Part shown: positions 1 through 64,000 of the stretch, piece by piece
How the letters are laid out: every line of letters starts with the position of its first letter
Numbering within the stretch: the first letter of the stretch is position 1
Source of the DNA: Candidatus Pacearchaeota archaeon
GTDB taxonomy: Archaea > Nanobdellota > Nanobdellia > Pacearchaeales > GW2011-AR1
NCBI GenBank assembly: GCA_041649045.1
Contig: JBAZNV010000001.1
Coordinates: 19,756-83,755 of the forward strand
Reading direction: 5' to 3'
Length of the DNA stretch: 64,000 nucleotides
Notes under the pieces: generated by a model
The model's input: only the letters and a program-made list of their open reading frames with translations
Databases searched by the model: none
Told to the model about the DNA's origin: nothing
Program-made: the position numbers and the translations under genes

Positions 1-795
1 CCAATTGTCGGCCTTAAGCCTAATTATAAAAGATTAAGGGAGCTTTCAAAAGAGGGGATTTTGGCCTTTGTTGTTGATTCGCTTTATTCCGGGTCAGAAA
101 GAAAAACTCCATCAGAAAAAATTGCGAGAGCACTTTTGCAGGAAGTTTTGCTTACAATTCAAAATAGAAATGCCGGGATGATTGTTACAACATTTTCGTC
201 ACATATTGCTCGCCTGAAAAGTATTGTGGAATTTGGAAAGCAGTTAGATAGAGAAGTGGTTTTTTTGGGGAGGAGTTTGGATAAATATTCTACTGCGGCA
301 AAAAATGCGAAGCTTGCTCCATTTTTATCCAATATCTGGATTTCTAAATATAGAAGACAAGTTGAAAAAACTTTAGATAAAGTTCAGAAAAAAAGAAAAG
401 ACTACCTTGTTGTTTGCACGGGTCATCAGGGAGAGCCGGGTTCAATTCTTGAAAGGCTTTCGAGAAATCAACTTCCGTTTAAGATAAGCAAAGACGACAA
501 TATAATATTTTCTTCGAGTGTTATTCCAACCGAAGTGAATAGGGAACAATTTGCGAAAATGGAATCAAGACTTAAAAAAAGCAAGCCAAGGATATTCCGA
601 GACGCGCATGTTTCGGGGCATGCCGGGAGAGAAGATTTAAGAGATATAATGCAAATACTTTCTCCAGAACATGTCATTCCGTCGCACGGCGGCTTGGACA
701 AGACGAGGCCAATGTCCAATTTAGTTAAAGATCTTGGGTATAAATTGGGGAAGAATTGTCATTTGATGCAAGATGGAGGAATTTTGAAATTATAA
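1..795 (+). CDS. beta-CASP metallo-beta-lactamase ribonuclease (RNase J / aCPSF-like), C-terminal part; frame is open to window start, so the 5' end lies outside the window
   Basis: beta-CASP motif C HVSGHAGRED and terminal HVIPSHGG motif; frame open from nt 1 with no stop. Confidence 0.7.
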   Translation, partial: PIVGLKPNYKRLRELSKEGILAFVVDSLYSGSERKTPSEKIARALLQEVLLTIQNRNAGMIVTTFSSHIARLKSIVEFGKQLDREVVFLGRSLDKYSTAAKNAKLAPFLSNIWISKYRRQVEKTLDKVQKKRKDYLVVCTGHQGEPGSILERLSRNQLPFKISKDDNIIFSSSVIPTEVNREQFAKMESRLKKSKPRIFRDAHVSGHAGREDLRDIMQILSPEHVIPSHGGLDKTRPMSNLVKDLGYKLGKNCHLMQDGGILKL

Positions 796-1118
796 TGGAA
801 AATTTTGAAGAGGATTTGACTGGTGCAATAAGAAATGGGATAGAAAGAGGTCAGACGTTGGAATCCGTGAAAGCGTCTTTGGTTAATGCAGGGTATAATC
901 TTAAAAAAATCGAAGAAGCAGTGCAGAAAGATCCAGAATTAGCGGTCAAAATTCAAGTCAACACACCTCAAAATTTTGTAGAAGAAGTTAGCAGACCTTT
1001 TATTCCAATAAAACCAAAAAGAATATCAAAGATGATGATAATATATATTTTAATTTTTATTTCGATTTTAGCGATCGGAGGGGTTTTGTTTTTAATATTC
1101 AAAGATTCCTTATTTTAA
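795..1118 (+). CDS. hypothetical protein with C-terminal transmembrane anchor
   Basis: ATG at 795 overlaps upstream stop (TAATG); hydrophobic C-terminus MMIIYILIFISILAIGGVLFLIF. Confidence 0.45.
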   Translation: MENFEEDLTGAIRNGIERGQTLESVKASLVNAGYNLKKIEEAVQKDPELAVKIQVNTPQNFVEEVSRPFIPIKPKRISKMMIIYILIFISILAIGGVLFLIFKDSLF

Positions 1119-1119
1119 A

Positions 1120-1644
1120 ATGAACGAAATTTATCAGCCTTCAGATGACTCCTATTTTTTTTCAAATTTTTTAGGAGATTATTTGAAAGATAAACCACAA
1201 ATTAAATATTTAGATATGGGAGCGGGCAGTGGAATACTTTCAGAGAAAGCGTCGGAGTTTATTGATAAAAAAAATATTTTGGCCGTAGACGTGAACCATG
1301 GGTCAGTTAAACTCTTGCGAGAAAAAGGATTTAATTCTATAAAATCCGATCTTTTTCAAAAGGTAAAAGGATGGTTTGATTTGATAACTTTCAATGCGCC
1401 GTATCTTCCGGAGGACGAAAGGGAGCCGAAAGATTCTGTTGTCGCAACAACTGGGGGGAAGCGTGGGGATGAAATTTCAGTGAAATTTTTGAGACAAGCA
1501 AAAAAACATTTAAATAAAGAGGGCAGAATTTTTTTGTTAATTTCTTCTTTTACTCCGCTTGAGAAAATAAAAAAATTCAATCCGAAAATCGTTGCGCGAA
1601 AAAAAATATTTTTTGAAGAGTTAATGATTTTAGAGATTATGTAG
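1120..1644 (+). CDS. class I SAM-dependent methyltransferase, Mtq2/HemK-like (release-factor glutamine N5-methyltransferase family)
   Basis: SAM motif I DMGAGSG and NPPY-type motif FNAPY; size 174 aa typical of archaeal Mtq2. Confidence 0.65.
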   Translation: MNEIYQPSDDSYFFSNFLGDYLKDKPQIKYLDMGAGSGILSEKASEFIDKKNILAVDVNHGSVKLLREKGFNSIKSDLFQKVKGWFDLITFNAPYLPEDEREPKDSVVATTGGKRGDEISVKFLRQAKKHLNKEGRIFLLISSFTPLEKIKKFNPKIVARKKIFFEELMILEIM

Positions 1645-1759
1645 CTATTTTTAAAGTACAACGGACGAAAAGTTTTAAATTAATAAAAGGTTGTCTCAAG
1701 GCAATAATTAGATCCTCATCACAATCATATTTATATAATATCATATAGATATTTGGGGA

Positions 1760-2956
1760 ATGGTAAAATTTGCACATCTTGCAGACTGCCATCTCGGGGG
1801 GTGGAGACAGGAGGAGCTTCAGAGTTTAAATTTCAAATCTTTTCAAAAGGTTGTGGAAATTTGTATATTAGAAAAGGTAGATTTTGTATTAATTTCAGGG
1901 GATCTTTTCGATTCAGCATATCCTCCCATAGAGGTTTTGAAAGAAACGTTTGCAGAATTTAAAAAATTTAAAGACGCCAATATTCCCATTTATCTTATTG
2001 CGGGGAGCCATGACTTTTCAGCCTCAGGAAAAACGTTTTTAGATGTTTTAGAAAAAGCAGGATTTTGCAAAAATGTTGGAAATTTTGAAATTCAGGAAGA
2101 TGGAAAAATAAAAATTTATCCATCTTTTTTTGGAGATATTGCAATTTTTGGATATCCAGGGAAGAAATCCGGGATGGAAGTCGAAGATTTAAAAAAAATT
2201 TTTTTTAGCTCCCTGCATCCATTTACGATTTTCATGTTTCACAGTACTGTCAAAGAGGTGGTAGGTAATCTTCCTGTGGATTTTATCGAAAAACAAAAAT
2301 TACCTCTTGCGAATTATTACGCGATGGGGCACATACATCAGGTTTTTGAAAAAAATGAAAGTGGTGTTTTTTATGTTTATCCAGGTCCATCTTTTCCAAA
2401 TAATTTTCAGGAGTTAGTTGATTTGAAGTGCGGAAGTTTTCAATTAGTAGAAGAATCATGCGGAAAAATAAAAACTAAAAATATAAAGATTCCTTTAAAA
2501 GAAGTTGTGTTTTTAGAGATAGAACTCAAAGAGAGTTTGACAGCGACGCAAAAAATAATTTCAGAAATAGATAAAATAAATTTGAATGATAAAATTTTTC
2601 TTTTAAAGCTCAAGGGGGTTTTGATGCAAGGCAAAACAGGCGATATCCATTTTAATGAAATTGAAGAATTTATTGCGAAAAAAGGCACTTTTTCTTTTTT
2701 AAGGAATATATCTTCGATAAAAATTCAGGAAACCGAATTGGATATATCTTCGTCTTCGGAAAACGTTGAAAATATGGAGAGGAAAATTATTGGCGAATAC
2801 TCTTCTAAAAATCCCGCTGATTTCAATAAATTTCTTCCTCAATTAATGGATGTGCTTTCCATGGAAAAAAACGAAGAGGAAAAGTCAATGATTTTCGAAG
2901 AAAGATTGGTGTCGGAATTAAAAAATATTTTAGAAATTAATAGTGTTTTGACATGA
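1760..2956 (+). CDS. mre11: DNA double-strand break repair nuclease Mre11
   Basis: Calcineurin-like phosphoesterase motifs (HLADCHLG, GDLFD, GSHD, GHIH); immediately upstream of rad50 with a 4-nt overlap. Confidence 0.85.
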   Translation: MVKFAHLADCHLGGWRQEELQSLNFKSFQKVVEICILEKVDFVLISGDLFDSAYPPIEVLKETFAEFKKFKDANIPIYLIAGSHDFSASGKTFLDVLEKAGFCKNVGNFEIQEDGKIKIYPSFFGDIAIFGYPGKKSGMEVEDLKKIFFSSLHPFTIFMFHSTVKEVVGNLPVDFIEKQKLPLANYYAMGHIHQVFEKNESGVFYVYPGPSFPNNFQELVDLKCGSFQLVEESCGKIKTKNIKIPLKEVVFLEIELKESLTATQKIISEIDKINLNDKIFLLKLKGVLMQGKTGDIHFNEIEEFIAKKGTFSFLRNISSIKIQETELDISSSSENVENMERKIIGEYSSKNPADFNKFLPQLMDVLSMEKNEEEKSMIFEERLVSELKNILEINSVLT

Positions 2957-4998
2957 TTATAAAAAAATTAATTATACAAAATATAAGAAGTTACGAGAAC
3001 CTCGAGATAGAATTTTCAAATGGAGCGACTCTTTTATCGGGAGATATAGGCTGCGGGAAAACATCGATCCTTTTGGGTTTGCAATTTGCTCTTTTCGGTC
3101 TTCAGCCGGGGCAGCGTGGGAGTTCTATTCTTAGACAGGGTACCGATTCGGCCTTTGTATCTTTGGAAATTGACATAGATGGGACAGTAATCAAACTTGA
3201 CAGAACACTGAAGAAATCAAAAAATGGCAGCATAACACAAGATTCTAATATTATTTATCTTGGAGATTCCAAAGAAGAACTTTCGACATCAGAAATGAAG
3301 GATAGAATAATAAAAATTTTAAACTATCCGAAAGAGTTTGCCAAAAAATCAAATTTACTTTACAAATATACGGTTTATACTCCACAGGAAGAAATGAAAT
3401 CGATAATACAAGAAAAGGCCGATGTCAGGCTTGATACCTTAAGGCACATTTTTGGAATTGACAGGTATAAAAGAATAAAGGAAAATTCACAAATATTTTT
3501 GCAAAAAATCAAAGATTCGATAAAGATTAAAGAAATTCTTTTTGCAGAATTAAATTTATTGAAAGAGAAAATGAACATGGAAAACGAAAAAAGAATATCG
3601 ATAGTACGGGAAGTAAATAACTTGAATTTTGAATATCAAAAATTATTGGACCAAAAAAATATGCTTGATGAAAAATCAAAACTTTATCAAAAAAAACTTG
3701 ATGAAAAAAAAGAGCTTGATTCGAAAATCTCGAACATGGAAGTTTTGATTCAGGGGAAAAAAGATTTTGAATCGAGAATGAAAAAAGAAATAACCTTGAT
3801 GCAAAAACAAATCAATGAAGAAATAGATTTTTCAGAAGATAAACTTCGAAACACGATAGAACTTTTGGATAAGCATAAAGTTCTTTTTGATGAAATTAAT
3901 TCAAATTTCTTGAAAATTAATTCACAAATTTCCGTCCTTAAATCCAAAAAAGAAGAACCTGTCCGACTTGGCGAAAGAATATCCTCGCTTGAAAATTGTC
4001 CCACATGTTTTCAGGTTGTAGGATATGAGCATAAGGAAAAAATTTCAAAAAGAATTCGTTTCGACATAGAAGATATTAATAGAGAACTTGAACAAAAAAT
4101 AATTGAAAGAGAAAATCTGAACAAAGAAATTGAAAGAGAGAAAGAAGTAATTCTTGGTTATGAAAAAGACAAGAGTGTTTTTCAACAGAATAAAATTAAG
4201 TTTGAGCATCAGCAGATGATTAAAACAAAAATCAAAAGCGATTCCTTTGTTTTAGACAGGACTTGCAACGAAATTTTTTCATTGACGCAGCAAATTAACG
4301 AAGAAAAAAATAGGCTTGAAATTTTTTCCAGAGAAATTGATCTTTTTGCCGGAATAATGGAGGAATTTCAGCAGATAAACGATCTTGTGAGAAAAAAAGA
4401 AATTTTGATTGCTACAAAAAAGAAGGAACTTGATTTGCTTGTAATAAAACTTGAAGAAATTCAATCTGAAATAAGTTCGAAAGAAAAAATAAGAGAGCAG
4501 GTGACTTATCTAATGGGGCTTGCCGATTGGATAGGAGACAAGTTTTTGAACATGATATTACTCACGGAAAAAAATGTTATGGCGAAGCTGAGGTCGGAGT
4601 TCTCGTCTATTTTTAGCGAATGGTTTTCTATGTTGGCTCCGGTTTCGTTATCGGTCAGGCTTGACGAGGAATTTACGCCGATAATTACAAATCAGGATTA
4701 TGAGATAGATTATGAATTTCTTTCCGGTGGCGAAAGAACAGCTGTAGCACTCGCGTACAGACTTGCCTTAAATCAGGTACTCAATTCTCTTTTGTCGAAA
4801 ATCAAGACAAAGGATTTGGTAATTCTCGATGAGCCAACGGATGGTTTTGCGTCAGAACAATTAGATAAAATGAGAGATATTTTTCAACAGCTGAATATGA
4901 AACAAATAATACTTGTGAGCCATGAGCAGAAAATCGAGGGGTTTGTTGATCATGTGATTCGCATAAAGAAAGATCATGTGAGTAAAATAGAAAAATAA
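2953..4998 (+). CDS. rad50: DNA double-strand break repair ATPase Rad50 (short form, 681 aa)
   Basis: Walker A GDIGCGKTS, central zinc hook CPTC within coiled coil, signature LSGGERTAVALAYRLAL, Walker B LVILDEPTDG. Confidence 0.85.
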   Translation: MIIKKLIIQNIRSYENLEIEFSNGATLLSGDIGCGKTSILLGLQFALFGLQPGQRGSSILRQGTDSAFVSLEIDIDGTVIKLDRTLKKSKNGSITQDSNIIYLGDSKEELSTSEMKDRIIKILNYPKEFAKKSNLLYKYTVYTPQEEMKSIIQEKADVRLDTLRHIFGIDRYKRIKENSQIFLQKIKDSIKIKEILFAELNLLKEKMNMENEKRISIVREVNNLNFEYQKLLDQKNMLDEKSKLYQKKLDEKKELDSKISNMEVLIQGKKDFESRMKKEITLMQKQINEEIDFSEDKLRNTIELLDKHKVLFDEINSNFLKINSQISVLKSKKEEPVRLGERISSLENCPTCFQVVGYEHKEKISKRIRFDIEDINRELEQKIIERENLNKEIEREKEVILGYEKDKSVFQQNKIKFEHQQMIKTKIKSDSFVLDRTCNEIFSLTQQINEEKNRLEIFSREIDLFAGIMEEFQQINDLVRKKEILIATKKKELDLLVIKLEEIQSEISSKEKIREQVTYLMGLADWIGDKFLNMILLTEKNVMAKLRSEFSSIFSEWFSMLAPVSLSVRLDEEFTPIITNQDYEIDYEFLSGGERTAVALAYRLALNQVLNSLLSKIKTKDLVILDEPTDGFASEQLDKMRDIFQQLNMKQIILVSHEQKIEGFVDHVIRIKKDHVSKIEK

Positions 4999-5033
4999 TT
5001 GATTTTCTCAGGCTTTGACGAAATTGTTTTCCT

Positions 5034-5555
5034 TTGACCATGATGATTCACAAGGTTTATAAATTTTGGTTATTATTAGTTTTCATGAAAAAGTGCTTGA
5101 TAGTTATTTTTTTAATTTTTTTAATTTTTGGTTGTTTTTTTGTATCTGCTGACGAAATAATGACTGTTGAGGCTAATATATTCAAGTCGGTATTTGAACC
5201 GGAAATTTCAATTCAAGTTCCAGATTATTTATTTTTTGGGAATTTAACAAGAGGCGAAAAATCTGAAGAATTAAAAGTTATTGTTAATAATACCGGGAAT
5301 GTCGATGTTATCATAACTCCTACTCTTGCGGATTTTGATGAAGAATTTTTTAATTATTCTTATTTTAGATTGAGAAAGACCAGCGGCAACGCCACAGTGC
5401 CATTTGAAAAAATCGGAGATTTTAGTTTTTCTGTTGACGAATCGGATAATGAGTATTGTTATATGACTTTGGACCTAACGGATTATCAAAAAGAAATTGA
5501 GAGTGATTTAATTGGTTATCGCGCTGATATTAAGTTCATAGCAATGGCAAAATAA
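5034..5555 (+). CDS. hypothetical secreted protein (signal peptide)
   Basis: N-terminal hydrophobic signal; no recognisable domain. Confidence 0.4.
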   Translation: MTMMIHKVYKFWLLLVFMKKCLIVIFLIFLIFGCFFVSADEIMTVEANIFKSVFEPEISIQVPDYLFFGNLTRGEKSEELKVIVNNTGNVDVIITPTLADFDEEFFNYSYFRLRKTSGNATVPFEKIGDFSFSVDESDNEYCYMTLDLTDYQKEIESDLIGYRADIKFIAMAK

Positions 5556-6070
5556 TGAAGATTTTAATTTTAATTTTAATTTTAAGTTCATCTGTTTTTG
5601 CGAATAGCATCGGGATTAGTCCATCTCAAATCAATTTTTCGGGGAATGCCAATGAAAAAATTTGCAATAATATAACAATATTTGGCGATGGTTCTTTTTT
5701 AGGAGAAGATAAGTGGAGTATTATTAAAACGAGGAATATGGGGAATTACGTTTTAGACGCAGAATATTTTGGGATAAAAATGTATTATCTTAAAGATTTA
5801 AATTTGACCGAGAAAGAGAATGTAGAAATTTGTGTTGTTTCAAAGAATGAAGGTGTTTTTTATGGTTCAATTTTTTATGGTCAAAATTATGCCGCTGTGG
5901 GCTCTTGGATTGTAGTGCAAATCGAGAGTTATGATAATTTTCTTACGGGTTCAGTTGTAAATTCTTCTTTGGAGGATACAAATCTATCATTAAAGATAAT
6001 TGGGATTTTTGTTTTGGCAACGATATTATTCTTTTTGGTTATAGATAATTATTTAAAAAAGCGTTCATAA
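5555..6070 (+). CDS. hypothetical cell-surface protein (signal peptide, C-terminal TM anchor); N-terminal SIGISP motif shared with 60384..61523
   Basis: Signal peptide then NSIGISPSQINF; C-terminal TM plus basic tail. Confidence 0.45.
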   Translation: MKILILILILSSSVFANSIGISPSQINFSGNANEKICNNITIFGDGSFLGEDKWSIIKTRNMGNYVLDAEYFGIKMYYLKDLNLTEKENVEICVVSKNEGVFYGSIFYGQNYAAVGSWIVVQIESYDNFLTGSVVNSSLEDTNLSLKIIGIFVLATILFFLVIDNYLKKRS

Positions 6071-6078
6071 TTTTATTT

Positions 6079-6672
6079 ATGGCAAAAAAGTTTAGGATAC
6101 TTGCTGCGGCGGACTTGCATGGCAGCGTTGATATCGCAAAAAAATTATCCGAGAAGGCGAAGAAAGGGAAGGTGGATTTGGTTATTCTTGCAGGAGACAT
6201 AAATGGAGCGACAGAAGGTGACGAGAGAATTCTTTTGCCCTTCATGAAAGCAAATCAAAAGGTTGCATTCATTCCCGGGAATTGGGATTTTGACAAAGAG
6301 AGTTTAGCATTAAAAGCTCATGGGAAAAATATCGATAATTATTATATCTCTTATGGGGACATTGGAATTGCTGGCATTGGAAACGCAAATTGGAAAACGA
6401 ATTTGAAATATGAAGATTTTGAATTATTAAGAGCAAATTTCAAGAGGATGAAGCCAAAGAAAAGGATTCTTGTTTCGCACGTACATGCAAAAGGGACGAT
6501 GGCCGAATTTTCAGGGTTCCCCGGGGATAAAATTTTAAGGAAAGCGGTAGAAGAATTTAAACCCGATTTGTTAATTTCTGCTCATATCCATGAAGCTGAA
6601 GGGATTGAGGATAAAATAGGAAACACGAGAATTATTCAAGTCGGAAGAAATGGGACAATTATTGAAGTTTAA
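6079..6672 (+). CDS. metallophosphoesterase (calcineurin-like)
   Basis: AADLHGS, LAGDING, PGNWDF, VSHVHAKG motifs. Confidence 0.7.
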   Translation: MAKKFRILAAADLHGSVDIAKKLSEKAKKGKVDLVILAGDINGATEGDERILLPFMKANQKVAFIPGNWDFDKESLALKAHGKNIDNYYISYGDIGIAGIGNANWKTNLKYEDFELLRANFKRMKPKKRILVSHVHAKGTMAEFSGFPGDKILRKAVEEFKPDLLISAHIHEAEGIEDKIGNTRIIQVGRNGTIIEV

Positions 6673-7139
6673 ATTTTTTCAATCAAGCTTCCAACCAAGT
6701 GTGTAATAAAGATTACCAAAATTGCAAGAGTCAAATGTTCCAAAATTGTTTTGTAAGCTTTGAGGTTTTGATGTTTTGCAATATAAAAACTAAATAAGGA
6801 TATCAAAAATAATCCCCATGCAATACTAATTAGTATTGCAAAATTCAAATCAAAAAGTAGAATCGGGACAATAAAAGTGATGGCGATTATGAATTTCGCA
6901 AAAAAAGTAGCAAAGGTAGATTCCCAAATTTTTTTGGCACTGTTTTTCCTTTCGGATTCTTCCGAGACGTGAATGCCCAATGCATCAGAAAGTGCGTCGG
7001 CAATCCCAATGATAAAGATTCCTCCAATAATTATCTTGAATGAGTGCGTGCTTGAATTTAAGCCTATAATTAAACCAAGAGTTGTTATTACGCCAGAAGT
7101 TATTCCAAAACCAAATCCTTTTTTTATTGATGCTCTCAT
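6669..7139 (-). CDS. VIT1/CCC1-family-like membrane protein (short form)
   Basis: Multi-TM; GIADALSDALGIHVSEES resembles VIT family signature. Confidence 0.45.
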   Translation of the reverse strand: MRASIKKGFGFGITSGVITTLGLIIGLNSSTHSFKIIIGGIFIIGIADALSDALGIHVSEESERKNSAKKIWESTFATFFAKFIIAITFIVPILLFDLNFAILISIAWGLFLISLFSFYIAKHQNLKAYKTILEHLTLAILVIFITHLVGSLIEKI

Positions 7140-7184
7140 TTTACAAGTAAAAAATTATCATTTAAGTATATTTAGTTTATTGGG

Positions 7185-7643
7185 TCATATAATTCTTTTG
7201 GAAATTTTTCCAGTTGAGATTAGATTAATTCCAATTTCTTCCTTTTGATATGTTATGGAAATATCTCCCTTAATGCTTTCTCCTTCCAGCAGGGGATGTT
7301 CGTTGTCGCATTCTATTATAATTTCCATTGTATCATCCAGTCCGATTTGATGTTGCAAGTTTTTTTGTATTCCACAGTTAGAAATAGTAACACTTTGAAT
7401 GTTATAATTTTCTTCGCCGTTGTTTTTAATTAATAATTGAACACCTCCATTTAATCCATAACTTTCTTTGGCATTTGCTTCTTCGATGTAAAAAGGTGAA
7501 TCAATAATAGCGTTACCTGTCATGTTTTTACCTGGGCTGAAAACGCCAAAATATGCAAGAACGCCGATTGTAACTATCGCAGCGAGAATAACCCAACCGT
7601 ATGCCAACAAAAATTCTGCGGTTACTTGTACTTTTCTCCCCAT
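7185..7643 (-). CDS. archaeal type IV pilin-like protein (class III signal peptide)
   Basis: N-terminus MGRKVQ/VTAEFLLAYGWVILAAIV: short basic leader followed by hydrophobic helix. Confidence 0.45.
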   Translation of the reverse strand: MGRKVQVTAEFLLAYGWVILAAIVTIGVLAYFGVFSPGKNMTGNAIIDSPFYIEEANAKESYGLNGGVQLLIKNNGEENYNIQSVTISNCGIQKNLQHQIGLDDTMEIIIECDNEHPLLEGESIKGDISITYQKEEIGINLISTGKISKRII

Positions 7644-7749
7644 CTTGTTTTTTCAAATTTATAATTATTAATTTATTAACAAGTTTATAAATATTATGCA
7701 AAAATATCAAATAGAAAAAATATAAAAGACTAATTAATTTTTATAATTT

Positions 7750-9978
7750 ATGCCTAAAGAAAAGACGACGCTTATTATTACCGAAAAACCGCAGGCGGCC
7801 GAAAAAATCGCGTCTGCGCTTAGCAATGCCAGTGATGAAAAAATAAACACAAAGGACAGGATTTCGTATTATGAGTTTTATAAAAACGACAGGCATTACA
7901 TTGTCGGCTGTGCTGTTGGTCATCTTTTTGGGATTGGGCAGATTGCCCAGAGGGGGCCTTTCCCTAATTTTGAAGTTGAATGGCAGCCATCTTATAAAAA
8001 GAAATCAAGTGCATTTACAAAAAAATATTTAGAATTGCTAAAAAAATTAGCGAAAGATGCAGATGAATATATAGTCGCAACAGACTTTGATGTTGAAGGA
8101 GAAGTGATTGGGTGGAATGTTGTCAGATTTTTATGCAATCAAAAGGACGCAAAAAGAATGAAATTTTCTTCGTTAACAAAAGATTCTCTTCAGAATAGTT
8201 TTGAAAATTTAATGCCGCATTTAAATTGGGGGGCAGCCATTGCCGGTGAAACCAGACATTATGTTGATTGGTTTTATGGAATAAATTTATCGCGTGGGCT
8301 CATGAAAGCGCTATCGAAAACCGGGACTTTTAGAATTTTATCTATCGGGAGAGTGCAGGGTCCTGCTTTAAAAATTGTTTATGATAGAGAAAAGGAAATT
8401 AATGATTTTAGGGCAGAAAAATTTTGGCAGATTTTTTTGCAAATAAAGGATATTAAAAATCAGAAAATTGAGGTGAAATATCCAAAAGATATTTTTAATG
8501 AATCCGAGCTTTTGAAATTTAAGCATCTAAAGGGGAAGCAGGGGTTTGCTGAAACGACGATCAAAGAAGAAAAAATTTCTGCGCCCATTCCCTTTGATTT
8601 AACCACGTTGCAAACTGAGGCATACAGATACCATGGATTTACTCCGTCGCAGACTCTTAAAATTGCTCAATCGCTTTATCTTGAAGGAGTAATTTCGTAT
8701 CCAAGAACTTCCAGCCAAAAATATCCGCAAGGAATCGGTTATGACAATATTTTAAGAAATTTAAAGAAGTATACAACGCTTACAAAATATGTCACAAAAC
8801 AGAAACCTACAGAAGGCAAAAAAGACGATCCTGCTCATCCAGCAATTTATCCTACTGGCGAGATAAAAAAAATAAACGAATCTGATAAAAAAATTTATGA
8901 TTTAATTGTGAAAAGATTTATTTCTTGTTTTTGCGACGACGCAATCGTCGAAAATAAAAAAGTGCTTGTTGATGTTAATGGAATAAAGTTTTCAGCAAAA
9001 GGAGTGAAAATAAAAGACAGGGGCTGGATGAATGTTTATCCTTCTGCGTTGAAAGAAATTGATGTCCCCACGATTAACGGGAGTGTTGATGTTTTGGAAA
9101 TAAGAACGGAAGAAAAAATGACGCAGCCGCCTAAAAGATATTCGGCTGCTTCGCTTGTAAAAGAACTTGAAAAAAGAGGTCTTGGGACAAAGGCAACTCG
9201 TGCATCAATTGTTGAAACGCTTTATTCTCGCGGGTATGTCAAGGACAAAGCCATAATGGTTACTGAATTGGGAATGCGCATGGTTGACACTCTTGAAAAA
9301 TATTCTCCTATAATTTTGGAAGAAAAATTGACAAAGGAAATGAATGAAGAGCTTGAGGAAATTGAAACTTCCAAAAAAATTGATTTGCAGGGCGAAAAAG
9401 AAAAAATTCTCGACGAAGCTAAAAGTGAAATTGTTAAAATTGCAGAAGACATGAATAAAAACATGGATGCAATGGGGAAAAATCTTGCTGATGCCAATGC
9501 CATGGTTTGGAAAGAGGAGCGGGAATCAAATACGATGACTGAATGCCCCGTGTGCCATAAGGGGAAACTTAGAGTAATGTATGGGAAAAGATTTTCAAGG
9601 TATTTTGTTTCATGCGATGACTATCCGAAATGTAAGACGATATATTCTCTTCCGCCAAAAGGTTTAATGAAACCCTCAAGAGATAAATCTGGGAATCTTG
9701 AGATTTGTTCGGAGTGCGGCTTTCCTTTTGTTGTGTCTTTTCAAAAAGGCAGATCTCCATGGAAAATTTGTTTTAATCCCGAATGCCCTTCAAATTCAGA
9801 TTTACAAAAAAAGAAAGAGGAGTTTAAAGAAAAACTTGCGAAGGGAGAAATTGAAATTAACAGAGATGGCAAAATAATTGATCATACAAAAAAAGAGGAA
9901 GCAAAAGAAAATAAAGCCAAGGGGAAGAAAGTCATAAATAAAAGAAAGAGAACAACGAAGAAGGACGGTGGGATTTAA
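7750..9978 (+). CDS. topA: DNA topoisomerase IA with C-terminal zinc ribbons and lysine-rich tail
   Basis: TOPRIM LIITEKP and DxDxEGE (TDFDVEGE), Cys4 ribbons CPVCHKGKL...CDDYPKC and CSECGFPF...CFNPEC. Confidence 0.85.
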
Positions 9979-10174
9979 ACTGCGACTCCTACAGCTTCGG
10001 AAATATTTCTAAGTCTATCTTGTTCGAGTAATCTTACAAGTCCTTTATTAATTTCTCTGACTATTCCTGGGCCTCTGTAAATCATTCCTGTATAAATTTC
10101 TATCAACTTCGCTCCTGCTTTGATTTTTTCGTATGCATCTTCTGCTCTAAAAATTCCGCCGACGCCAATTATTG
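9975..10174 (-). pseudogene. pyrD: C-terminal remnant (about 66 aa) of dihydroorotate dehydrogenase-like FMN TIM-barrel protein
   Basis: Minus-strand translation [49 protein letters not shown] matches PyrD C-terminus; stop codon immediately upstream, no room for rest of gene. Confidence 0.55.
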
Positions 10175-10188
10175 GCTTTGAGTATATA

Positions 10189-10926
10189 TTAAAATAATCC
10201 TTTTCTTCTTATTCCATTATTCACAATTTCGAATGAAAATTCTTTTTCTGGAATTGACCGATGTTTTCGAAGAATAATTTTTCTTTTTCCATGGAAATTT
10301 TGAAGTTCAATCAAGCATTTGCTCCAGTATTTTAACAAGTCTCCTCCGACCATCGAAACTTGTTTTTCGAGATTTTTTTCTTCTTCGTTTTGAATGAATG
10401 ATGCATATACCTGGTTTGTGACTATTATTGGAATATTTTGTTTTCGAGCTATTTCGTTTAAAGTTCTGAGTTGATTCGCTAATTTTCGGTTTACTTCGGA
10501 AATTTTCTGTATTTCGCCGGAACTTATTGCGAATCCGAGCTCGAGACGATAAAGCATCGCAATACTATCGATTATAATGAGGGAAACGTCTCCTTTTTTT
10601 ACGTGAGAAAGCAGTATTCCGAAAGATTTTTCTTGTTCTTCAAATGAAGTGGGCTTAAGCAAAAGAATTTTTTCAAGTGATTTTTCAATTTCTTCTTTTG
10701 TTCCTTGATGAATTTGTTTGAATCTATCGGTTGAAAAACCTCCTTCGCTGTCAATAAAAATAACTTTATTTCCTTTTTTGGCCTGTGAAACGGCAGCTAT
10801 AGCACAAAAATTGGATTTTCCGGAACCGCCTGGGCCATAGAGCGTGGTAATTATGTCATTCTCGTAACCGCCTTCAAGAAATTTATTTAAATCGTAAGAT
10901 CCTGATGAAATTTTCAATTCTGTCAT
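10189..10926 (-). CDS. radB: DNA repair and recombination protein RadB (RecA-family)
   Basis: Walker [10 protein letters not shown], about 245 aa with no N-terminal HhH domain. Confidence 0.75.
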
Positions 10927-10965
10927 AAAATTTTAAAATTAAGAAGTATTTAATAATTTAGATAA

Positions 10966-11220
10966 TTATTTTAATTTTTTGAAGGAGTCAATGGCCGAAT
11001 CAATTTCTTTTTCAAGTTGTGCGATTGCGTCTTTGAGCGTTTTTTTCGCGTTATCAGATTCTATATGTAATATTGGATTTTTAGATGGATGGTCTCTTCT
11101 CCATGTCGCAATTTTGGCATCGTTTTTGTTGAGGTATGCTCTTAAAACTTCTGCGATTGTAAGACTTCCAAGCTCGATATCAAGTTCAGTTTTTTCGTCT
11201 TTAAGTATTTTGATTTCCAT
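10966..11220 (-). CDS. rpoL: DNA-directed RNA polymerase subunit L (Rpo11)
   Basis: MEIKILKDEKTELDIEL...HPSKNPILHIESD pattern of RpoL; start reassigned to internal Met to avoid overlap. Confidence 0.7.
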   Translation of the reverse strand: MEIKILKDEKTELDIELGSLTIAEVLRAYLNKNDAKIATWRRDHPSKNPILHIESDNAKKTLKDAIAQLEKEIDSAIDSFKKLK

Positions 11221-11273
11221 TAATATATGGAATAAAATTGGTTTAAAAGCGTTTTGGTTTATGGGGCTTTGTC

Positions 11274-13700
11274 GTGGTTTACCAAACAATTTTTAAAGAT
11301 AATGCCATCTATTTTTCTATGCAATCGCTTAGAGAAACAAAAAATTGGAGTGTTGAAATAGAAAAAGAAATTACCGAGAAATGGAAAAATTCAGAATTGT
11401 TTAATTTTAATTTAGAGACAAAGAAAAAAATTTATTCGATTGACACACCGCCACCTTATATTAATGCGCCGATTCATATTGGGCAGGCGATAACGTATTG
11501 TTTCATGGATATGTTTGCACGGTTCAGGAGAATGAAAGGTTATGAAGTGATTTTCCCCTTGGGGCTCGACAGAAATGGACTTCCAATAGAAGTAGGTGCT
11601 GAAAAAAAATATAAAATTTCGGCTTTTGACATGAAAAGAAAAGAATTTATAGAATATTGCTACAAACTTTTGGAGGAAACCGCTGGCGAATCAATTGATT
11701 CATTTTCTCGTCTTGGAATTTCTTTTTCTTCTTATAAAGAAGGGGATAGTGTTGGGGCTATCTATAAAACGGATTCTCCGAGTTATCGGTCATTAACGCA
11801 AAAAACATTTATTGAGCTTTTTAAAAGAGGACTGATTTATGAAGATACAAGAATAAATAATTGGGATTCAAAATTAAGGACAACAATTGCTGATTCGGAG
11901 ATTGAATACAAGGATGTGCCGTCAACGTTTAATTATGTGAAGTGGAAAGTAAAAGAAAGCGGAGAGGAAATTGTCATTGGGACAACCAGACCCGAGCTTA
12001 TTTGTACATGCGGGATGGTGATATTTAATCCTGATGACGATAGATTTAAGCATCTGGACGGTAAAATTGCGATAACGCCTTTATTTGGGAAGGAAGTTCC
12101 AATCAAGGCTCATCCACTTGCCCAGACAGATAAGGGAACTGGTATTGCGATGATGTGCTCGGCCGGAGATTTATCTGACATACAGTTTTTTCGTGAGGAA
12201 GGATTGAAGCCAGAGATTGCCATAGATAAAGAAGGGAGGATGAATGAAAAGGCCGGTAAGTTTGCCGGATTAAAAGTAAAAGAAGCTCGGGACAAAATAA
12301 TAGAAACTCTCAAAGAAAAAAATCTTCTCGAGAGGCAAGAAAAAATAATTCATAGGACTCCGATTTCAGAAAGGTCGGGTGTTGAAATAGAATTTATTGA
12401 AATGTCGGAGTTTTATCTCAAGCAATTAGAATTAAAAGAAAATATAAAAAAAATTTCTAATAAAATGAATTTTTACCCTGACTTTTCGAAAAAGATTTTA
12501 TTTAGTTGGATAGACTCGATTTCAATTGATTGGCCGATTTCGAGACGAAGATTTTATGCGACGGAAATTCCTTTGTGGTATTCTGAAAAAGACGGGGAAA
12601 AATTGGTCGCGATTCCGACTGAAATAGGTTATTATCAGCCATGGAAACAATCTCCTCCGCAAACTTCAGAAGTTTATTCTAATGGGGAAAGGGTTGGGAA
12701 CTTTGGTGATTTTGAAAACTTGGACTGGATAGGCGAAGAAAGAGTCTTGGATACATGGATGGATTCTTCGATTTCAGAATTAGTAATATTAAAATACAAA
12801 CGTGATGACGAATTTTTCAAGAAAGCCTTTCCGTCGTCGCTACGACCCCAGGGGAAAGATATAATTCGTACATGGCTTTATTATACAATTCTTAGAGGAT
12901 ATCTTGAAACTGGCAAGGCTTGTTTTGAAGATGTTTGGATTCACCAACATATTGTCGATGCAAATGGCAATAAAATGAGCAAGAGCAAGGGAAATGTTAT
13001 TGACCCGCACATGCTTTTGGAGAAATATGGTGCCGAAGCAATAAGACTTTGGGCATCAACAGAAGGAGATTTATCTCAACAGGACTTTAAATGTTCCGAA
13101 AATAGGATTGAAGGCGAGAAAAAAACTTTAAACAAGCTGCTTAATGTTTCTAAATTTGTCATGATGTTTGAAAAACCACAGAAGATAAAATTGAATTCTT
13201 TAGACAAACTTTTTGTGGATTATATGGAAAATTTAACAAAAAGAACAGAAGAATTTTTTTCTAAGTATGATTTTAATCATCCTGCTCAGGAATTAAGGCA
13301 ATTTCTTTGGGATATTTTTGCGTCAAATTATATAGAACTTGTCAAAAGCAGGGCATATAATGAGGAAGATAAATTCACAAAAGAAGAATCGGCCTCGGCA
13401 AAATACACGTTGCATTATTTGCTTGAGAGATTAATATTGCTTTTATATCCGATTATTCCTCAGATTACATCATTTATTTCTAACGAAAAAGGGATTGATT
13501 TGATTAAAAGTGAGTGGCCAAAAGTTAAAGTTTCAAAAAGTGACTTGACAAAAGTAAGCAAGATAATAGAATTCAATAGTTTTATTTGGAAGACAAAAAA
13601 AGAAAGAGGGATTTCATTAAAAGGATCAATTGAAGGAATAGACATCCCAGAAGAACTTAAAGAATTTGAGAAAGATTTGAAGGCTGCTCATAATATATAG
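11274..13700 (+). CDS. leuS: leucyl-tRNA synthetase (class I; archaeal type); HIGH motif reads HIGQ
   Basis: PIHIGQA...ARFRRMKGYEVIFPLG, DTWMDSS, KMSKSKGN; resembles archaeal LeuRS N-terminus; true start may be internal Met at 11319. Confidence 0.65.
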   Translation: MVYQTIFKDNAIYFSMQSLRETKNWSVEIEKEITEKWKNSELFNFNLETKKKIYSIDTPPPYINAPIHIGQAITYCFMDMFARFRRMKGYEVIFPLGLDRNGLPIEVGAEKKYKISAFDMKRKEFIEYCYKLLEETAGESIDSFSRLGISFSSYKEGDSVGAIYKTDSPSYRSLTQKTFIELFKRGLIYEDTRINNWDSKLRTTIADSEIEYKDVPSTFNYVKWKVKESGEEIVIGTTRPELICTCGMVIFNPDDDRFKHLDGKIAITPLFGKEVPIKAHPLAQTDKGTGIAMMCSAGDLSDIQFFREEGLKPEIAIDKEGRMNEKAGKFAGLKVKEARDKIIETLKEKNLLERQEKIIHRTPISERSGVEIEFIEMSEFYLKQLELKENIKKISNKMNFYPDFSKKILFSWIDSISIDWPISRRRFYATEIPLWYSEKDGEKLVAIPTEIGYYQPWKQSPPQTSEVYSNGERVGNFGDFENLDWIGEERVLDTWMDSSISELVILKYKRDDEFFKKAFPSSLRPQGKDIIRTWLYYTILRGYLETGKACFEDVWIHQHIVDANGNKMSKSKGNVIDPHMLLEKYGAEAIRLWASTEGDLSQQDFKCSENRIEGEKKTLNKLLNVSKFVMMFEKPQKIKLNSLDKLFVDYMENLTKRTEEFFSKYDFNHPAQELRQFLWDIFASNYIELVKSRAYNEEDKFTKEESASAKYTLHYLLERLILLLYPIIPQITSFISNEKGIDLIKSEWPKVKVSKSDLTKVSKIIEFNSFIWKTKKERGISLKGSIEGIDIPEELKEFEKDLKAAHNI

Positions 13701-13747
13701 ATTTTGTTTTATTGTTGGCATTTTGGATATTATTAATCCCGTCTTTG

Positions 13748-14932
13748 TTAAATTATCTTCAAATTTTTTAAAACTTCAGAAAAAAGTTCACTTGGAATTG
13801 ATTTGCCCATTTTTGGTGGGCATCCACAATTAAAAATCCCAGCTCTTTTACAATTTTCGGAATTAATCCAAATTTCTTTTAACGGTTTCTCCCAAATGTT
13901 TCCAAAAATTGTAACATCGTCGCCAGGACATCTTAAAACTGTTCCAGTTAAAGTCACATACATTCCGCACGCAACTTGATTGCAAGGATGTGCGCCCGCA
14001 TAAGATGAAATCCCTTCATCTTCAATTTGTTTTAATGTTTGGATTCCTCTCTCTATATTAAACTGATAAATTTTTGTGTAAAGCTCAATCAATTTTTCTT
14101 TTGAGGGAGTTATTTTTTTCCAATCTTCTTCTTTCGCACATCTTCCGCTAACCATCGTCGGGCAGACAATGACATAAATATTTCTGACTCTTGCCCATTT
14201 GTAAATTTCCAAAATTTCGTTATAATTGTCTTTTGTGATTGGATTTGCCGCCAGACAAAGATGAGTTGGATTCGTTTTATTAAATCCTTCCTTAACGAAA
14301 AGAGTTAAAGCTTTATTTCTTTTTTCTGTATAACCATTTATACCACCAACCATTTTATCTTGAATTTCAGAATCAAAAGAATTAAACCCCAATAAAATAC
14401 TAACATTAAGTTTTTTTAATTCCTTAACAAGTTCTTCGCCAGTATGAATTCCATAACTGGAATAATATCTTTCTACTAATTTATCGTCGCCGATAACATG
14501 ACCTTTCGTAAATATCGCAGGAGTTATATCTAAGTTTTTTAATTCTCTTAAAAATTGCAAAAAATTTTTATCTTCGAATGGCTCTCCAGCCCCAAGAAAT
14601 TTTACGGTTTTAAGTCCAAGTTTTTTTGCTTCTTTAATCATGCTCACAATAGAATCATAATCCATCAATTTTTGGTTGCCTAAATCAACTTTATTATTTC
14701 TTCTGAAACAATGAGGACAATTTAAAGAACAAATATTTCCAAAATCAATATCTATGCCGAGTAATTTTCCTTTGTTTTTTTCTAAAATTTCTTTGGGGAA
14801 AGAACCCCATCCATTAACATCATTAATAAAATTTTTTGGGAATTTATTTTTATATAAAATAGGAATTTCTGGAATAATTTTCATAAAATTAATAAGAAAT
14901 CTTATTAATAAAGTTAACTTGAAATTACTCAA
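13748..14932 (-). CDS. radical SAM protein with C-terminal Cys-rich (SPASM/twitch-like) domain
   Basis: CxxxCxxC (CSLNCPHC) plus C-terminal CNQVAC...RCPGDD...CKRAGIFNCGC. Confidence 0.6.
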   Translation of the reverse strand: MSNFKLTLLIRFLINFMKIIPEIPILYKNKFPKNFINDVNGWGSFPKEILEKNKGKLLGIDIDFGNICSLNCPHCFRRNNKVDLGNQKLMDYDSIVSMIKEAKKLGLKTVKFLGAGEPFEDKNFLQFLRELKNLDITPAIFTKGHVIGDDKLVERYYSSYGIHTGEELVKELKKLNVSILLGFNSFDSEIQDKMVGGINGYTEKRNKALTLFVKEGFNKTNPTHLCLAANPITKDNYNEILEIYKWARVRNIYVIVCPTMVSGRCAKEEDWKKITPSKEKLIELYTKIYQFNIERGIQTLKQIEDEGISSYAGAHPCNQVACGMYVTLTGTVLRCPGDDVTIFGNIWEKPLKEIWINSENCKRAGIFNCGCPPKMGKSIPSELFSEVLKNLKII

Positions 14933-15019
14933 ATAAAATTACTTATTTAACAAGAGCTACTTATTTAACAAAGCCATTAATCCCGAAGCTCTTTTAAACC
15001 CTTCAAACTTTCTTATTTA

Positions 15020-16120
15020 ATGGTATTAAGCGAAGCACAAAAATTTGAATTAGAGAATTTAATTGAAGAGCTCGAGAAATATCGTGGTCGGCACACAGAA
15101 TTGATTACGGTGATGGTCCCAGCTGGGGCTACGCTTACTCAAACAACAAAGCAGCTTGAGGACGAAAAGGGTACGGCAACAAATATCAAATCTACAGGGA
15201 CACGTAAAAATGTTATCAATGCGTTAGAGAGAGCAATTAGAAAATTGAAAGAAATCGGGAGAACTCCTGAAAACGGACTGGCAGTTTTTTCTGGGAACAT
15301 TTCTGATGTCGAAGGTCAGGAAGATTTAAGAATTTGGGCAATTGAACCTCCAAAAAAATTGAGGGTTAAAATTTATAGATGTGATCAAACTTTTGTTTTA
15401 GATCCGTTAAAGGAAATGCTTGAAACTGAAGAGGTATATGGACTTTTAATTATTGAAAGGAATGAAGCCTCAATTGGGATTCTTGACGGGAAACATATCA
15501 AGTTGTTGCAAAATTTGACTTCGGGAATTCCTGGCAAGACAAGAGCGGGCGGTCAGTCGGCAGCAAGATTTGGAAGGATTCGGGAGTCGCTTGCCAAAGA
15601 ATTTTTCAAAAGAGTTGCCGAGGCAATGAAAGTTCATTTTTTTGAGAATAAAAAATTGAAAGGGATTTTGATTGGTGGCCCGATTCCTACGAAAGAAGAG
15701 TTTTTAGAACAAGGCCAGCTTGTAACCGCCTTGAAAGAAAAGGTTATTGCAGTTAAAGATTTAGGGGGGACTGAATTGCCGGGTTTGCAGGAATTAGTAG
15801 AACTTTCGCAGGATGTTTTGGCTGAACAAGAAATTACAAAGCAAAAGCAGATTCTTGACGAGTTTTTTACGAAACTTGCGAAGGAACCAGATAAAGTTTC
15901 GTATGGCGAAGCTGAGGTTGAAGATCGTCTTAATCGCGGCGCTGTCGAAAAATTAGTTTTGTCAAAGTCGCTTGCCAAGGAAAAAATCAAAAAATTTGAG
16001 GAACTCGCGAAATCCTTTTCGTCCGAGATTCATATTGTCACAAAAGATACAACTCAGGGAGTCCAGTTTGATAATTTGGGCGGGGTTGGCGCTATTTTAA
16101 GGTTTATGGTTGTAGATTAA
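15020..16120 (+). CDS. prf1: peptide chain release factor aRF1
   Basis: NIKS motif (TATNIKS) and GGQ motif (TRAGGQSAARF). Confidence 0.85.
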   Translation: MVLSEAQKFELENLIEELEKYRGRHTELITVMVPAGATLTQTTKQLEDEKGTATNIKSTGTRKNVINALERAIRKLKEIGRTPENGLAVFSGNISDVEGQEDLRIWAIEPPKKLRVKIYRCDQTFVLDPLKEMLETEEVYGLLIIERNEASIGILDGKHIKLLQNLTSGIPGKTRAGGQSAARFGRIRESLAKEFFKRVAEAMKVHFFENKKLKGILIGGPIPTKEEFLEQGQLVTALKEKVIAVKDLGGTELPGLQELVELSQDVLAEQEITKQKQILDEFFTKLAKEPDKVSYGEAEVEDRLNRGAVEKLVLSKSLAKEKIKKFEELAKSFSSEIHIVTKDTTQGVQFDNLGGVGAILRFMVVD

Positions 16121-16534
16121 TTAAACATCAAGCACGGCTTCACAAACCCATTTGTTATCAATTTGTTTTATAATCATTTCATTGTAGGTTATGGCTTTCA
16201 CATCATTGGTAAATACATAGTTTTCGGCCTTGTCTCCTACAAAAGTTGCTTTGAGTATAAAATTATCTTTATCAATTGTCAGATTCCTAACAGAAGAAAC
16301 TAAAAAATCTTTAGAATCAAGCAAAATCAGGAATTCTTCTAAAAAATTGTACAATAAATTTTCCAGATCTTTGCCTGAAATTTCAATATTTTCCTCTTCT
16401 TGTTCTAATATTTTGATGTCTCCTCTTATTGTTTCATTAAGCGCATCAGCGGCAAAAACAAAAACTTCTTCCAGCGAGAACGCTTCTGCTCTAAACTTTA
16501 CGTCTGCAGTGTGTTCCAAAAAAATATAAGACAT
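16121..16534 (-). CDS. archease (RtcB activator)
   Basis: EHTADVKFRAEAFSLEEVF archease signature; 137 aa. Confidence 0.75.
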   Translation of the reverse strand: MSYIFLEHTADVKFRAEAFSLEEVFVFAADALNETIRGDIKILEQEEENIEISGKDLENLLYNFLEEFLILLDSKDFLVSSVRNLTIDKDNFILKATFVGDKAENYVFTNDVKAITYNEMIIKQIDNKWVCEAVLDV

Positions 16535-16677
16535 ATTTTTAATAAGAAAAATGAGTATTTATGTTTATTGATTTGCGAGAGTGTTGAGTTTTTGTGGCTT
16601 GAATAGCGGTGTTAATCGGGCGGCTTTAATGATTTTTGGGATGACCCGAGTCATTTTGTTCCATAAAGAAAATAGAA

Positions 16678-17301
16678 TTATTTTAATACTTTTCCTGTTT
16701 CAATGTACCATAGATAAAGATCGAGTTCGGCCAAGTTTAAGCAGACTTTTTTACCCAAATCTTCAAGAATTTTTTCAATTTCTAAATATTTTTTTTTATT
16801 TAGTGTTTCTTTGGATCTGTCAAATTCAATCAAACCTTCTCTTTTTAATAGGTCGACGATATGAAAATCGATGATTGCGATGTCCTTAAAGCCAATGTTT
16901 CTTAAAAAATGACTGGCTTCTTTCATGCCAAGTCCCTTAATATTTTTCACAAGTTTTTCTCTTCGTTCTTTTCCTTCGCCAATCATGTTTAACAAATCGT
17001 TTTCGCAGCTTCTTGCTTTGTAAATATAGTTTGCTCTTGCATTTGGGAAACGGTGTCCGTGTTTTTTAAGTTGGTTCGCCATTTCTTTTTCTGATAGCAG
17101 CGAAAAATCTCGTCCCATTTCTTTTTGTATACTAATGCATCTTTCGGCGGAAAAATTGGCGGTCAGCAGGCAAAAACAAAGTTCTCCAAAGACAGCATCT
17201 TTTTTCTTTTTCCCAAGTTCTTCAAATTCACGCATCCTTTCAGAAATAGTCTTGGCAATATCCTCTTTTTTGAGTTTATTTATTTGATTAATTAAATTCA
17301 T
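16678..17301 (-). CDS. ogg: N-glycosylase/DNA lyase, archaeal Ogg2-type (HhH-GPD)
   Basis: HhH GLGMKEASHFLRNIGFKDIAIIDFHIV; 207 aa typical of Ogg2. Confidence 0.7.
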   Translation of the reverse strand: MNLINQINKLKKEDIAKTISERMREFEELGKKKKDAVFGELCFCLLTANFSAERCISIQKEMGRDFSLLSEKEMANQLKKHGHRFPNARANYIYKARSCENDLLNMIGEGKERREKLVKNIKGLGMKEASHFLRNIGFKDIAIIDFHIVDLLKREGLIEFDRSKETLNKKKYLEIEKILEDLGKKVCLNLAELDLYLWYIETGKVLK

Positions 17302-17323
17302 AAGAAGAATAATCTTTTAATCT

Positions 17324-18232
17324 TTATATATTTTTAAAAATTAGAACTATGGATATAAGAATTAATATAACAAAAATAATCAAAACATAGTGAATCCAGC
17401 TCAAATTTTCGAAAAAATTTGAGGTTTGTGCTTCCTTGATTGCAGAATCCGAGTCGTTGCCCAAATTTATTGAAGAGCTTGTGGCTTTATTAGATGTAAA
17501 TATTACAGGGGTTTCATCTTCAATTTCTCTAACTACAGTTCTTTTAGAATCTGAAGTTGATTTTGACGTTTTTTCACTGTCGAAAATCGAATTTCCCAAA
17601 CTGCCATCGGAATTTATTATGAATAGTTTTATTGTGTAAATTTTATTTTCTTTCAAATTTTCTGCTTTGTATGAATTTTCTTCGCTTGACAAATTAACCT
17701 TGTTAATTTCATTGATATAGACGGCTATGCCGGAAAAATTTTCAGATGGGTTTTCCCATTCCCATAAAATCCATGATTTGGATTTGTCTGCAACTTTCAA
17801 GTTTGAGATTGTGAAATCCGCAGTTTCATTTTGTTGTTCGCTATATACATAAAAAGCAATCCCTTCAGGAGTCCAAACATTATTAGCATAAGTTTCAAGA
17901 ATATGATTTTTTTCATTTTCATCAGCTGTATAGAAATGTGAACTTGTCAATGGACTCCAAAACCTATACACCGGCACTGTATTCTCCTGTTGTTCGCTAT
18001 ATACATAAAAAGCAATCCCTTCAGGAGTCCAAACATTATTAGCATAAGTTTCAAGAATATGATTTTTTTCATTTTCATCAGCTGTATAGAAATGTGAACT
18101 TGTCAATGGACTCCAAAACCTATACACCGGCACTGTATTCTCCTGTGCAGAAACAGTCATCGCTCCTAAAACTAAAAAAAGCACCAACGCCAATACTGTT
18201 TTTGTTAACTTGTTTTCCATCTTAATTATCAC
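17324..18232 (-). CDS. secreted surface protein with two identical DUF5648-like (YRFW...HFYT) repeats and C-terminal TM anchor
   Basis: Signal peptide; 52-aa unit VYRFWSPLTSSHFYT...GIAFYVY repeated twice; C-terminal TM. Confidence 0.6.
   Translation of the reverse strand: MIIKMENKLTKTVLALVLFLVLGAMTVSAQENTVPVYRFWSPLTSSHFYTADENEKNHILETYANNVWTPEGIAFYVYSEQQENTVPVYRFWSPLTSSHFYTADENEKNHILETYANNVWTPEGIAFYVYSEQQNETADFTISNLKVADKSKSWILWEWENPSENFSGIAVYINEINKVNLSSEENSYKAENLKENKIYTIKLFIINSDGSLGNSIFDSEKTSKSTSDSKRTVVREIEDETPVIFTSNKATSSSINLGNDSDSAIKEAQTSNFFENLSWIHYVLIIFVILILISIVLIFKNI
17833..18144. repeat. perfect 156-bp tandem duplication (2 copies) inside surface-protein gene
   Basis: 17833..17988 identical to 17989..18144. 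Confidence 0.9.
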
Positions 18233-18321
18233 CAGAACTCTTTTTCCCTTAGGATAGAAAGTTATAGTTTTTTTTGTTTATAAACATTTCTATTCTGGGA
18301 AAAAAGGTATACCAACTTATA

Positions 18322-18654
18322 CTAATGTTGTATGTTATAGTTATTTGTTTTTTTCGTCGCTATAACAATGAAAATAAAAATTGATAGAAATAAAACGACA
18401 AAAAAACTTAAAATAGAATCTAAATTTCCTTTAGGAATATCAAAGTAAAATACGCTAAAAAAGTTAATTGCCAAAAATATAATTAACAAAATATATCCTT
18501 GCCATGTTATTGGAATCCAGCCATATCCAATGTCTTTTGAAAAAATTCCATTTCTTTTTCTAAACCATGGAGTTGGAATTTTTGGGGTTTGGGTCTCTTT
18601 TATTTTTTCTAAATTAATATTTTTAATTTTTTTTATGTTCTTTTTTTTTGCCAT
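18322..18654 (-). CDS. hypothetical membrane protein
   Basis: Lys-rich N-terminus and two predicted TM helices. Confidence 0.4.
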   Translation of the reverse strand: MAKKKNIKKIKNINLEKIKETQTPKIPTPWFRKRNGIFSKDIGYGWIPITWQGYILLIIFLAINFFSVFYFDIPKGNLDSILSFFVVLFLSIFIFIVIATKKTNNYNIQH

Positions 18655-18664
18655 TATCTACCTT

Positions 18665-19237
18665 TTAATAATTTTCTACCCACATTTCGTAATATTCTCT
18701 TTTGTGTTTGCATGCGGGACATACGACGGGGGCTTCGTCGCCTTCGTGTATATATCCGCAATTTCTACATTTCCATTTTACAGGACTTTCTTTTTTAAAA
18801 ACATTTCTCTTTTTAATGTTATCCAAAAGTTTTCTGTATCTTTTTTCGTGCTGTTCTTCAACCTCGGCAATTTCTTTGAAGGAATCTGCAATATCCTGGA
18901 AGCCTTCATTTCTTGCGATTTCCTCGAATTCGGGATATAACATTCCCCATTCCATTTTTTCTCCTTCAGCTGCTTCCAAGAGGTTTTCTTCCGTTGTCCC
19001 AATTTTCCCAGCGGGATAATTTGCCTGAATTTTTAATTCTCCTCCCTCAAGATATTTGAAAAAAATTTCTGCATGTTCTTTTTCGTTGTCTGCAGTTTCC
19101 AAAAAAAATCCTTCTATTTGTCGATATCCTTCTTTTCTCGCAACTGAAGCGAAGTACGTGTAACGGTTACGAGCCTGGCTCTCGCCAGCGAAGGACTTCA
19201 GAAGATTTTTTTCAGTTTCGCTTCCTTTAAAATCCAT
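18665..19237 (-). CDS. rbr: rubrerythrin
   Basis: Ferritin-like E...EXXH pairs and C-terminal rubredoxin CRNCG...CPAC. Confidence 0.8.
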   Translation of the reverse strand: MDFKGSETEKNLLKSFAGESQARNRYTYFASVARKEGYRQIEGFFLETADNEKEHAEIFFKYLEGGELKIQANYPAGKIGTTEENLLEAAEGEKMEWGMLYPEFEEIARNEGFQDIADSFKEIAEVEEQHEKRYRKLLDNIKKRNVFKKESPVKWKCRNCGYIHEGDEAPVVCPACKHKREYYEMWVENY

Positions 19238-19451
19238 AAACAGTTATGTCTCAAGAAGTTTAAAAATGTTTGCGGTTATAGGGCTTGCCGAAAAAATCCT
19301 TGGTAAATTTCTTCACTGGGGTTTATCTGGTAGCTTGCTGTGAAATGAAGCTAAGTTGAACGATGGTTATTGGTTGGTATTTTAATTTCTTATATTTTTA
19401 GACGGTATTATGCCAAAACTAGCAAACCCTTGAAAATGGTCAAAAAGGTAA

Positions 19452-19467
19452 ATAGCCCCTCCAGGAT
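19452..19467 (+). repeat. att-like direct repeat (distal copy of tRNA-Gln 3' end)
   Basis: Exact 16-mer match to tRNA-Gln 3' terminus. Confidence 0.6.
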
Positions 19468-19498
19468 GTCTGAGGATTTTGTATCAGTATTGTGGAAC

Positions 19499-20353
19499 TC
19501 ATATTTTTGTACCTTTTATTTTAAGTTCAGATTCAGGCCATTCTTTGAATATTTTTTCAGGATTTGCTTCCAAATTTTTGATCAAGTCTTTCGTTTGTTT
19601 AATCATATTTTTAAGATTATTGATTGCTTCCTTTTTTCTTGGATTTTTGCTTTTTTTAACATACTCCATGTATTTATTAAATCGGCGTATGTTTTCATAA
19701 AAACAATCTATTTTGTCATTATTAAGAGATTTATTAAAATATAATGACTTCCTTTTTTTGCGATTAGAATTTTTTTCAGTAAAATCATAACTTCCGTGAA
19801 ACAACCCGAAATCGTAAGGCTTGAAATTATTCTCCTCCTTATTCTCTCCGCGATATTTTTCAGTACACTTATCTATAATTCTTCTGCGATATTCTTCCCA
19901 TTCTGCCTCATTATTTTTTTCTGCTGAAGGATCAAGTTTTTTCAAAAATTCAGAATTAAATGACATAAAAACAATGTTGTTTATTTTTTCTAACGGAAAT
20001 TCCTCCTTAAGAAAGGTATATTTCGCCGGTAGGAAAAATATTTTTTGATTATTTTTAGGATGAAATTCATCAATCAAAAATTTCGGAAATGATTTTACTC
20101 CTAATGTGCCCGAATCGCCTCCAAGTTTAGATATTTTTTTATAATATTTAGAATTGTATTTTCCACCGTTCTTTTTGAATTCATCAAGTTGTTTTTGATC
20201 GCAGACCTTCTCTATAGATATGAGTTCGTCATCAAAATTTGAAAAAGCCAATAAATCCTTATGTTGCCATTTAATTTCGTTTAACATTTGTTTTGGAATT
20301 GTGAACATCTCTTGTTTTCCTCCTCTTTTCAATTTGCTTTCATTGGTGTACAT
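19499..20353 (-). CDS. hypothetical Lys-rich protein (element cargo)
   Basis: ORF only; no recognisable domain. Confidence 0.4.
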   Translation of the reverse strand: MYTNESKLKRGGKQEMFTIPKQMLNEIKWQHKDLLAFSNFDDELISIEKVCDQKQLDEFKKNGGKYNSKYYKKISKLGGDSGTLGVKSFPKFLIDEFHPKNNQKIFFLPAKYTFLKEEFPLEKINNIVFMSFNSEFLKKLDPSAEKNNEAEWEEYRRRIIDKCTEKYRGENKEENNFKPYDFGLFHGSYDFTEKNSNRKKRKSLYFNKSLNNDKIDCFYENIRRFNKYMEYVKKSKNPRKKEAINNLKNMIKQTKDLIKNLEANPEKIFKEWPESELKIKGTKI

Positions 20354-20463
20354 AATGTAGCTACATTGTGTCTATTTTTAAAACTTGCTATTTAGATACT
20401 TTTAGGATACTCACTATTCCGTTACGGCAAGTATTTTTAAAACAAAAAAACACAGAGGAGCTC

Positions 20464-20919
20464 ATGACGAAAGGACTTTATTCATTATTTCTGAGAAGAT
20501 TGTCAGAAATAAAATCCAGAAAAGAGATAATCCCTTTTCCGATGGTTTTTTCAAAATTGTGCAGTTGTTTCTCGATTACAAAAGCAGAATGCTGGGAGAT
20601 TCTTTTCCTGCTCCGGGATGTAGAATTTATTGAGATCATTCGAGCGCATGGAGTAAAAATTTTAAATAAAGATTATGAGGAACGAAATATTTCTGAGTCC
20701 CAGAAGTATTGCATTAGCAAGTGTTCTAAATGTAATAAAAATTTCAGAGCAAAGATTGCTGTTCGGGAAACATGTAACGAATGTGAAGAAAAATGGAAAG
20801 ATGAATTGGAAAATAAAGTTAAAAAAAGATTAAAGGATGATGAGAAAAATGGATTCAAAAATCCCGAATGGATAATTAAGCTTCAGGAAATAATGAAGGA
20901 AAAAGGAAATGAGTTTTAA
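20464..20919 (+). CDS. hypothetical protein with putative winged helix and C-terminal Cys4 zinc ribbon
   Basis: CSKCNKN...CNECEE; start at ATG 20464 preceded by GGAG. Confidence 0.4.
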   Translation: MTKGLYSLFLRRLSEIKSRKEIIPFPMVFSKLCSCFSITKAECWEILFLLRDVEFIEIIRAHGVKILNKDYEERNISESQKYCISKCSKCNKNFRAKIAVRETCNECEEKWKDELENKVKKRLKDDEKNGFKNPEWIIKLQEIMKEKGNEF

Positions 20920-20990
20920 TTTTACGTCTACAGCATAAAGAAAAATTTAATCGGTATAGACATATCGTTATAGTATATCGTAGAGGATTA

Positions 20991-22241
20991 TCATCTCCAG
21001 AATTGTCTTATAGAAAGACCTTGCAGTCCTTTTTTACTTGGGTCATCTTTGTCCCCTACTCTTCGGGCATATAGGATTGGAGGAACTCTCTGACTTACAC
21101 TATTGTACCCTAACGAAAAAGCTCTTATTTGATAAAAATCATGATCTACATCTAAACCGACAGCAATACCTTTCTTTTCTGCAACTTCTTTTCCCCAGGC
21201 ATATCTAAACATTACTTCCAATACTGCTTTTCCTAAAAGAGTAGCACCTTGATTTTTAATAAATAATTCTTTTGCATCTTTCAAGTCTTTTTCGGAAAAA
21301 CTTTTCCGTCCATCAAGTTTACCGAATTTCATAAGTCTCATCATAACTTTTTGACAATCTTGCGCAATATCTCTAAAATCGCCAGAAATATTCTCTACAT
21401 CTAAATCTCTCCAGGAAACGCCAAATTCACTTAAACATAATTCTTCTGCACGCTGATAAGTAATTACCGCATCCCTTGGATAGACGGTCAATCCTTTTTC
21501 TGAAGAATCCTCTGCTATTCTTTCAAGATCTTTGAAATGGGTATTCATTGTATCTCTTAAATCCACAAGTCTTCCTTCTGAATAATATTTTAAAAAAACT
21601 TGAGGGAAAACCGAGTTCATTCCTCTTGGCTCCCCACTAAACTGGTGAATATTAATATTGCCCTGATGAGATGCCGAATTTCTTATTATTCCTTTCAAGA
21701 GATTTATTGCTCTTATCGAATAGACTGGGTCAATCTCTGGTCGGAGAGTATCTCTGCCTTTTTCTCTGCTTTGTTTATGTGCGCATAAATAAGTAGATAT
21801 ATTAACCGGATCTCCAGATAGGCATCTCTCAGTAAAAGAAACTAAATAAGAAAATGGATTTGTATCATTCCTGCTTATCCCATTATAATTTATTTTAAAT
21901 CCACTAATTAAATAAGGGAATAAACCAAAAATTTCCTCAAGACCAAGATTACTCCTTGTTCTCTTATCTAAACATTCAAACAAGTGTCGAGCAACTTTTA
22001 CTTCATCTCTCAACGGAATCTTCCCAGTAATCAACGCTACTATGGAAGACATTACCCTTTCCCACCTTTGGGGATTTTTTTGTGGAACTAAATTTAATTC
22101 AGAGATATCTCTTTTTGAAACCTGAAGATGCTCATTGCCGTATAGCAATTTGTTAGCTTCATTGATTGCCTCTTTAATATAAAGTTGTTGTGTTTCAAAT
22201 ACTGACCCGTCTGGCCTTAAGCTATAAATTGCCAAGCTCAT
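20991..22241 (-). CDS. hypothetical protein (416 aa), higher-GC block
   Basis: No recognisable motif; co-oriented and overlapping with HDAC-like gene. Confidence 0.45.
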   Translation of the reverse strand: MSLAIYSLRPDGSVFETQQLYIKEAINEANKLLYGNEHLQVSKRDISELNLVPQKNPQRWERVMSSIVALITGKIPLRDEVKVARHLFECLDKRTRSNLGLEEIFGLFPYLISGFKINYNGISRNDTNPFSYLVSFTERCLSGDPVNISTYLCAHKQSREKGRDTLRPEIDPVYSIRAINLLKGIIRNSASHQGNINIHQFSGEPRGMNSVFPQVFLKYYSEGRLVDLRDTMNTHFKDLERIAEDSSEKGLTVYPRDAVITYQRAEELCLSEFGVSWRDLDVENISGDFRDIAQDCQKVMMRLMKFGKLDGRKSFSEKDLKDAKELFIKNQGATLLGKAVLEVMFRYAWGKEVAEKKGIAVGLDVDHDFYQIRAFSLGYNSVSQRVPPILYARRVGDKDDPSKKGLQGLSIRQFWR

Positions 22242-23181
22242 TTAATTTTCCCTCCAATCGACCAATATTTAAATTGAATCTTGCTAAAACTTCTTTAGTG
22301 GAATAGGTTAGCTCTTCTGGCTTTGACTGTTTGCCATTTACTCCCTCAACAAAGGATTTCGCACAAATTAAAACATCTTCGTGATATCCTCCTTCTAATA
22401 CCGCAAAAATAGGATAACCCAACCGCGAGAGATTGAATCCAAACTGCATATACCCTGCAACACTATAATTCAAATCCAGCAATCTATCTTTAAAATATCC
22501 ATCAAATCCTGCAGAGACCCCGATTACATCTGGTTTAAATCTATCTATTTGTTTTTTAAAAAACTCTAAAGACCCTAAAAGAATATCGTCACCAGATTCT
22601 GGAGGAACTGGCAAATTTAAATTTAATCCTTTTGCTTCTCCATATCCTATACGAGTTATATCCCCACTGCGACTTGCATAACTTCTATCCTGGAAAACTG
22701 AACACAAGAGAAGATGAGGATTTTTATAAAAAATTTTTTCTGTCCCATTTCCATGATGACCATCTATATCTATTATGCAAACTCTCTTCCCAGAATCAAT
22801 TAACTTTTGAGCAGCTATTGCTATGTTGTTTAAAAAACAAAATCCTTCAGAGACGTCTCTACTGGCATGATGTCCCGGTGGGCGAGTTAGAGCAAACAGT
22901 CCTTCTTGAGACGCCTTAATTGCCTGTCTTACTGATGAATAAATTGCAGGAAGTGTTTTCTCATCAGGCAATATCTCCGCCAATCGGACTTTGGTTTTAC
23001 AATGACCTTTTATTTTTTTTAAAAGTGTTTGACTATGTACTCTCAAAATATCTTTCTCAACATTAGATTCTAAATGGACTCTTTCCGCTACTTTTTCTAC
23101 TCCATCTAAACGATAATTCCCATCAGCATTTTTTTCTTGAAAATTATATTCTAAGGAAAGAGGATCATAGATTAGTTTCAT
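22222..23181 (-). CDS. histone deacetylase-family amidohydrolase (HDAC/AcuC/APAH-like)
   Basis: RPPGHHA, IDIDGHHGNGT, EGGY motifs. Confidence 0.75.
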   Translation of the reverse strand: MKLIYDPLSLEYNFQEKNADGNYRLDGVEKVAERVHLESNVEKDILRVHSQTLLKKIKGHCKTKVRLAEILPDEKTLPAIYSSVRQAIKASQEGLFALTRPPGHHASRDVSEGFCFLNNIAIAAQKLIDSGKRVCIIDIDGHHGNGTEKIFYKNPHLLLCSVFQDRSYASRSGDITRIGYGEAKGLNLNLPVPPESGDDILLGSLEFFKKQIDRFKPDVIGVSAGFDGYFKDRLLDLNYSVAGYMQFGFNLSRLGYPIFAVLEGGYHEDVLICAKSFVEGVNGKQSKPEELTYSTKEVLARFNLNIGRLEGKLNELGNL

Positions 23182-25087
23182 CTTTTACAATCCTCCTCGC
23201 TAAAGCCTCTAAGCTTTCGGAATCGAAAGAAAAATGTTTTATTAGGTCTTCTATGCTCCCTGTTTCCCCAAAGTTAAATCCATGACCGTGAATTGTCGAA
23301 GGACGAGATATCCTATTGCCGAAAACTGCTGAAGCCACAAGGGATTTTAAAATCTCTGCGTTACCATTATAAACTGTTAAAACAGGCCGATCATTTTCTA
23401 TGAGGTTTAAAAATTTACTATTTTCCAAGCCTTTAAGGTTTATAGCATTAATCACTCTTGATCCTATGGCATGTCTTACTTCTAATTGTTTAGCTGCTTC
23501 TACTAAATTAGGCACAACAAAACCACTTCCAATAAGGGTAATATCTGGTTTGGAGTCACTCTCAAAAACTTTATAAAAATCAATATTACGCTCCTCCCTC
23601 TTTTCCCGAATTAAACGAGTCACATTGGCTTTATGAGTTCTCACAATAGTAAGGGCTTCATTTGTACTAAAAAAATGATCGAATACATTATACATGTCTT
23701 GAACATCTGCAGGTTCGTAGAATTTAGTTCCCGGCATAAATAATGGTACAGCTGAGACCCCAGATGCTTGATGGGTTTGCCCATTTTTTCCTTGAGTAAT
23801 TCCGCTTAATTCTGACAATAAAAGAAACTTACTTCTTCCTTGAGCAGCAGCATTAAGTTGATCTGATGCTCTGTATAGAAAAGCATCAAAATAATTTATA
23901 AATATCCTTGCGTTTTTGTCGGTTTGAGAGATCCCATGAGCCATAGCCACAGTGTGTTGCTCTCTCAACCCAGTATCAATGTAAGTACTTCCATCTCTCA
24001 ATCTTAAATCTTGTACATCTGATTCATGGATTAAATCGGGAGTAATAAAAAACAAAGGCATACCTTTTGATTTTGATTCAACCATCAATTTAAAAAAATA
24101 ATCTCCTTGCGCTGAGTCCATGTTTTTACTATTTTCGGGATTAATAGGTATACTTATTAGATATTCTCTGTTTTCATCGGGAATTCCCCTCGATGATTTT
24201 TTATTGAATTCCTTTCTTTTTTCTTGTAGTATTCTTTCCAATTTGCCCCTATCTGCTCTCATGCTTCCTAATTCAATCGCTGAAGAAAGAGCAGACACTT
24301 CTTTTAAGGCACCGATAGTATGAAAGCCATTAAAATGATTTTCACAACCGTCAATCAGGTAGCCTTTAGTTGTATTGGCGATAATAAAAACTGGTTTATT
24401 TCTTTTTCTTGCTAAGTCATAAGCCGAAAGAATTTCAGAAAAATCATGCCCATTTTCAATTCGTAAAACATCCCAGCCATACCCCTTCCAAACCATCCCA
24501 ACATCAGAAGAATCAACCTCATTAGTGGGTCGAGACAACTGCTTACCATTTTTATCGAGAATGCATATTATGTTGGGCAAACCTAAAGACCCAATATGCC
24601 TTGCTGCCTCGCTAACATTTCCTTCTTGTTCTTCCCCATCCCCTAAAAAAACATAGTGCATGGAAGGAAGACCCTTTTGGCGAGTTATTAGCGCAGATCC
24701 CGTCGCATAAGAAAGTAGCATTCCTAAAGACCCGCTGGGGCTCATATCAACTCCAGGCACAGAATGCATACATTCATGACCTTTAAGCCTGGACCCAAGA
24801 GTCCTATAGCCTGACAATTCTTCCTCATTTATCCAATTAAGAAGGGAAAAAATTTTATATCGCAATGGTCCAATATGACCTCTAACGTAAACCCTATCTC
24901 TTGAAGGATTCGAAGGATCATTAGGGTTATAATTTAAAATACCCCCAAAATATAATGCAGTCATTAACTCCACTGAAGAGGAGCAGGCACCAAGATGCCC
25001 GCTCTTTGCATTCCTTATTGTTTTGAAAGCATCGGCTCTTATTTCTCTTGACAAATCCTTTAAATATTCTAAATCCCTGATCGTCAT
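23165..25087 (-). CDS. tkt: transketolase (fused N- and C-terminal halves, bacterial-type, 640 aa)
   Basis: GHLGACSSSVEL...NPSRDRVYVRGH, LGSRLKGH, TPP motif GDGEEQEGNVSEA...ILDKNGKQLSRPT, C-terminal pyrimidine-binding domain. Confidence 0.75.
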   Translation of the reverse strand: MTIRDLEYLKDLSREIRADAFKTIRNAKSGHLGACSSSVELMTALYFGGILNYNPNDPSNPSRDRVYVRGHIGPLRYKIFSLLNWINEEELSGYRTLGSRLKGHECMHSVPGVDMSPSGSLGMLLSYATGSALITRQKGLPSMHYVFLGDGEEQEGNVSEAARHIGSLGLPNIICILDKNGKQLSRPTNEVDSSDVGMVWKGYGWDVLRIENGHDFSEILSAYDLARKRNKPVFIIANTTKGYLIDGCENHFNGFHTIGALKEVSALSSAIELGSMRADRGKLERILQEKRKEFNKKSSRGIPDENREYLISIPINPENSKNMDSAQGDYFFKLMVESKSKGMPLFFITPDLIHESDVQDLRLRDGSTYIDTGLREQHTVAMAHGISQTDKNARIFINYFDAFLYRASDQLNAAAQGRSKFLLLSELSGITQGKNGQTHQASGVSAVPLFMPGTKFYEPADVQDMYNVFDHFFSTNEALTIVRTHKANVTRLIREKREERNIDFYKVFESDSKPDITLIGSGFVVPNLVEAAKQLEVRHAIGSRVINAINLKGLENSKFLNLIENDRPVLTVYNGNAEILKSLVASAVFGNRISRPSTIHGHGFNFGETGSIEDLIKHFSFDSESLEALARRIVKDETNL

Positions 25088-25141
25088 ATAAAATAGGCAT
25101 AGATAGATCTTTAAATATTTATCTAATTATAAAGTAGTAAC

Positions 25142-26146
25142 ATGGATAAGAAAAACATTAAACTCTGGGAAACTAATATTAAAAGATTTATTTTTCATAA
25201 TAAATTATTTAAAAAAAATTTAAAAAAAGATGAAATTAAGATAAAACTTCTTGGCGAAGGCACGAGCACTTTAAACTTTTTAGTAGAGATAAATAAAAAT
25301 AAATTTGTTTTTAGATTTAATGTGAATAATTCTCGCTTAGATCATTTCAAGAAAGAATACAAGTTCTTTAATCTATTTAAAAAAAATAAATTTATTCCTC
25401 AATTGATCTATAAGGATTTAAGTTTAGAAAACATTTTCAAAAGACCATTTATGATTCTTCTTTATATAAAAGGAATTTCTCTCGCCAAAACCCATTACAA
25501 AATAAGTAGCAAGCTTATCAAAAATCTCGCCAAAGAAGTTTCGAATATTCATTTATTAAATAAAAATCCCTTGTTTCTAAAAGAGGAGTGCGTAAAAGAC
25601 AGGATAGAAAACAGGCTAATATTTTTAAAAAAAAGTCTTCCCGTAGAATCAATAAACTGCCTCAGAAAAATTTGTAGCCTATTGCCTGTAATTCCAATAT
25701 CAATAAAGAAAAAATTGATAATCCATAATAACATTTGGGAAGGTAACATTATTTATTATAAAGGAGGACTAAGAATTATTGATTATGAAACTGCCTGTTT
25801 TGGAGAACCTGCTCAGGAGATAGCCCATATATTTGTAGATTTTAAAACAGGATATTTATTTTCAAAAGAAGAACAAAATATTTTCATAAAGGAATATTTA
25901 AAATATGTTTCAGATAAAACTCTTCTTGAAAAAGTAAACTTCTTTATGAAATTTGAAGCATTTGATTCTTTTCTTAGAACTATAGAATACGATCTTGCCT
26001 CTAAAAACAAACTAAATAATCAAATCTTAAGAGATACTATGAAGAGTAATTCTGGCAGGAAAAAACTAAGAAGTTACTTTAATTTACTAAAAAAATTAGA
26101 AATTATTGATAAAAAATACTCTTTAAAGAAGATTTATCCTGTATAG
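25142..26146 (+). CDS. phosphotransferase-family protein (APH/choline-kinase-like fold); catalytic-loop Asp appears replaced (HNN instead of HxD)
   Basis: IHNNIWEGN ... IIDYE motif arrangement of APH-like kinases. Confidence 0.5.
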   Translation: MDKKNIKLWETNIKRFIFHNKLFKKNLKKDEIKIKLLGEGTSTLNFLVEINKNKFVFRFNVNNSRLDHFKKEYKFFNLFKKNKFIPQLIYKDLSLENIFKRPFMILLYIKGISLAKTHYKISSKLIKNLAKEVSNIHLLNKNPLFLKEECVKDRIENRLIFLKKSLPVESINCLRKICSLLPVIPISIKKKLIIHNNIWEGNIIYYKGGLRIIDYETACFGEPAQEIAHIFVDFKTGYLFSKEEQNIFIKEYLKYVSDKTLLEKVNFFMKFEAFDSFLRTIEYDLASKNKLNNQILRDTMKSNSGRKKLRSYFNLLKKLEIIDKKYSLKKIYPV

Positions 26147-26478
26147 ATTGCAAAAGATTTTGGAGTTTCCCAAAGTCTCAATTCATATAATCCCTTAAGC
26201 TTTTTTCTTAACCTTCCCCATATCCAGATGATAACATTCTCTACTGTGGGATTTGGAACATAGTCATTTAAACATTGGTGATCTAAGATAGAAATAGCTT
26301 CTTTATTAACAATTCCTTCTATTTCTTTTAAATCCATTAAGATACCCTTTTTATTCAATTTACCAGTTATAAAAACTTGAAGTCGATATGTATGCCCATG
26401 AAGATTTCTACACTTTCCTTCATGCCATTCAAGATGATGAGCCGAGTCAAATGTAAACTCTCTAACGAGACTAATCAT
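26134..26478 (-). CDS. queD: 6-pyruvoyl-tetrahydropterin synthase / QueD-family protein
   Basis: FTFDSAHHL...GKCRNLHGHTY signature. Confidence 0.7.
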   Translation of the reverse strand: MISLVREFTFDSAHHLEWHEGKCRNLHGHTYRLQVFITGKLNKKGILMDLKEIEGIVNKEAISILDHQCLNDYVPNPTVENVIIWIWGRLRKKLKGLYELRLWETPKSFAIYTG

Positions 26479-26965
26479 CCGAACTCTCCTCGATCTTATC
26501 CATTCCGTTCAGCATTAAAATAGCCTTTTCACACATCATCTTAATAAAATTCGTTTCTTCCGACGTCACTTTTTTCTTAGACAACAAAATTTCAAGAAAA
26601 TCTTCATTTAGAATACTTATTTTATCGGCAATCTGCATAATCTTTCCCTCTCTTGAATATGGATTTTTACCATTACCGTGATTAAGAATACAATCTTCAT
26701 CAACCTCATCCAAATAAATTTCTTCCTCTTTAAGAATCTTAAGGGAATTATCTGCGTGATTTTGCATATCATTAAGAAAATATCCAATATCATGAACCCA
26801 TGCTCGAGAAACCATTTTGTCCTCATTAAGTTTAAATCTCTTTGATAAAATTTTTACTGCAGAAACAACTCCCTGAGTATGAGCAAAGAAAAAATCTCCA
26901 TCAGTTGTTCTTTTATCTAAAAGATATTTTTTCGCAATTTTTTCAGCTCTCAATGGGTCTAACAT
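26471..26965 (-). CDS. HD-domain (HDIG) phosphohydrolase
   Basis: WVHDIGY motif, His/Asp pattern. Confidence 0.6.
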   Translation of the reverse strand: MLDPLRAEKIAKKYLLDKRTTDGDFFFAHTQGVVSAVKILSKRFKLNEDKMVSRAWVHDIGYFLNDMQNHADNSLKILKEEEIYLDEVDEDCILNHGNGKNPYSREGKIMQIADKISILNEDFLEILLSKKKVTSEETNFIKMMCEKAILMLNGMDKIEESSDD

Positions 26966-27022
26966 AAAAACATCTTATTTCTAATGATTAAATATCTTTT
27001 GTTTTCAACAGGGATGGCATGG

Positions 27023-27367
27023 TTAAATCCATTTTTTAAAACTCTCAATTATTGGACTCCACAAATCTCCATTTCCTATTTTTGAGATTATCTCGTTAAT
27101 CGGAGCATAAACAATTTTTTTTACTGATTCATTTTCTTCGATATACTCTTCGCTATCGTCTCCAATTTTTGCAAAACATATAATCTGTTTTTCTTTCTTG
27201 TTGTCATCAATTTTATTTATCATTAAAAATTTCAGCTCGCACCCTTGAATATTTTTTTTAATTTCCTCGATGCATTCTCGATTTGCCGTTTCAATAACTG
27301 ATTCACCTTCCTCGACATGTCCTCCAGGAAATCCCAAATATCTCTTTTTGAGCGTCAGTAAATGCAT
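27023..27367 (-). CDS. NUDIX hydrolase, probably N-terminally truncated
   Basis: Nudix box [25 protein letters not shown] begins at residue 12; closed frame immediately upstream. Confidence 0.55.
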
Positions 27368-27506
27368 CGGATATATATTTTAAAAAAATTAGCCCAAGAA
27401 CCACGTGCTTATATTCTGCAGCATCCATATTGCTTTGAAGCTTATCCGCTGCTTGCCAAAGCTTCTGCTCAAACCCGATTTCCCCATTCGTTTGCGACAT
27501 GTTCAA
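27303..27506 (-). pseudogene. hsdM: fragment: N-terminal domain of type I restriction-modification methylase HsdM
   Basis: [36 protein letters not shown] matches HsdM_N consensus; ORF then diverges and stops; no N6-MTase domain follows. Confidence 0.6.
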
Positions 27507-27603
27507 ACAAAAAATCCAAAGTTTTTATGGCTTTGCTTAATTTAATAAATGCGAAAAGTATATAAACCCTTTATGTCTTAAAAAGACATCAATAAGGAAT
27601 AAT

Positions 27604-28653
27604 TTGACATTTAAATGTCCGATCAACATTATGGAAATAAAATATACATTTTGGAACAATAAAGGAGGCACTGGGAAAACTAGCCTTGCTTTTCAGTCTA
27701 TTACAAGATATGCTGAAAAATACCCGGATAAAAAAATTTTAGCAATAGATATTTGCCCACAAGCCAATTTGTCTGAATTAATGTTAGGCGGATTAAACAA
27801 TCATGGTAGCGAGAGATTATTATATTGTCATGGACAGGTGCCGCGATGCAGCCTTGGGGGGTATTTTCAACTTCGTTTACCTTCTCCGTATATTCCACCA
27901 GATTTTAATGCTCATGATTTTATAACCAAACCGAGCACATATAATGGTGCGATACCTTCAAATATAGACTTGGTATGTGGAGATCCTTTATTAGAATTAC
28001 AATCAAATGCCGTAAATAGTTTAGCCAACAACTCTATACCTGGCACAAATACTTGGATTGGAGTTGTTGATTGGTTAAATGATTTTTTAAAAAAAATTAA
28101 AGATGACTATGATGTTGTTTTTATGGACTGCAATCCAAGTTTTTCTATGTATACGCAAATTGCATTAGCAACGACAGATAGAATTATTTTGCCTGTAATG
28201 GCAGACGATTCTTCACGTCGTGCAATTCAAAATGCATTATCTCTTGTATTCGGATTGAGGCTTCCTTCAGAGATATATGCTAATTACGCTTTCGCTACAA
28301 AACTCAAGGAATCAAAACGCAAGCTTCCAAAAGTACATTTAATAGTAAAGAATCGTTTAACTCAATACATGGTACCCGCATCCGCCTATGCTGCCGTATT
28401 GAATACAATTGAAAGTGATATCCGAGGATTATTATTAACAAATTCAGAAATTTTTTCATTTACAGACGTTAATGAAGGATTTGTAGAAATTAGAGATTTC
28501 CAAACTACTGGAGTTGTTGCATTTGCCAAGGGATTGCCATTTTCAAAAGTGGATATTGGAAAGCAAACTATTGGAGGACATAGAGTCCAAGTAAATCGAA
28601 ATTATTTAACAAATAGCAAGAATGCAATAGAGTTGTTAGTTAATAAATTATAA
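27604..28653 (+). CDS. ParA/MinD-family ATPase with about 100-aa C-terminal extension
   Basis: Deviant Walker A NKGGTGKTS, ILAIDICPQANLSE, DYDVVFMDCNPS; probable start at internal Met 27631. Confidence 0.65.
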   Translation: MTFKCPINIMEIKYTFWNNKGGTGKTSLAFQSITRYAEKYPDKKILAIDICPQANLSELMLGGLNNHGSERLLYCHGQVPRCSLGGYFQLRLPSPYIPPDFNAHDFITKPSTYNGAIPSNIDLVCGDPLLELQSNAVNSLANNSIPGTNTWIGVVDWLNDFLKKIKDDYDVVFMDCNPSFSMYTQIALATTDRIILPVMADDSSRRAIQNALSLVFGLRLPSEIYANYAFATKLKESKRKLPKVHLIVKNRLTQYMVPASAYAAVLNTIESDIRGLLLTNSEIFSFTDVNEGFVEIRDFQTTGVVAFAKGLPFSKVDIGKQTIGGHRVQVNRNYLTNSKNAIELLVNKL

Positions 28654-28914
28654 AATTAATTTTTTTGCTTCTTTCAAAACATCCTTGCCTTTTTTTGTTA
28701 TTTTATAAAACTTAAAAACTCTATCTCCGGGATTTTTACAAACAATAAGTTTTTTCTCAATTAATTCCTTTAATGCCCTTGACGTATGTGCCTTGTACAT
28801 CCCCGTTGTTTTCATTAGTTCTACTTGGCTTCTTTCTCTTTCGTTTAACAATTCTAATAACTCCAATCTCCTTTGTCCTCTCGCAACATAGCTAATCAAA
28901 CTTGAATCACCCAT
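28648..28914 (-). CDS. winged-helix transcriptional regulator (ArsR/MarR-like)
   Basis: RLELLELLNERERSQVELMKTTGMYKAHTSRALKELIEKKLI wHTH pattern. Confidence 0.55.
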   Translation of the reverse strand: MGDSSLISYVARGQRRLELLELLNERERSQVELMKTTGMYKAHTSRALKELIEKKLIVCKNPGDRVFKFYKITKKGKDVLKEAKKLIL

Positions 28915-29008
28915 ATACCAAACGAGTGACCAAATCTTTTATTATGGGGTTACCTTATGAGTTACCAATATTAACAACATTTAAAAAACCCAGAAACCTC
29001 AGAAACAT

Positions 29009-29473
29009 ATGCAAGAAAAAAATAAATCGTGGTTTCGACGACATAAAATTCTCGGATCAATAATTGGTTTTTTTCTTTTTGTTATTGGAATTGGGATAAT
29101 ATCAAATCTAAACTCAGAAAATTCTCCCACGCCTGAGCATAATTACATTTGCCCAGAACTTTCAAATTCAAAAATTTTAGCTTACGATAGTTTTGTTCAG
29201 TTATGGAATGTCGAAGTTTCTGTTTATAAAACTAATAACACCGAGGTAATTTATCCTTATAGTCTAACTTCAACTATAATTTATTGCAATCCGGCTACAG
29301 AAGAAGGTCAAAATGCCAACTGGGTTTATTGTGGAGATACCTTTAGACCTATTATCGCTCAATATACCGACAAATCAGGAAGTATCATTAGGAAACGAAG
29401 TGTGGAAATAATTCTTGACAAAAATACGAAAGAATACGTTTCTACAAAATGCGACAGTTATAATTTATTGTAA
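29009..29473 (+). CDS. hypothetical secreted/membrane-anchored protein
   Basis: N-terminal TM/signal; no domain. Confidence 0.4.
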   Translation: MQEKNKSWFRRHKILGSIIGFFLFVIGIGIISNLNSENSPTPEHNYICPELSNSKILAYDSFVQLWNVEVSVYKTNNTEVIYPYSLTSTIIYCNPATEEGQNANWVYCGDTFRPIIAQYTDKSGSIIRKRSVEIILDKNTKEYVSTKCDSYNLL

Positions 29474-29483
29474 ATTTGATTTT

Positions 29484-30437
29484 ATGGAAAATAAAATAAC
29501 ATTCAAAAAACTCGTGGAACTTGTTCTTGAAGAAGCAAAGCAACCATTAACGCCTTTGGAAATTTGGGGAAAGGCTCAGGAAATGCATTTAACTGAAAAA
29601 CTTGGAACCGTCGGTAAAACACCTCATCTGACAATTAGTGCTCAACTTTATGTCGATATTCGCGATAATCCGAAATCTCCTTTTTACCAATTCAGTAGTC
29701 GCCCTGGAAGATTTTTCCTTAAAAAATACAAATCCGGTTTTAAACCCGAGGAAATACCCCTCGAAGAAGAAACAGAAGAAACAAAAACAAAATACCACGA
29801 ACGCGACCTGCATCCTCTTCTTGTAAAATTTGTTAATTCCGCTCCAAACTTCAAAGCTCACGTAAAAACAATTTACCATGAAATAGCGATGAGAAATAAA
29901 AAGGGATTGAATAAATGGCTATATCCTGATTTGGTCGGTGTTCATCTACCATTCCTCGATTTTGATGTACATACATTACAAGTGCAGAAGGAACTTTACT
30001 GGACCGCAGTTCGTTTTTTTAGTTTCGAAATGAAAAAGGAATTAAACATTGGAAATCTCCGTGAATGTTATTTTCAGGCTGTCTCAAACTCTAACTGGGC
30101 AAATGAAGGCTATCTTGTTGTTCTTAACATAATTGATCAGGATGGTGAATTAATGTCGGAGCTTAGAAGATTAAATAATGCCTTTGGAATCGGAGTTATT
30201 CAACTAAATTCCATTGAAATAAATGAGAGCGAGATAATTCTTCCAGCCAAGATAAAACAGGAACTTGATTGGGATACAATTGATTTATTACTGAAAAAAA
30301 ACGGAAATTTCAAAGAGTTCATGGAAATCGTCAAAGGCGACATTACGCTTGGCAAAATTTCAAACAAAGACAATTATGACTCTATAATTCCGGATGAAGC
30401 TTTTCAAGAGTATATTGAGGAGAAGGGGATTGTTTAA
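29484..30437 (+). CDS. HARE-HTH domain fused to PD-(D/E)xK restriction-endonuclease-like nuclease domain
   Basis: HARE-HTH: LTPLEIWGKAQEM...GKTPHLTISAQLYVDIRDNPKSPFYQFSSRPGRFFL; nuclease motifs HERD, YPDLVGV, FEMKK. Confidence 0.6.
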   Translation: MENKITFKKLVELVLEEAKQPLTPLEIWGKAQEMHLTEKLGTVGKTPHLTISAQLYVDIRDNPKSPFYQFSSRPGRFFLKKYKSGFKPEEIPLEEETEETKTKYHERDLHPLLVKFVNSAPNFKAHVKTIYHEIAMRNKKGLNKWLYPDLVGVHLPFLDFDVHTLQVQKELYWTAVRFFSFEMKKELNIGNLRECYFQAVSNSNWANEGYLVVLNIIDQDGELMSELRRLNNAFGIGVIQLNSIEINESEIILPAKIKQELDWDTIDLLLKKNGNFKEFMEIVKGDITLGKISNKDNYDSIIPDEAFQEYIEEKGIV

Positions 30438-30525
30438 GTCAATATCCGACCAAAATTCCCGACCCCTGTGAACATTGAGAAATATCTGATTTTTTCATGT
30501 TTCATTCAATTCTACGCTGAAAAAA

Positions 30526-30544
30526 GCGAATATTCGCGAATATT
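30526..30544. promoter_or_regulatory. overlapping perfect palindromes (gcgaatattcgc / aatattcgcgaatatt) between convergent nuclease and methylase genes, followed by T-run
   Basis: Read directly from sequence; possible bidirectional terminator or operator. Confidence 0.4.
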
Positions 30545-30552
30545 TTCATTTT

Positions 30553-31200
30553 TTACCTCAGTTTCATTGGGTTGTTTAGTTCGTCTTTTGCTCTATTTCC
30601 TGTCAAATTTTCCCATCTTTCTATGATATGTGAGCAAAAATTGGGATCAATCTCTATTAAAAAGCAGTTTCTTTTCTTGTTTTCGCATGCTATTAGTGTT
30701 GAACCGCTACCGCCAAAAACATCAAGTACGTTTTCTTCTTGCCTTGTGCTGTTTATAATAAAGTGTTCTGCTAATTTTGCGGGTTTCTGGGTTGGATGGA
30801 TGTATGTGTTTGTCCCCTGTCCCCTCTGAATTTCTTTTCTTTGTAATAAAAATAAAGCATTGGCTCGTATTGTGAATGATAATCTCTTGTTGGTATTGAG
30901 AAGCCGTTCTTTACCCACATAATAAATGTTGGCCTGTATCCCAGGTTCTTCATACACCAAGGGTATATTTGTTCGATTTGATTTGTTCCGCAGCACATAT
31001 AAACTGCGCCTTTTACGATTCCTGTGTTGATTAAATCGAGCAATGTTGTTATCTGGAAGTTTACATCATTCATTATTCCGCCAAGCATATTTTTACTCCT
31101 TCCGCCTTTTCTTCTTGCTTCTGGTATGTAGTTTACGCTGTATGGCGGGTCTGTCCATCATATCTGCTTTCTGCCCGGAAGAAAGCTTCATTGCAGTTAT
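30553..31200 (-). pseudogene. beta-class (N6A/N4C) DNA methyltransferase disrupted by at least two frameshifts
   Basis: Motifs in three frames: DPPYS (upstream of annotated ATG, preceded by in-frame TGA), IMWVKNG...HSQYEPMLYF (frame A), HPTQKP...DVFGGSGST (frame B); shift within G-run agaggggacaggggac. Confidence 0.65.
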
Positions 31201-31274
31201 CTGCAAATTGAACAATGCAAAAATTGAACAGTAAACGTATAACTTATATGGAAACGTTAATAAAAATAAAAATT

Positions 31275-31775
31275 TTAAAATGGAGTGGTTATTTTTTGCT
31301 CTTTTTCTAATTTAAGTACCCAACTTATTATTTCAATATCTTTTCCAAGTTCGGTTAATATAAAATAGTGGGTCTTTGCTGCGAAATACTCCATTTGTCG
31401 CTTAGCCATTTTTGAACTCCATTCCTTAAATTTATCCATCACAATTTTATTATCTCCTTGTAAGTTGTCTACATTCCAAATATCCATTATCGAAATTTGT
31501 TTCAAAAGTCCTAATTCAATAAGGGAATAAAGATAATTATAAGCAGTGTTCTTTGACATAAATAATTTTGTTACAAATTCACCAATTCTTCCTGGAGAAT
31601 TATTAAGTAAAACTCCATACGTTTTCCTCAGTTTACTTTTCTCTTTTAACATTCTTTTAATTAACTCTTTTTTATAAGAATGACCTTCCATTGTTTCTTT
31701 GATTTCCAACGCAAGTTCTTCAAATGTCCTTGAGCCCTTCTCTCTTTTTTCAATTCTTATGTTTGGCACATCCAT
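31275..31775 (-). CDS. hypothetical protein with putative winged helix (element-encoded regulator/replication protein)
   Basis: Start at internal Met with GGAGG upstream; TAYNYLYSLIELGLLKQ helix. Confidence 0.4.
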   Translation of the reverse strand: MDVPNIRIEKREKGSRTFEELALEIKETMEGHSYKKELIKRMLKEKSKLRKTYGVLLNNSPGRIGEFVTKLFMSKNTAYNYLYSLIELGLLKQISIMDIWNVDNLQGDNKIVMDKFKEWSSKMAKRQMEYFAAKTHYFILTELGKDIEIISWVLKLEKEQKITTPF

Positions 31776-31831
31776 CTTCCTTGCCCTCCTTCTCCATAAT
31801 CTCAATCATCTTTTGCACAAGAGGATTCAGT

Positions 31832-31972
31832 TCACTTCTCTTCATCTCTACTATCCCCCTCTTCAATGAGAAATCTTATTGTGTCGCCTCGAGTTCGTCG
31901 AAATTTTTTTGCTAACCTGTCGAGCTTTTCTCTCGTTGCTGTATCTAACCTGAAATTAAATGTTGTATTCAT
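31832..31972 (-). CDS. ribbon-helix-helix (CopG/Arc family) protein, 46 aa
   Basis: Not in ORF track (below the 60-aa cutoff); MNTTFNFRLDTATREKLDRLAKKFRRTRGDTIRFLIEEGDSRDEEK fits beta-alpha-alpha RHH. Confidence 0.55.
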   Translation of the reverse strand: MNTTFNFRLDTATREKLDRLAKKFRRTRGDTIRFLIEEGDSRDEEK

Positions 31973-32025
31973 AATAATTACAAGGGAATATGGTATTTAC
32001 GGAGTTACAAACAAAAAGTATCTAA

Positions 32026-33243
32026 TTATTCCACCAGGTTAATAATTTGCTTTAGAGAGCTGACCACGTCCTTTCTTTCTCTTAAAAAACTCATCAGAGC
32101 TACTTCGGTGCTTTCAATTCTTGATTTGTTTACTTCAACTATTACCTCTCCTTCAAGTCTTCTGACCTCAAGTTGTTTTTCCATCTCTTGTTGCTTTCTA
32201 AGTAACTCTGCCATCGCCGAGCTTATAACATCAAGCTTTGTTTTCAATTCTTTGTTTTCATTCTCGGTTTTTACAAAATTATCTCCGGCAAGTTTTATTG
32301 TCTCATCATCTATCAATCCATTCATGTCAATATATCTATCTGGCATTTTTGATGATGCTGACCAGCCATATCTGTAAGAAATCTGAAATCTGTTAAGATG
32401 GTTCGCGTAATAAGTCGCTGATCCGTGCCTGAAAGTATGAGGTGAAATCATTCTACTAAGAAATTGTTTACCCATTCTGTTTGTATATTTTCTCAGGGTC
32501 CCGTAATTTATCGTACATAAAAAATCCTCTTCTCCAAATTTATTCATTTGCAGATATTCGTCAATTATTTTCGGATACAGCGGAAGATTTATTGTTCTCG
32601 GTTTAGTTTTTGAAATTCTTATTCTGACTTTGTAAACTCCATTTTCTTTCACGATGTCGCTCCTTTTGATGTTATAAAATTCTTCGATTCTTGCTCCACT
32701 GTCAAATAAAACAGCTAAAATAAATCGGTAAATTAATTTAGACGAATTTTCTATCAATCGGTCGTTCTCTTGTTTGCTCAAACTTCTGACTTCCGGCATT
32801 CTTGTACTTGTGTCGATGTATTGGACGAGTTTGGGATAATTCTCTTTGTCTCCGAGAAGATATTTGTAATATTTTCTGATAAACTTTTTTATTGTAGACT
32901 GCGTTTCCCATGTGTAAGGATTCCCTTTGGAAGATTTTACAATTCCTCTTTCAAGATTTAGAATAAATGTGTTCATATCGTCTTCTGTGACCTTATCGAA
33001 CGGTTTCTTTAACCACTCGCGATCCATATTCAAAAGTATACCAAGCATTCGCTGCAGCCTTCCAGGCTTGATTTTTCTCTTCTGTCCTTTAAGAATTGTC
33101 TTTCCGATTTCTGCGTCGTATAAAAACTGTAAAATCAAATTTCTGTTCTCAGGAATTAATAACCTGGTCGACCCTGATCTTAGTTTTTCCAACGATCGAT
33201 AATATTTATCTGGGTTTTGGAGTCTGACTATTTTGTCGTCCAT
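32026..33243 (-). CDS. int: tyrosine-type site-specific recombinase/integrase
   Basis: C-terminal catalytic residues: R...HTFRHGSAT...RYGW...Y; adjacent to tRNA gene. Confidence 0.8.
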   Translation of the reverse strand: MDDKIVRLQNPDKYYRSLEKLRSGSTRLLIPENRNLILQFLYDAEIGKTILKGQKRKIKPGRLQRMLGILLNMDREWLKKPFDKVTEDDMNTFILNLERGIVKSSKGNPYTWETQSTIKKFIRKYYKYLLGDKENYPKLVQYIDTSTRMPEVRSLSKQENDRLIENSSKLIYRFILAVLFDSGARIEEFYNIKRSDIVKENGVYKVRIRISKTKPRTINLPLYPKIIDEYLQMNKFGEEDFLCTINYGTLRKYTNRMGKQFLSRMISPHTFRHGSATYYANHLNRFQISYRYGWSASSKMPDRYIDMNGLIDDETIKLAGDNFVKTENENKELKTKLDVISSAMAELLRKQQEMEKQLEVRRLEGEVIVEVNKSRIESTEVALMSFLRERKDVVSSLKQIINLVE

Positions 33244-33327
33244 GGAATATTAACGAAAACCTCCGATATAGTTTTTTAGACTTGAAAAGTATCTAAAATG
33301 TTCCGCAAAACAGGGACAGAAACTTCC

Positions 33328-33343
33328 ATAGCCCCTCCAGGAT
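33328..33343 (+). repeat. att-like direct repeat (proximal copy, overlapping tRNA-Gln 3' end)
   Basis: Identical 16-mer to 19452..19467. Confidence 0.6.
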
Positions 33344-33401
33344 TCGAACCTGGGTCACGGGAGTCAGAGTCCCGTATCCTTGACCGCTAGACTAAAGGGC
33401 T
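33329..33401 (-). tRNA. tRNA-Gln (anticodon CUG)
   Basis: Manual fold: acceptor AGCCCUU/AGGGGCU, anticodon stem CGGGA/UCCCG loop CUCUGAC, T-loop GGUUCGAAUCC. Confidence 0.75.
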
Positions 33402-33556
33402 ATAGAAAATTCAGAAAAAGAAAGTTTAAAAGTTTAGTGGACCTTTAAATTCATTTGTAAAATTTTAGAGAAACTTGCTTGCGTGAATGGCAATGATTGT
33501 GAAAATTAGCGCATTCTTTTAAAAAACTTTATAATGTATGTTGGTTTTAATATTTC

Positions 33557-34078
33557 ATGAAAATTCAGGCGACGTTAATTTCTGAAAAGATAAGTTCAAA
33601 TTCAAGGGAGGCTTATGATTTATTCGAGAGCCAGAGGTTTGGTGAGAGAGACGGGGAAAAAGTAGTTTATATGCTTGTCGAGGCATTTTATTTATTTAAG
33701 GATAAGAAAATGGAAGTTATTGATAGCAAGAACAGGGTTTTTTCTGAGAAGGAAATTTTAAAGAAATTTGAAAAGATCGACAAGAAATTTTTGGTCAACT
33801 ATTATGTGTTTAGAGATTTGAGAAAGAAAGGTTATGTTGTAAAAACGGCTTTGAAATTTGGTGCAGAATTCAGGGTCTATGAAAGAGGGGAGAAGGTCGG
33901 TGAAGAGCATTCGAAATGGATTTGTTTCCCTGTTTCCGAGAATAAGACAATGACGTGGCATGATTTTTCTTCTAAAAACAGAGTTGCACATTCGACAAAA
34001 AAGAATCTTCTTATTGCAGTGGTTGATGAAGAAAACGATGTTACTTATTTTGAAATCAAATGGATGAGGGTTGGATAA
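33557..34078 (+). CDS. endA: tRNA-splicing (intron) endonuclease
   Basis: YYVFRDLRKKGYVVKTALKFGAEFRVYERG...HSKWICF catalytic domain. Confidence 0.7.
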   Translation: MKIQATLISEKISSNSREAYDLFESQRFGERDGEKVVYMLVEAFYLFKDKKMEVIDSKNRVFSEKEILKKFEKIDKKFLVNYYVFRDLRKKGYVVKTALKFGAEFRVYERGEKVGEEHSKWICFPVSENKTMTWHDFSSKNRVAHSTKKNLLIAVVDEENDVTYFEIKWMRVG

Positions 34079-34109
34079 AATTTAAAACCTTGATCGTTTT
34101 GTTTTTATC

Positions 34110-35012
34110 ATGATTGATGTCAAAGAAAAAAAAGAAAAAATTATTTCATTTCTTGAGGCTACGGGACCTTCGCTTCCTGTCAGGATTGCGGGAGTTATAC
34201 AAATGGAGGGGATGTTTGCGTCAGCAATTTTGTCTGAACTTTACAACGAAGGGAGAGTAAAGATGAGCAATATGAGGGTCGGTTCTTCCCAATTATTTTT
34301 TTTGCCGGGTCAGGAGAAGCGACTTGAAGAGCATATTGAAAATTTGAAGCCGGTCGAGAAAGAAGCTTACTCTATGATTAAGGATAAAAAAGTTTTGGAT
34401 GATGAGAAGTTGGAGCCTGCGATAAGGGTTGCTTTGTCGAGCATAAAAGATTTCGTTAAAAGTTTTGAGCACGAAGGCAAGTTGATGTGGAAGTATTCGT
34501 TTTTGACGGATGAGGAGTTAAATGAGGTTTTTCATTCGACGAATGAAGAGAGGGAAAATAAAAAGGAAAGTGAAAAGATTGATAAAGAAATGGTCGTGGC
34601 GGAAGAAAAGGCAGTGAAAAAGAAAGAAAAAAAAGTAAAGCCAAAGACGGAGTTTGAAGAGGTTGGTGTTGAGAAAAAAAATGAAGGGATTTTTGACGAG
34701 ATGAATATGGAGTTTTTTAATGAGGTGAAGAATTATCTCGCGAAAAAGGAAGTAAAAATATATGAGGAAATTCAGGTTGACAGGAAAGAGGTTGTTGCTA
34801 AAATTAGTTTTGAGGCCAAGATCGGCAGGTTTAATTTTTTATTGATAGCCAAAAATAAAAAAACAATATCCAAAGAAGAATTGAATATCGTGATGCAGAG
34901 AACGAATTATCATAAGATGCCATGTCTTTTGGTGACGAGGAAAGAACTTTCGAAGTCGGTTCAAAATTTGGTTAAAGATAATAATATGATAAAACTTGAG
35001 TTTTTGGGGTAG
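34110..35012 (+). CDS. hypothetical protein: N-terminal winged helix, Lys/Glu-rich coiled coil, C-terminal globular domain
   Basis: wH-like LPVRIAGVIQMEGMFASAILSELYNEGRV; no confident family. Confidence 0.4.
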   Translation: MIDVKEKKEKIISFLEATGPSLPVRIAGVIQMEGMFASAILSELYNEGRVKMSNMRVGSSQLFFLPGQEKRLEEHIENLKPVEKEAYSMIKDKKVLDDEKLEPAIRVALSSIKDFVKSFEHEGKLMWKYSFLTDEELNEVFHSTNEERENKKESEKIDKEMVVAEEKAVKKKEKKVKPKTEFEEVGVEKKNEGIFDEMNMEFFNEVKNYLAKKEVKIYEEIQVDRKEVVAKISFEAKIGRFNFLLIAKNKKTISKEELNIVMQRTNYHKMPCLLVTRKELSKSVQNLVKDNNMIKLEFLG

Positions 35013-35123
35013 TCTTAAAAGTTTTTGTAAATTTGATATAATTTTTCGAACAATTTATGAAATTTGTGCAAACGCATTTTTGGGAACCATAATGCTTTTA
35101 AACCCAAAATCGTAGTTTAAAAG

Positions 35124-35321
35124 ATGGGAAGAATAAAGTCCAAGTTAATCAAAAGAACAGCGAGGCAGCTTGTTGAAAAAACGCCGGAATCGTTTGATAA
35201 AACATTCGACAAAAATAAAAGATCTCTTGGGGACATACTTGAATCCAAGAAAACAAGGAATAAAATAGCGGGTTATATAACTCGAATAAAGAAGAACACG
35301 AAGAAAATAATTGAAGAATAA
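35124..35321 (+). CDS. rps17e: 30S ribosomal protein S17e
   Basis: MGRIKSKLIKRTARQLVEK...NKIAGYITRIKK. Confidence 0.8.
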   Translation: MGRIKSKLIKRTARQLVEKTPESFDKTFDKNKRSLGDILESKKTRNKIAGYITRIKKNTKKIIEE

Positions 35322-35619
35322 AATGGAGAAAAAAATAGAAGATAATACGATTTTTATTGGAGGAAAGCCTTTTATGAATTATGTGACCGGGGTGGTGGTT
35401 CAGTTTAATACAAAAGATGCGACAAAAGTTATCATTAAATCGAGAGGGAAATTTATTTCAAAAGCCGTTGATGTTGCTGAAGTATCAAAAAGAAAGTTTT
35501 TGAAGGATAAAAATATAGAAGTTGAACATGTAAGCATCGGGAGTGAAGAATTTGAGAACAAGGAAGGACGCATGGTTAATGTTTCTGTTTTGGAAATAGT
35601 TCTTAAGAGAAAAGATTAA
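35311..35619 (+). CDS. albA: DNA/RNA-binding protein Alba
   Basis: NTIFIGGKPFMNYVTGVVVQF...KSRGKFISKAVDVAEV...VSVLEIVLKR. Confidence 0.8.
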   Translation: MKNKMEKKIEDNTIFIGGKPFMNYVTGVVVQFNTKDATKVIIKSRGKFISKAVDVAEVSKRKFLKDKNIEVEHVSIGSEEFENKEGRMVNVSVLEIVLKRKD

Positions 35620-35838
35620 GATTGGATTTCTGGTTGTTTGATATCGATTTGGTATTTTGTTAATTTTATGCCTTGTTTTTCATAGAAGCCGATCTTCCCA
35701 AAATCTTTATAAAGCCGAAATTTTTAAGTAAAGGGTTAGAATACCTGGTATCATCACAATTATTATCACATTCATCTGGTGGTTGTCGAAGACAAACTAA
35801 GGTATAGTTCTAACTTTAACTAAATTAATAAGGAGAAA

Positions 35839-37002
35839 ATGGCAAAGATTAGTCCAACATCGATTAAATATTCGATTATTGCAGATTTCACGGCTGAGGG
35901 TCCGTTTCAAAAACCTGACGTGATTGGTGCTTTATTTGGCCAAACCGAGGGGCTTTTGGGTTCCGATATGGAACTTAGAGAGCTTCAGAAAGAGGGGAAG
36001 ATTGGCCGAATTGAAGTTGATTTAAGCACTGAGGGCGGGAAGACAACAGGAGAAATTATTATTCCATCGGCCTTGGATAAAACAGAGACGACAATAATAG
36101 CTGCGGCTCTTGAAACCATAGATAAGATAGGTCCAACTGATGCGAAAATTTCGATAAGAGAAATTGAGGATGTCAGGGGTTCGAAAAGAGATTATATTAT
36201 GGAAAGAGCAAAGGCATTACTTGCAAACATAAAAAATGAAGGCATGGATTCTATGGAAATAGGGAATGAACTTCGTGAATCTTCGAGGGTTGCGAAAGTT
36301 ATTGATTATGGCGAAGAGGGACTTTCGGCAGGACCAGACGTGGATTCTTCAAATGAAGTAATAGTTGTTGAAGGAAGGGCAGATGTTGTTAATATGTTAA
36401 GAAACGGTATCAAGAATGTAATCGGGATGCAGGGAACTCGTTTCCCTAAAACAATTACAAAGCTTGGCGAGTACAAGGAACTTACGTTATTTGTTGATGG
36501 AGACCGTGGAGGGAAATTGATTGCAAGAAATGTTTGCGACAATGCTAAGATAGTTTATATTGCGCAGGCTCCAGACGGGAAAGAAGTAGAAGAACTTGCC
36601 GGGAAAGAGTTATTGCAGGCGCTTAGGAAAAAAGTTCCTTCAAAAGAATTTTTCAAAAAGTTTGATATTCCAAGCTTTTCGAAAAATGAAACGAGAGAGG
36701 CTCCAGTAAAAGAAGTCAGCGAAAGAAGAAAACTTAATGATTCCGATGTGTCAAAGCTGAGGGAACTTTCTTCGGAGCTTAAGGGGAAGAATGTTTTGGT
36801 TTTGAATGAAAAATTAGAGATAGTTCAAAATGTTCCTTCTTCGAGACTCGGAGGAATTGATCCGCGTGACGCGTTCGTATTAATGATTTCTACTGCGACT
36901 GGTTCCGTTATCGAATCTGCTGAGAAATTAGGTGCGCGAGCGGTTGCTGCAAAAACTTTTAACAGAGTGGAAGGTGCAAATATAGAATTGATTTCATTGT
37001 AA
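35839..37002 (+). CDS. dnaG: archaeal DnaG primase (TOPRIM)
   Basis: N-terminus KPDVIGALFGQTEGLLGSDMELRELQKEGKIGRIEV and TOPRIM VIVVEGRADV...DGDRGG. Confidence 0.8.
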   Translation: MAKISPTSIKYSIIADFTAEGPFQKPDVIGALFGQTEGLLGSDMELRELQKEGKIGRIEVDLSTEGGKTTGEIIIPSALDKTETTIIAAALETIDKIGPTDAKISIREIEDVRGSKRDYIMERAKALLANIKNEGMDSMEIGNELRESSRVAKVIDYGEEGLSAGPDVDSSNEVIVVEGRADVVNMLRNGIKNVIGMQGTRFPKTITKLGEYKELTLFVDGDRGGKLIARNVCDNAKIVYIAQAPDGKEVEELAGKELLQALRKKVPSKEFFKKFDIPSFSKNETREAPVKEVSERRKLNDSDVSKLRELSSELKGKNVLVLNEKLEIVQNVPSSRLGGIDPRDAFVLMISTATGSVIESAEKLGARAVAAKTFNRVEGANIELISL

Positions 37003-37073
37003 AATTACAGGCTCATTGGAGCCTTTTTAATTTTTATTTAAATTTTATTTTTAGAAAACTTTTAAAAGTCTTT

Positions 37074-37586
37074 TTGTTTATTATGCTTATGAAAAAAAGG
37101 GAAGAAAAAAAGAGATTAAGTTCAGGTTTTAGTTTTTTGATTTTGGTCGTGGTTTTGGTTTTGTTGGGATTTTTTTTATGGAGGGCATATTATAGTGAAG
37201 AGAAGTGTATAAATTGGGAATGTTTTAACGCTAACCTTGAGAAATGTGATAGGACAAAGTTTATTGGCGGGACCGAGATGATATTTGAGTATACCATTCT
37301 TGGAAATTCAGAAAAAATGTGTCGAATCGACGTGAAACTTTTGCAGGGAGAGTTGAATAATCAGGATTCTATAAAGCTTGAAGGGAAAAGTATGATTTGC
37401 GAATTGCCTTCTGGGTCTGTTGCGATTCCGGAAAAAAATATAAAAAATTGCCATGGTATATTAAAAGAAGGATTGCAGGAGTTATTTATAATAAAATTAC
37501 ATACGTATATTGTCCAAAATCTTGGGAAGATAAATTTAGAAACGATGAATATCCCCGAAGAGTTGATGAATGGAACAAGGAGGTAA
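37074..37586 (+). CDS. hypothetical membrane-anchored protein
   Basis: N-terminal signal anchor; Cys-containing extracellular part. Confidence 0.4.
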   Translation: MFIMLMKKREEKKRLSSGFSFLILVVVLVLLGFFLWRAYYSEEKCINWECFNANLEKCDRTKFIGGTEMIFEYTILGNSEKMCRIDVKLLQGELNNQDSIKLEGKSMICELPSGSVAIPEKNIKNCHGILKEGLQELFIIKLHTYIVQNLGKINLETMNIPEELMNGTRR

Positions 37587-37608
37587 ATAGTTTGTATCCT
37601 TTTTTGTC

Positions 37609-38388
37609 ATGGCGAAAATAAAATTTGGGCCAGGAGGATTGGGTTCAATAAAAGATGCGATTGTTAATTTGTATGAATATCATCGGCTGGGAATTAATGC
37701 GTGCGAGGTTGAGTTCGTATACCGAGTTTATATAAATAAAGAACAGGCAATTGAAATTGGGAAGACGGCGAAGAATTTAGGGATAGGTCTTTCGGTGCAC
37801 TGTCCGTATTATATAAATTTGAATTCTGCTGATTTTGAAAAAATAGAAGCATCAAAAAAAAGAATTTTAAATTGCTGTGAAATTGGGCACTATCTCGGAG
37901 CAAAAAAAATAGTTTTTCATTCGGGATTTTATGGCAACAGGGATTATGAAGAAACTTACGCAAATATCCACAACGCAATTGTTGAAATAAAAAAAGGAAT
38001 AGAAAAAAATAAATGGGACGTCGAACTTTGTCCCGAAATAATGGGCAAGGCGAATGTCTTTGGCTCAATTGAAGATATACAGAGACTTGTGGTTGAGACG
38101 GGTTGTAGTTTTTGCATAGATTTTGCTCATATTCTTGCAAGGTATGGAGAAAATAAATTTAATGAGGTCGCTAAAGCATTTCCACAGGAAAGTTGGCATT
38201 GCCATTTCTCGGGGATTGTATACGGAGAGAAGGGAGAGAAGAATCATATCAAGACGAGCGAAAAAGAATGGGAGGAGTTGTTGAATTTTTTGAAAACTTT
38301 AGATAAAGATGTTGTGATAATTAATGAAAGTCCGACGCCGGTGGAAGATAGCGTGATGGGCAAGAAAGTTTTTGGGGAATTAGATTAA
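37609..38388 (+). CDS. nfo: endonuclease IV (AP endonuclease family 2)
   Basis: HCPYYINLNS, ELCPEIMGK, CIDFAH motifs. Confidence 0.7.
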   Translation: MAKIKFGPGGLGSIKDAIVNLYEYHRLGINACEVEFVYRVYINKEQAIEIGKTAKNLGIGLSVHCPYYINLNSADFEKIEASKKRILNCCEIGHYLGAKKIVFHSGFYGNRDYEETYANIHNAIVEIKKGIEKNKWDVELCPEIMGKANVFGSIEDIQRLVVETGCSFCIDFAHILARYGENKFNEVAKAFPQESWHCHFSGIVYGEKGEKNHIKTSEKEWEELLNFLKTLDKDVVIINESPTPVEDSVMGKKVFGELD

Positions 38389-38604
38389 TTTTTCGAACTC
38401 CTCTTTTGATAAATTAATTTGTTTTAATATTTCAAGCAAAAGTCCTTTTCCTAAGTCTTCATTATTGTGAACTGGCACAACTGTTCTTCTGCCGTCGGGA
38501 TGCTTGAATCTGATATGACTTCCTTTGCCATAAATTTTTTCAAAACCAATTTTTTCTAATACTTTGCACATCTCTTTTCCAGAAACTTTCTTAAGTTTTG
38601 TCAT
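38380..38604 (-). CDS. hicA: HicA toxin (mRNA interferase)
   Basis: KVLEKIGFEKIYGKGSHIRFKHPDGRRTVVPVH...ILKQ. Confidence 0.75.
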   Translation of the reverse strand: MTKLKKVSGKEMCKVLEKIGFEKIYGKGSHIRFKHPDGRRTVVPVHNNEDLGKGLLLEILKQINLSKEEFEKLI

Positions 38605-38605
38605 T

Positions 38606-38836
38606 TTAATTTTCTCGAGGTTTTTCAACTTGAACTCTTTGAATCCCAACAAATTTCATTGGTTTTACATCTTCTTGATCCGCTTCGAGACAAGTCTCAA
38701 TTGCCTCTTTGATTCTTTCTGTGACTTCTTGCAAAGTTTTTCCTTGAGTGTAGCATCCTTCGATTTCGGGAACTTTCGCTACAAAAATTCCATCTTCGTC
38801 TTCCTGGATTATTACATCAAATGTTTCTTTTCCCAT
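38606..38836 (-). CDS. hicB: HicB antitoxin (N-terminal domain only, 76 aa)
   Basis: FDVIIQEDEDGIFVAKVPEIEGCYTQGKTLQEVTERIKEAIETCLE. Confidence 0.7.
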   Translation of the reverse strand: MGKETFDVIIQEDEDGIFVAKVPEIEGCYTQGKTLQEVTERIKEAIETCLEADQEDVKPMKFVGIQRVQVEKPREN

Positions 38837-39002
38837 ATTGTATCTAACAAAAGATTCTATTTAAAATTATTCATTGTGATTTTGCCTAAGTTGGGAGAAG
38901 AAAGAGATTAATCGTAACTACTTATAAAATACAACAGACGAAAAGTTTAAATAGTTATTTAATTAGTAAAAAAATTATTCAGAGAATATCTTACATTTAG
39001 AA

Positions 39003-39287
39003 TTATTCTCTCCCGTTCTCTTTTTCCAAATCCTCTGCCCGTTCTTTTTCTTCTTCAATCATTCGCTGTCGAACTTCACTGATTTTTTCAAGAATTCTCT
39101 TTGCTTTTTCCGGTTCTTCTCGCAACACATTTAAAACATACAAAACTTTTTTTAAAATATCGTCGTAAGATTCTTTTTTGTGTTCACGAAGTTTCTCAAT
39201 TCTATTTTTTGTTTCTTCGAGAAGTTTTATTGTCGTTATTTTGGAATTATTTTCGGCTGAAAGTTTTGCAGATTTTTTGGCTGCCAT
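39003..39287 (-). CDS. putative ribbon-helix-helix regulator, co-oriented upstream of hicBA
   Basis: ITTIKLLEETKNRIEKL...SYDDILKKVL RHH-like pattern. Confidence 0.4.
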   Translation of the reverse strand: MAAKKSAKLSAENNSKITTIKLLEETKNRIEKLREHKKESYDDILKKVLYVLNVLREEPEKAKRILEKISEVRQRMIEEEKERAEDLEKENGRE

Positions 39288-39408
39288 TATACCTTGTATA
39301 CGTAAGTATACTTTTTAAATCTTTTGTCCTTTCAAAATTACAACAAAGGATAAGATTTAAATAGTTTTGATTTTTAGTACTTTTAACTAAACTTTTTAAA
39401 ATGAAAAA

Positions 39409-40605
39409 ATGAAAAGAAATTTGCTTTTTGTTCCTTTCGTCGCAGTTTTGACTCTTTTTGTTGTTGGTGCTTCGGCGGCTGAACTTGCGAATAGTGACTT
39501 TGAAACAACATTCAATGGTGTTGAATTATCTGATGATGTTCTCTTCGCGGGGATGGTCGGAGATTCGGTGCCAGTGAGAGTAACTTTCAATGCACTTGAA
39601 GATTCGAGTAATGTTCGTGTAAGGATCAGAATGGAAGGCATAAGGGAAGACATATCTGCTTCGACTGAAAGATTTGATATTATCAGCGGAGTAACGTATA
39701 CAAAGTCTTTAACTTTAGAACTTCCAAGTGATTTGGCGGACACTGATAAGGAGTATACTCTTTATGTTGAAATAGTTTCGGCTGACGGCAGAACTGAAAG
39801 AATGTACTCGATTGTTATGCAAAGAGAATCGTACGAAGTTGAAATTTTGGCTGTTGACTATAACTCAAGAGTTGCGGGCAACGAAGTTGTTCCTGTATCT
39901 GTTGTTGTTAAGAATTCCGGCTTTAATCGATTAGATGATGTTTTCGTTTTGGTTTCTATTCCTGAACTTGGGATAATGTCAAGAGGTTACCTTGGTGACT
40001 TAATTCCAGTAGAAGATTATAGTGACGATTACGAAGATGAAGAAGATTCTGTATCGAAAACTGTTTATTTCAGAGCTCCAGAAAATGTCAAGAGCGGCAT
40101 TTACGAAATGGAAATAATAGTTTACAATGACGATTTCGAAACATCTGTCAAGAGATTGATAAGTGTTGGAGAAGATGGCGTCGTAAATGTTATTGCAGCC
40201 GTAAAGAACAAGGATTTAAAAGCAGGAGAAACTGTAACTTACGATTTGATTATCGTGAATTCTGCAGACAATGTTAGGGTTTTCAACTTGGAAGAAATTT
40301 CAGGAAATGATTTGACTGTTGTTGTTCCTTCGGTAATTACCGTTGGTCCAAAATCCAGTGAAACCGTTTCAATTAGCGTGACAGCTGATGAGAATGCTGA
40401 AGTTGGGACACGAACGTTTTCGGTAGAAGTTGATGGCGAATCTGTAGTCTTCGGTGCTAATGTTGTTGAAGATGGTTATTCGACATCCGTAGTCGCCTTG
40501 ACTGTGATACTTGTTATCGTGTTCATTGTTCTTCTTGCTGTGCTAATAATTCTTCTTACGAGAAAGGAAAAGCCAATGGAAGAAGTAGAAACGAGCTACT
40601 ATTAA
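39409..40605 (+). CDS. cell-surface protein (signal peptide, Ig-like beta-rich ectodomain, C-terminal TM anchor)
   Basis: MKRNLLFVPFVAVLTLFVVGASAA signal; C-terminal VVALTVILVIVFIVLLAVLIILL. Confidence 0.55.
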   Translation: MKRNLLFVPFVAVLTLFVVGASAAELANSDFETTFNGVELSDDVLFAGMVGDSVPVRVTFNALEDSSNVRVRIRMEGIREDISASTERFDIISGVTYTKSLTLELPSDLADTDKEYTLYVEIVSADGRTERMYSIVMQRESYEVEILAVDYNSRVAGNEVVPVSVVVKNSGFNRLDDVFVLVSIPELGIMSRGYLGDLIPVEDYSDDYEDEEDSVSKTVYFRAPENVKSGIYEMEIIVYNDDFETSVKRLISVGEDGVVNVIAAVKNKDLKAGETVTYDLIIVNSADNVRVFNLEEISGNDLTVVVPSVITVGPKSSETVSISVTADENAEVGTRTFSVEVDGESVVFGANVVEDGYSTSVVALTVILVIVFIVLLAVLIILLTRKEKPMEEVETSYY

Positions 40606-40647
40606 TTTTTTTAATTCCTCTTTAATTTTTGAGGATTTTTTGTTTTA

Positions 40648-40840
40648 GCAAGCTTTTTAGAAAAAAGTTTGCTGGGTAAAAACTTAGGGTGCGAAATCTT
40701 CGATTTCGTATTTAATGCGAGAAAAATTATCTTCACGGTTTCGTGTGAAGACGCGTCGGTCATTGCATTTGCCACGACACTCGCCGCTCAAAATTTTATC
40801 TCGCTCGTATTTCGCTCTTCGTGCGCGAGCAGACGCGTAA
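40648..40840 (+). repeat. GC-rich structured intergenic element, copy A (3-member family)
   Basis: Shares 5' about 75 nt with copy C and about 150 nt (about 85% identity) with copy B; conserved core cgtatttaatgcgagaaaaatt followed by hairpins. Confidence 0.6.
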
Positions 40841-40843
40841 AAT

Positions 40844-41302
40844 ATGGAGAAAATGGAAAGACAAAGAATAATACAACCAGAGAAAGAAATTATAATTTAT
40901 CATATTGGAAAATACGAAGATGGGGGACGGGGGCATTTTGGACGAGAATTTGGAGTGTGGTCGCAAATATATCCGTGTCATCTAGAACCTGATAATAAGG
41001 GAGGGTTGATTTATGTTTTGGGAAAGGGCAGTAGGGTGGGCAATTTTTCGGGCAATTTTTTTAGACAAGAATTAATGGGGGCTCTTAGGGCTTTATACAA
41101 TGAACCTTCCCTATCAGTATTAAGAATGTATAGGGTCTGGGATGCAGACTCTTATATTTCTGTAGAAGAAGAGGATAAACTAATTTCGCCAGGGAAAGAA
41201 TTTGTTGATGAGTTATTGGAAACTTCTGCAGTTAGTTTAAAATTAAGAACTGAACCAGTAGGTCAATTAATTAAGGAGGGGTTGATAGAGTTAGCTAGAT
41301 AA
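40844..41302 (+). CDS. hypothetical protein (152 aa)
   Basis: ORF immediately downstream of element A; first of a five-gene co-oriented block. Confidence 0.4.
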   Translation: MEKMERQRIIQPEKEIIIYHIGKYEDGGRGHFGREFGVWSQIYPCHLEPDNKGGLIYVLGKGSRVGNFSGNFFRQELMGALRALYNEPSLSVLRMYRVWDADSYISVEEEDKLISPGKEFVDELLETSAVSLKLRTEPVGQLIKEGLIELAR

Positions 41303-41341
41303 GATGGGAGAAAATTTAGAAAGAGAAATTGGGAGAGAAAA

Positions 41342-41599
41342 ATGAAGAGAAAAATATCTGGAAATTTTAGAAGAGAAGAAACTGGGGCAGATATTGTTGC
41401 CGATGTAGTTTTTAGAGTGTTATTGCCCGCAGCGTTTTTAATTGGAACTAACTATTTTACTAGATGTATGGTCGAAAGAGAAATGAGAAGTTTTTATGAA
41501 CCAATTATAAATTCATCTACTCCAGAAATCGTTCATTCCGACGATAGACTTTATGAACAAATAAGGAATTGGTATAAAAGAGAAAATGGTAGAAAATAA
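41342..41599 (+). CDS. hypothetical protein (85 aa)
   Basis: ORF, part of co-oriented block. Confidence 0.35.
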   Translation: MKRKISGNFRREETGADIVADVVFRVLLPAAFLIGTNYFTRCMVEREMRSFYEPIINSSTPEIVHSDDRLYEQIRNWYKRENGRK

Positions 41600-41605
41600 A
41601 AGAAA

Positions 41606-41932
41606 ATGATACATAGATTATATAGAAATGGAATAAGGAAAATAACTATTATAGATGGCAATGATTTTGTTGGAAGAATAGAAGGAAATATTGAAACAAA
41701 AACGGTGCAAAGGGGAATTTATCATGGAAGAAGGGAATCTGATACCTTATATTATTTAAATACAAAAGACGAGAAGTTGAGAATTTCATTTTGTGGTCGT
41801 GGAAGAATAAGGGATATTAGATCATTTTTTCAGTCCTCAATGTCTGAGTATTATTGGGTAATTAATTTAAAGGCTTTGCAAAATTTAAATCCGAATTACA
41901 AAATATCCAGTCATTTACGGCAAATCAAATAA
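41606..41932 (+). CDS. hypothetical protein (108 aa)
   Basis: ORF, part of co-oriented block. Confidence 0.35.
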   Translation: MIHRLYRNGIRKITIIDGNDFVGRIEGNIETKTVQRGIYHGRRESDTLYYLNTKDEKLRISFCGRGRIRDIRSFFQSSMSEYYWVINLKALQNLNPNYKISSHLRQIK

Positions 41933-41937
41933 ATAAA

Positions 41938-42330
41938 ATGAGAAAAGTAATAGACTATCAAATTGGAAGGTTAGAGGGGGATTTGACGAAGAATCACAAA
42001 TTTATAGTGGAAGAAAGAGACTCTGTCGATGGTTTGGTTTTGGTTTATCATTCTCATATTGTTGATAATTTTGGACAACCTCTTCATAAAAAAATTGTAA
42101 AAATATTCAGTATAAAAAAAGATAGTATATTGGGAGGCGGGTTTGTATTCACTGATGCCTCAATCTTAAATTTTTGTGACTATTCGACAGATTTTGGTGC
42201 TGTTCCGCAATCGGTTCTTGAAAAGTTTGGAGGATTACTTTTACCAAGATATCAAAACGTAGGAATTGAGAGAATTAAAATTGATGTCGATGAAAGAGAT
42301 TTAATGGATTGGTGGAAGGAGATTGTGTGA
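41938..42330 (+). CDS. hypothetical protein (130 aa)
   Basis: ORF, part of co-oriented block. Confidence 0.35.
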   Translation: MRKVIDYQIGRLEGDLTKNHKFIVEERDSVDGLVLVYHSHIVDNFGQPLHKKIVKIFSIKKDSILGGGFVFTDASILNFCDYSTDFGAVPQSVLEKFGGLLLPRYQNVGIERIKIDVDERDLMDWWKEIV

Positions 42331-42596
42331 AGATGGAAGATTGGTGGGGATATCGAGTTATGGAAATGGAAAAAGCAGTTAGAGATATGGGGGTTAGTTC
42401 TGCATTTTTGGCGCATTATTCTCAATTAAGAGGATTAGTCAAGGGAGACGTCGAGAATCTAGAATTAAAAATAGCTATTCAAAGATACAGGGCTTTTAGA
42501 AGTTTATATGAAGTTAAGAATAGTGGAAGGTTGGCAATGTTTGATGGGCAAGTTTCTGCGTTGACTAAAGGATTGAGTAGAATTTGTTTAATATAA
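42309..42596 (+). CDS. hypothetical protein (95 aa)
   Basis: ORF overlapping previous by 22 nt. Confidence 0.35.
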   Translation: MVEGDCVKMEDWWGYRVMEMEKAVRDMGVSSAFLAHYSQLRGLVKGDVENLELKIAIQRYRAFRSLYEVKNSGRLAMFDGQVSALTKGLSRICLI

Positions 42597-42771
42597 AATG
42601 AATGAGCATTGGTGACCCGATTTTCGCAATCAAATTTTTGTTATCAAAGGTGACCCGATTTTTCGCGATGATCAAGTTTTCGCGTGTTTCCCGCCCGCCC
42701 CGAATTAATCGCTTCGCTCCAAAGTTGTAATATGGGGAGTTAAAATACTAACAGTAAAAGAAAAACTTAAG
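42597..42771. repeat. GC-rich segment between convergent genes with tandem ggtgacccgatttt(t)cgc repeats
   Basis: ggtgacccgattttcgc at 42612 and ggtgacccgatttttcgcg at 42651; similar gatgacccgagtcattttg at 16640. Confidence 0.45.
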
Positions 42772-45636
42772 TTATACCTTCAAACTTACAACTTTAGAAA
42801 TATTTTCTTGCATTGAGACTCCGTACAAGCTTGTGGCTTCGGAGATTAGTGTATCGTTATGTGTGATAATTATATACTGACCTGTCGTTTTATATTTTTT
42901 TATAAGGGCTGCGAGAAGTTCTGAGTTATGTTTGTCGAGGGCTGCGTCAATCTCATCAAAGATATAAAATGAATATGGGCTATATTCCTGAATTGCGAAA
43001 ATAAGAGATAGGGCGACGAGAGTTTTTTCTCCTCCTGACAAACTTGTAACGTCGAAATATTTTCCCCTGGAAACTTTTACTAAAATATTTAATCCTCCTT
43101 GAAATGGTTCTTTTTTATTTTCTATCTCAAGAAATACTTCTCCTTTTTTTGAGAGTTGTTTGAAATTCCTGGTGAAAAACTCGTTTACTGAGTTTAAGGT
43201 GCCAAAGAAAGCCTTTTTTTTCTTTTTATCAATTTCTGAAATAATATTTTGAATTTTTGATTTTTCGTTTTCGATTGTTTCGACTTTTTTCTTTATCGAT
43301 TCACATTGCTCCTGAACTTGTTCAAAAATTTCCAGGGCTCTCATATTTACGCTTCCGAGCTGCGAAATTTTGAATTGTGCTTTTTGAAGCCGATCTTTTA
43401 TTTCTTCTATTGGGAACTGAAAAATTTCGACATTTCCGAATTCGGATATTTCGGATTTCAATGATTCCATTTGGGCTGAAAACTGAGCCTTTTGTATTTT
43501 GTTGGAATTAGTCTTGTCTTCGAGGTTTTTAATTGTGTGTGACAATCCAATAATATCAGTTTCAATCGCTTTTTGTTTATCTTGGATTTCGTTTTTTTGA
43601 GAAAAGAATTTCTGGAATTTTTCGTAAAGTTGTTGTTCTTCGTTTTCTTTTTTTGCAAGAAGTTTTTCTTTTTCAGAAATTAGTATAGAAATTTTTTTTA
43701 TTTCAACGAGAGAGTCCTCGATGTCCCTTATGGTTTTTTTCATGTCAACGGTCAACCTGTTTATTTCGCGTTCCTTGACGGTGACTTCTGTATCAATATT
43801 AATATCCTGAAATGAAATTTCCTGAAGTTTAAGTCTTGCTTCGTCATACTTTTCTTCAACGTCTTTAAGTTTTTCAAAATCATTCTTCAAATTTTGTAGT
43901 TTTTCTTTTTGTCTGGAAATTTCATTCCTATTTTCTTCAATTTCTTTACGAATTTTTTCAATCTGATTTTTTTTGTCATCAATATTTTTTATTTTTATTT
44001 TATCAATGTTTAATTCATTAATTTTGAAATTTAATTTTGAAATTTCTTCTTTTAGTGATGAAATTTTATTTTTATCCTCTTCTTTTGTTTCAAGATTTTT
44101 TGCGAGTTCTTTTTTTGCATTCAAAATTTTTTCATTGGCTTCGAAGGAAATTTTATGCTTGTGATCTTGCGTGACTTCTTGTTTGCATATTGGGCAGTTT
44201 TGAAGTTTTATGACATCTTCCCTTAATTTTTCTTCTCGTTCAATTTCTTTTTCAAGGATAGCATTATTTTTTTCTTTTTCCAAAATTTCTTTTTCTGACT
44301 CAGCAAAAGATTGTTCAATTTTTTTCATTCTTTGGAGGGCTTCTTCTTTTATCTTTTCAATTTGGTTAATATCTTTTTCATATTTTATTTCATTGGCGAG
44401 GGATTCAATATTGTTTTTTAATAACTTTATTTCCTGTTCATTTTCTATGATTGATTTTTCTTTTTCTTCTTTTTTATTTTCGAAGGTTGAAATTTCCGAT
44501 TTTAACATGTAAAATTTTCTTCTTTGTTGTTCCAGAATATCAAATTTTTCTTGCAAATTCTTTGAAAGTTCTTTTTGTTTTTTTATTTCAGGAGAATTTT
44601 TTTGTATTTGGGAAATTTCTTCATTTAATTTGCTGATTTTTTCTTTAATTTGGGAAATTTTTTCATTTCCCTGAATTTTTCTATTCTCGTAGTTTTCAAG
44701 CCTTACCGTGAGTCCAGCCAAATCCGCCTTTAAATCTGAAAGTTCTTTGTGAAGATTTTCTTGTTCATTACTTGTTGAAGATTGTATTTGTTTATTTATT
44801 ACATATATTTTATTTTGCAATTCTTCGACGGCAAGATTCTTCATATTAATTTCTTTTTTTATTTTATCGATTTCTTTTTCATAATTTTCTATTATTTTAT
44901 TTATTCCCCAGATTTCTTTTTCTTTTTCTTTTATATTCTTTGAAATTATTGTAGCTTTGCATTTTTTTATTGTTTCTTCGAGTTTTTGATGAGAAATCGC
45001 TTCTTGTTTTTCTTTCTCCAAGTTTTTTAGGAAAGCGTTTCTTTCTCTTAAAATTGCCGAGACTTCTTTCAGGCTTTCTTCGGCTTTTTCAAGTTCTCGC
45101 AAACTTTTATGTTTTCTTGTTTCATATATGGAAATTCCGGCGACTTCTTCTATTATTTGTCTTCTTTCTTCGGACGTTGATTTCACGAGAGATTGTATTT
45201 CTCCCTGCAAAACAATGTTGAACCCGTTCGGGTCAATTCCTCCTTGCGCCAAAAGCTCGATTAATTCCTGTCTTGTTTTAGTTTCGTTGTTTATTTTGTA
45301 TATAGATAGCCCATTTTTTCTTACAATTCTTTTTATTGTAAGTTCGTTAGAATTTATAGAGAACGTCTTGTCGGTGTTATCGAAAATGATTTCAACAAAA
45401 GCTTCGTTTGAGCCTTTGTAATTTTTGTTTCCCGAGAAAAGGAGATTTGCGGCTTTTGCGGCCCTTATGGATTTAATAGAAAGCCTTCCCAGGACGAAGC
45501 ATAATGCGTCTGTGATATTAGATTTTCCTGAGCCATTTGGTCCGACAATAATATTCATTGAATTTTCGAGAGGGATTTCGGTTTTCCTTGCAAAACTTTT
45601 GAAACCTTGCATCACAATCTTTTTTATGTAAGTCAT
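42772..45636 (-). CDS. SMC-type ATPase (954 aa) with Rad50-like CxxC zinc hook at coiled-coil midpoint instead of a hinge
   Basis: SMC-type head motifs FKSF, IVGPNGSGKSNITDALCFVLG, LSGGEKTLVALSLIFAIQ, FYIFDEIDAALD; CPIC at residue 481 of 954. Confidence 0.7.
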   Translation of the reverse strand: MTYIKKIVMQGFKSFARKTEIPLENSMNIIVGPNGSGKSNITDALCFVLGRLSIKSIRAAKAANLLFSGNKNYKGSNEAFVEIIFDNTDKTFSINSNELTIKRIVRKNGLSIYKINNETKTRQELIELLAQGGIDPNGFNIVLQGEIQSLVKSTSEERRQIIEEVAGISIYETRKHKSLRELEKAEESLKEVSAILRERNAFLKNLEKEKQEAISHQKLEETIKKCKATIISKNIKEKEKEIWGINKIIENYEKEIDKIKKEINMKNLAVEELQNKIYVINKQIQSSTSNEQENLHKELSDLKADLAGLTVRLENYENRKIQGNEKISQIKEKISKLNEEISQIQKNSPEIKKQKELSKNLQEKFDILEQQRRKFYMLKSEISTFENKKEEKEKSIIENEQEIKLLKNNIESLANEIKYEKDINQIEKIKEEALQRMKKIEQSFAESEKEILEKEKNNAILEKEIEREEKLREDVIKLQNCPICKQEVTQDHKHKISFEANEKILNAKKELAKNLETKEEDKNKISSLKEEISKLNFKINELNIDKIKIKNIDDKKNQIEKIRKEIEENRNEISRQKEKLQNLKNDFEKLKDVEEKYDEARLKLQEISFQDINIDTEVTVKEREINRLTVDMKKTIRDIEDSLVEIKKISILISEKEKLLAKKENEEQQLYEKFQKFFSQKNEIQDKQKAIETDIIGLSHTIKNLEDKTNSNKIQKAQFSAQMESLKSEISEFGNVEIFQFPIEEIKDRLQKAQFKISQLGSVNMRALEIFEQVQEQCESIKKKVETIENEKSKIQNIISEIDKKKKKAFFGTLNSVNEFFTRNFKQLSKKGEVFLEIENKKEPFQGGLNILVKVSRGKYFDVTSLSGGEKTLVALSLIFAIQEYSPYSFYIFDEIDAALDKHNSELLAALIKKYKTTGQYIIITHNDTLISEATSLYGVSMQENISKVVSLKV

Positions 45637-45730
45637 GTTTATTGAAGCATAGAGGAGTTTTTAAGGATTAGGGGAAGATGATATTTAATAAATTCGCATA
45701 ATTTAAAAATAATTAATATATCAGTAAGCT

Positions 45731-46654
45731 GTGGGAAATGAAATAATACTGGTTGACATAGGGTCTTCGACTGTTAAAATGTATTTGGCTAACGAAAATC
45801 AAATTTTGCTTAAAAAAATAGAAAATATTTTCTTTAATGTTGAATTTTCGCCCGATGGATTAAGTCCAGATAACGAAAAAAAGTTAGTTGAATTTCTATT
45901 GAATTTAAAGAAGGATTACCCGTCGGTCCCAATTTTTATTTATGCAACTGCGGTTTTTAGAAAATTGAATGTAGAAGCCAGAAAAAAATTATCAGATAAA
46001 ATTTATGAGAAAACAGAACTAATTTTTAATTTGATTTCGCACGAGATGGAAAATTTTTATTTAGAACAGGCGCTGCTTGACAATTTTGACTTGAAAGAAC
46101 CGGTGCTTTTAATTAATGTCGGCGGAGGATCTACCGAATTTGTTGTCGTAAATAATAAAAAAAGTATTGAGAGAAAAAATATTGATATTGGCGTTGGCGC
46201 GTTGTTAAAAAAATTTCCTGAAGTTAATAACGAACTTTCGTCTATTGATAAAAAAATTATTATTGATTTTATAGAGCCTGAACTTCCCGATATAGAAAAC
46301 AAACCATCTAAAGCATTTTATACTGGAGGGGAACTAAGTTATATGCAACTTGCTAATTATCCTCTGAAGAAAAATATTTTTTTTAATGATTCTGCTCATC
46401 CGAGCGTTATAAGTTTTGAGGACTTTTCAATAAAGAATGATGAAGTTTTTTCTAAAATTAAACTTTCTGAACTTGAAAAATTAATGCCAGATTCTCCTAA
46501 GTGGATGCATGGAGCCAGAGTTTGTTCTGCCTTTGTCGAGGCAATCTGCAAGAAGTATAACATTGGGCATATAATTCCATCTGATTCAAATTTAATAGAC
46601 GGAATTTTTGCGCATCAATTTAAAGATAAGGCCTTGAGATTGTCAGGGGAATAG
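45731..46654 (+). CDS. Ppx/GppA-family phosphatase (ASKHA fold)
   Basis: ILVDIGSSTVKMYL and INVGGGSTEFVV phosphate-binding motifs. Confidence 0.55.
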   Translation: MGNEIILVDIGSSTVKMYLANENQILLKKIENIFFNVEFSPDGLSPDNEKKLVEFLLNLKKDYPSVPIFIYATAVFRKLNVEARKKLSDKIYEKTELIFNLISHEMENFYLEQALLDNFDLKEPVLLINVGGGSTEFVVVNNKKSIERKNIDIGVGALLKKFPEVNNELSSIDKKIIIDFIEPELPDIENKPSKAFYTGGELSYMQLANYPLKKNIFFNDSAHPSVISFEDFSIKNDEVFSKIKLSELEKLMPDSPKWMHGARVCSAFVEAICKKYNIGHIIPSDSNLIDGIFAHQFKDKALRLSGE

Positions 46655-46714
46655 GTTTAGAAATTGAGCTATCTAACATTAGAAAAGAATTTGTTTTATT
46701 TTTTGGGAGATAGT

Positions 46715-47368
46715 TTAGTATAATTTTTTCTGCTCCTTTTCTTTTTCTAATTTCTTTACAGTATCCCAAGAGAAACGAATTAAGTTTTTATATTTTGGAT
46801 TTTTATAATTTTCTTTGACGAATTTTTGTGTTTTAGGGTCGGACGGATAGCCGCTTCCAAAATCAATTCCATATTCTTTTTTCAATTTTTTTACTTCGGT
46901 TTCTCGCATTTCTTTGGCGACTATTGATGCTGCCGAAACAATCGGATGATTGAAATCGGCTTTGTGTTCGCATTTCATTGTTATTAGTTCTGTTTTTTTT
47001 AGCAATTTAAAAACATCCTCGTTCCATGCGATTAAATTTACCGAAGGGCAGTCCAGAATTATTTCAACTGGCTCGTCGATGTTCCCCATGAGCTTATTTA
47101 TAATTTTTGCAGCTTTTATAGCTTCAGTGTAGTTTAGGTTTGCAGAATTGTCAATTTCATTCGGGTGGGTTATCTCGAAATGGTATTTGTATTTTCTCTT
47201 TATTTTTTTGGAGAGCATTTTTCTTTTTTTAGGGGGAAGAAGTTTTGAATCTTTTGCGCCCCATTTTTTTAAAATATCGTTATCTTTTTTTTCTGCCAAA
47301 ACTCCTGATAGTATCATGGGACCCAAAACTGGTCCTCTGCCGGCGTCGTCAATTCCTATTATTTTCAT
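46715..47368 (-). CDS. rnhB: ribonuclease HII
   Basis: MKIIGIDDAGRGPVLGPM N-terminal catalytic motif. Confidence 0.8.
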   Translation of the reverse strand: MKIIGIDDAGRGPVLGPMILSGVLAEKKDNDILKKWGAKDSKLLPPKKRKMLSKKIKRKYKYHFEITHPNEIDNSANLNYTEAIKAAKIINKLMGNIDEPVEIILDCPSVNLIAWNEDVFKLLKKTELITMKCEHKADFNHPIVSAASIVAKEMRETEVKKLKKEYGIDFGSGYPSDPKTQKFVKENYKNPKYKNLIRFSWDTVKKLEKEKEQKKLY

Positions 47369-47421
47369 AAATATTCAAAATGGAGATATTTATAATGGTT
47401 TTGTAAGACGAGAAAATATTG

Positions 47422-47447
47422 ATAGCGGGGGTATTAAAGGAAAATAG
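47422..47447 (+). repeat. direct repeat copy 1 (atagcgggggtattaaaggaaaatag) flanking gene 47471..47989
   Basis: Matches 48054..48084 with one 4-nt and one 1-nt indel. Confidence 0.5.
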
Positions 47448-47470
47448 TTGAGGAGAATATAAGAATTATT

Positions 47471-47989
47471 TTATTTACGCTGTTTGACCCAAAAAAATCC
47501 AACAACTAGTCCGATAATAATTAAGCTTCCACCGACAATATTTCTGGCTGAAGTTGTTAAAGTTCCGATTGCGTTACCGGTAAAAGAAAAGGAAAGAAAA
47601 AAAAGACCAGAAAGAAAAGTTAGAATGGAAATAACTGAAGTAATATCTCTTAAAAAATTAAAACTTTTATTTCTTTGCGTTATGGGTAATCTATAATTTA
47701 AATCTCTTGACATTCGTGCACATCTTGTAGCATCGCTTCTGCTACCCTTTTCTTTATAAGTTTCGGCAAGCTGTTCAAAACATTCAGAGATTTCACGAAT
47801 CTCACCCGGACTTTTTTCAGTAGAATCTCTATATATTTCGGCCATAGAGCTAAAACCTCCATCTTTACTAAGAATTGTTTTACTTTCGGCTTCAGGATGT
47901 TCAAAATCTTCTCCCGAAAGAAGTTCTATCCAAGTTTTTTTATCTTGCCCTTCTTTTTCTTTTCCTCCAGGGTATTCTTTTTTACTCAT
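47471..47989 (-). CDS. hypothetical protein with C-terminal TM helices
   Basis: ORF; flanked by direct repeats. Confidence 0.4.
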   Translation of the reverse strand: MSKKEYPGGKEKEGQDKKTWIELLSGEDFEHPEAESKTILSKDGGFSSMAEIYRDSTEKSPGEIREISECFEQLAETYKEKGSRSDATRCARMSRDLNYRLPITQRNKSFNFLRDITSVISILTFLSGLFFLSFSFTGNAIGTLTTSARNIVGGSLIIIGLVVGFFWVKQRK

Positions 47990-48053
47990 TTATTTTTTAA
48001 TTTAGATTTCTTAATAAACATTTCCAAATAGCCATCGCGGAAAATTTATAGTC

Positions 48054-48084
48054 ATAGCGGGGGCAAGTATTAAAGGAAAAGTAG
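48054..48084 (+). repeat. direct repeat copy 2 (atagcgggggcaagtattaaaggaaaagtag)
   Basis: See copy 1. Confidence 0.5.
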
Positions 48085-48235
48085 CGAACGAGGCTATAAG
48101 AAAAGAAAAAATTATTCATTATAAATCAAATGCAATTAAATTGTATTTTAATAACCTTTTTTCTTATTAAATATTTTATCTTTTTTCTTTAATAAGAAAA
48201 GAAATATTTATATAGCAACGTAAGTAATCTTTATT

Positions 48236-49390
48236 ATGGAGATTTCTGAGTTTAAGGGCTCTTTTGGAAAACTTGTTGAAAAAGAAGACAAGGAACATGG
48301 GAAATATACTTCTTTTATCCCAAGCAAATTACCTCCAAAGTTTGAATACACTCCTGCATTAGTTTTAGCTCTTTCAAAAGCAGATAGTACTTTAAGTAAA
48401 CTTTCTGGAGCCGGCCTCCTTCTCCCAAATCCAGAATTATTAATCATTCCATATTTAAAAAAAGAAGCACTATCAAGTTCAAGGATAGAAGGGACTCAAA
48501 TTTCTCTTTCAGAATATTTTTTATCTGAGGCGAAAGGAATAACAAAGGAGGATATTGAGGCTACGGAAGTAGGGAATTATATTCAAGCAATTAGACACAC
48601 ATTGAAAGAAATTGAAACGAAACCAATTACCTCGGATTTAATTAAAGAAATGCATAAAATTTTACTTAAAGGAGTAAGGGGAGACGAGCTTCTTCCCGGA
48701 AATTTTAGACCTGTACAAAATTGGATAGGTCCAAAAAATACTAAAATCAAAGATGCAACCTTTGTACCTCCGCCAAAAGAAGAAGTGGAAAGATTAATTC
48801 AAGAATTAATAGACTATCTTAATACCAATGATGAAGTCCCATTATTAATAAAATGTGCTTTAATGCACTATCAATTTGAAACAATTCATCCATTTTGTGA
48901 CGGAAACGGAAGAATTGGAAGAGCACTAATTACTCTTTATCTTTGTAAAAAAAATAAAATTTCAAAACCTCTACTTTACGCAAGTGATTATTTCGAGAAA
49001 CATCGAAGAGATTATTATGATATACTTTTGACTGCAAATAAAACCGGAAAGTTTGAGATTTGGATTAATTTTTTTTTAGAGGCTATTAAAGTTCAATCAG
49101 AAGATGCCTTAGAAAGAACAATTAAAATTCAAAAACTTCGAGAAGATTATCAGAAAAAAATAAAAAATCATAAGCAAGCAGTTAATCTTCTTAATGTAGT
49201 TGATGCTTTATTCCTGAATCCTTTTGCTCAAATTAATCAAATATCTTCAACGCTGGATGTTACTTATCCAACAGCAAAAAAAGCTGTTGATAATTTAATT
49301 AAGCTTGGAATATTGAAGTCAGTTAATAATGAAACTGAGAGAAATAAGCTTTTTGTTGCTCACGAAATACTTGAAATAATTACATTGTAG
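48236..49390 (+). CDS. fic: Fic-family protein (AMPylator-like) with inhibitory S-x-x-I-E-G helix and C-terminal winged helix
   Basis: HPFCDGNGRIGR Fic motif; SSRIEGT inhibitory motif upstream. Confidence 0.8.
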   Translation: MEISEFKGSFGKLVEKEDKEHGKYTSFIPSKLPPKFEYTPALVLALSKADSTLSKLSGAGLLLPNPELLIIPYLKKEALSSSRIEGTQISLSEYFLSEAKGITKEDIEATEVGNYIQAIRHTLKEIETKPITSDLIKEMHKILLKGVRGDELLPGNFRPVQNWIGPKNTKIKDATFVPPPKEEVERLIQELIDYLNTNDEVPLLIKCALMHYQFETIHPFCDGNGRIGRALITLYLCKKNKISKPLLYASDYFEKHRRDYYDILLTANKTGKFEIWINFFLEAIKVQSEDALERTIKIQKLREDYQKKIKNHKQAVNLLNVVDALFLNPFAQINQISSTLDVTYPTAKKAVDNLIKLGILKSVNNETERNKLFVAHEILEIITL

Positions 49391-49436
49391 GAATAGGGCA
49401 GTAAGAGGCTATAAAAGTAATAAAAAATAAAATAAA

Positions 49437-49817
49437 TTATTGTTTTGGCAGCATATAACTAACCTTTCCACGGTCTTCAATCCGCGTGAGACCAAAATTA
49501 TCAAAATCCTTTTCCACTCTTTGAGCTAAATCAAAATAATGTTTCTCATTACTTTTGCCTTTGTATATTTTATGTTTTACAATAGTCCAGCGTCGAGAAC
49601 GCGCTCCATCATACTCTCTAAAATGGTCTTCTAAGTATTCCATCGCTTCATGAGGATTTAATGTTTCATCTTTAGAATAGGTTTCTGCATCGTACTCTAT
49701 CCTTACTTTTACCGAATCTTCTAACCCCGAAAGAGTCTCTAAAAGATTTTTCAATTTTATTGATTCATCTTTTACTTTCTTTCTTCCTGCAAGCGCATTT
49801 GAAATTGTTCTTATCAT
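49437..49817 (-). CDS. hypothetical protein (126 aa), convergent with fic; weak HEPN-like Rx5H (RRWTIVKH)
   Basis: ORF only. Confidence 0.35.
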   Translation of the reverse strand: MIRTISNALAGRKKVKDESIKLKNLLETLSGLEDSVKVRIEYDAETYSKDETLNPHEAMEYLEDHFREYDGARSRRWTIVKHKIYKGKSNEKHYFDLAQRVEKDFDNFGLTRIEDRGKVSYMLPKQ

Positions 49818-49936
49818 TTTACTTTACCTCCTTACATTTATTGTAAGTATTTTGTAATAGTAACAAATTAAAATATTATTTAAATATTATTTGTCTAATT
49901 TAGACGAATTTAAATAGTAGAAATTTATAAAATATA

Positions 49937-50665
49937 ATGAAAAAATTAGACGAATTAAAAGAACTTGGACTTGACGAGAATGAAATAAAAATTTATCTTG
50001 CATGTCTTAGTGAAGGAGGTTCTAATGTTCTTGAAATTTCTAAAAAATCAGGGTTAATTAGAACTACGGTTTATGGTGTTTTGCAATCACTATTAAAAAA
50101 GGGGCTTGTCGCTAAAATAAATAAAGATGGAATAAAATTTTTTTCAGCGGCTTCTCCGATAGAATTACTTAATATTTTAGATCAAAAAAAAGAAAAAATA
50201 AATATAATAATTCCCGAACTTGAAAAAATAAGAAGCTCTTTTAATAAAATTTATAGCATAGAATCTTTTGAAGGTAAAAATGGAGTTAAAACAATTACAA
50301 ATGATATAATTTCAATTCCTAATCAAATAGTCAAAGTAATAGGAGCAGGAAAAAAATGGGTAGAATTTTCTGAAACATTCTCAATGATTTATTATAGAAA
50401 AAAGAAAGAAAATAATGTAAAGACAAAGACAATTCTTTCAAATTTGCCAGAAGAAAAAGAGTTTATTAAAAATAAGGAAGTAAAAAATTCTGAATTCAAA
50501 TTTTTAAAAAGAATTGATGTAACAAAAACTGCCACATTTATTTATCATGATAAAGTCGCTTTTGTAAGTTATGAAGAAAACCCAAGGGGATTTATAATAA
50601 AAGACAAAGAATTTAATGAAATTCAAAACATATTCTTCGATAATTTATGGAAAATAGCTAAATAG
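49937..50665 (+). CDS. TrmB-family transcriptional regulator
   Basis: N-terminal wHTH LGLDENEIKIYLACLSEGGSNVLEISKKSGLIRTTVYGVLQSLLKKGLV. Confidence 0.65.
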   Translation: MKKLDELKELGLDENEIKIYLACLSEGGSNVLEISKKSGLIRTTVYGVLQSLLKKGLVAKINKDGIKFFSAASPIELLNILDQKKEKINIIIPELEKIRSSFNKIYSIESFEGKNGVKTITNDIISIPNQIVKVIGAGKKWVEFSETFSMIYYRKKKENNVKTKTILSNLPEEKEFIKNKEVKNSEFKFLKRIDVTKTATFIYHDKVAFVSYEENPRGFIIKDKEFNEIQNIFFDNLWKIAK

Positions 50666-50700
50666 TAATCGTATAGCCACAGCTTCTACTTTTGGTCCGA

Positions 50701-50776
50701 TAGCGGGGGCAGGATTTGAACCATGCGACCTCGAGGTTATGGGCCTCGCGAGCTGACCAGACTGCTCCACCCCGCT
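50701..50776 (-). tRNA. tRNA with CAU anticodon (Met or Ile2); A1:U72, C33, one-nt bulge in T-stem
   Basis: Manual fold: AGCGGGG acceptor, anticodon loop CCCAUAA, T-loop UUCAAAU. Confidence 0.6.
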
Positions 50777-50845
50777 ATATAATTTAGGGCATTTTCAGGC
50801 TTTTAAAGATTTTGAAATGTGAGAAATTTAATTTGAGTGGCTTTT

Positions 50846-50864
50846 GTATGTGGGGGGAGGATTC
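50846..50864 (+). repeat. partial duplicate of tRNA-Leu 3' end (gtatgtggggggaggattc)
   Basis: 18/19 match to 51009..51028. Confidence 0.5.
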
Positions 50865-50869
50865 TACTC

Positions 50870-50930
50870 GCATTCGCATTTTCTCCTATATAGTTTTAAT
50901 ATTTACAAGAAAAGTCGAAAATGCGAATGC
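50870..50930. repeat. 14-bp perfect inverted repeat (gcattcgcattttc / gaaaatgcgaatgc) with 33-nt spacer
   Basis: Read directly. Confidence 0.6.
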
Positions 50931-51011
50931 TCGCCCCCGTAATAAATCAGCTTTCGGTTGTCATCGTTACTTCGATAATCATCCACGGTTCTCACTTTGT
51001 TCGAACCCGTA

Positions 51012-51095
51012 TGTGAGGGGGAGGATTCGAACCCCCGTAGGCATAAAGCCACAGGATCTTAAGTCCTGCCCGTTTGGCCACTCCGGCACCCTCAC
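51012..51095 (-). tRNA. tRNA-Leu (anticodon UAA), type II with long variable arm
   Basis: Acceptor GUGAGGG/CCCUCAC, anticodon stem CAGGA/UCCUG loop CUUAAGA, variable arm GGCUUUAUGCC, T-loop GGUUCGAAUCC. Confidence 0.75.
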
Positions 51096-51205
51096 ATAAA
51101 AATATTCAAGAATAATAGTATAAAAGATTATCTAAAGAATAGATTTTTGTTAAAATGTCTTCGCTGTTAAGGATAGCTTTTTATAATCTTTTGATGTAAA
51201 TTTAT

Positions 51206-51682
51206 ATGAAAAATAGGAATGTTGGGATTTTGATCGTCGGGATTTCGGTTGTGATTATCGCGATTATATTTTTGTTTAACTCTGGTTTGCAGGAAATTGT
51301 CAGTCAGACCTGTGATCATGGGTCGACTTGTTCTATGTATAGCACGATTTCGATGCAAACGAAGTTGAGTTTGGCGATTGCCGGGCTTGTTTTCATAATT
51401 GGAGTTTTTTTAATTTTTTCCAAAGAAAGTGAAAAAATTATTTTTAGAACAAGGAAAGTAATAGAAAAAAGAAAACCGATAAATCTTGACGGACTAGATA
51501 AGAATGAGAAAGAGGTCGTGAAAATTTTGCAGACAGAAAATGGCGCGATGTTTCAGTCGGCTTTAATGGAAAAGTTGGGAATTGGGAAAGTTGGAATGAC
51601 GAGATTGCTTGACAAGTTAGAAGCTAAGCAGATTATTGAAAGAAAGCGACGGGGAATGAATAATATAATTGTTTTGAGGTGA
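51206..51682 (+). CDS. membrane-anchored winged-helix transcriptional regulator
   Basis: Two N-terminal TM helices then wHTH ALMEKLGIGKVGMTRLLDKLEAKQIIERKR. Confidence 0.5.
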   Translation: MKNRNVGILIVGISVVIIAIIFLFNSGLQEIVSQTCDHGSTCSMYSTISMQTKLSLAIAGLVFIIGVFLIFSKESEKIIFRTRKVIEKRKPINLDGLDKNEKEVVKILQTENGAMFQSALMEKLGIGKVGMTRLLDKLEAKQIIERKRRGMNNIIVLR

Positions 51683-51753
51683 TGAAACTAGTTTCGCCAA
51701 AGTCGTTATAATAAGAGTTCTTTTAAGATAGGTAATTAAATGGAGGCAAAAAA

Positions 51754-51963
51754 ATGAAAATTTGGATGATTGCTTTGGCGTTGGGATTGCTGCTCGTTGT
51801 TGGGTTTGTGGTGGCTGACAGTTTGTTAGTCGAAGAAACCGAGGCTGAGACGGTAGTTGCTCCTTCCTGCGGAAGTTGTAATGGCGGATGCAGTGTTGGG
51901 AACTCGTGCTCAAATCCTTCTTGCGGAATTAATTCCGGTGGCTCTTGCGGCTGTAAAAGGTAA
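51754..51963 (+). CDS. small secreted Cys/Gly-rich peptide (9 Cys in 31-residue core)
   Basis: Signal peptide MKIWMIALALGLLLVVGFVVA then CGSCNGGCSVGNSCSNPSCGINSGGSCGCKR; RBS-like GGAGG upstream. Confidence 0.5.
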   Translation: MKIWMIALALGLLLVVGFVVADSLLVEETEAETVVAPSCGSCNGGCSVGNSCSNPSCGINSGGSCGCKR

Positions 51964-52036
51964 GGAGTAAGAAAATTTATTTTATTTTTATTTTATTTTG
52001 TGACGTTCAGAATTGGATTGTTTGATCTCGAGTATA

Positions 52037-52109
52037 AGCCTGTGGAGGGGATTGAACCCTCGACTTTCGGTTTACGAAACCGATACTCTACCAACTGAGT
52101 TACACAGGC
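52037..52109 (-). tRNA. tRNA-Thr (anticodon CGU)
   Basis: Acceptor GCCUGUG/CACAGGC, anticodon stem UCGGU/ACCGA loop UUCGUAA, T-arm GAGGG UUCAAUC CCCUC. Confidence 0.75.
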
Positions 52110-52163
52110 GTGAATTTTTTAATGTAGATAGTTTTATAAAATCTTTGAATTTAAATTATTTTC

Positions 52164-52367
52164 ATGGACGGGCTTGATTTGAGAAAATTTCAGGAAGGTG
52201 ATGGGCAAAAACAGGTTGCTGGGATTTTGGGTAAAATTCTTTCTGGACGTGATGGTTATGAAGCGGTGATTGAGAAGAGGAAAGAGATTAGAAGATGTTT
52301 GAAGTGCAATTGGGTTTTGGAAGGCGGTGAGAAATTTTGTCCGGAATGTGGTAGCAAACAAACCTAA
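52164..52367 (+). CDS. small zinc-ribbon protein
   Basis: CLKC...CPEC. Confidence 0.4.
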   Translation: MDGLDLRKFQEGDGQKQVAGILGKILSGRDGYEAVIEKRKEIRRCLKCNWVLEGGEKFCPECGSKQT

Positions 52368-52393
52368 GGTTTTTTTGCTGCATTTTCTTCAGA

Positions 52394-52540
52394 TAGCGAA
52401 ATCTGGCGATTTCGTATTTAATGCAAGACAAAATTATCTTCACCTCTGGTGAAGACGCGACTGTCATTGCGTTCGCAACGACACTGTCGCTCAAAATTTT
52501 GTCTTGCGGGGAATTTATTGCGCGCTTCGGGCGCGCCTAT
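52394..52540 (+). repeat. GC-rich structured intergenic element, copy B
   Basis: About 85% identical to copy A over about 150 nt; contains GCGCGC-UUCGG-GCGCGC hairpin. Confidence 0.6.
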
Positions 52541-52723
52541 CGTTTGAGTGTGTCAAGATGCTTAAGAAGAAAAATTTAAAAATAATTTTAAATTATTTTT
52601 TATTGAAAAAGAGTTCTGATAACTTAAGATGAAAAAAGTTCAACAAGGAATTTATGTGGCAGGTGGCGAATTAAAGATTGCTGTTTTACTTAACTTTAAA
52701 ATCTCTTTTTATTGTTTATAATT

Positions 52724-54436
52724 ATGAAGTTAGCTATAGTTCATCATGAAAAATGCAAGCCGGCCCTGTGCGGACACGAGTGCAAGAAATATTGTCCGAT
52801 TGAAAAAAAGGAAATGGATAGCTGTGTGACTATTGGTGGCAAGGCGAAAATAGAAGAAAAAACTTGCATCGGTTGTACGATTTGTCAGAAAAGATGTCCT
52901 TTTGAGGCGATTGATATTATTAATTTGCCGTCAGTGAAGGATGAGGATTTAGTTTATAGATATGGAGAAAATGGGTTTGCGTTGTATGGGCTTCCGACGC
53001 CGCGAGAAGGAAATGTTCTTGGACTTCTTGGAAGAAATGGAATAGGGAAATCAACGGCGATAAAGATTTTAGCAGGGCAAGAAAAATTACGAATTAGGGG
53101 AAGCGAGATTGAACCGATAGAGTTTTTCAAGGCAAGCGAACTTGGGACTTATTTTGAGAGTTTGAAAAAAAAGAAAGTAAGTTACAAGCCGCAAAATCTT
53201 TCAAAGCTTTCGGCGAATATAAAGGTAATTGATTTATTAAAACAGAGAGGGGCTGAGAAAGAAATTTTGAAATTTGCCGAGAAGTTAGGCGTAAGTCAGA
53301 TTCTTGAAAATAAAATGGACAAGCTTTCGGGAGGAGAGCTTCAAAAAATTGCGATTATTGCTGCTTCGCTCGGGGAGTCGGATATTTATTTTTTTGATGA
53401 ACCTCTTGCATATCTTGATATTAGTGAAAGACTTAGGGTTTCTGATTTTATCAAAGAAATCGGAGTGGATAAGTCGGTTATTGTTGTTGAACATGACTTG
53501 CTGATTTTAGATTATTTGACAGATAATTTGAATTTATTTTTTGGAAGCGTTGGAGCTTTCGGGTTAGTTAGTGATGTGAAAACTTCAAAATATGGAGTGA
53601 ATTCTTATTTACAAGGTTTTTTGAAAGAAGAAAATTTGCGAATTCGGGACAAGGAACTTAATTTTAATTTTAGCAGAAATTCTTCTTTGGGTGGTCATAG
53701 AATTTCTTCGTGGCCCGATTTTAAATTGAAATTTGAGTCGGGGTTTGAGCTTGAGGCCAAGGGCGGAGAAATAAGGCAGAATCATGTGACGGGTATTTTG
53801 GGACGAAATGGGACAGGGAAAACTACATTTGTGAAAGCGATAGTCGGGGAAATTGATACAAATAGCGGGAAATTAGATTTGAATTTAGACATAAGCTATA
53901 AGTCGCAATATCTACTTTCAGATTCAAATGAAATTGTCAGAGATATTTGTTTTAGGGAGAAAATAAACAAGAAGATGATGAGTCTTTTTAATTTAGGAGT
54001 TTTGTTACATAAAAAAATAAATGAACTTTCGGGAGGAGAGCTTCAGCGATTTAGCATTGCAAGGTGTCTTTCGAAAGAAGCTGATATTTATTTGATTGAT
54101 GAGCCGAGCGCTTATCTTGATGTCGAGGAAAGAATTTCGGTTGCCAAGGTAATAAAAGACATGATGATAGAAAAAGAGAAAACGGCTTTTGTTGTAGACC
54201 ATGATTTGCTTTTGGTTTCGTACCTTGCAGATTCTATCATAAATTTTGAAGGGGAGCCGGGTGTTAGGGGGATGTCAAGTGAAATCAAAAGTTTCGAGGA
54301 AGGGATTGGCGAGCTTTTGAAAAATTTAGATATTACGTTAAGAAAAGACAAGGACAGTGGACGACCGAGAATAAACAAGCGGGGTTCGGTACTCGATAGA
54401 GAACAAAAAGAAAAAGGGGAATGGGCAGTGTTTTAA
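52724..54436 (+). CDS. abce1: ABCE1 / RNase L inhibitor (ribosome recycling ATPase) with N-terminal Fe-S domain
   Basis: N-terminal Cys clusters, two ABC cassettes (GRNGIGKST, LSGGELQ; GRNGTGKTT, LSGGELQR). Confidence 0.85.
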   Translation: MKLAIVHHEKCKPALCGHECKKYCPIEKKEMDSCVTIGGKAKIEEKTCIGCTICQKRCPFEAIDIINLPSVKDEDLVYRYGENGFALYGLPTPREGNVLGLLGRNGIGKSTAIKILAGQEKLRIRGSEIEPIEFFKASELGTYFESLKKKKVSYKPQNLSKLSANIKVIDLLKQRGAEKEILKFAEKLGVSQILENKMDKLSGGELQKIAIIAASLGESDIYFFDEPLAYLDISERLRVSDFIKEIGVDKSVIVVEHDLLILDYLTDNLNLFFGSVGAFGLVSDVKTSKYGVNSYLQGFLKEENLRIRDKELNFNFSRNSSLGGHRISSWPDFKLKFESGFELEAKGGEIRQNHVTGILGRNGTGKTTFVKAIVGEIDTNSGKLDLNLDISYKSQYLLSDSNEIVRDICFREKINKKMMSLFNLGVLLHKKINELSGGELQRFSIARCLSKEADIYLIDEPSAYLDVEERISVAKVIKDMMIEKEKTAFVVDHDLLLVSYLADSIINFEGEPGVRGMSSEIKSFEEGIGELLKNLDITLRKDKDSGRPRINKRGSVLDREQKEKGEWAVF

Positions 54437-54470
54437 AAAGATTTTATAATGATAAAATTATTGATTTAGC

Positions 54471-55037
54471 ATGAAAGAAATAAGTTATGAAGAAGCTGAA
54501 AAATTATTATTAAAACATTTAGAAAAACAGAAGCAAAAAAATAAGGATGCGATAATTAGTCATTCCAGAATTGTTTCGGATTTTTTGCTTTCGATTTGTT
54601 TGAGGCTTAATGAATTACATTCAGAATTCAATATTGATTGTGAAAAAATGCGAATAGCTGGATTGCTGCATGATATTGGCAAGAATGGGATTGATCCGGA
54701 TTTTTTTCATGCAGAAACTGGATGGAAAATTTTGAGCGATGAAGGATTGAATGAAATGGCAAAGATAGTTCGAACTCACACTATCGCAAAAGAATCTGCA
54801 GAATCAGAGGGACGAGAGGGTTTCGAACCGATTACTTTAGAGGAAAAATTATTAACTTATGCTGATTCTCATGTTAAGCATGATAAAGTTGTAACTTTTG
54901 ATGAAAGATTTAATGATGTGATAGAAAGAAGTCGAGATAATATAAAAAAATGCAATGCATTAATTTTTGCTCGTGAAAGAATTCGAAGGATAGTTGATGA
55001 AGTTGATGCTCTTTTGGAAAATAAAAAAAATAATTAA
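54471..55037 (+). CDS. HD-domain (HDIG) phosphohydrolase
   Basis: LLHDIGK motif. Confidence 0.6.
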   Translation: MKEISYEEAEKLLLKHLEKQKQKNKDAIISHSRIVSDFLLSICLRLNELHSEFNIDCEKMRIAGLLHDIGKNGIDPDFFHAETGWKILSDEGLNEMAKIVRTHTIAKESAESEGREGFEPITLEEKLLTYADSHVKHDKVVTFDERFNDVIERSRDNIKKCNALIFARERIRRIVDEVDALLENKKNN

Positions 55038-55064
55038 AAAAAGAAAGAATAAAACTTTGATTAT

Positions 55065-55640
55065 TTATTTGCCCCAGGCAGCGATTCCTACGAAGACAAA
55101 GTGTGAGATTATTGCCAATAGGAAAATTATCAGCCCTAAGGTTTGAGAGAGATACATTAGAATGACCCCCAGGATTACTCCTAAAATTGGGATCAACGCA
55201 AACCATCCTTTTTTGTCAACCGCTTCATAAGTTTTCCAGTGCCATGTTGTGATCATCGCGATTGCCATTATTATTGTTGCTGTCAATACAATCAGGCCTA
55301 AAGTAAGAGAGGTTGAATTTCCATTAGTTATTGCTGATAATAGCCCGTTTGCCGTTAGAAGATACGCGATGGCATATCCTATCAATCCAACTAAAAATGG
55401 CCACCAGTGAGCTTTTGCTGTTTCAAAAATTGTTGCGATGGGTCCCCAAAAAGGCATCCATGCAATGCCAGGATTGTTTAATTTGGTTTTGCTCCCGATT
55501 TTCGAGTATGCTAAAGATGCGTATATGTAGATGACAAAAATAATAAGCAACCCAATAATCAAAATTCCCATTGATTTTCCTCCTGCTAAGTTCATCATAT
55601 TCACATCGGGCATCATACTCAAGGTTTCTAAAAACACCAT
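55065..55640 (-). CDS. hypothetical polytopic membrane protein
   Basis: About 6 predicted TM helices. Confidence 0.45.
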   Translation of the reverse strand: MVFLETLSMMPDVNMMNLAGGKSMGILIIGLLIIFVIYIYASLAYSKIGSKTKLNNPGIAWMPFWGPIATIFETAKAHWWPFLVGLIGYAIAYLLTANGLLSAITNGNSTSLTLGLIVLTATIIMAIAMITTWHWKTYEAVDKKGWFALIPILGVILGVILMYLSQTLGLIIFLLAIISHFVFVGIAAWGK

Positions 55641-55730
55641 TTAATATCACCTCCTTTCAATCTTACGAGCATGCAATTTAATGGGTTTGATGTTTATAAA
55701 GATTTTTAAATCAAGAGAATTTGTAATTAT

Positions 55731-55910
55731 ATGAGAAATAAAAAAGAAGTGAAGCACAAAGAAGATAACACGGGACTTTTTATTCCTGCAGGGCTTTTTA
55801 TTGGTCTCGGAACTGGCGGGATTTTAGGTCATTGGGGCGCAGGACTTTTGCTTGGGCTGGGTATTGGGTTTTTACTTATGGCTATCACTAAGTTATTGAA
55901 GGGGAAATAG
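55731..55910 (+). CDS. small membrane protein (59 aa, Gly-zipper-like)
   Basis: Not in ORF track (59 aa); GLFIGLGTGGILGHWGAGLLLGLGIGFLL. Confidence 0.35.
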   Translation: MRNKKEVKHKEDNTGLFIPAGLFIGLGTGGILGHWGAGLLLGLGIGFLLMAITKLLKGK

Positions 55911-55913
55911 GTA

Positions 55914-56531
55914 TTATTTTTTACTTACCCATTTATTTTCTTTAATGTAGAATCTGTGCGGAAGTTCTTTCCCTTTGGATATCCCAATTCTCGTTGTTTG
56001 GATGATTTTGAAATTTGAAGAGCAGGATGTTTTTAATTTTTGATTGAAGATTTTTTCATTTTCATTTCTCATTATTTTAAGCGGCGAGTTTTTATCAAGC
56101 AGGTTTATGCCGTTCAACTTTTTATCGATACCCAGTGCGATTGTGAGTTTTGCGGGCCCGTTTGATAAATTTTTTTCATCGATAATTTTTCTGTTTTTTT
56201 TCATAAGCTTTACGCCATCTATGGGTTCAATTGCTCGAATCAGAACTGCTTCTCCGATGCCTTTTTTGTTTGTGACGATATTGAAACAATGATACATCCC
56301 GTAGGTGAAATATACGTAAGAGGTTCCTGGTTTTTCGAACATGGGCGAGTTGCGTTTTGTTAGACCGCAAAATGAATGGGATGCTGGGTCGTCTTTTAGA
56401 TAGGCTTCGGTTTCGACGATTTTTCCTATAATTTTTCCTTGCGAGGTTTCATTTATTATTAATTTTCCAAGTAGTTTTTTTGCGATTTCGATTGTCGATT
56501 TTTTAAAAAAAGATTTAGACAGGGGTTTCAT
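55914..56531 (-). CDS. mpg: DNA-3-methyladenine glycosylase (Mpg/AAG family)
   Basis: [11 protein letters not shown]...GKIVETEAY...[35 protein letters not shown]. Confidence 0.75.
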
Positions 56532-56591
56532 ATTTCAAAATAATTAAAATTATATATAAATGTTTATAAAGAAAAAAGTATATTATATTAA

Positions 56592-56924
56592 ATGGAAAAA
56601 GATTTGGGCAGAATAAAGAAAAATCCGGAGACCGAGATCTTGGTCCGAATTGATGATTTTGGGGGGAAGCCTGGCTTGACGATTCGAGAATTTGTTACGT
56701 CTGAAAAATATACAGGGTTTACAAAATCTGGGACGAGAATTCCGGTTGAAAGTTTTGAAGCTTTCAAAAAAATGATTAATTCGGTTAAGCCGGGGGATTT
56801 TGGAAACGCGGGTGAAGTGAAACAGGAAAAACTTCCGGTTAAAAAAATTCTTCAAAAAAAGGAAGATTTAGATTTGGACGAGGAATTTGATGATTCCGGG
56901 ATAGATGACGAAGGACTAATTTAA
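56592..56924 (+). CDS. PC4/Sub1-like ssDNA-binding transcriptional cofactor with acidic tail
   Basis: ILVRIDDFGGKPGLTIREFVTSEKYTGFTKSGTRIPVESFEAF resembles PC4 C-terminal domain. Confidence 0.5.
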   Translation: MEKDLGRIKKNPETEILVRIDDFGGKPGLTIREFVTSEKYTGFTKSGTRIPVESFEAFKKMINSVKPGDFGNAGEVKQEKLPVKKILQKKEDLDLDEEFDDSGIDDEGLI

Positions 56925-56927
56925 GCT

Positions 56928-57112
56928 AAACTTTTAGAAAAAGTTTGGCTGGATTAAAACTTATGTTGCGGAACTTCGTTCCGTATTTACTGCGAGAAAA
57001 ATTTTCTCGCGAATTGAGTTCGCGAGCCGATTCCCCCAAACTTTGTTTGGGTCCGGAATCGGACAAATTTTTACTCGCGGGAAATTTGTTGCGCGCTTTA
57101 GACTCGCGCAGT
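56928..57112 (+). repeat. GC-rich structured intergenic element, copy C
   Basis: Shares 5' about 75 nt with copy A (cttttagaaaaagtttggctgg...cgtatttactgcgagaaaaatt), then different hairpins. Confidence 0.55.
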
Positions 57113-57203
57113 GTTTGAAACGTGGTAGATATTTGAAAAAGATAATTATTTTTGTTTTATTGATTTTTGTTTATTCCGCCATCTTTAAATATTCTCTCTT
57201 CTC

Positions 57204-58514
57204 TTGATTTTCATGGGTGATGTTTCGGGATTTTTTGATGCTCGGGTTTTTGCGGTAGTTGGGGCGTCGCGTGATAAAAATAAGGTTGGGCATACGATTT
57301 TTCGGAATCTTCTTACGTCGGAGAGGAGAGTTGTGCCGGTAAATCCGAATGCGAAAGAAATTCTTGGACAGAAATGTTATAGCGATTTGCTTGAAATTCC
57401 TTACGAGATTGATTGTGTTGTGATTTGTGTGCCGGCGAAACTTGTTCCGTTGATTTTGAGAAACGCACAGACGAAGAGAATTAAGAATGTGATTATAACG
57501 AGCGCGGGATTTTCTGAAAACGGGAATGGCGAACTCGAAAAAAGAATTTTGCAAATTGCTGACGAAGCTGGAATGAAAATTTTAGGACCGAATTCTTATG
57601 GGATGATCGATGTTCATAATAAAATTAATTCTACGTATTTTGATAAACTTCCCAAGGAAGGACATGTAGCTTTTATTTCGCAGTCGGGGGCGATTGGTTC
57701 AGCGGTTTTAGACAGGCAGGAAAGACTTTCAAAATTTGTTTCCGTTGGAAATTCGTCACAGATTGATTTTAGCGATTTTATTGAGTATTTTTCAAACGAT
57801 GAGAAAACGAAGGTCATAGCGTTATATATGGAATCATTGAAAGAAGGACGCGGGAAAAGGTTTATTGAAGTTTGCAGGAAATGCAGAAAGCCGATAGTTG
57901 TTTTGAAGGCGGGGAAATCTAAAGAAGGACAGAAGGCGGCGAAATCACACACAGCTGCTTTAGCGTCGGAACAAGGCGTTTATTCGGGTGCTTTTAAACA
58001 GGCAAGGATAATAGAAGTGGATTCAATAAAGCAACTTTTTGATGTCGCGAATATTTTGGAAAAATACGGGAAGATTGGAGATAAGGGGATGATAGTTACA
58101 AACGCGGGCGGACTGGGGGTTTTGACGACGGACGGGTGCGAGGGAAATAGAGTCAAGATTGCAGAGTTAAGCGAAAAGAAAATTAAGGAATTGGATAAGG
58201 TTCTGAATTCGAATTGGAGCAAGAGAAATCCGGTTGATTTAATTGGTGATGCAATGGCGGAAGATTATGAAAAGGCGATAGGTGTTTTAGAAAATGAAAA
58301 ATTTGATTTCTTTATGATTTTGTTAACGCCGCAAAAAATGACACAAATCATGGAAACGGCGAAATTACTTTTGAAAATAAAGAGACCAGTTTTTGCTTGT
58401 TTTGTTGGCGGAGAACAAATTTATAGTGCGAAAGAATTTTTAGATAGATTTGGAATAATTAATTTCGACGATCCTAAAGAAATGTGTGATGCCGTGGGGA
58501 AAGTGATAAAATGA
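57204..58514 (+). CDS. acetyl-CoA synthetase (ADP-forming) alpha subunit / CoA-binding domain protein
   Basis: N-terminal CoA-binding FAVVGASRDKNKVGHTI, succinyl-CoA-synthetase-like domains. Confidence 0.7.
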   Translation: MIFMGDVSGFFDARVFAVVGASRDKNKVGHTIFRNLLTSERRVVPVNPNAKEILGQKCYSDLLEIPYEIDCVVICVPAKLVPLILRNAQTKRIKNVIITSAGFSENGNGELEKRILQIADEAGMKILGPNSYGMIDVHNKINSTYFDKLPKEGHVAFISQSGAIGSAVLDRQERLSKFVSVGNSSQIDFSDFIEYFSNDEKTKVIALYMESLKEGRGKRFIEVCRKCRKPIVVLKAGKSKEGQKAAKSHTAALASEQGVYSGAFKQARIIEVDSIKQLFDVANILEKYGKIGDKGMIVTNAGGLGVLTTDGCEGNRVKIAELSEKKIKELDKVLNSNWSKRNPVDLIGDAMAEDYEKAIGVLENEKFDFFMILLTPQKMTQIMETAKLLLKIKRPVFACFVGGEQIYSAKEFLDRFGIINFDDPKEMCDAVGKVIK

Positions 58515-58924
58515 AAATTCATGTTGCACTTGTTATAAAAAATTCCGAAGGAGAAGTTTTATTTATTCAGAGATCATTGAAGAAAAAAAGCTTGCCCGGG
58601 GCTTGGTCTTTTGCTTCAGGAACGGTCGAGGAGGGCGAAGAGTATTTTCAAACAGCAAGAAGAGAAGCCATGGAAGAATTAGGAATCGAGATTAATCCTG
58701 TGAAAATTTTGGGAGAAGTTAATCTTGATGAATTTTCGGTTAAGTTAGTTTTTGTTTTATGCGAAATTATTAACGGAATTCCATTTGTGAAACAGTCGGA
58801 AGAAATAGAAAAGTTTGAGTGGATGGGTTTTGATGATTTTTTTGCCAGGTTTTCTGATGACAAAATCGGGCACGGATTAATTTGGTTAAGAAAGAATAGG
58901 GAAATTTTAAACGAAATAAATTAG
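58511..58924 (+). CDS. NUDIX hydrolase
   Basis: Nudix box GAWSFASGTVEEGEEYFQTARREAMEELGIE. Confidence 0.7.
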   Translation: MKIHVALVIKNSEGEVLFIQRSLKKKSLPGAWSFASGTVEEGEEYFQTARREAMEELGIEINPVKILGEVNLDEFSVKLVFVLCEIINGIPFVKQSEEIEKFEWMGFDDFFARFSDDKIGHGLIWLRKNREILNEIN

Positions 58925-59508
58925 TTTTTCAATTCGATTCTGGCGTCGACAATTTTAACATTCTTTTCGCTGATTATGACAGGATTAAGATCAAGTTCTT
59001 TGATATTTAATTTTTCTCCAAGGTATGCAACCTTTTCCACCAAAGTTGTGAATTTTTTTAAATCGTATTTTTTCCCTCTTGCATTAAAAATTTTAAATCC
59101 TTTTAGTTCTTTTATCATTGATGAAACATCATTTCTTGATATCGGCAGAATTCTAAAAGAAGTATCTTTTTTTATTTCGGTAAAAATTCCGCCGAATCCT
59201 AAAACAAGAACTTTGCCAAAAATTTTATCTTCCTTGATCCCGATTATCATTTCTATTCCTTCGGAATTCTCTTGAATAATTATTTCATTATTTGGGAAAT
59301 TTTTTTTTAAGGTTTTGAAATTTTTTTTTGTATCGTTTATATTGATGCATTTTAGAACGGCATTGGCTTCGGTTTTGTGGCCAGAGATATTTGCTTTCAT
59401 ATAGAAAGGAAATTGGAAGTTTTTTAGCTCTTCCAGGTTATTTGCGATTTTCCATTTTGCCACAGGAAGATTCTCAAGTAATTCAAAACTTTCTCTTAAA
59501 TTTAGCAT
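58921..59508 (-). CDS. acetyl-CoA synthetase (ADP-forming) beta subunit (ATP-grasp)
   Basis: ATP-grasp pattern, KELDLNPV. Confidence 0.55.
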   Translation of the reverse strand: MLNLRESFELLENLPVAKWKIANNLEELKNFQFPFYMKANISGHKTEANAVLKCININDTKKNFKTLKKNFPNNEIIIQENSEGIEMIIGIKEDKIFGKVLVLGFGGIFTEIKKDTSFRILPISRNDVSSMIKELKGFKIFNARGKKYDLKKFTTLVEKVAYLGEKLNIKELDLNPVIISEKNVKIVDARIELKN

Positions 59509-59558
59509 TATAAGTAAATCATAATAAAGTTTATAAATACTTTTGATTGTGATTTGCT

Positions 59559-59762
59559 ATGAATAAAAAGATGAGGTTGATACTTTTAATTATAATTGCT
59601 ATTGCACTCATTGTTGTTGCGGTTGCCTTACAATATTCTGATTCAGAAGAAATTTCGACAAAGAGGAATTCTGATTTCGTACCCCATGGGACAGGGCAGG
59701 TTGGCTTATCTGTTCTTCCTGCTGATGTTGAGGATAGACTATCGGAACAGGAAAATGAATAA
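59559..59762 (+). CDS. small hypothetical membrane/secreted protein (67 aa)
   Basis: N-terminal hydrophobic segment; overlaps next gene by 8 nt. Confidence 0.3.
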   Translation: MNKKMRLILLIIIAIALIVVAVALQYSDSEEISTKRNSDFVPHGTGQVGLSVLPADVEDRLSEQENE

Positions 59763-60357
59763 TATTAAACGGAATAAATTTGATTTTACTGATGCCATTG
59801 GGTATCTTGCCATAGTTTCTATTGTCGTTTCTTTATTTTTTATTGGGTTTAAAATAACAGGGTTTGCTTCTCAAAGTAATGCGACTGTAAATGTCACAGT
59901 TAGTGAGCTTGAACAAATAAATTTTACAACGAATTCTGTTAATTTTGGCACTGGAGCTGTTTCAAGCGGTTATCCCGGAGCTAATTTAACGACAGAAGGT
60001 GAAGTTACGGGCGGAACTTGGGGCGCTGTAAGTACACCATTGGTTTTACAGAATATCGGGAATGTGAATGTTTCCCTGAATCTTACATCAAATATGAATG
60101 CAACGACATTTATTGGTTCTGGTGCAGACTTTGAGGTTAAAATAACTGATACCTCTGGGCATACAGGTGCTTGTACAATTGCGAATGGTTTTAATAATTA
60201 TAAGGATATAACAACTACGACACAGATGGTTTGTTCAGTTCTTAAGTTTGGTGCTGTGAGAAGCATAGATGTGGATGTAAAGTTATATATACCTTCGACT
60301 TCATCGCAAGGCACGAAGAGTGCGATTATTACTGCTACGGGAACTGCTGTTTCTTAG
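59755..60357 (+). CDS. secreted Thr/Ser/Asn-rich surface protein (possibly pilin-like), start reassigned to internal Met
   Basis: MNNIKRNKFDFTDAIGYLAIVSIVVSLFFIGF basic leader then hydrophobic helix. Confidence 0.4.
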   Translation: MNNIKRNKFDFTDAIGYLAIVSIVVSLFFIGFKITGFASQSNATVNVTVSELEQINFTTNSVNFGTGAVSSGYPGANLTTEGEVTGGTWGAVSTPLVLQNIGNVNVSLNLTSNMNATTFIGSGADFEVKITDTSGHTGACTIANGFNNYKDITTTTQMVCSVLKFGAVRSIDVDVKLYIPSTSSQGTKSAIITATGTAVS

Positions 60358-60383
60358 TGAGAATTTATAAATAATAATTTATT

Positions 60384-61523
60384 TTGTTTAAAATGGGAAA
60401 GAGGTTTATATTTTTTACAGTGATAGTTGTTTTTTTGATTGCTGAGGTTTTAGCGAGTTCAATTGGAATTAGCCCGGCTCATTATAAGAATTTTTTCACG
60501 CCAAACTTTGAAGAAACTTATGAGTTTTATGTTTCGTGTTCAGATGCTAAGGGCAATATGACTATATATGCCAGAGGCGATTTGGAGGAATATGTGAAAT
60601 TGTCGAAGAAGCATATTACGGGAGAGGGTTACTTTGACGTTGAAATTGATTTGCCAAAAAATCTTAGTGTTCCCGGGAATCATCCAATATATGTGGGGGC
60701 TATTGAGGCAAAGGATTTTGGCAATGTGAGCATTGGAGGATTAGCTGCAGTTGAAGCGAGGATAGATATATTCGTTCCTTATCCCGGAATTTATTTAGAA
60801 TCAAGTTTTAATATCGATAATGTAAATGTGGGCGAGAATATCGTTTATGAAATTATATTAAAAAATCTCGGGACGGAGGACATTTCGGTTGAGCCGACTA
60901 TTAATTTATTTGAAGAGAATGAATCGATAAAGGTTTTTTCTAAAGCTTTGGGTAAAATAAATTTGAGTTCGAAACATGATATAGAAATAAAAAATGAAAT
61001 TAATGCCATGAGTTTTAAGCCTGGGAAATATTTCGCTACATTAACGTTGGATTACGAAGGAAAATCTGATAAAATAAGAAAGGATTTCAGAATCGGCGAG
61101 TTTATTGTAGAGATAGTTGATTATTCTTATTTATTTGAAAAAGGGAAAATAAATCCATTTAGAATAGAAATTGAGAGCAAATGGAACACGCCGATTGATA
61201 CAGTGTATGCTGATGTGAAAATCACAGACGAAGGGAATGTAGTGGAACAATTAAGAACGTCTTTTACTGGTTTGGGCCCGTGGGAAATAAAAAATTTAAC
61301 AGGTTATTTAGATGCAACAAAATTAGAATCGAAAAGGTATATTGCGAGCATAGATCTTTTTTATGGAGATGTTATAAAAAATAAATTGGTTGCTGTTTAT
61401 GTCCAGGATCGGCCAGAGAAAGAGACGACGATTTTTATAATTATTGGAATTGTCCTGCTGATTGCCTTGGTTGCGATTTTGTTTTTAATTATTAAAATCA
61501 AAAAATTGAAAAGTGAGAAATAA
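60384..61523 (+). CDS. cell-surface protein (signal peptide, SIGISP motif, C-terminal TM anchor)
   Basis: ASSIGISPAHY after signal; C-terminal IFIIIGIVLLIALVAILFLII + KIKKLKSEK. Confidence 0.5.
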   Translation: MFKMGKRFIFFTVIVVFLIAEVLASSIGISPAHYKNFFTPNFEETYEFYVSCSDAKGNMTIYARGDLEEYVKLSKKHITGEGYFDVEIDLPKNLSVPGNHPIYVGAIEAKDFGNVSIGGLAAVEARIDIFVPYPGIYLESSFNIDNVNVGENIVYEIILKNLGTEDISVEPTINLFEENESIKVFSKALGKINLSSKHDIEIKNEINAMSFKPGKYFATLTLDYEGKSDKIRKDFRIGEFIVEIVDYSYLFEKGKINPFRIEIESKWNTPIDTVYADVKITDEGNVVEQLRTSFTGLGPWEIKNLTGYLDATKLESKRYIASIDLFYGDVIKNKLVAVYVQDRPEKETTIFIIIGIVLLIALVAILFLIIKIKKLKSEK

Positions 61524-61917
61524 AAAAGTTTACCTATTATTAATTGTCGTGATTTTGGTCATGATTATATTTGTTTGTTCTGATTTTACCGATAAAAGAG
61601 TTGTGCCTGTCAGAGTTTTTATTTCGAATGCGACGGGTTTTGATTTTGAATATAATGGCTTGTCTTTTGGGCAGCTGCAAATTAATCAGAGCGCATCGAG
61701 AGACATGAGAATTGAAAACACGCAGGGTGTTAAAATAAAGGTGATGGTTAAATCGTCTGGTGAAATTTCTAAAAATATAATAGTTTCAGAAAATAATTTT
61801 TACTTAAATCCCGGCGAAGTGAAGAATCTAACTTTTTCTTTTTATGCGGATGGACTTAGCGAGTATAGGGAATATAAGGGTGAAGTCGAAATTGTTACGA
61901 AAAAATGGTGGATATGA
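61513..61917 (+). CDS. hypothetical membrane-anchored protein
   Basis: N-terminal TM; overlaps previous gene. Confidence 0.4.
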   Translation: MRNKKVYLLLIVVILVMIIFVCSDFTDKRVVPVRVFISNATGFDFEYNGLSFGQLQINQSASRDMRIENTQGVKIKVMVKSSGEISKNIIVSENNFYLNPGEVKNLTFSFYADGLSEYREYKGEVEIVTKKWWI

Positions 61918-61952
61918 CTAACATTTAAATAAACTAATTCACATAAACGAAG

Positions 61953-63482
61953 ATGAGGTTGAGTGTTTTGATTGGCGGTTCTGCCGGGCAAGGAATAAAT
62001 AAAGTTTCAGAAATATTGTCTAAGGTTTTAACAAGTTATGGTTATTTTATTTTTAATTACAGAGATTATCAGTCTTTGATTAGAGGCGGGCATAATTTTA
62101 ATATTTTGTCTTTTTCTGACGAGTGGATTGGAAGTCATGAGTCCGGTGTTGATTTTTTGATTGCACTTGATGGCGAAACTATTTTGAAACATAGAGGTGA
62201 ATTGAAAAAATCTGGGATTATTTTATCCTATGAAAAGTTTGAAAATTTTGGCAAAAATTTGAATGTGGCATTGGCGGGAGCGTTGATAAGAATTTTGGGA
62301 ATAGATGAAAAATATTTACTTGATGAAATAAGAAAGGAATTTGGGAATGAAGAGTCGCTTAATGTCGCGAAGAAGGGTTTTGATTCCCAATTCAAAAAAT
62401 ATGATTTGAAAAAATTGAATAATAAAATTGAAATCTTGACTGGTTCGAAAGGAAGCGCGATTGGCGCGGTGAATTCTGATTCGAATCTTTACATAACTTA
62501 TCCGATGACGCCGGCCACGGGATTGATGAATGAACTTGCTAATTATGAGATTAAAAGCAAGGATTTAATTGTCTTTCAGTCGGAGAGCGAGGTTGCTGCG
62601 ATTAATCAGGCACTTGGTGCGAGTTTTGCCGGGGCGATTACGATGACGGGAACCAGTGGCGGCGGATTTGATTTGATGACCGAAGGACTTTCCATGCAAG
62701 GTCAATCAGAGATTCCAATGGTTGTTTATCTTGCTTCAAGGCCCGGACCATCTACGGGAATTCCAACTTATACTTCTCAGGATGATTTAAATGTTGCTTT
62801 GAGAGGAGGGCATGGAGAATTTCCGAGAATTGTTGTAGCTCCAGGTGACCCGCTTGAATGCGTTGAGAAAACGAATGAAGCTTTTTATTTATCGGAGAAA
62901 TACGGTACGCTTTCAATAGTTTTAACCGATAAGCATTTGGCGGAATCAGAGTATTCTATAAACAAAAAACCTAATAAAATTTTAGATGTAAAATTAAAGA
63001 GAAAAATTCCTGGCAAGGACTTGGTTAAAACAAGTTCGTATGAACACATTAGAGATGATTTTGCCGAGAGCACGGAGTCTGCAGAGATTGCGAAAAAAAA
63101 TAATTTGTACAGAATTGAGAAATATCAAAGAATAAAAAAAGAAATTGAGAAGCTTGAGCCGATAAAAATTTATGGAAAGAAATCAAAAAATTTGGTTGTC
63201 TCTTTCGGAAGTACGAAAGGTGCAATTTTAGATGCAATAAAAAATTTGGATTGCCAGTTCTTGCAGATTTTATATTTGAAGCCGATGTCCACGAAGATAA
63301 AGAAAATTATTGAAGGAAAAAATTTGATTTTGGTCGAGCAAAATATTTCGGGGCAACTTGGAAGATTAATCAGGGAAAAAACAGGAGTTGAGATTCCTGA
63401 AAAAAATAGAATTTTAAAACATAATGGTAGACCTTTTACGAGCGATGAATTGGAGAAGGAGATTGGGAGGAGAGGGAAATGA
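61953..63482 (+). CDS. 2-oxoacid:ferredoxin oxidoreductase fused gamma/alpha subunit
   Basis: Gamma-type N-terminus IGGSAGQGINKVSEIL...NYRDYQSLIRGGHNFNILSF; alpha-type YPMTPATGLMNELANY; no beta subunit downstream. Confidence 0.6.
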   Translation: MRLSVLIGGSAGQGINKVSEILSKVLTSYGYFIFNYRDYQSLIRGGHNFNILSFSDEWIGSHESGVDFLIALDGETILKHRGELKKSGIILSYEKFENFGKNLNVALAGALIRILGIDEKYLLDEIRKEFGNEESLNVAKKGFDSQFKKYDLKKLNNKIEILTGSKGSAIGAVNSDSNLYITYPMTPATGLMNELANYEIKSKDLIVFQSESEVAAINQALGASFAGAITMTGTSGGGFDLMTEGLSMQGQSEIPMVVYLASRPGPSTGIPTYTSQDDLNVALRGGHGEFPRIVVAPGDPLECVEKTNEAFYLSEKYGTLSIVLTDKHLAESEYSINKKPNKILDVKLKRKIPGKDLVKTSSYEHIRDDFAESTESAEIAKKNNLYRIEKYQRIKKEIEKLEPIKIYGKKSKNLVVSFGSTKGAILDAIKNLDCQFLQILYLKPMSTKIKKIIEGKNLILVEQNISGQLGRLIREKTGVEIPEKNRILKHNGRPFTSDELEKEIGRRGK

Positions 63483-64000
63483 AAGAACAGATTGGATTAA
63501 GAAAATTGAGAATTTCGGACGACAAAAGGCTTTTAAGTTTATTCGCAGATAAAAAGGTATTAAGAAATCTTGACACAAATTCTAAACCCGATGAGATAAC
63601 ACTTTCTCAAGAAAGAGTTTTTTTGAAAGAATCTATTAAAAATTATAGGTCAAAAAAACCAACAAAATATGATTTGGGAATTATCGCTGGAAATGAATTA
63701 ATTGGTGTAATAGGAACTCCTCGAGGAATAGATTATGAAAATTTAAATGTCGAAATAGGTTATTGGATAGGTGAAGAGTACTGGGGACAAGGAATCACTA
63801 CTGAAGCCGTAAGATTGTTTACCAGATTGCTTTTTGATAAATTTAAACTTGTAAGAATTTTTGCTTGTCCCTATACAAATAATCGAGCATCACAAAAGGT
63901 TCTTGAAAAGAATGGTTATGTGATGGAAGGAGTTAGAAGAAAAGTTTTCAGAAAAGGAAATAAATTTTATGACGATGTCATATATGCGAGGGTAAGATGA
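63479..64000 (+). CDS. GNAT-family N-acetyltransferase (RimJ/RimL-like)
   Basis: IGYWIGEEYWGQGITTEAVRLF acetyl-CoA binding motif. Confidence 0.65.
   Translation: MKEQIGLRKLRISDDKRLLSLFADKKVLRNLDTNSKPDEITLSQERVFLKESIKNYRSKKPTKYDLGIIAGNELIGVIGTPRGIDYENLNVEIGYWIGEEYWGQGITTEAVRLFTRLLFDKFKLVRIFACPYTNNRASQKVLEKNGYVMEGVRRKVFRKGNKFYDDVIYARVR

What the first reader, a model, noticed from the sequence alone, without database searches (positions are those of the whole stretch)
19452..33343. tRNA-Gln-targeted integrated element bounded by an exact 16-bp direct repeat
The 16-mer atagcccctccaggat occurs twice in the same orientation. One copy is at 19452..19467. The other, at 33328..33343, forms the 3' end of tRNA-Gln(CUG). 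Two chance 16-mer matches in 64 kb are expected at about 1e-5. A tyrosine integrase (HTFRH...RYGW...Y) sits directly beside the tRNA, followed by a 46-aa CopG-type RHH gene. The roughly 13.9-kb interval carries:
- a compositionally distinct block (transketolase, HDAC-like, unknown 416-aa protein);
- a ParA-like ATPase;
- decayed R-M genes;
- pterin/nucleotide-type enzymes.
This is the classic architecture of an integrated plasmid or provirus, and the cargo is largely uncharacterised.
Basis: partly seen in the sequence, partly recalled or inferred. Interest (0 to 1): 0.75.

Follow-up and report, generated by a model that had tools for sequence, protein, structure and literature searches.

The report
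Integrated mobile element in tRNA-Gln
A 13.9-kb mobile element sits in the end of a glutamine tRNA gene of an ultra-small (DPANN) archaeon, put there by its own integrase; this is an ordinary kind of genomic island, notable mainly for carrying a conserved, uncharacterised metabolic gene cluster.

Summary
ATAGCCCCTCCAGGAT occurs only at 19452-19467 and 33328-33343. The second copy is the 3' end of tRNA-Gln(CUG). An intact tyrosine integrase gene starts 85 nt beyond it.

The interpretation as an integrated element is supported by comparison with related loci:
- Integrases 74-84% identical lie next to tRNA-Gln in every other Woese/Pacearchaeota locus with upstream sequence, in differing host neighbourhoods and with differing downstream genes.
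- Two other elements (L067, L095) are bounded by repeats in the same tRNA register.
- Both end with a homolog of the 284-aa gene that ends this one.

Both ends of the 13.9-kb interval therefore belong to one element family, and the middle is variable cargo.

No virion, packaging, conjugation or replication gene was found. A sister element at the same site is a tailed provirus. This one is best called a cryptic, plasmid-like integrative element.

Its cargo includes a six-gene cluster (HD, PTPS, kinase, transketolase-like, deacetylase-like, unknown 416-aa protein). The same cluster is conserved in another archaeon that has no integrase nearby.

No empty site or circular form could be found, so current mobility is inferred. 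Verdict: a new member of a known kind, of moderate interest.

The parts
19452..19467 (.). Distal att core: the displaced copy of the tRNA-Gln 3' end. It marks the element/host junction on the rubrerythrin side.
   Evidence: Exact 16-mer, one of only two copies in the window. The same register is seen at the distal ends of L067, L084 and L095.
19468..19498 (-). 31-nt distal arm between the e284 stop codon and the core. On the minus strand it reads GTTCCACAATACTGATACAAAATCCTCAGAC.
   Evidence: L067 has an arm of the same length that also starts GTTCCAC, between its e284 homolog and a 15/16 core copy.
19499..20353 (-). e284: terminal backbone gene. It has an AbrB/MazE/SpoVT-like N-terminus and an unknown C-terminal part.
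   Evidence: 49% identical to the last gene of the L067 element, which carries PF04014. 27% identical over 272 aa to the last gene of the L095 element. Weak PHROG hits fall on residues 5-59. The AF2 model is poor, pLDDT 47.
20368..20919 (+). e183: backbone gene of unknown function. The likely start is the ATG at 20464, giving 151 aa, as called in public assemblies.
   Evidence: 51% identical to L067 16004-16453, in the same position beside the e284 homolog. No Pfam, PHROG or PADLOC hit. Gene call of 151 aa in L005.
20991..22241 (-). e416: cargo. Uncharacterised enzyme family with a class-I aminoacyl-tRNA-synthetase/cyclodipeptide-synthase-like fold. It is the last gene of the TK-HDAC-e416 operon.
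22222..23181 (-). Cargo: histone-deacetylase-family amidohydrolase. It overlaps both neighbouring genes.
   Evidence: PF00850 E 5e-54. 57% identical in the L085 cluster.
23165..25087 (-). Cargo: divergent full-length transketolase-like ThDP enzyme.
   Evidence: PF00456, PF02779 and PF02780 hits. NCBIfam transketolase models score 249 bits against a cut-off of 488. 68% identical in the L085 cluster.
25142..26146 (+). Cargo: APH-family small-molecule kinase, divergent from the TK operon.
   Evidence: PF01636 E 2e-10. Weak hits to thiamine kinase and GntI models. It is paired with e416 homologs in L085 and in a bacterial contig, L087.
26134..26965 (-). Cargo: PTPS/QueD-family enzyme (26134-26478) and HD-domain hydrolase (26471-26965). 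The two genes overlap.
   Evidence: PF01242 E 4e-31 and PF01966 E 1e-8. QueD model 85.8 bits against a cut-off of 89.25. 67% and 62% identical in the L085 cluster.
27023..27367 (-). Cargo: Nudix hydrolase.
   Evidence: PF00293 E 1e-8. Two Nudix genes occupy the same position in L085.
27604..28653 (+). ParA-like P-loop ATPase: possible partition function for an episomal stage.
   Evidence: PF13614 E 3e-20. phrog_164 ParA-like partition protein E 2e-35. Not found in any related element.
28648..28914 (-). Small winged-helix regulator (wHTH88): shared accessory module.
   Evidence: MarR/HTH_45-type hits. 64% identical in the L074 element, also present in L076.
29009..30437 (+). e154 (membrane-anchored, 29009-29473) and a HARE-HTH protein (29415-30437). 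The public gene call for the latter is 317 aa.
   Evidence: PF05066 E 7e-13. HARE-HTH is 66-72% identical in the L075 and L076 elements, 52% in L081. e154 is also in L072, L074, L076 and L081, in the same order relative to the integrase.
30553..31088 (-). N6/N4 DNA methyltransferase pseudogene.
   Evidence: PF01555 matches the C-terminal part only. The DPPY frame is preceded by stop codons, and a frameshift separates it from the HPTQKP/FGGSGST part.
31275..31805 (-). e176: wHTH-containing protein of unknown function.
   Evidence: Weak HTH hits only. No homolog in related elements at E 1e-3.
31832..31972 (-). 46-aa ribbon-helix-helix protein. It is always the gene after the integrase and is a candidate regulator or excision factor.
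   Evidence: RHH_1 E 0.004 and CopG-like PHROGs. 40-70% identical directly after the integrase in 17 of the 18 related loci that hold sequence beyond the integrase gene; L077 gave no hit. TTAGATACTTT motif lies about 45 nt upstream.
32026..33243 (-). Tyrosine integrase, intact, 405 aa.
   Evidence: PF00589 and phrog_1. Catalytic R185, K212/214, H269, R272, W294 and Y304 present. 394 homologs, 27 of them at 66-84% identity over the full length.
33244..33327 (-). Integrase-proximal att arm and integrase promoter region. It holds the family-invariant GGAACATTTTAGATACTTT at 33286-33304.
   Evidence: Alignment of 12 loci. The motif is unique in the window. A TATA-like TTAGATACTTT is repeated upstream of the RHH gene here and in L097.
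33328..33402 (-). tRNA-Gln(CUG), the integration target. Its last 15 nt plus 1 nt (33328-33343) form the proximal att core.
   Evidence: ARAGORN, Rfam 62.8 bits, 16-mer.

Best explanation
The interval 19452-33343 is one integrated mobile element of 13,876 bp plus a second core copy. It lies in the chromosome of a Pacearchaeota/Woesearchaeota (DPANN) archaeon.

Proposed mechanism:
- A circular form carried an attP with the 16-bp core ATCCTGGAGGGGCTAT. This core is identical to the 3' end of the host tRNA-Gln gene.
- The element's own classical (non-split) tyrosine integrase exchanged strands within that core.
- The tRNA was rebuilt with element-derived sequence. The original tRNA end was displaced 13.9 kb away, next to rubrerythrin.

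Gene content:
- The backbone is int and RHH at the tRNA end, and e183 and e284 at the far end. In the circular form e284 would read towards attP and int.
- A HARE-HTH / e154 / wHTH module is shared with sister elements.
- Between these lies copy-specific cargo: a ParA-like ATPase and a conserved metabolic cluster (Nudix, HD, PTPS, kinase, transketolase-like, deacetylase-like, e416).
- It has no virion, packaging, conjugation or recognisable replication genes. It is best described as a cryptic, plasmid-like integrative element (a genomic island), not a provirus.

What is shown:
- the repeat and the intact tRNA;
- the integrase with its catalytic residues;
- the family-wide tRNA-Gln association;
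- the same-register repeats and the homologous end genes in independent elements.

What is inferred:
- strand exchange inside the 16 bp;
- the conserved TTAGATACTTT as a TATA-like promoter element for int and RHH;
- RHH and/or e284 as recombination or regulatory accessory factors;
- ParA-assisted episomal maintenance;
- present-day mobility.
For: The repeat and the tRNA:
- The 16-mer is present only twice, 0 of 100 shuffles.
- It is the tRNA-Gln 3' end.

The integrase:
- It is intact with R-K-HxxR-W-Y.
- Related integrases (74-84% identical) lie about 85 nt downstream of tRNA-Gln(CTG or TTG), on the same strand. This holds in L067-L070, L072-L078, L083, L089-L094 and L097.
- Host flanks and downstream genes differ among these loci.

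Unoccupied sites:
- tRNA-Gln sites with the same EndA neighbour exist in other genera. L008 and L013 are followed by RFC and other host genes with no integrase.

Other elements bounded in the same register:
- L067: cores at 9900, 17802 (15/16) and 17892.
- L095: a 19-bp repeat, 6.76 kb apart, with an integrase only 54% identical.
- L084: two distal cores.

Homologous ends:
- e284 homologs are the last gene before the distal core in L067 (49%) and L095 (27%).
- An e183 homolog lies beside it in L067.
- The 31-nt arm from the e284 stop to the core is conserved in L067.

Other points:
- The proximal arm is conserved in 12 loci.
- No virion or packaging hit in PHROGs.
- The ParA hit is strong.
- The methyltransferase pseudogene is typical of a resident island.
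- The same integrated state is seen in two independent assemblies.
Against: - No empty site was found. The closest genomes in the collections share only the right-hand (EndA) synteny.
- No circular junction was found; the attP junction is absent from IMG/VR.
- Current mobility is therefore untested.
- No replication initiator was recognised, so 'plasmid-like' rests on ParA alone.
- The metabolic cluster occurs in another archaeon with no integrase within 10 kb. Its presence inside the element could reflect capture of chromosomal DNA rather than long-term carriage.
- The compositional contrast with the host is modest.
- The e183/e284 backbone is documented in only two other elements.
Confidence: 0.72

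Rival explanations
1. It is a degraded provirus. A tailed virus integrated at tRNA-Gln, later lost its replication, packaging and virion genes, and picked up host genes.
For: - A 79%-identical integrase at the same EndA-tRNA-Gln site in a sister host belongs to an element with tailed-virus genes. These are a pol/primase-like gene, a small terminase and a large terminase (phrog_38 E 6e-60).
- The methyltransferase here is a pseudogene.
Against: - No virion or packaging gene remnant was detected in the whole interval.
- The integrase and both att cores are perfect.
- The far-end backbone (e183, e284, arm) is intact. It is shared with small 6.8-8 kb elements that also lack capsid genes.
Confidence: 0.1
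2. It is a helper-dependent (satellite-like or mobilisable) element. It shares the integration module of a co-circulating tailed virus and relies on that virus for transfer.
For: - The same integrase/RHH/att module occurs on tailed proviruses and on small elements.
- The 8-kb L067 relative carries a small-terminase-like HTH protein but no large terminase.
- No autonomous replication or transfer genes are found here.
Against: - No terminase-like, capsid-remodelling or helper-sensing gene was recognised in the window element.
- At 13.9 kb with a ParA, it fits a plasmid-like lifestyle equally well.
- There is no evidence of a helper virus in the same genome within the window.
Confidence: 0.1
3. 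It is a composite. A smaller element (int to wHTH88, about 28.6-33.3 kb) sits beside ordinary chromosomal genes (the metabolic cluster). The distal repeat belongs to an older, unrelated integration event.
For: - The metabolic cluster is chromosomal-looking in L085.
- Tandem arrays and att remnants do occur in this family, in L067 and L084.
Against: - The genes directly inside the distal repeat (e183, e284 and the 31-nt arm) are homologous to the far end of L067. That element's near end carries the same integrase and RHH.
- No internal core copy or arm remnant exists in the window.
Confidence: 0.06
4. The repeat is a chance match next to a host XerA-type recombinase, and nothing is integrated.
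For: The repeat is only 16 bp, and no empty site was found.
Against: - 0 of 100 shuffles give two copies.
- The XerA model scores 67 bits against a cut-off of 220.
- The family-wide tRNA-Gln linkage, the presence/absence among genomes and the same-register repeats elsewhere all argue against chance.
Confidence: 0.01

Closest known systems
Classical (type II, pNOB8-type / lambda-paradigm) archaeal tyrosine-integrase elements inserted in tRNA genes (review PMC8371274)
   Same: - The integrase gene stays intact after integration.
- The att site lies outside the integrase gene, at the 3' part of a tRNA gene.
- Direct repeats flank the element.
- The catalytic R..HxxR..Y set is present.
   Different: - The att identity is 16 bp, against the 40-60 bp typical of Sulfolobales and Methanococcales elements (PMC8371274, section 17).
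- The integrase is only 23-28% identical to any integrase in annotated virus or plasmid collections.
- No SAM-like N-terminal Pfam domain was detected.
- The host is a DPANN archaeon.
Cryptic integrated elements (CIE) of Thaumarchaeota (Krupovic et al. 2019, PMC6563490)
   Same: - Mesophilic archaeal host.
- Short att (median 17 bp there, 16 bp here).
- The integrase is the only universal gene.
- Size below 20 kb.
- R-M remnants and auxiliary metabolic genes as cargo.
- No virion or conjugation genes.
   Different: - A different phylum and a different integrase family.
- A defined two-ended backbone here (int-RHH ... e183-e284), shared with sister elements.
- Strict tRNA-Gln specificity across the family.
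PYG1 genomic island of Pyrococcus yayanosii (PMC5126054)
   Same: - Also inserted at the 3' end of tRNA-Gln by a classical integrase.
- Mosaic cargo including a pseudogene.
- No identified replication module.
   Different: - PYG1 has 43-bp repeats and is 21.4 kb.
- Its excision and circular form were shown experimentally.
- The integrases are not closely related; no Thermococcales hit appears among the best 120 homologs, whose few source names are all uncultured MAGs.
Bacterial tDNA genomic islands as catalogued by Islander (PMC4383910)
   Same: Same logic: an integrase next to a regenerated tRNA gene, with a displaced 3' tRNA fragment marking the far end.
   Different: Archaeal host and archaeal promoter elements. 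The cargo is unrelated to the usual bacterial island functions.
Tailed proviruses of Woesearchaeota at the same site (L089-L094 here; DPANN viruses and MGEs surveyed by Wu et al. 2024, Nat Microbiol, cited in PMC13573593 but not read)
   Same: - 79%-identical integrase.
- RHH gene, proximal att arm and the EndA-tRNA-Gln target.
   Different: Those carry a pol/primase-like gene and small and large terminases. The window element has none of these and instead has ParA and a metabolic cluster.

Membership tests
Tyrosine recombinase / phage integrase family | PF00589 catalytic domain with R, K, HxxR, H/W and the Y nucleophile | tested here: met
   PF00589 E 1e-9, phrog_1 E 7e-22. R185, K212/214, H269, R272, W294 and Y304 read from the sequence.
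Classical (type II, non-suicidal) archaeal integrase element | The integrase gene is intact in the integrated state, and the att site lies outside the gene | tested here: met
   A full 405-aa ORF. The core lies 85 nt upstream of its start codon.
SSV-type (type I, suicidal) integrase element | attP lies inside the integrase gene, so integration splits the gene into two fragments at the two ends | tested here: not met
   The integrase is in one piece. The far end carries e284, not an integrase fragment.
tDNA genomic island (Islander criteria) | An intact tRNA gene at one end, a displaced 3' fragment of the same tRNA as a direct repeat at the other, and an integrase gene inside next to the tRNA | tested here: met
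tDNA genomic island (Islander criteria) | Presence/absence polymorphism: an empty attB in a related genome with the same flanks | tested here: inconclusive
   Relatives have tRNA-Gln beside EndA with no integrase (L008, L013). Their other flank is not syntenic with the rubrerythrin side. No closer relative is available.
Active integrative element | An excised circular form (attP junction) or attB junction reads | not testable with these tools
   Only assembled contigs could be searched. The predicted attP junction is absent from IMG/VR. Two assemblies show only the integrated state.
Provirus (head-tailed or other) | Capsid, portal, terminase or other virion hallmark genes | tested here: not met
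   Between Pfam and PHROGs all 18 ORFs of the interval were scanned, with no hallmark hit. No integrase relative in IMG/VR. The sister element does have terminases.
Integrative conjugative element | Conjugation ATPases (VirB4/TraG-like) and a mating-pore module | tested here: not met
   No such Pfam hits among the ORFs of the interval.
Plasmid | A replication initiator (Rep, MCM, prim-pol etc.) | tested here: not met
   None recognised by Pfam, PHROGs or NCBIfam. The unknowns e176, e183, e284 and e154 remain candidates.
Plasmid | A partition ATPase (ParA/SopA type) | tested here: met
   PF13614 E 3e-20, phrog_164 E 2e-35. All NCBIfam partition models score below their cut-offs.
Restriction-modification system | An intact methyltransferase with a cognate endonuclease | tested here: not met
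   The methyltransferase is interrupted by stops and a frameshift. The HARE-HTH neighbour has no detectable nuclease domain.

The most novel reading that the evidence does not exclude
The element may be a vehicle that moves a previously undescribed biosynthetic or salvage pathway between ultra-small symbionts.

- The six-gene cluster HD-PTPS-kinase-transketolase-like-deacetylase-like-e416 is conserved at 47-68% identity in another DPANN archaeon.
- Its kinase-e416 core recurs next to GTP cyclohydrolase I in a bacterium whose contig has a cell-division gene set (possibly CPR).
- e416 founds a small family with no Pfam model and a class-I aaRS / cyclodipeptide-synthase-like fold.

If the cluster makes or salvages a pterin- or thiamine-related compound, an integrative element would be supplying a metabolic capacity that these reduced genomes otherwise lack. 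That element shares its integration module with tailed viruses.
Probability: 0.15. Interest if true: 0.6.

Novelty: new member of a known kind. Interest (0 to 1): 0.35.

Why it matters
- **A defined element family.** Integrated elements of Woese/Pacearchaeota are little described. This locus and its relatives define a family with strict tRNA-Gln targeting, a short 16-19 bp core in a fixed register, and a two-ended backbone (int-RHH ... e284).
- **A shared integration module.** The module occurs on tailed proviruses and on small non-viral elements. That gives a handle for delimiting mobile DNA in DPANN metagenome-assembled genomes.
- **Mobile metabolic genes.** A conserved metabolic operon, including an unannotated enzyme family, can sit on mobile DNA in organisms thought to depend on others for most metabolites.
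- **No new principle.** The integration mechanism itself is the textbook one.

Tried and rejected
- **Empty-site search.** A scan of 185,579 species genomes with EndA gave 59 loci. The right-hand synteny (EndA-p300-S17e-Alba) is conserved, but nothing left of the tRNA is. No empty site with both flanks was found.
- **Exact-protein look-ups.** Look-ups of EndA, rubrerythrin, e284 and the integrase returned only the same population with the element in place.
- **Logan contig breaks.** Breaks at the tRNA looked at first like a population branch point. In fact the two contigs leave a 19-nt gap over the anticodon arm (33355-33373) and do not end at the core. I do not count them as evidence of excision. 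A near-identical second tRNA-Gln gene is one possible cause, but that is untested.
- **attP junction.** The predicted junction was searched in IMG/VR with no match. The integrase has no relatives in IMG/VR.
- **e284.** The homolog search gave only one relative. Its AF2 model was too poor for fold search.
- **Other scans.**
  - PADLOC gave nothing meaningful.
  - Rfam found no riboswitch or other RNA in the element.
  - The sigma-70 promoter and terminator scan was at background level, and is not applicable to archaea.
  - The AlphaFold-database fold library was unavailable.
- **Compositional peak at 43-46 kb.** I suspected a second island, but it falls inside a single 954-aa ORF, the SMC-like gene. 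I attribute the peak to that gene's own composition, which was not tested directly.
- **Inverted repeats around the core.** I looked for core-type integrase sites in the reconstructed attP. Only weak 5-nt symmetry (GTTCC/GGAAC) and a promoter-region palindrome were found, too weak to assign.

Full report
**Observation.** The 16-mer ATAGCCCCTCCAGGAT occurs exactly twice in the 64-kb window, at 19452-19467 and 33328-33343. Both copies are in the same orientation. There is no further match with up to two mismatches, and no shuffle out of 100 gave two copies.

ARAGORN and Rfam place tRNA-Gln(CUG) at 33328/9-33401/2 on the minus strand. On the tRNA strand the repeat reads ATCCTGGAGGGGCTAT. It comprises the last two T-loop bases, the 3' strands of the T and acceptor stems, the discriminator, and one base beyond.

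Identity stops sharply on both sides. A longer 23-nt piece of the tRNA end is unique in the window.

- integrase 32026-33243 with R185, K212/214, H269xxR272, W294 and Y304;
- a 46-aa weak RHH;
- a ParA-like ATPase;
- Nudix, HD and PTPS;
- an APH-type kinase;
- a transketolase-like enzyme and an HDAC-family enzyme;
- an unknown 416-aa protein.

**Host and setting.** The flanks encode archaeal housekeeping genes. To the left are aRF1, archease, Ogg and rubrerythrin. To the right are tRNA-splicing endonuclease EndA, S17e, Alba and DnaG. Public copies of the proteins are labelled Candidatus Pacearchaeota. The nearest species genomes are Woesearchaeota/Nanoarchaeota MAGs, with EndA at most 70% identical. 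An ENA assembly and a separate Logan assembly match the window base for base over the whole interval, except for one tandem-repeat copy outside it.

**Is it an insertion?** The direct test, an empty site with both flanks, could not be done.
- In about 50 related genomes the EndA-p300-S17e-Alba side is syntenic, but nothing to the left of the tRNA is.
- Two genera (L008, L013) keep tRNA-Gln beside EndA in the same orientation. There it is followed by host genes such as replication factor C, with no integrase.

The indirect evidence is strong. The integrase has 27 full-length relatives at 66-84% identity.

In all 18 such loci (74-84% identical) that hold upstream sequence and could be read, the integrase gene lies about 85 nt downstream of tRNA-Gln, on the same strand. 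These loci are:
- L067-L070, L072-L074, L077 and L089-L094, with anticodon CTG;
- L075, L076, L078, L083 and L097, with anticodon TTG.

The host genes on the other side of the tRNA differ among these loci: EndA, DAC/VTT, radical SAM, tRNA-Thr or ParA. The genes after the integrase also differ. Linkage to the tRNA end, independent of neighbourhood, is the signature of site-specific integration.

**Boundaries.** Three other family members show the far end.
- L067 (integrase 81%) has exact cores at 9900 and 17892 and a 15/16 copy at 17802.
- L095 (integrase only 54%) has a 19-bp repeat 6.76 kb apart, starting at the same position relative to the T-stem.
- L084 has two distal cores 122 nt apart.

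The last gene before the distal core is a homolog of e284 (window 19499-20353). It is 49% identical in L067 and 27% over 272 aa in L095. L067 also has an e183 homolog beside it, and the same 31-nt spacer starting GTTCCAC between the stop codon and the core.

So the two ends of the window interval are homologous to the two ends of independently bounded elements. At one end are tRNA, core, arm, int and RHH. At the other are e183, e284, arm and core. This makes a chance repeat or a composite of unrelated parts unlikely. No internal core or arm remnant exists in the window.

**What kind of element.** Between Pfam and PHROGs all 18 ORFs of the interval were scanned, ten of them also with NCBIfam and ten with PADLOC. 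No capsid, portal, terminase, conjugation or replication-initiator gene was found.

A sister element at the same EndA-tRNA-Gln site is a tailed provirus. Its integrase is 79% identical and it was read on 24 contigs. It carries a pol/primase-like gene, a small terminase and a large terminase, phrog_38 E 6e-60. The integration module is therefore shared between viruses and small non-viral elements.

The window copy shares a HARE-HTH / e154 / wHTH module with several sisters at 52-72% identity. It alone has a ParA-like ATPase and the metabolic genes. Its DNA methyltransferase is a pseudogene. I class it as a cryptic, plasmid-like integrative element. A degraded provirus or a helper-dependent element are minority alternatives.

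**How it most likely works.**
- Shown: the core identity, the regenerated tRNA and the intact integrase.
- Inferred from the biology of tyrosine recombinases: strand exchange within the 16-bp identity between attP on a circle and the tRNA end.
- The integrase-proximal arm is strikingly conserved in 12 loci: GTCTCAGTTT, then GGAACATTTTAGATACTTT.
- TTAGATACTTT recurs about 45 nt upstream of the RHH gene, here and in L097. I read it as an archaeal TATA-type promoter element, possibly with an operator, because TTTTAGA-N11-TCTAAAA is palindromic.
- In the circular form e284 would be followed by attP and int in one direction. This placement, its AbrB/MazE-type DNA-binding N-terminus and its conservation make e284, along with the RHH protein, a candidate accessory factor for recombination or its control. 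This is speculation.

**Cargo.** The block from 20991 to 26965 holds e416, HDAC-like, transketolase-like, kinase, PTPS and HD. It is conserved gene for gene at 47-68% amino-acid identity in a 117-kb archaeal contig (L085). There, two Nudix genes lie alongside and no integrase lies within 10 kb.

In a bacterial contig (L087) the kinase-e416 pair lies next to GTP cyclohydrolase I.

The function of the cluster is unknown. A pterin- or cofactor-related pathway is a guess from PTPS, the FolE neighbour and the thiamine-kinase-like hits.

The block is the most compositionally deviant part of the interval, but only mildly so.

**Comparison and novelty.** The element follows the classical archaeal and bacterial tDNA-island design (PMC8371274, PMC4383910).
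- Its short core fits mesophilic archaeal elements, where the median is 17 bp in Thaumarchaeota (PMC6563490).
- PYG1 of Pyrococcus also targets tRNA-Gln, and its excision was shown experimentally (PMC5126054).
- The integrase is only 23-28% identical to anything in annotated virus or plasmid collections.
- DPANN viruses and mobile elements have been surveyed at scale (Wu et al. 2024, cited in PMC13573593). I could not read that paper to check whether this family is included.

It is a new member of a known kind. The finding is sound but not surprising. The main added value is the family definition and the mobile metabolic cluster.

Noticed in passing
window 17832-18143: A perfect 156-nt tandem duplication lies inside the DUF5648/fn3 surface-protein gene (17324-18232). 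The ENA assembly of the same population has only one copy, giving a 246-aa gene instead of 302 aa. This is either copy-number variation or an assembly collapse.
   Followed up: partly
window 20991-27367; L085 4111-11254; L087 9078-12833: The cluster Nudix / HD-PTPS / kinase / transketolase-like-HDAC-like-e416 is conserved in another DPANN archaeon. The kinase-e416 pair lies next to GTP cyclohydrolase I in a bacterial contig. e416 belongs to an unannotated family of 118 representatives with a class-I aaRS / cyclodipeptide-synthase-like fold.
   Followed up: partly
L067 17765-18772: After the e284 homolog come four features in a row: a 15/16 core copy (17802), an attL-arm-like remnant (GTCTCTGTTTGGAGGAAC), an exact core (17892), and a second, shorter integrase gene (287 aa, PF00589). 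This looks like a tandem array with a decayed middle element.
   Followed up: partly
L084 7013-7150: Two copies of the core that differ at the variable base (ATCCTGGCGGGGCTAT and ATCCTGGTGGGGCTAT) lie 122 nt apart at the far end of another element. This suggests repeated integration at the same site.
   Followed up: no
L089-L094: A tailed provirus (pol/primase-like gene, small and large terminases) sits at the same EndA-tRNA-Gln site in a sister host and was read on 24 contigs. All six contigs examined end 0.3-5 kb into the element. This suggests strain-level variation inside it.
   Followed up: partly
L095 9790-9915: The sequence upstream of the 54%-identical integrase has a T-arm and a tRNA-Gln-like 3' end. 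A 28-nt insert lies exactly at the left edge of the 19-bp repeat. Neither ARAGORN nor Rfam recognises a tRNA. It could be a non-canonical intron or a tRNA disrupted by integration.
   Followed up: partly
window 33355-33373: Two Logan contigs of SRR8542065 stop on either side of the tRNA-Gln anticodon arm and leave 19 nt uncovered. A near-identical second tRNA-Gln gene (e.g. the UUG isoacceptor) in that genome might explain it; this was not tested.
   Followed up: partly
window 42772-45636: The strongest compositional outlier of the window (GC 0.25, AT skew -0.42, tetranucleotide distance 0.043) lies inside the 954-aa SMC-like gene. I read it as that gene's own composition rather than foreign DNA; this was not tested.
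   Followed up: yes
window about 38380-38900: A HicA/HicB toxin-antitoxin pair and a DUF7557 gene lie in the host flank about 5 kb right of the tRNA. A DUF7557 gene also lies near the conserved metabolic cluster in L085.
   Followed up: no
L095 12930-14024: The small 6.8-kb sister element carries a Cap4-type nuclease gene (a CBASS-effector-like domain). Elements of this family therefore also carry defence-type cargo.
   Followed up: no

Follow-up and report, generated by a model that had tools for sequence, protein, structure and literature searches.

What could bring together a transketolase, a deacetylase-like hydrolase and a protein of no known family, and did this set of genes arrive from elsewhere? 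This is the question raised by three overlapping minus-strand genes in the window (the whole 64,000-nt stretch of DNA analysed). All three were present as initially annotated, and the domain calls were borne out. They encode a fused transketolase-family ThDP enzyme (TK-like; 23165-25087, 640 aa; Pfam Transketolase_N, Transket_pyr and Transketolase_C), a Zn hydrolase resembling HDACs and acetylpolyamine amidohydrolases (HDAC-like; 22222-23181, 319 aa; Pfam Hist_deacetyl, E = 4.9e-54), and protein X (20991-22241, 416 aa), the founding member of an uncatalogued family. The ORF coordinates overlap by 17 nt (TK-like/HDAC-like) and 20 nt (HDAC-like/X), which argues for co-translation of TK-like with HDAC-like and X and supports one translationally coupled unit.

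A unit of three genes was nevertheless too narrow a view. They make up the distal half of a larger block, conserved in the order NUDIX-HD-QueD/PTPS, APH-like, TK-like-HDAC-like-X. Divergent to the TK operon, an APH/choline-kinase-family gene (25142-26146, plus strand; Pfam APH, E = 2.4e-10) is separated from it by an A/T-rich intergenic region of 54 nt (25088-25141), where the TATA-like TTTAAATA/TTATAAA represents a putative promoter. The APH gene occupies the same position at loci L001, L002 and L007. In the window, the family domain is present with the catalytic Asp changed to Asn: the loop HNNIWEGN replaces HxDxxxxN here and in L001 and L007, and it is canonical in other variants. Next, on the minus strand, are a QueD/PTPS-family gene (6-carboxy- or 6-pyruvoyl-tetrahydropterin synthase; 26134-26478, 114 aa; Pfam PTPS, E = 3.8e-31) and an HD-domain phosphohydrolase gene overlapping it by 8 nt (26471-26965, 164 aa; Pfam HD, E = 1.2e-8). 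The motif CRNLHGH (CxxxHGH) is visible in the former, which scored 85.8 against NCBIfam QueD TIGR03367, just below the cut-off of 89.25. A 5'-truncated NUDIX ORF (27023-27367, minus strand, 114 aa), with a visible Nudix box and weak NCBIfam Nudix matches, is the right edge of the block. Both the HD-PTPS pair and the six-gene order of the window are conserved in L001, L002 and L007, and in L001, L011, L029 and L031 the block has NUDIX genes at its flank.

Co-occurrence of the genes in other genomes was strong. In DPANN and CPR genomes, 18 X loci remained after dereplication, and we found TK-like at 14, a hydrolase at 15, a reductase at 13, an APH kinase at 9, and FolE, FolE2 or QueD (PTPS) at 8, in a census biased toward X partners because the loci were collected via X. 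A pterin gene was located within six genes in only 8 of the 18 X locus groups. X homologs of no more than 23-26% identity still adjoin TK-like (L008, L009 and L028, with hhalign probabilities of 99.9-100%), and TK-centred look-ups in Shapirobacteria and Woesebacteria retrieved again the order abh174-X-TK-SDR-FolE. In loci that lack X, the TK-like gene has a truncated LeuRS-like paralog nearby; L031 presents this paralog together with a MoaA-like rSAM and a guanylate kinase, and L035 has the same paralog.

The window block is one architectural variant of a previously undescribed modular metabolic cluster, patchy in DPANN archaea and CPR/Patescibacteria. Its core is the divergent fused TK-like ThDP enzyme plus X, with the LeuRS-like paralog taking the place of X in some lineages. 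The other slots are exchangeable. One holds a GTP-transforming enzyme that forms pterins (FolE, FolE2, QueD/PTPS or a MoaA-like radical-SAM enzyme). The reductase may be RibD_C/DHFR-like, SDR, FMN_red or Pyr_redox_2, and the hydrolase may be HDAC-like, a small alpha/beta hydrolase or an S51 peptidase; an APH-family kinase and NUDIX/HD phosphohydrolases fill the remaining slots. In NCBIfam, FolE scored above its equivalog cut-off and FolE2 just below its own. A DHFR_1/RibD_C ORF adjoins FolE, and an SDR adjoins HD-PTPS.

For the TK-like enzyme, Pfam located the Transketolase_N, pyr and C domains in a single chain, and the initial annotation of a fused, atypical TK holds. Its scores are far below the equivalog cut-offs: 249.4 bits against the best NCBIfam TK equivalog (NF004559, cut-off 488) and 164.9 bits against TIGR00232 (cut-off 682). 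The ThDP/Mg2+ and catalytic residues H26, H66, H100, D155, N185, E411 and H473 (E. coli numbering) are invariant in our alignment (A3); the His261 equivalent is ambiguous, with a conserved His aligning at position 258. In published E. coli and yeast TK structures, Arg358, Ser385, His461 and Arg520 are substrate-phosphate ligands and Asp469 is the stereo-selecting residue. Aligned to E. coli TktA at ~23% identity, the enzyme carries R358M, S385P, H461L, D469N and R520K, with loss of three of the four phosphate ligands and of the stereo-selecting Asp; Asn469 is near-invariant across the family. Basic residues conserved elsewhere in the pocket (R517, and K/R at position 520) could still bind phosphate. 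No pentose-phosphate or glycolytic genes were seen in the TK-like neighbourhoods examined.

HDAC-like scored 184 bits against Hist_deacetyl (PF00850; gathering score 27.9), and among solved structures it is closest to acetylpolyamine amidohydrolases and the catalytic domains of HDAC6. Its HH dyad, its zinc ligands (DxH and Asp) and the Tyr of GGY are conserved. Across seven cluster-linked homologs compared, PPGHHA and DIDGHHGNG are conserved in every one, and SAGFDG and LEGGYH in six each, the exceptions being SLGVDG (L007) and LEGWYH (L008). By domain score and motifs, it belongs to the HDAC / arginase-fold Zn amidohydrolase family and has a complete catalytic apparatus.

Protein X had been described as unknown, and profile searches agreed: it presented no Pfam or NCBIfam match and no match to PDB sequences, and no Pfam family was common to any two of 50 X members. 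The family comprises 118 clusters among 1.84 billion representatives. Its confident structural model has a fold like class-I aaRS, cyclodipeptide synthases (CDPSs) and isonitrile synthases, matching TyrRS/TrpRS catalytic domains, CDPSs, PvcA/PIsnA and MshC. The resemblance is remote (8% identity, Foldseek E about 4e-3), and hhalign against E. coli TyrRS gave a probability of 0.4%. The model shows a Rossmann-type class-I aaRS fold, and X founds a new family whose fold resembles that of tRNA synthetases. When sequence and alignments were inspected, HIGH, KMSKS and the anticodon-binding domain proved to be absent. The family has instead an invariant Cys153 in CAH[KR], a DxDH motif and, at the C terminus, RQFWR; only CAH[KR], which follows the first strand, and YARR, which follows the last one, appear to stand at positions comparable to HIGH/KMSKS.

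Regarding origin, the block had been considered a horizontal acquisition from a bacterium or a virus, partly on its GC content. The higher GC is real and small: the three genes have 0.363 and the window 0.338, which puts them at the 96th percentile among 4.1-kb windows, with an excess per gene of only +0.4 to +1.0 SD among 64 ORFs. GC3 values (0.25, 0.23 and 0.28) are below the window mean of 0.30, and synonymous-codon likelihood is unremarkable. The excess is located in codon positions 1-2 (G+A+R+P 23-24% vs. 11-13% in flanking ORFs), and the flanking DNA is very AT-rich (GC 0.301 and 0.284). The contrast comes from the amino-acid make-up of the proteins and from surroundings unusually rich in AT, and it is no sign of foreign DNA. 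With a GC excess in codon positions 1-2, low GC3 and native codon use, composition offers no argument for horizontal transfer.

The location within a mobile element did hold, as integrase/tRNA-bounded DNA. A tyrosine integrase (32026-33243, minus strand; Pfam Phage_integrase, E = 9.9e-10) adjoins a tRNA-Gln(CTG) gene (33328-33402, minus strand; ARAGORN and Rfam), and the 3' terminal 16 nt of the tRNA (33328-33343) are exactly repeated at the far boundary as ATAGCCCCTCCAGGAT (19452-19467, plus strand; putative att). This repeat is short. The window contains no copies besides these two, and 100 shuffles gave an expectation of 0. Such an arrangement, typical of tRNA islands, places the block inside a putative 13.9-kb tRNA-Gln integrated island. 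An HsdM N-terminal fragment (27303-27506, minus strand; Pfam HsdM_N, E = 3.9e-14, profile positions 2-45 of 135 only) runs out of frame into the NUDIX ORF, a junction that suggests a rearrangement scar and a composite region.

A cassette recently imported from a bacterium or a virus as cargo of this element would fit its position between the repeat and the integrase, the recombinases near the cluster in L011 and L018, and a family that spans domains with archaeal members polyphyletic in the tree. We regard it as unlikely: besides the native GC3 and codon use, island GC (0.335) matches that of the remaining window (0.339), the closest relatives keep the six-gene order and form a clade with the window in 50/50 bootstraps, and no X relatives were found on IMG/VR viral contigs. 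The shortness of the att repeat and the HsdM/NUDIX scar also weigh against it. The three genes do not look like a recent foreign import; same-lineage best matches and native composition, the findings that would speak against transfer, are essentially what was obtained as far as a recent one is concerned. The module is indeed shared across domains with CPR bacteria, but this sharing is old and patchy.

At the functional level, the initial annotation stated that the trio corresponds to no standard pathway, which our results support, and suggested generic sugar or amine modification. QueD/PTPS, HD, NUDIX and APH, together with family-wide GTP cyclohydrolase I and reductases, favour pterin/GTP-derived chemistry over the latter. 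Our preferred reading, tentative and a little short of even confidence, is that the module may make or remodel a GTP-derived, pterin-type small molecule. The analysis shows which genes are present and conserved, how X is folded and in what state the active sites are; the steps themselves are proposals. FolE and QueD would supply the pterin, and NUDIX and HD would trim phosphates. With ThDP as cofactor, TK-like may cleave a C-C bond or transfer a two-carbon unit, its substrate being a carbonyl compound other than an ordinary sugar phosphate; X may activate or ligate an amino-acid or carboxylate moiety; HDAC-like would remove an N-acyl group; and the reductase would set the dihydro or tetrahydro state. 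Weighing against this reading are the low share of X locus groups with a pterin gene (8 of 18), the census bias, the remote fold match of X, the Asn in the catalytic loop of the window APH and the basic residues left in the TK-like pocket.

A more specific version, an unrecognised route to a reduced pterin cofactor (folate-like one-carbon carrier or biopterin-like), is quite doubtful. FolE and PTPS/QueD would give a pterin with a keto side chain, which TK-like might cleave in place of dihydroneopterin aldolase, by analogy with benzaldehyde lyase acting on 2-hydroxypropiophenone. The reductase and the APH kinase would process the cleavage product, and X would activate it or ligate an amino-acid-derived moiety to it, replacing FolK/FolP/FolC-type steps. 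CPR bacteria and DPANN archaea are generally held unable to make such cofactors; if true, the route would exist in these very groups.

Among other readings of the function, a non-pterin GTP-derived product is possible, with a lower probability: a riboflavin/deazaflavin-type pyrimidine intermediate, a 7-deazapurine, an aminoacylated nucleoside-type secondary metabolite, or catabolic repair or salvage of damaged guanine nucleotides. It is suggested by the RibD_C proteins, which scored best in NCBIfam against riboflavin-type (2,5-diamino-6-ribosylamino-pyrimidinone) reductases, and it agrees with the QueD-like PTPS of the window and with the guanylate kinase, NUDIX, HD and viperin/MoaA-like rSAM of variants; a hint of aminoacyl chemistry comes from the aaRS-fold enzymes and the S51/M42 peptidases. 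However, no RibA/RibB/RibH or QueE/QueC were seen in the clusters, and FolE, FolE2, PTPS and MoaA all lead to pterins. Dihydropterin reductases are known in non-orthologous types, which the variable reductase slot (DHFR-like, SDR, flavoprotein) would resemble. An anti-phage or conflict system, for example one depleting or modifying nucleotides, is very improbable. NUDIX, HD and GTP-transforming enzymes do occur in some defence systems, the window island has R-M remnants and the L007 flank has CTD10/MC6/MC7 genes, but a ThDP enzyme, a reductase and an amidohydrolase are a set typical of small-molecule metabolism. PADLOC gave no match for X, HDAC, TK, APH, PTPS or HD, its only weak match among the cluster proteins being NUDIX to candidate PDC-S07.

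It is equally improbable, as for recent import, that TK-like is simply the organism's pentose-phosphate transketolase, an old bacterial acquisition, with HDAC-like and X as unrelated neighbours in a compact genome. The intact ThDP-binding and catalytic residues would suit such a role, TK-like is routinely annotated as transketolase, and there is no second TK within the 64-kb window; moreover, a DPANN comparative study assigned a bacteria-derived transketolase to the PPP (PMC8407392). Half the equivalog cut-off, the lost R358, S385 and H461 and the D469 to Asn change point the other way, as do the overlaps with HDAC-like and X. Rpe, Rpi, transaldolase and aldolase are absent from all ~20 neighbourhoods, where the recurrent genes are X, reductases and FolE. 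For a closed CPR genome, a study reports housekeeping TK genes, in the plural, which we read as the split type, located in an operon with aldolase (PMC7143001).

Compared with known systems, the pterin-type module shares FolE/FolE2, PTPS/QueD, SDR/DHFR-like and NUDIX proteins with the tetrahydrobiopterin/folate branch (GTP cyclohydrolase I, PTPS/QueD, sepiapterin reductase/FolM/DHFR; NudB), whereas FolB, FolK, FolP and FolC were not seen in the clusters, and those pathways have no place for a ThDP enzyme, a protein of aaRS fold or an HDAC-like hydrolase. With canonical transketolases (E. coli TktA, human-type short TK, split archaeal/bacterial TK), TK-like has in common the PP/Pyr/C architecture, the GDG...N Mg-ThDP motif and the His26/66/100/473 and Glu411 equivalents; it differs in the halved score, the replaced Arg358/Ser385/His461, Asn at 469 and Lys at 520, and in the company of X, reductases and FolE instead of PPP genes. 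HDAC-like has the family and complete apparatus of acetylpolyamine amidohydrolases and bacterial HDAC-like amidohydrolases; what sets it apart is its translational coupling to a ThDP enzyme and X, and alpha/beta hydrolases accompany or replace it in other variants.

In quinocarcin biosynthesis, QncN/QncL are transketolase/PDH-E1-like enzymes that donate a C2 unit in a natural-product pathway. The likeness, by description only, is that of a TK-family enzyme within a specialised biosynthetic cluster, and a C2 unit might be handed to a thiol, X having an invariant Cys; the TK-like clusters, in contrast, lack a lipoyl/ACP carrier or NRPS. Finally, X has no detectable sequence relationship to the aaRS, CDPS or PvcA families, lacks the CDPS serine motif and is about 200 aa larger than CDPSs. 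Yet, like the non-translational enzymes of class-I aaRS fold (CDPSs, PvcA/IsnA, MshC, GluQRS), it does without an anticodon-binding domain, and in L031 and L035 the corresponding neighbourhood contains a truncated paralog that is truly LeuRS-like.

At the genomic level, the analysis shows that one widespread family of fused transketolase-like (TK-like) enzymes is consistently embedded in an undescribed module, together with an aaRS-fold family and pterin-forming genes. In the window, three minus-strand ORFs belong to it: the ThDP enzyme TK-like (23165-25087, 640 aa, complete fused transketolase architecture in Pfam), HDAC-like (22222-23181, 319 aa, histone-deacetylase-family domain in Pfam) and X (20991-22241, 416 aa), the founder of an uncatalogued family. 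Neighbouring ORFs overlap by 17 and 20 nt. The window comes from a Candidatus Pacearchaeota MAG; X and HDAC-like match NCBI protein records at 100% identity, and the other genes of the source contig are archaeal housekeeping genes (eRF1, RadA-like, Mre11/Rad50-like, RNase J, Ogg). The initial annotation had placed the three ORFs at exactly these coordinates, and its domain calls (fused transketolase, deacetylase family, unassigned third protein) agree with Pfam and NCBIfam. The block reaches further, with a divergent APH-family gene (25142-26146, plus strand) and a second minus-strand unit of QueD/PTPS (26134-26478), HD (26471-26965) and a 5'-truncated NUDIX ORF (27023-27367). Three further contigs have the order HD-PTPS-APH-TK-HDAC-X as well, with protein identities of 45-70%.

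The association was borne out by a census of 29 X-bearing loci, with neighbours labelled by similarity and Pfam, which collapsed to 18 groups after dereplication at 90% identity; narrower scans for X yielded 5 loci in genomes and 12 in metagenomes. Within six genes of X, TK-like was present in 14 of the 18 groups, and two of the four groups lacking it are contigs of ~2 kb. A hydrolase was found in 15 (HDAC-like in 6, the 174-aa alpha/beta hydrolase abh174 in 8, and others), a reductase (RibD_C/DHFR-like, SDR, FMN_red or Pyr_redox_2) in 13, an APH kinase in 9, and FolE, FolE2 or PTPS in 8. Beside a TK-like gene, X homologs were detectable down to 23-26% identity (hhalign probability 99.9-100%). 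Look-ups from Shapirobacteria and Woesebacteria TK-like proteins (45-49% identical) again displayed abh174-X-TK-SDR, with FolE alongside.

X was missing near the TK-like gene in three loci. An archaeal locus of this kind reads NUDIX - PLP-decarboxylase - TK - HD. Locus L031, from Saccharibacteria, and L035, where the TK-like protein groups with sequences of Omnitrophica and WS2, both lack X and carry near the TK-like gene a truncated LeuRS-like paralog of ~490 aa (3287-4768 and 9777-11237, respectively, both minus strand). These paralogs are homologous (E=2e-66, 30% identical), lack the editing and anticodon domains, and score about 125 bits on the NCBIfam LeuRS model (cut-off 677). L031 also holds an HDAC-like gene, a GNAT, a guanylate kinase and a MoaA/viperin-like radical-SAM gene. 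These loci independently back a partnership of TK-like with an enzyme of class-I-aaRS fold, and also a substrate derived from a guanine nucleotide.

FolE, FolE2, PTPS/QueD and MoaA are pterin-forming enzymes. FolE passes its equivalog cut-off, and FolE2 and QueD fall just under theirs. The exchangeable reductase slot would resemble the known non-orthologous dihydropterin reductases. In the literature searched, this gene combination is not described. In a Shapirobacteria locus (L027), FolE is split over two short ORFs of 86 and 97 aa that immediately follow the SDR gene (8929-9606), possibly a pseudogene or an assembly frameshift.

TK-like scored 249 bits on the best NCBIfam transketolase equivalog (cut-off 488) and reached only about 140 bits with its closest counterparts of solved structure, a human-type short transketolase and a split one. 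In an alignment with E. coli TktA and 11 members of the family, the residues for cofactor binding and catalysis, H26, H66, H100, D155, N185, E411 and H473 (TktA numbering), were invariant, and a conserved His aligned at position 258, beside His261 of TktA. In published structures of the E. coli and yeast enzymes, substrate phosphate is bound by Arg358, Ser385, His461 and Arg520, and Asp469 is the stereo-selecting residue. In the window protein these ligands are Met, Pro, Leu and Lys, respectively (Microgenomates members keep Arg520), and Asp469 is Asn throughout the family. Since the catalytic residues are retained and the phosphate ligands altered, TK-like is probably active as a ThDP enzyme, but with a remodelled pocket for its substrate. 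The family also gained conserved basic residues, e.g. at column 517, through which it may bind phosphate.

HDAC-like has its full set of catalytic motifs, namely the HH dyad, the zinc-binding D-x-H and Asp, and the Tyr of GGY; among solved structures, HDAC6 domains and acetylpolyamine amidohydrolases come closest to it. In the APH-family protein, the catalytic Asp of HxDxxxxN is Asn only in three Pacearchaeota-type loci, as seen by comparing the catalytic loops (window 25142-26146, plus strand; L001 4073-5089; L007 1548-2549); this form may be a pseudokinase, or a derivative that serves in ligand binding or regulation. The protein weakly resembles thiamine kinase; no other gene fits thiamine salvage, which was rejected.

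Higher GC than the surroundings had been the first argument for a foreign, bacterial or viral, origin of the three genes. The visual contrast is real, because the block exceeds the window (0.363 vs. 0.338, the 96th percentile among 4.1-kb windows) and its immediate flanks are very AT-rich (0.301 and 0.284). However, the excess per gene is small (+0.4 to +1.0 SD, 64 ORFs compared), and GC3 of the three genes (0.25, 0.23, 0.28) lies below the ORF mean of 0.30. Synonymous-codon likelihoods are ordinary among the same 64 ORFs, and the GC excess stems from amino-acid composition, with G+A+R+P at 23-24% in block proteins vs. 11-13% in flanking ORFs. Composition thus offers no support for a foreign origin. 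The codon-usage outliers of the window lie outside the trio, at 38564-38911 (+), 55065-55640 (-), 30553-30996 (-) and 59596-60357 (+); in the first, GC3 is 0.49 and the synonymous likelihood is the lowest among the window ORFs compared.

A recent import of the block is not supported by its relatives either. Neighbour joining, with E. coli TktA as the root, placed the TK-like family in a single long-branched clade, and the window protein grouped with those of L001 and L007, both of the same gene order, with 50/50 bootstrap support. No X relative was found among IMG/VR viral contigs. Named archaeal TK-like members (Woesearchaeota, "archaeon") fall elsewhere in the tree, among bacteria, which points to an old, repeated exchange of the module across domains. 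A published study likewise describes the transketolases of DPANN as derived from bacteria (PMC8407392).

The block sits inside a putative 13.9-kb island (19452-33343) at tRNA-Gln(CTG) (33328-33402), whose 3'-terminal 16 nt form the right repeat copy and are repeated exactly at 19452-19467 (0 expected by chance). A tyrosine integrase (32026-33243) adjoins the tRNA gene, and the island contains a ParA-like ATPase, two wHTH, a HARE-HTH and a DNA-methylase fragment, with a GC of 0.335 (rest of the window, 0.339). The region appears composite, because an HsdM_N fragment (27303-27506, minus strand, 67 aa, first 45 profile positions only) runs out of frame into the NUDIX ORF, which lacks its N-terminal part. 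We read this junction as a scar left by recombination at the border of the conserved block. L011 and L018 have serine recombinases near the cluster. In L007, the same six-gene block is followed directly downstream by a conflict-system island (7574-12541) that encodes a UPF0020 methyltransferase, a PDDEXK nuclease, CTD10, MC6/MC7 and DUF2326, so the block tends to adjoin variable regions. Inside the window island, the 147-aa ORF 30553-30996 (minus strand) is a gene remnant with only the C-terminal third of an N6_N4 DNA methylase domain. Outside it, a perfect 156-nt tandem duplication (17832-18143) doubles a 52-aa segment of ORF 17324-18232 (minus strand), which encodes a secreted-looking DUF5648/fibronectin-III protein.

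At the functional level, the most economical reading, which we hold tentatively, is that the genes form a modular pathway for making or remodelling a small molecule of pterin type, derived from GTP. TK-like would perform a ThDP-dependent C-C cleavage or C2 transfer and X an aaRS-fold activation or ligation, and further steps would include deacylation, reduction and phosphoryl handling. The comparisons establish which genes are present, how they are conserved, their folds and the state of their active sites; what we add by inference is the substrates and the sequence of reactions. The unrecognised accessory pathway suggested in the initial annotation gained support and can be made more specific.

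That the product derives from GTP without being a pterin, or that the module serves in salvage, seems rather unlikely given the pterin-forming neighbours; this reading keeps some weight, in part because riboflavin-type reductases give RibD_C its best scores. That TK-like is simply a housekeeping transketolase is quite improbable, despite its intact catalytic residues, because the active site is altered (phosphate ligands replaced, Asp469 to Asn), pentose-phosphate pathway genes are wholly absent from the neighbourhoods examined, and in a closed CPR genome the transketolase genes, in plural and read here as the split type, form an operon with aldolase (PMC7143001). A defence role found no support in a PADLOC search of the cluster proteins.

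Much of microbial diversity belongs to the CPR bacteria and DPANN archaea, both regarded as lacking most pathways for cofactors and small molecules. Should the module produce a cofactor or an interaction molecule, it would revise ideas of what these symbionts can synthesise and bring a new reaction type to both the transketolase and aaRS-fold superfamilies. With four to seven small genes, the module is a tractable set for heterologous expression. Metabolic reconstructions routinely treat the "transketolase" genes of both groups as encoding pentose-phosphate enzymes (e.g. PMC8407392). At minimum, our results flag a systematic annotation error, the fused TK-like family being recorded as pentose-phosphate transketolase.

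Regarding X, the first description of the 416-aa protein as unknown proved right: Pfam, NCBIfam and PADLOC hold no family for it. A word-indexed search of 5.8 billion clusters retrieved seven relatives, and a full HMMER profile search of 1.84 billion representatives retrieved 118 clusters. Scanned one by one, 50 X homologs had no Pfam match in common, even at E=1, and the family profile matched no PDB sequence. Conserved features are N128, DxDH, C153 within a CAH[KR] motif that immediately follows the first core strand, YARR behind the last strand, and RQFWR, which is invariant at the C terminus. No domains were found in distant relatives of 500-640 aa. A distant relative of 644 aa (L032 7001-8935; L033 6266-8200) has an extra N-terminal region and no Pfam domain, and lies among genes for AspRS/AsnRS-type enzymes, GluRS, an M42 aminopeptidase and the CCA-adding enzyme.

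Because X lacks the HIGH and KMSKS motifs and hhalign found no relationship to E. coli TyrRS, its predicted resemblance to class-I aaRS appears limited to the fold level; hhalign found none to the LeuRS-like paralog of L031 either. What is new here is a TK-like subfamily, an aaRS-fold family and an undescribed conserved module, all within known enzyme superfamilies.

Follow-up and report, generated by a model that had tools for sequence, protein, structure and literature searches.

Gene content of the locus

The window (the whole stretch of 64,000 nucleotides of Candidatus Pacearchaeota DNA analysed here) carries on its plus strand an uninterrupted gene for a 317-residue protein, in which a HARE-HTH domain is followed by a PD-(D/E)xK nuclease core and then by a helical C-terminal extension. 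Converging on it from the minus strand is a beta-class methylase gene that is broken in several places, and around the two lie small winged-HTH genes, a type I methylase remnant, an integrase gene and a tRNA gene (Table 1).

Table 1. Coordinates of the genes, domains, catalytic codons and lesions at the nuclease–methylase locus, with the evidence for each
Feature	Position	Strand	Evidence or remark
HsdM remnant (type I methylase N-terminal fragment, 67 aa)	27303..27506	-	Pfam HsdM_N, E 3.9e-14
88-aa winged-HTH gene, HVO_A0261_N-like	28648..28914	-	Pfam
HrgA/DUF511/COG2958-family nuclease gene	29484..30437	+	uninterrupted ORF, 317 aa
HARE-HTH (winged-helix) domain	29499..29705	+	aa 6-74, Pfam E 5.7e-13
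PD-(D/E)xK nuclease core	29793..30131	+	aa ~104-216
Nuclease E106 codon	29799-29801	+	
Nuclease D149 codon	29928-29930	+	
Nuclease E182 codon	30027-30029	+	
Nuclease K184 codon	30033-30035	+	
Beta-class methylase pseudogene	30553-~31272	-	Pfam N6_N4_Mtase, homologue alignments
3' segment of pseudogene	30553..30813	-	HPTQKP, FGGSGST; stop at 30555-30553
Motif I FGGSGST	about 30719-30699	-	three-frame view
Out-of-frame junction ACAAACA	30807..30813	-	34-nt gap and switch of best homologue
Middle segment of pseudogene	30807..31157	-	DPPY, IMWVKNG, YEPMLYF, RGDRGQT
Motif IV DPPY	31151-31140	-	three-frame view
2-nt deletion site	31157..31158	-	ATGATATGG -> ATGATGG, DNA alignment with three intact homologues
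Degenerate 5' end of pseudogene	31159..31272	-	protein and DNA alignments, three-frame view
176-aa winged-HTH protein	31275..31805	-	weak Pfam HTH_IclR / SoFic-like_C matches
Tyrosine integrase	32026..33243	-	Pfam Phage_integrase, E 9.9e-10
tRNA-Gln(CTG)	33328..33402	-	ARAGORN

The nuclease is an intact member of the HrgA family

The assignment of the plus-strand protein as HARE-HTH plus PD-(D/E)xK, made in the initial annotation, is borne out by the Pfam match and by the conservation of the catalytic columns. In a family alignment of 43 sequences, the columns of HERD (residues 105–108), YPDLVGV (containing D149) and FEMKK (containing E182 and K184) are either invariant or at least 90% conserved, and Q198 is a further key residue, invariant like E106, D149, E182 and K184. 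The same annotation had named missing catalytic residues as a point that would count against its reading; they are all present and conserved, and its description of the nuclease as intact (a single 317-aa ORF with E106, D149 and E182-x-K184 conserved) holds. An AlphaFold model of the protein has a pLDDT of 86, and the top matches of a structure search with this model are restriction-endonuclease-fold proteins, with AspBHI and the Mrr-like nuclease of LlaBIII among the fold matches.

The protein is identical to P0001, annotated from a Candidatus Pacearchaeota metagenome-assembled genome, and has 4472 homologues at E⩽1e-3. It aligns with a Helicobacter 'HrgA protein' at 35% identity over 97% coverage (tblastn, E 4e-50), and is 51% identical to P0117 from Turicibacter, which carries the NCBI name 'COG2958 family protein'. 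The Pfam search returned HARE-HTH as the sole match, with no match to DUF511; sequence searches of PDB, NCBIfam and PADLOC gave nothing useful, PADLOC having no model that covers the HrgA-family nuclease, and the phage collection searched contained no match. At the sequence level, the winged helix, the E...(P)D...ExK signature, the full-length similarity and the stand-alone gene place the protein in the HrgA/DUF511/COG2958 family. It shares with this family its length (about 310–320 aa), a C-terminal PD-(D/E)xK domain with all three motifs, an N-terminal winged helix related to the N-domain of RNAP delta, and the lack of a positionally conserved methylase. It differs in its host, a DPANN archaeon (Candidatus Pacearchaeota), and thereby adds a new DPANN-archaeal member to the family; its neighbour also differs, being a dead viral beta-class methylase and not the Dam-like hpyIIIM.

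The dN/dS ratios between the nuclease gene and its relatives do not exceed 0.11, and lie at 0.03–0.06 where dS could be estimated (dS being saturated in three of the five pairs). As judged by these ratios and the unbroken reading frame, the nuclease gene is intact and under purifying selection.

Lesions of the methylase pseudogene

On the minus strand from 30553 to 31215, the motifs follow one another in the beta-class order, with DPPY (motif IV) before FGGSGST (motif I), interrupted by frame changes. The Pfam family N6_N4_Mtase is matched with an E value of 7e-18 by the 3' ORF and of 8.5e-21 by the stitched sequence, and PADLOC MTase_II also matches the methylase. The call of a beta-class enzyme in the initial annotation is therefore correct, on both the Pfam match and the motif order, and so is the view that the gene has been disrupted more than once, since it lacks a start, has lost 2 nt and contains a junction at which 34 nt are missing.

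The exact arrangement of the frames is different from that first described. The motifs had been placed in three frames; however, DPPYS and IMWVKNG...YEPMLYF share a single frame with no stop between them, such that the named blocks use two frames only. The pseudogene as a whole consists of three reading segments in two frames, and an uninterrupted ORF with all motifs is not present. The frame of HPTQKP...FGGSGST also holds the ...KLSSGQKADM stretch, which is all that is recognisable of the 5' end, and a third frame would be called for only if the degenerate 5' end reads differently. No start codon is found at the position where the homologues show ATG.

The first break is a loss of 2 nt (ATGAT[AT]GG to ATGATGG), which shifts the frame and creates a TGA at 31160-31158, before W-T-D-P-P-Y; intact homologues read ADMIW(T/M)DPPY at this site in the protein alignment. 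A TGA in front of DPPYS and upstream of the annotated ATG (that of the ORF 30771-31088) had been correctly noted. The second break had been attributed to a shift inside the G4/G4 run (30814-30824), but this run natively encodes R-G-(D/S/T)-R-G-Q and is present in intact homologues too; the break is at 30805-30813, immediately 3' of the run. In the nucleotide alignment, 34 nt are absent at the junction relative to the P0121-type methylase, and in the protein alignment 12–13 conserved residues (DVWFFKRRPTG...) are absent. Slippage in the G4 run, or in a 7-bp GGGGACA repeat, was also considered as the source of the frameshift and was ruled out, since the run is native coding and adding or removing one unit leaves the frame broken.

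By these alignments the lesions far exceed chance ORF breaks, the flanks retaining 85% and 76% protein identity to intact methylases, and the gene is a true pseudogene, startless and carrying a 2-nt deletion and an out-of-frame junction.

Sequencing error and recoding do not account for the lesions

A homopolymer error of sequencing or assembly in a methylase that is really intact might be suspected, since the window is part of a metagenome-assembled genome and one of the breaks is close to two G4 runs. This explanation is highly improbable, because none of the lesions is a change in homopolymer length: the 2-nt loss falls in ATAT, the junction is chimeric with a 34-nt gap, the start is missing, and so are the 12–13 conserved residues. 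Furthermore, an independently assembled megahit contig from ENA matches over 8954 bp at 100% identity, and the remaining window consists of dense, unbroken ORFs, with 60 long ORFs making up 83% of it.

Even less credible is expression of the methylase by recoding, that is, by read-through or reassignment of TGA together with programmed frameshifting. The in-frame TGA immediately 5' of WTDPPY and the frame changes, which are of the -1/+1 type, would fit such a mechanism; however, the close homologues are all single ORFs without shift or stop sites, TGA terminates 11 of the 60 long ORFs in the window, and a perfect frameshift would still yield a product without the physically missing conserved segment, from a gene without a start codon. 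Given the identical independent assembly and the use of TGA as a normal stop, both sequencing error and recoding can be set aside. Of the three explanations offered in the initial annotation, the one that stays compatible with the evidence is a re-purposed nuclease, whether type IV-like or modification-dependent.

The pseudogene is a chimera of two methylases

Upstream of the junction, the pseudogene is 83–85% identical to P0121, P0127 and P0123 over a tblastn HSP of 126 aa, of which about 118 (W40 to T157) are truly homologous; the intact homologues of this 5' part are 243–252 aa long, and the middle segment is traced to a virus-type methylase of 245–252 aa. Downstream of the junction, the identity to the P0121-type methylase is only about 50%, and BLASTP instead finds 66 of 87 residues (76%) identical to residues 303–389 of P0189, a ParB-type (ParB-fusion) methylase whose C-terminus matches the 3' segment. 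The second break was also considered as a simple 34-nt deletion, but the change of best homologue to P0189 reveals a chimeric junction instead, and a simple deletion is less parsimonious.

The 5' two-thirds of the pseudogene derive from a viral methylase of the 245-aa type and the remaining third, at the 3' end, from a ParB-type methylase; they are joined out of frame across 7 nt of microhomology. The simplest origin of such a chimera would be a deletion between tandem methylase genes, as tailed viruses carry near their terminase, a history that we infer. Alternatively, an older mosaic methylase gene may have lost the 34 nt afterwards, for which the partial C-terminal mosaicism of L104 can be cited. 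If it did arise by deletion between paralogues, the pseudogene neatly illustrates the decay of viral methylase genes that lie in tandem.

Viral relatives and the surrounding element

Among intact genes, those most closely related to the methylase come from contigs of tailed viruses, where they adjoin terminase and portal genes. Terminase and Mu_F-portal genes closely follow those of P0129 and P0127, with P0129 belonging to an array of tandem methylases, and nine IMG/VR viral contigs hold relatives at 56–70% identity. Compared with the orphan beta-class N6/N4 methylases that phages carry by the terminase (including ParB-methylase fusions), the pseudogene has segments that are 85% and 76% identical and the same motif order of IV before I, and differs in being dead, with no start, two frame breaks and a chimeric junction.

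No viral structural genes are left beside the pseudogene. The 176-aa winged-HTH gene lies on the same strand as the pseudogene and the integrase gene and may encode a regulator of the element, and the tRNA-Gln(CTG) gene, which adjoins the integrase, is the probable integration target. A 16-bp copy of the 3' end of this tRNA is present at 19452-19467, 13.9 kb away; no nearer copy occurs at 26–31 kb, and the 16-bp repeat is the only candidate for the far boundary. In the viral loci with intact methylases, no matches were found to the integrase, wHTH, ParA or nuclease genes of the window, nor was a homologue of the 176-aa protein seen in the viral loci examined, and no tRNA genes were found beside the integrases of related loci. 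We regard the methylase pseudogene as part of a decayed integrative element, with an integrase and small regulators, at tRNA-Gln.

Neighbourhoods of the nuclease family lack a conserved methylase gene

The two genes had first been described as a decayed R-M module. According to such an interpretation, the nuclease would be the cognate endonuclease of the adjacent methylase, which has decayed, leaving the nuclease inactive or re-purposed. The tail-to-tail gene order is indeed typical of many R-M pairs, the literature names HARE-HTH–REase fusions among the restriction components of systems that modify N6A (PMC4738411), and hrgA adjoins hpyIIIM in H. pylori (PMC3045609). The likeness of the locus to a classical type II R-M pair extends to convergent nuclease and methylase genes less than 120 bp apart; in contrast to such a pair, the two families are evolutionarily unlinked, with a solitary nuclease family on one side and a dead, viral methylase on the other.

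HrgA-family genes occur in at least 582 species genomes, and we have surveyed the neighbourhood in 76 genomes. The immediate neighbours, 139 in all, represent 127 Pfam families, N6_N4_Mtase being seen three times and N6_Mtase twice. When the 477 ORFs lying up to four genes to either side were clustered, the largest cluster was found at only 4 of the 76 loci; no conserved partner gene was found across these genomes. The same conclusion, that DUF511 has no positionally conserved methylase, has been published before (PMC3045609). Neither relatives nor other pseudogenes of the window methylase family were found near HrgA-family genes at 89 loci. For the closest nuclease relatives (71–82% identity), the genes at the convergent downstream position are unrelated to methylases at all nine loci. 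The convergent downstream genes of 217–225 aa in L002–L007 were checked as possible intact methylases and rejected, as the alignment shows no relation. The surroundings of HrgA-family loci are variable and often rich in defence genes or mobile elements, with defence genes being a minority among the neighbours.

These surveys, the viral relatives of the methylase, the chimeric nature of the pseudogene itself, and the retention of all catalytic residues under purifying selection make a former R-M pair very unlikely. With the adjacent methylase not intact and its linkage not conserved, the type II reading is largely refuted. The lethality of an endonuclease without its methylase, raised as a paradox in the initial annotation, does not arise when the two were never paired, and an intact nuclease beside a dead methylase is indeed no paradox when the nuclease family is solitary, which corrects the locus at the level of annotation.

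On the other side of the nuclease, the 88-aa winged-HTH gene is the sole neighbour kept beside the nuclease in its close archaeal relatives, and is 52% identical to the equivalent divergent gene in L005–L007 and 27–35% identical in L001–L004. The 67-aa HsdM fragment is 69% identical to the N-terminus of a full-length HsdM, encoded in L007 on the corresponding side of the nuclease gene. HrgA-family members travel between bacteria and archaea as one-gene modules and do not depend on a cognate methylase.

A solitary, probably modification-sensing nuclease

Taken together, we favour, with a probability of about 0.8, the reading that an intact HrgA-type nuclease lies beside a dead viral methylase to which it is unrelated and with which it never formed an R-M pair, neither recoding nor sequencing error being involved. 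The two would then be unrelated items lying tail to tail, and, since they were never a matched pair, the locus would be an ordinary scar of a decaying mobile element. From its architecture, the lack of a methylase partner and the published predictions for HARE-HTH, the solitary nuclease is probably modification-sensing. Its winged helix would read a feature of the DNA, probably a base modification on foreign DNA, and would then direct the Mg2+-dependent nuclease to cut the modified DNA. In such a type IV-like, modification-sensing mode of restriction, the host DNA would need no protective methylation. A role of HARE-HTH as reader of modified DNA has been predicted (PMC4738411, PMC10853773, PMC11037411). 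In H. pylori, active GATC methylation is usually present alongside hrgA (PMC2588503), which argues that the HrgA family is not simply dependent on m6A in GATC.

An unlikely extension is that HrgA-family proteins are methylation-dependent nucleases and that selection has left the shattered array of viral methylases as a 'conflict scar': the nuclease would attack the methyl mark of the incoming viral methylase or methylases, and cells would have survived only with these inactivated, so that the decay was selected and not neutral. The architecture of a putative modification reader plus nuclease with no methylase partner would suit this view, as would the several independent lesions, one being a deletion that spans two methylases, and the report of inactive HpyIIIM in some hrgA-carrying H. 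pylori strains (PMC3045609). However, according to a second paper hrgA rarely inactivates M.HpyAIII (PMC2588503), about 7 of the 76 HrgA-family loci have an intact ORF resembling a beta-class methylase within ±4 genes, the 89 loci hold no further pseudogene of the methylase family, and the adjacent hsdM is truncated too, which fits a general neutral decay of the island. If this is true, hrgA, an orphan gene for 20 years, would gain a function, and the locus would be a natural record of conflict between a type IV enzyme and a methylase in DPANN archaea. The wider value of the locus would come only if HrgA-type proteins were tested as modification-dependent nucleases.

As for the solitary modification-sensing nuclease favoured here, it resembles known type IV enzymes (DpnI, wH-fusion endonucleases, MspJI/AspBHI and TagI) in joining a DNA or modification reader and a nuclease in one polypeptide, and in having intact catalytic residues and no cognate methylase. 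It differs from them in that its reader is a HARE-type winged helix, a predicted reader, and from DpnI in that the order of its domains is reversed.

The nuclease belongs to the HrgA/COG2958 family

The nuclease is a new archaeal member of the known but uncharacterised HrgA/COG2958 family, since it matches Helicobacter genes annotated 'HrgA protein' (tblastn, plasmids; 35% identity, 97% coverage, E 4e-50) and is 51% identical to a Turicibacter protein named 'COG2958 family protein'. In H. pylori, hrgA takes the place of the restriction gene hpyIIIR. The family is found in at least 582 species-representative genomes of Bacteroidota, Clostridia, spirochaetes, methanogens and DPANN archaea. COG2958 has been listed with the PD-(D/E)XK families of unknown function (Steczkiewicz et al. 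2012), HARE-HTH-REase fusions were predicted by the Aravind group to be modification-discriminating restriction enzymes, and the HARE-HTH ligand is unproven (Helbrecht et al. 2024).

As the initial annotation had stated, the ORF is uninterrupted and carries the motifs quoted there. The HARE-HTH covers residues 6-74 (Pfam), and a 43-sequence alignment showed E106-R-D-x-H110, H132-E133, P148, E182-x-K184 and Q198 to be invariant, D149 to be at least 90% conserved, and a QAVSNSxWAxEGYL block to be conserved in the family. In the AlphaFold model (pLDDT 86), a winged helix and a disordered linker precede an alpha-beta-beta-beta-alpha-beta core, in which D149 opens the second strand and the third carries ExK. 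Against relatives dN is ~0.13 with saturated dS, and dN/dS is 0.03-0.11 where computable. The nuclease looks catalytically competent and maintained.

The adjoining methylase is an ordinary pseudogene

The methylase is broken, as first described, although the details differ. Read on the minus strand, what is left of the N-terminus, ending in KLSSGQKADM, lies in the first frame; W-T-D-P-P-Y-S, IMWVKNG, YEPMLYF and RGDRGQT all lie in the second without an intervening stop; and YIHPTQKP...FGGSGST...stop returns to the first. DPPYS and IMWVKNG, previously assigned to different frames, therefore share one. Lesions were mapped by nucleotide alignment with three intact homologues. A 2-nt loss at 31157/31158 (ATGATATGG to ATGATGG) creates the TGA at 31160-31158, and a 34-nt gap directly follows GGACAAAC at ~30806. 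Over the first ~100 nt the alignment to the homologues is lost, and a start codon is absent from this stretch. The G4/G4 run at 30814-30824, formerly taken as the site of a frameshift, encodes the conserved R-G-x-R-G-Q, and the frame change lies elsewhere.

A sequencing artefact is ruled out, since an independent megahit assembly in ENA has a 295-kb contig that matches 8954 bp across the locus at 100% identity, and 60 non-overlapping ORFs of at least 120 aa cover 83% of the window. Recoding is likewise ruled out, as TGA is a normal stop, terminating 11 of these 60 ORFs; nor could frameshifting or read-through bring back the 12-13 lost conserved residues or the start.

The remnant points to tandem viral methylases

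Intact homologues (243-252 aa) are 66-70% identical overall. The middle segment of the pseudogene reaches 83-85%, but the 3' segment only ~50%; the latter is closer to the end of a different protein, the 389-aa ParB-type methylase P0189, with whose C-terminus it shares 76% identity (66/87). Homologue switch and frame break coincide at the 7-nt string ACAAACA (30807-30813, minus strand), which is compatible with both parents. By these comparisons, the remnant is a chimera of a 245-aa viral type (85%) and a ParB type (76%), and its simplest history would be that two methylase genes stood in tandem and a deletion joined them. Such a precursor has precedent: the intact homologue P0129 comes last in a row of three N6_N4 methylase genes on 25-60-kb contigs, just upstream of terminase and Mu-F-type portal genes. 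Another homologue, P0127, also adjoins a portal gene, and IMG/VR holds nine viral contigs with methylase relatives (56-70% identity). The gene is therefore an orphan methylase of viral type and did not serve as the modification partner in an R-M pair.

In viral contigs L008/L009 (2128-6738) and L098/L099, a C5 methylase gene and three consecutive N6_N4 genes (ParB-fusion, 218 aa, 245 aa) lie directly upstream of terminase, preceded by glycosyltransferase genes; this cluster is a dense anti-restriction/DNA-modification block.

HrgA-type nucleases have no recurrent methylase partner

Across 76 loci, the 139 immediate neighbours of HrgA-family genes represent 127 Pfam families, led by ResIII (7), DEAD (5), SWI2_SNF2 (4), N6_N4_Mtase (3) and HSDR_N (3). 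PADLOC found at most three type II methylases and six mad2 matches. When the 477 ORFs within ±4 genes were clustered, no cluster occurred in more than four loci; beta-class methylase-like ORFs lay within this range in ~7 loci, and relatives of the present methylase family, intact or broken, near none of 89. The family never needs a methylase, so the supposed paradox that a REase without its MTase should be lethal disappears, and the juxtaposition is coincidental. Of the three explanations first offered, only a re-purposed nuclease finds support: the enzyme would most plausibly be a type IV-like one that senses modification. This solitary nuclease adjoins the final remnant of an integrative or viral element in which tandem orphan methylases were formerly present. 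A history in which the nuclease attacks the mark of the methylases, and these were inactivated for that reason, is unlikely: the H. pylori literature on such inactivation is mixed, no enrichment of methylase pseudogenes showed up near the 89 HrgA-family loci, and hsdM nearby has likewise been reduced to a stump, in keeping with a general decay of the island.

Among archaea, the nine closest relatives (71-82% identity) have a gene for an unrelated protein of 204-251 aa at the convergent downstream position, capsid-like by eye in one. Their sole conserved neighbour is a small upstream wHTH; type I R-M, DUF2779, GmrSD and integrase genes also occur nearby. The HVO_A0261_N-type wHTH, divergently upstream in relatives' loci L001-L007 (27-52% identity), is possibly a dedicated regulator of archaeal HrgA-type genes, and does not recur as a partner in the bacterial loci. 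In L094 (5212-7264, minus strand), whose nuclease is 80% identical, the two downstream genes resemble, by eye, those for a major capsid protein (251 aa) and a protease/scaffold fusion (431 aa), which suggests that viruses or integrative elements repeatedly land on this side of the nuclease gene.

Both genes lie inside an accessory island

Nuclease and methylase remnant both lie inside an accessory island of this low-GC (34%) DPANN sequence. The same nuclease protein, without any difference, has been annotated from a Candidatus Pacearchaeota MAG, on a contig of 415 kb.

Features of the accessory island and its surroundings
Feature	Position	Strand	Remark
Direct repeat, distant copy	19452-19467		16 bp
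NUDIX ORF	27023-27367		overlaps HsdM fragment
HsdM N-terminal fragment	27303-27506	-	67 aa
ParA-like ATPase (ParA/AAA_31-type partition ATPase)	27604-28653	+	TTG start
Winged-HTH	28648-28914	-	88 aa, HVO_A0261_N-type
Unknown ORF	29009-29473	+	154 aa
Nuclease	29484-30437	+	
Methylase remnant	30553-~31272	-	
wHTH	31275-31805	-	176 aa
ORF (MNTTFNFRLDTATREKLDRLAKKF...)	31832-31972	-	46 aa, between 176-aa wHTH and integrase
Tyrosine integrase	32026-33243	-	
tRNA-Gln	33328-33402	-	
Direct repeat, tRNA copy	33328-33343		16 bp
tRNA-splicing endonuclease, archaeal	33557-34078		

The HsdM stump shares 69% identity with the beginning of the full-length HsdM that flanks the nuclease gene of the related locus L007 on the corresponding side; a deletion has apparently removed a type I R-M system from the present locus. 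The tRNA-Gln 3' end recurs as an exact direct repeat (ATAGCCCCTCCAGGAT; blastn-short E 7e-4), whose distant copy is a possible far att site, which would give an island of 13.9 kb. Between the repeats, however, there are also housekeeping-looking genes (transketolase, deacetylase, PTPS, HD, NUDIX, APH). The ParA-like ATPase hints at a plasmid-derived or integrated-plasmid component, and the 46-aa ORF looks like a ribbon-helix-helix/CopG-type regulator.
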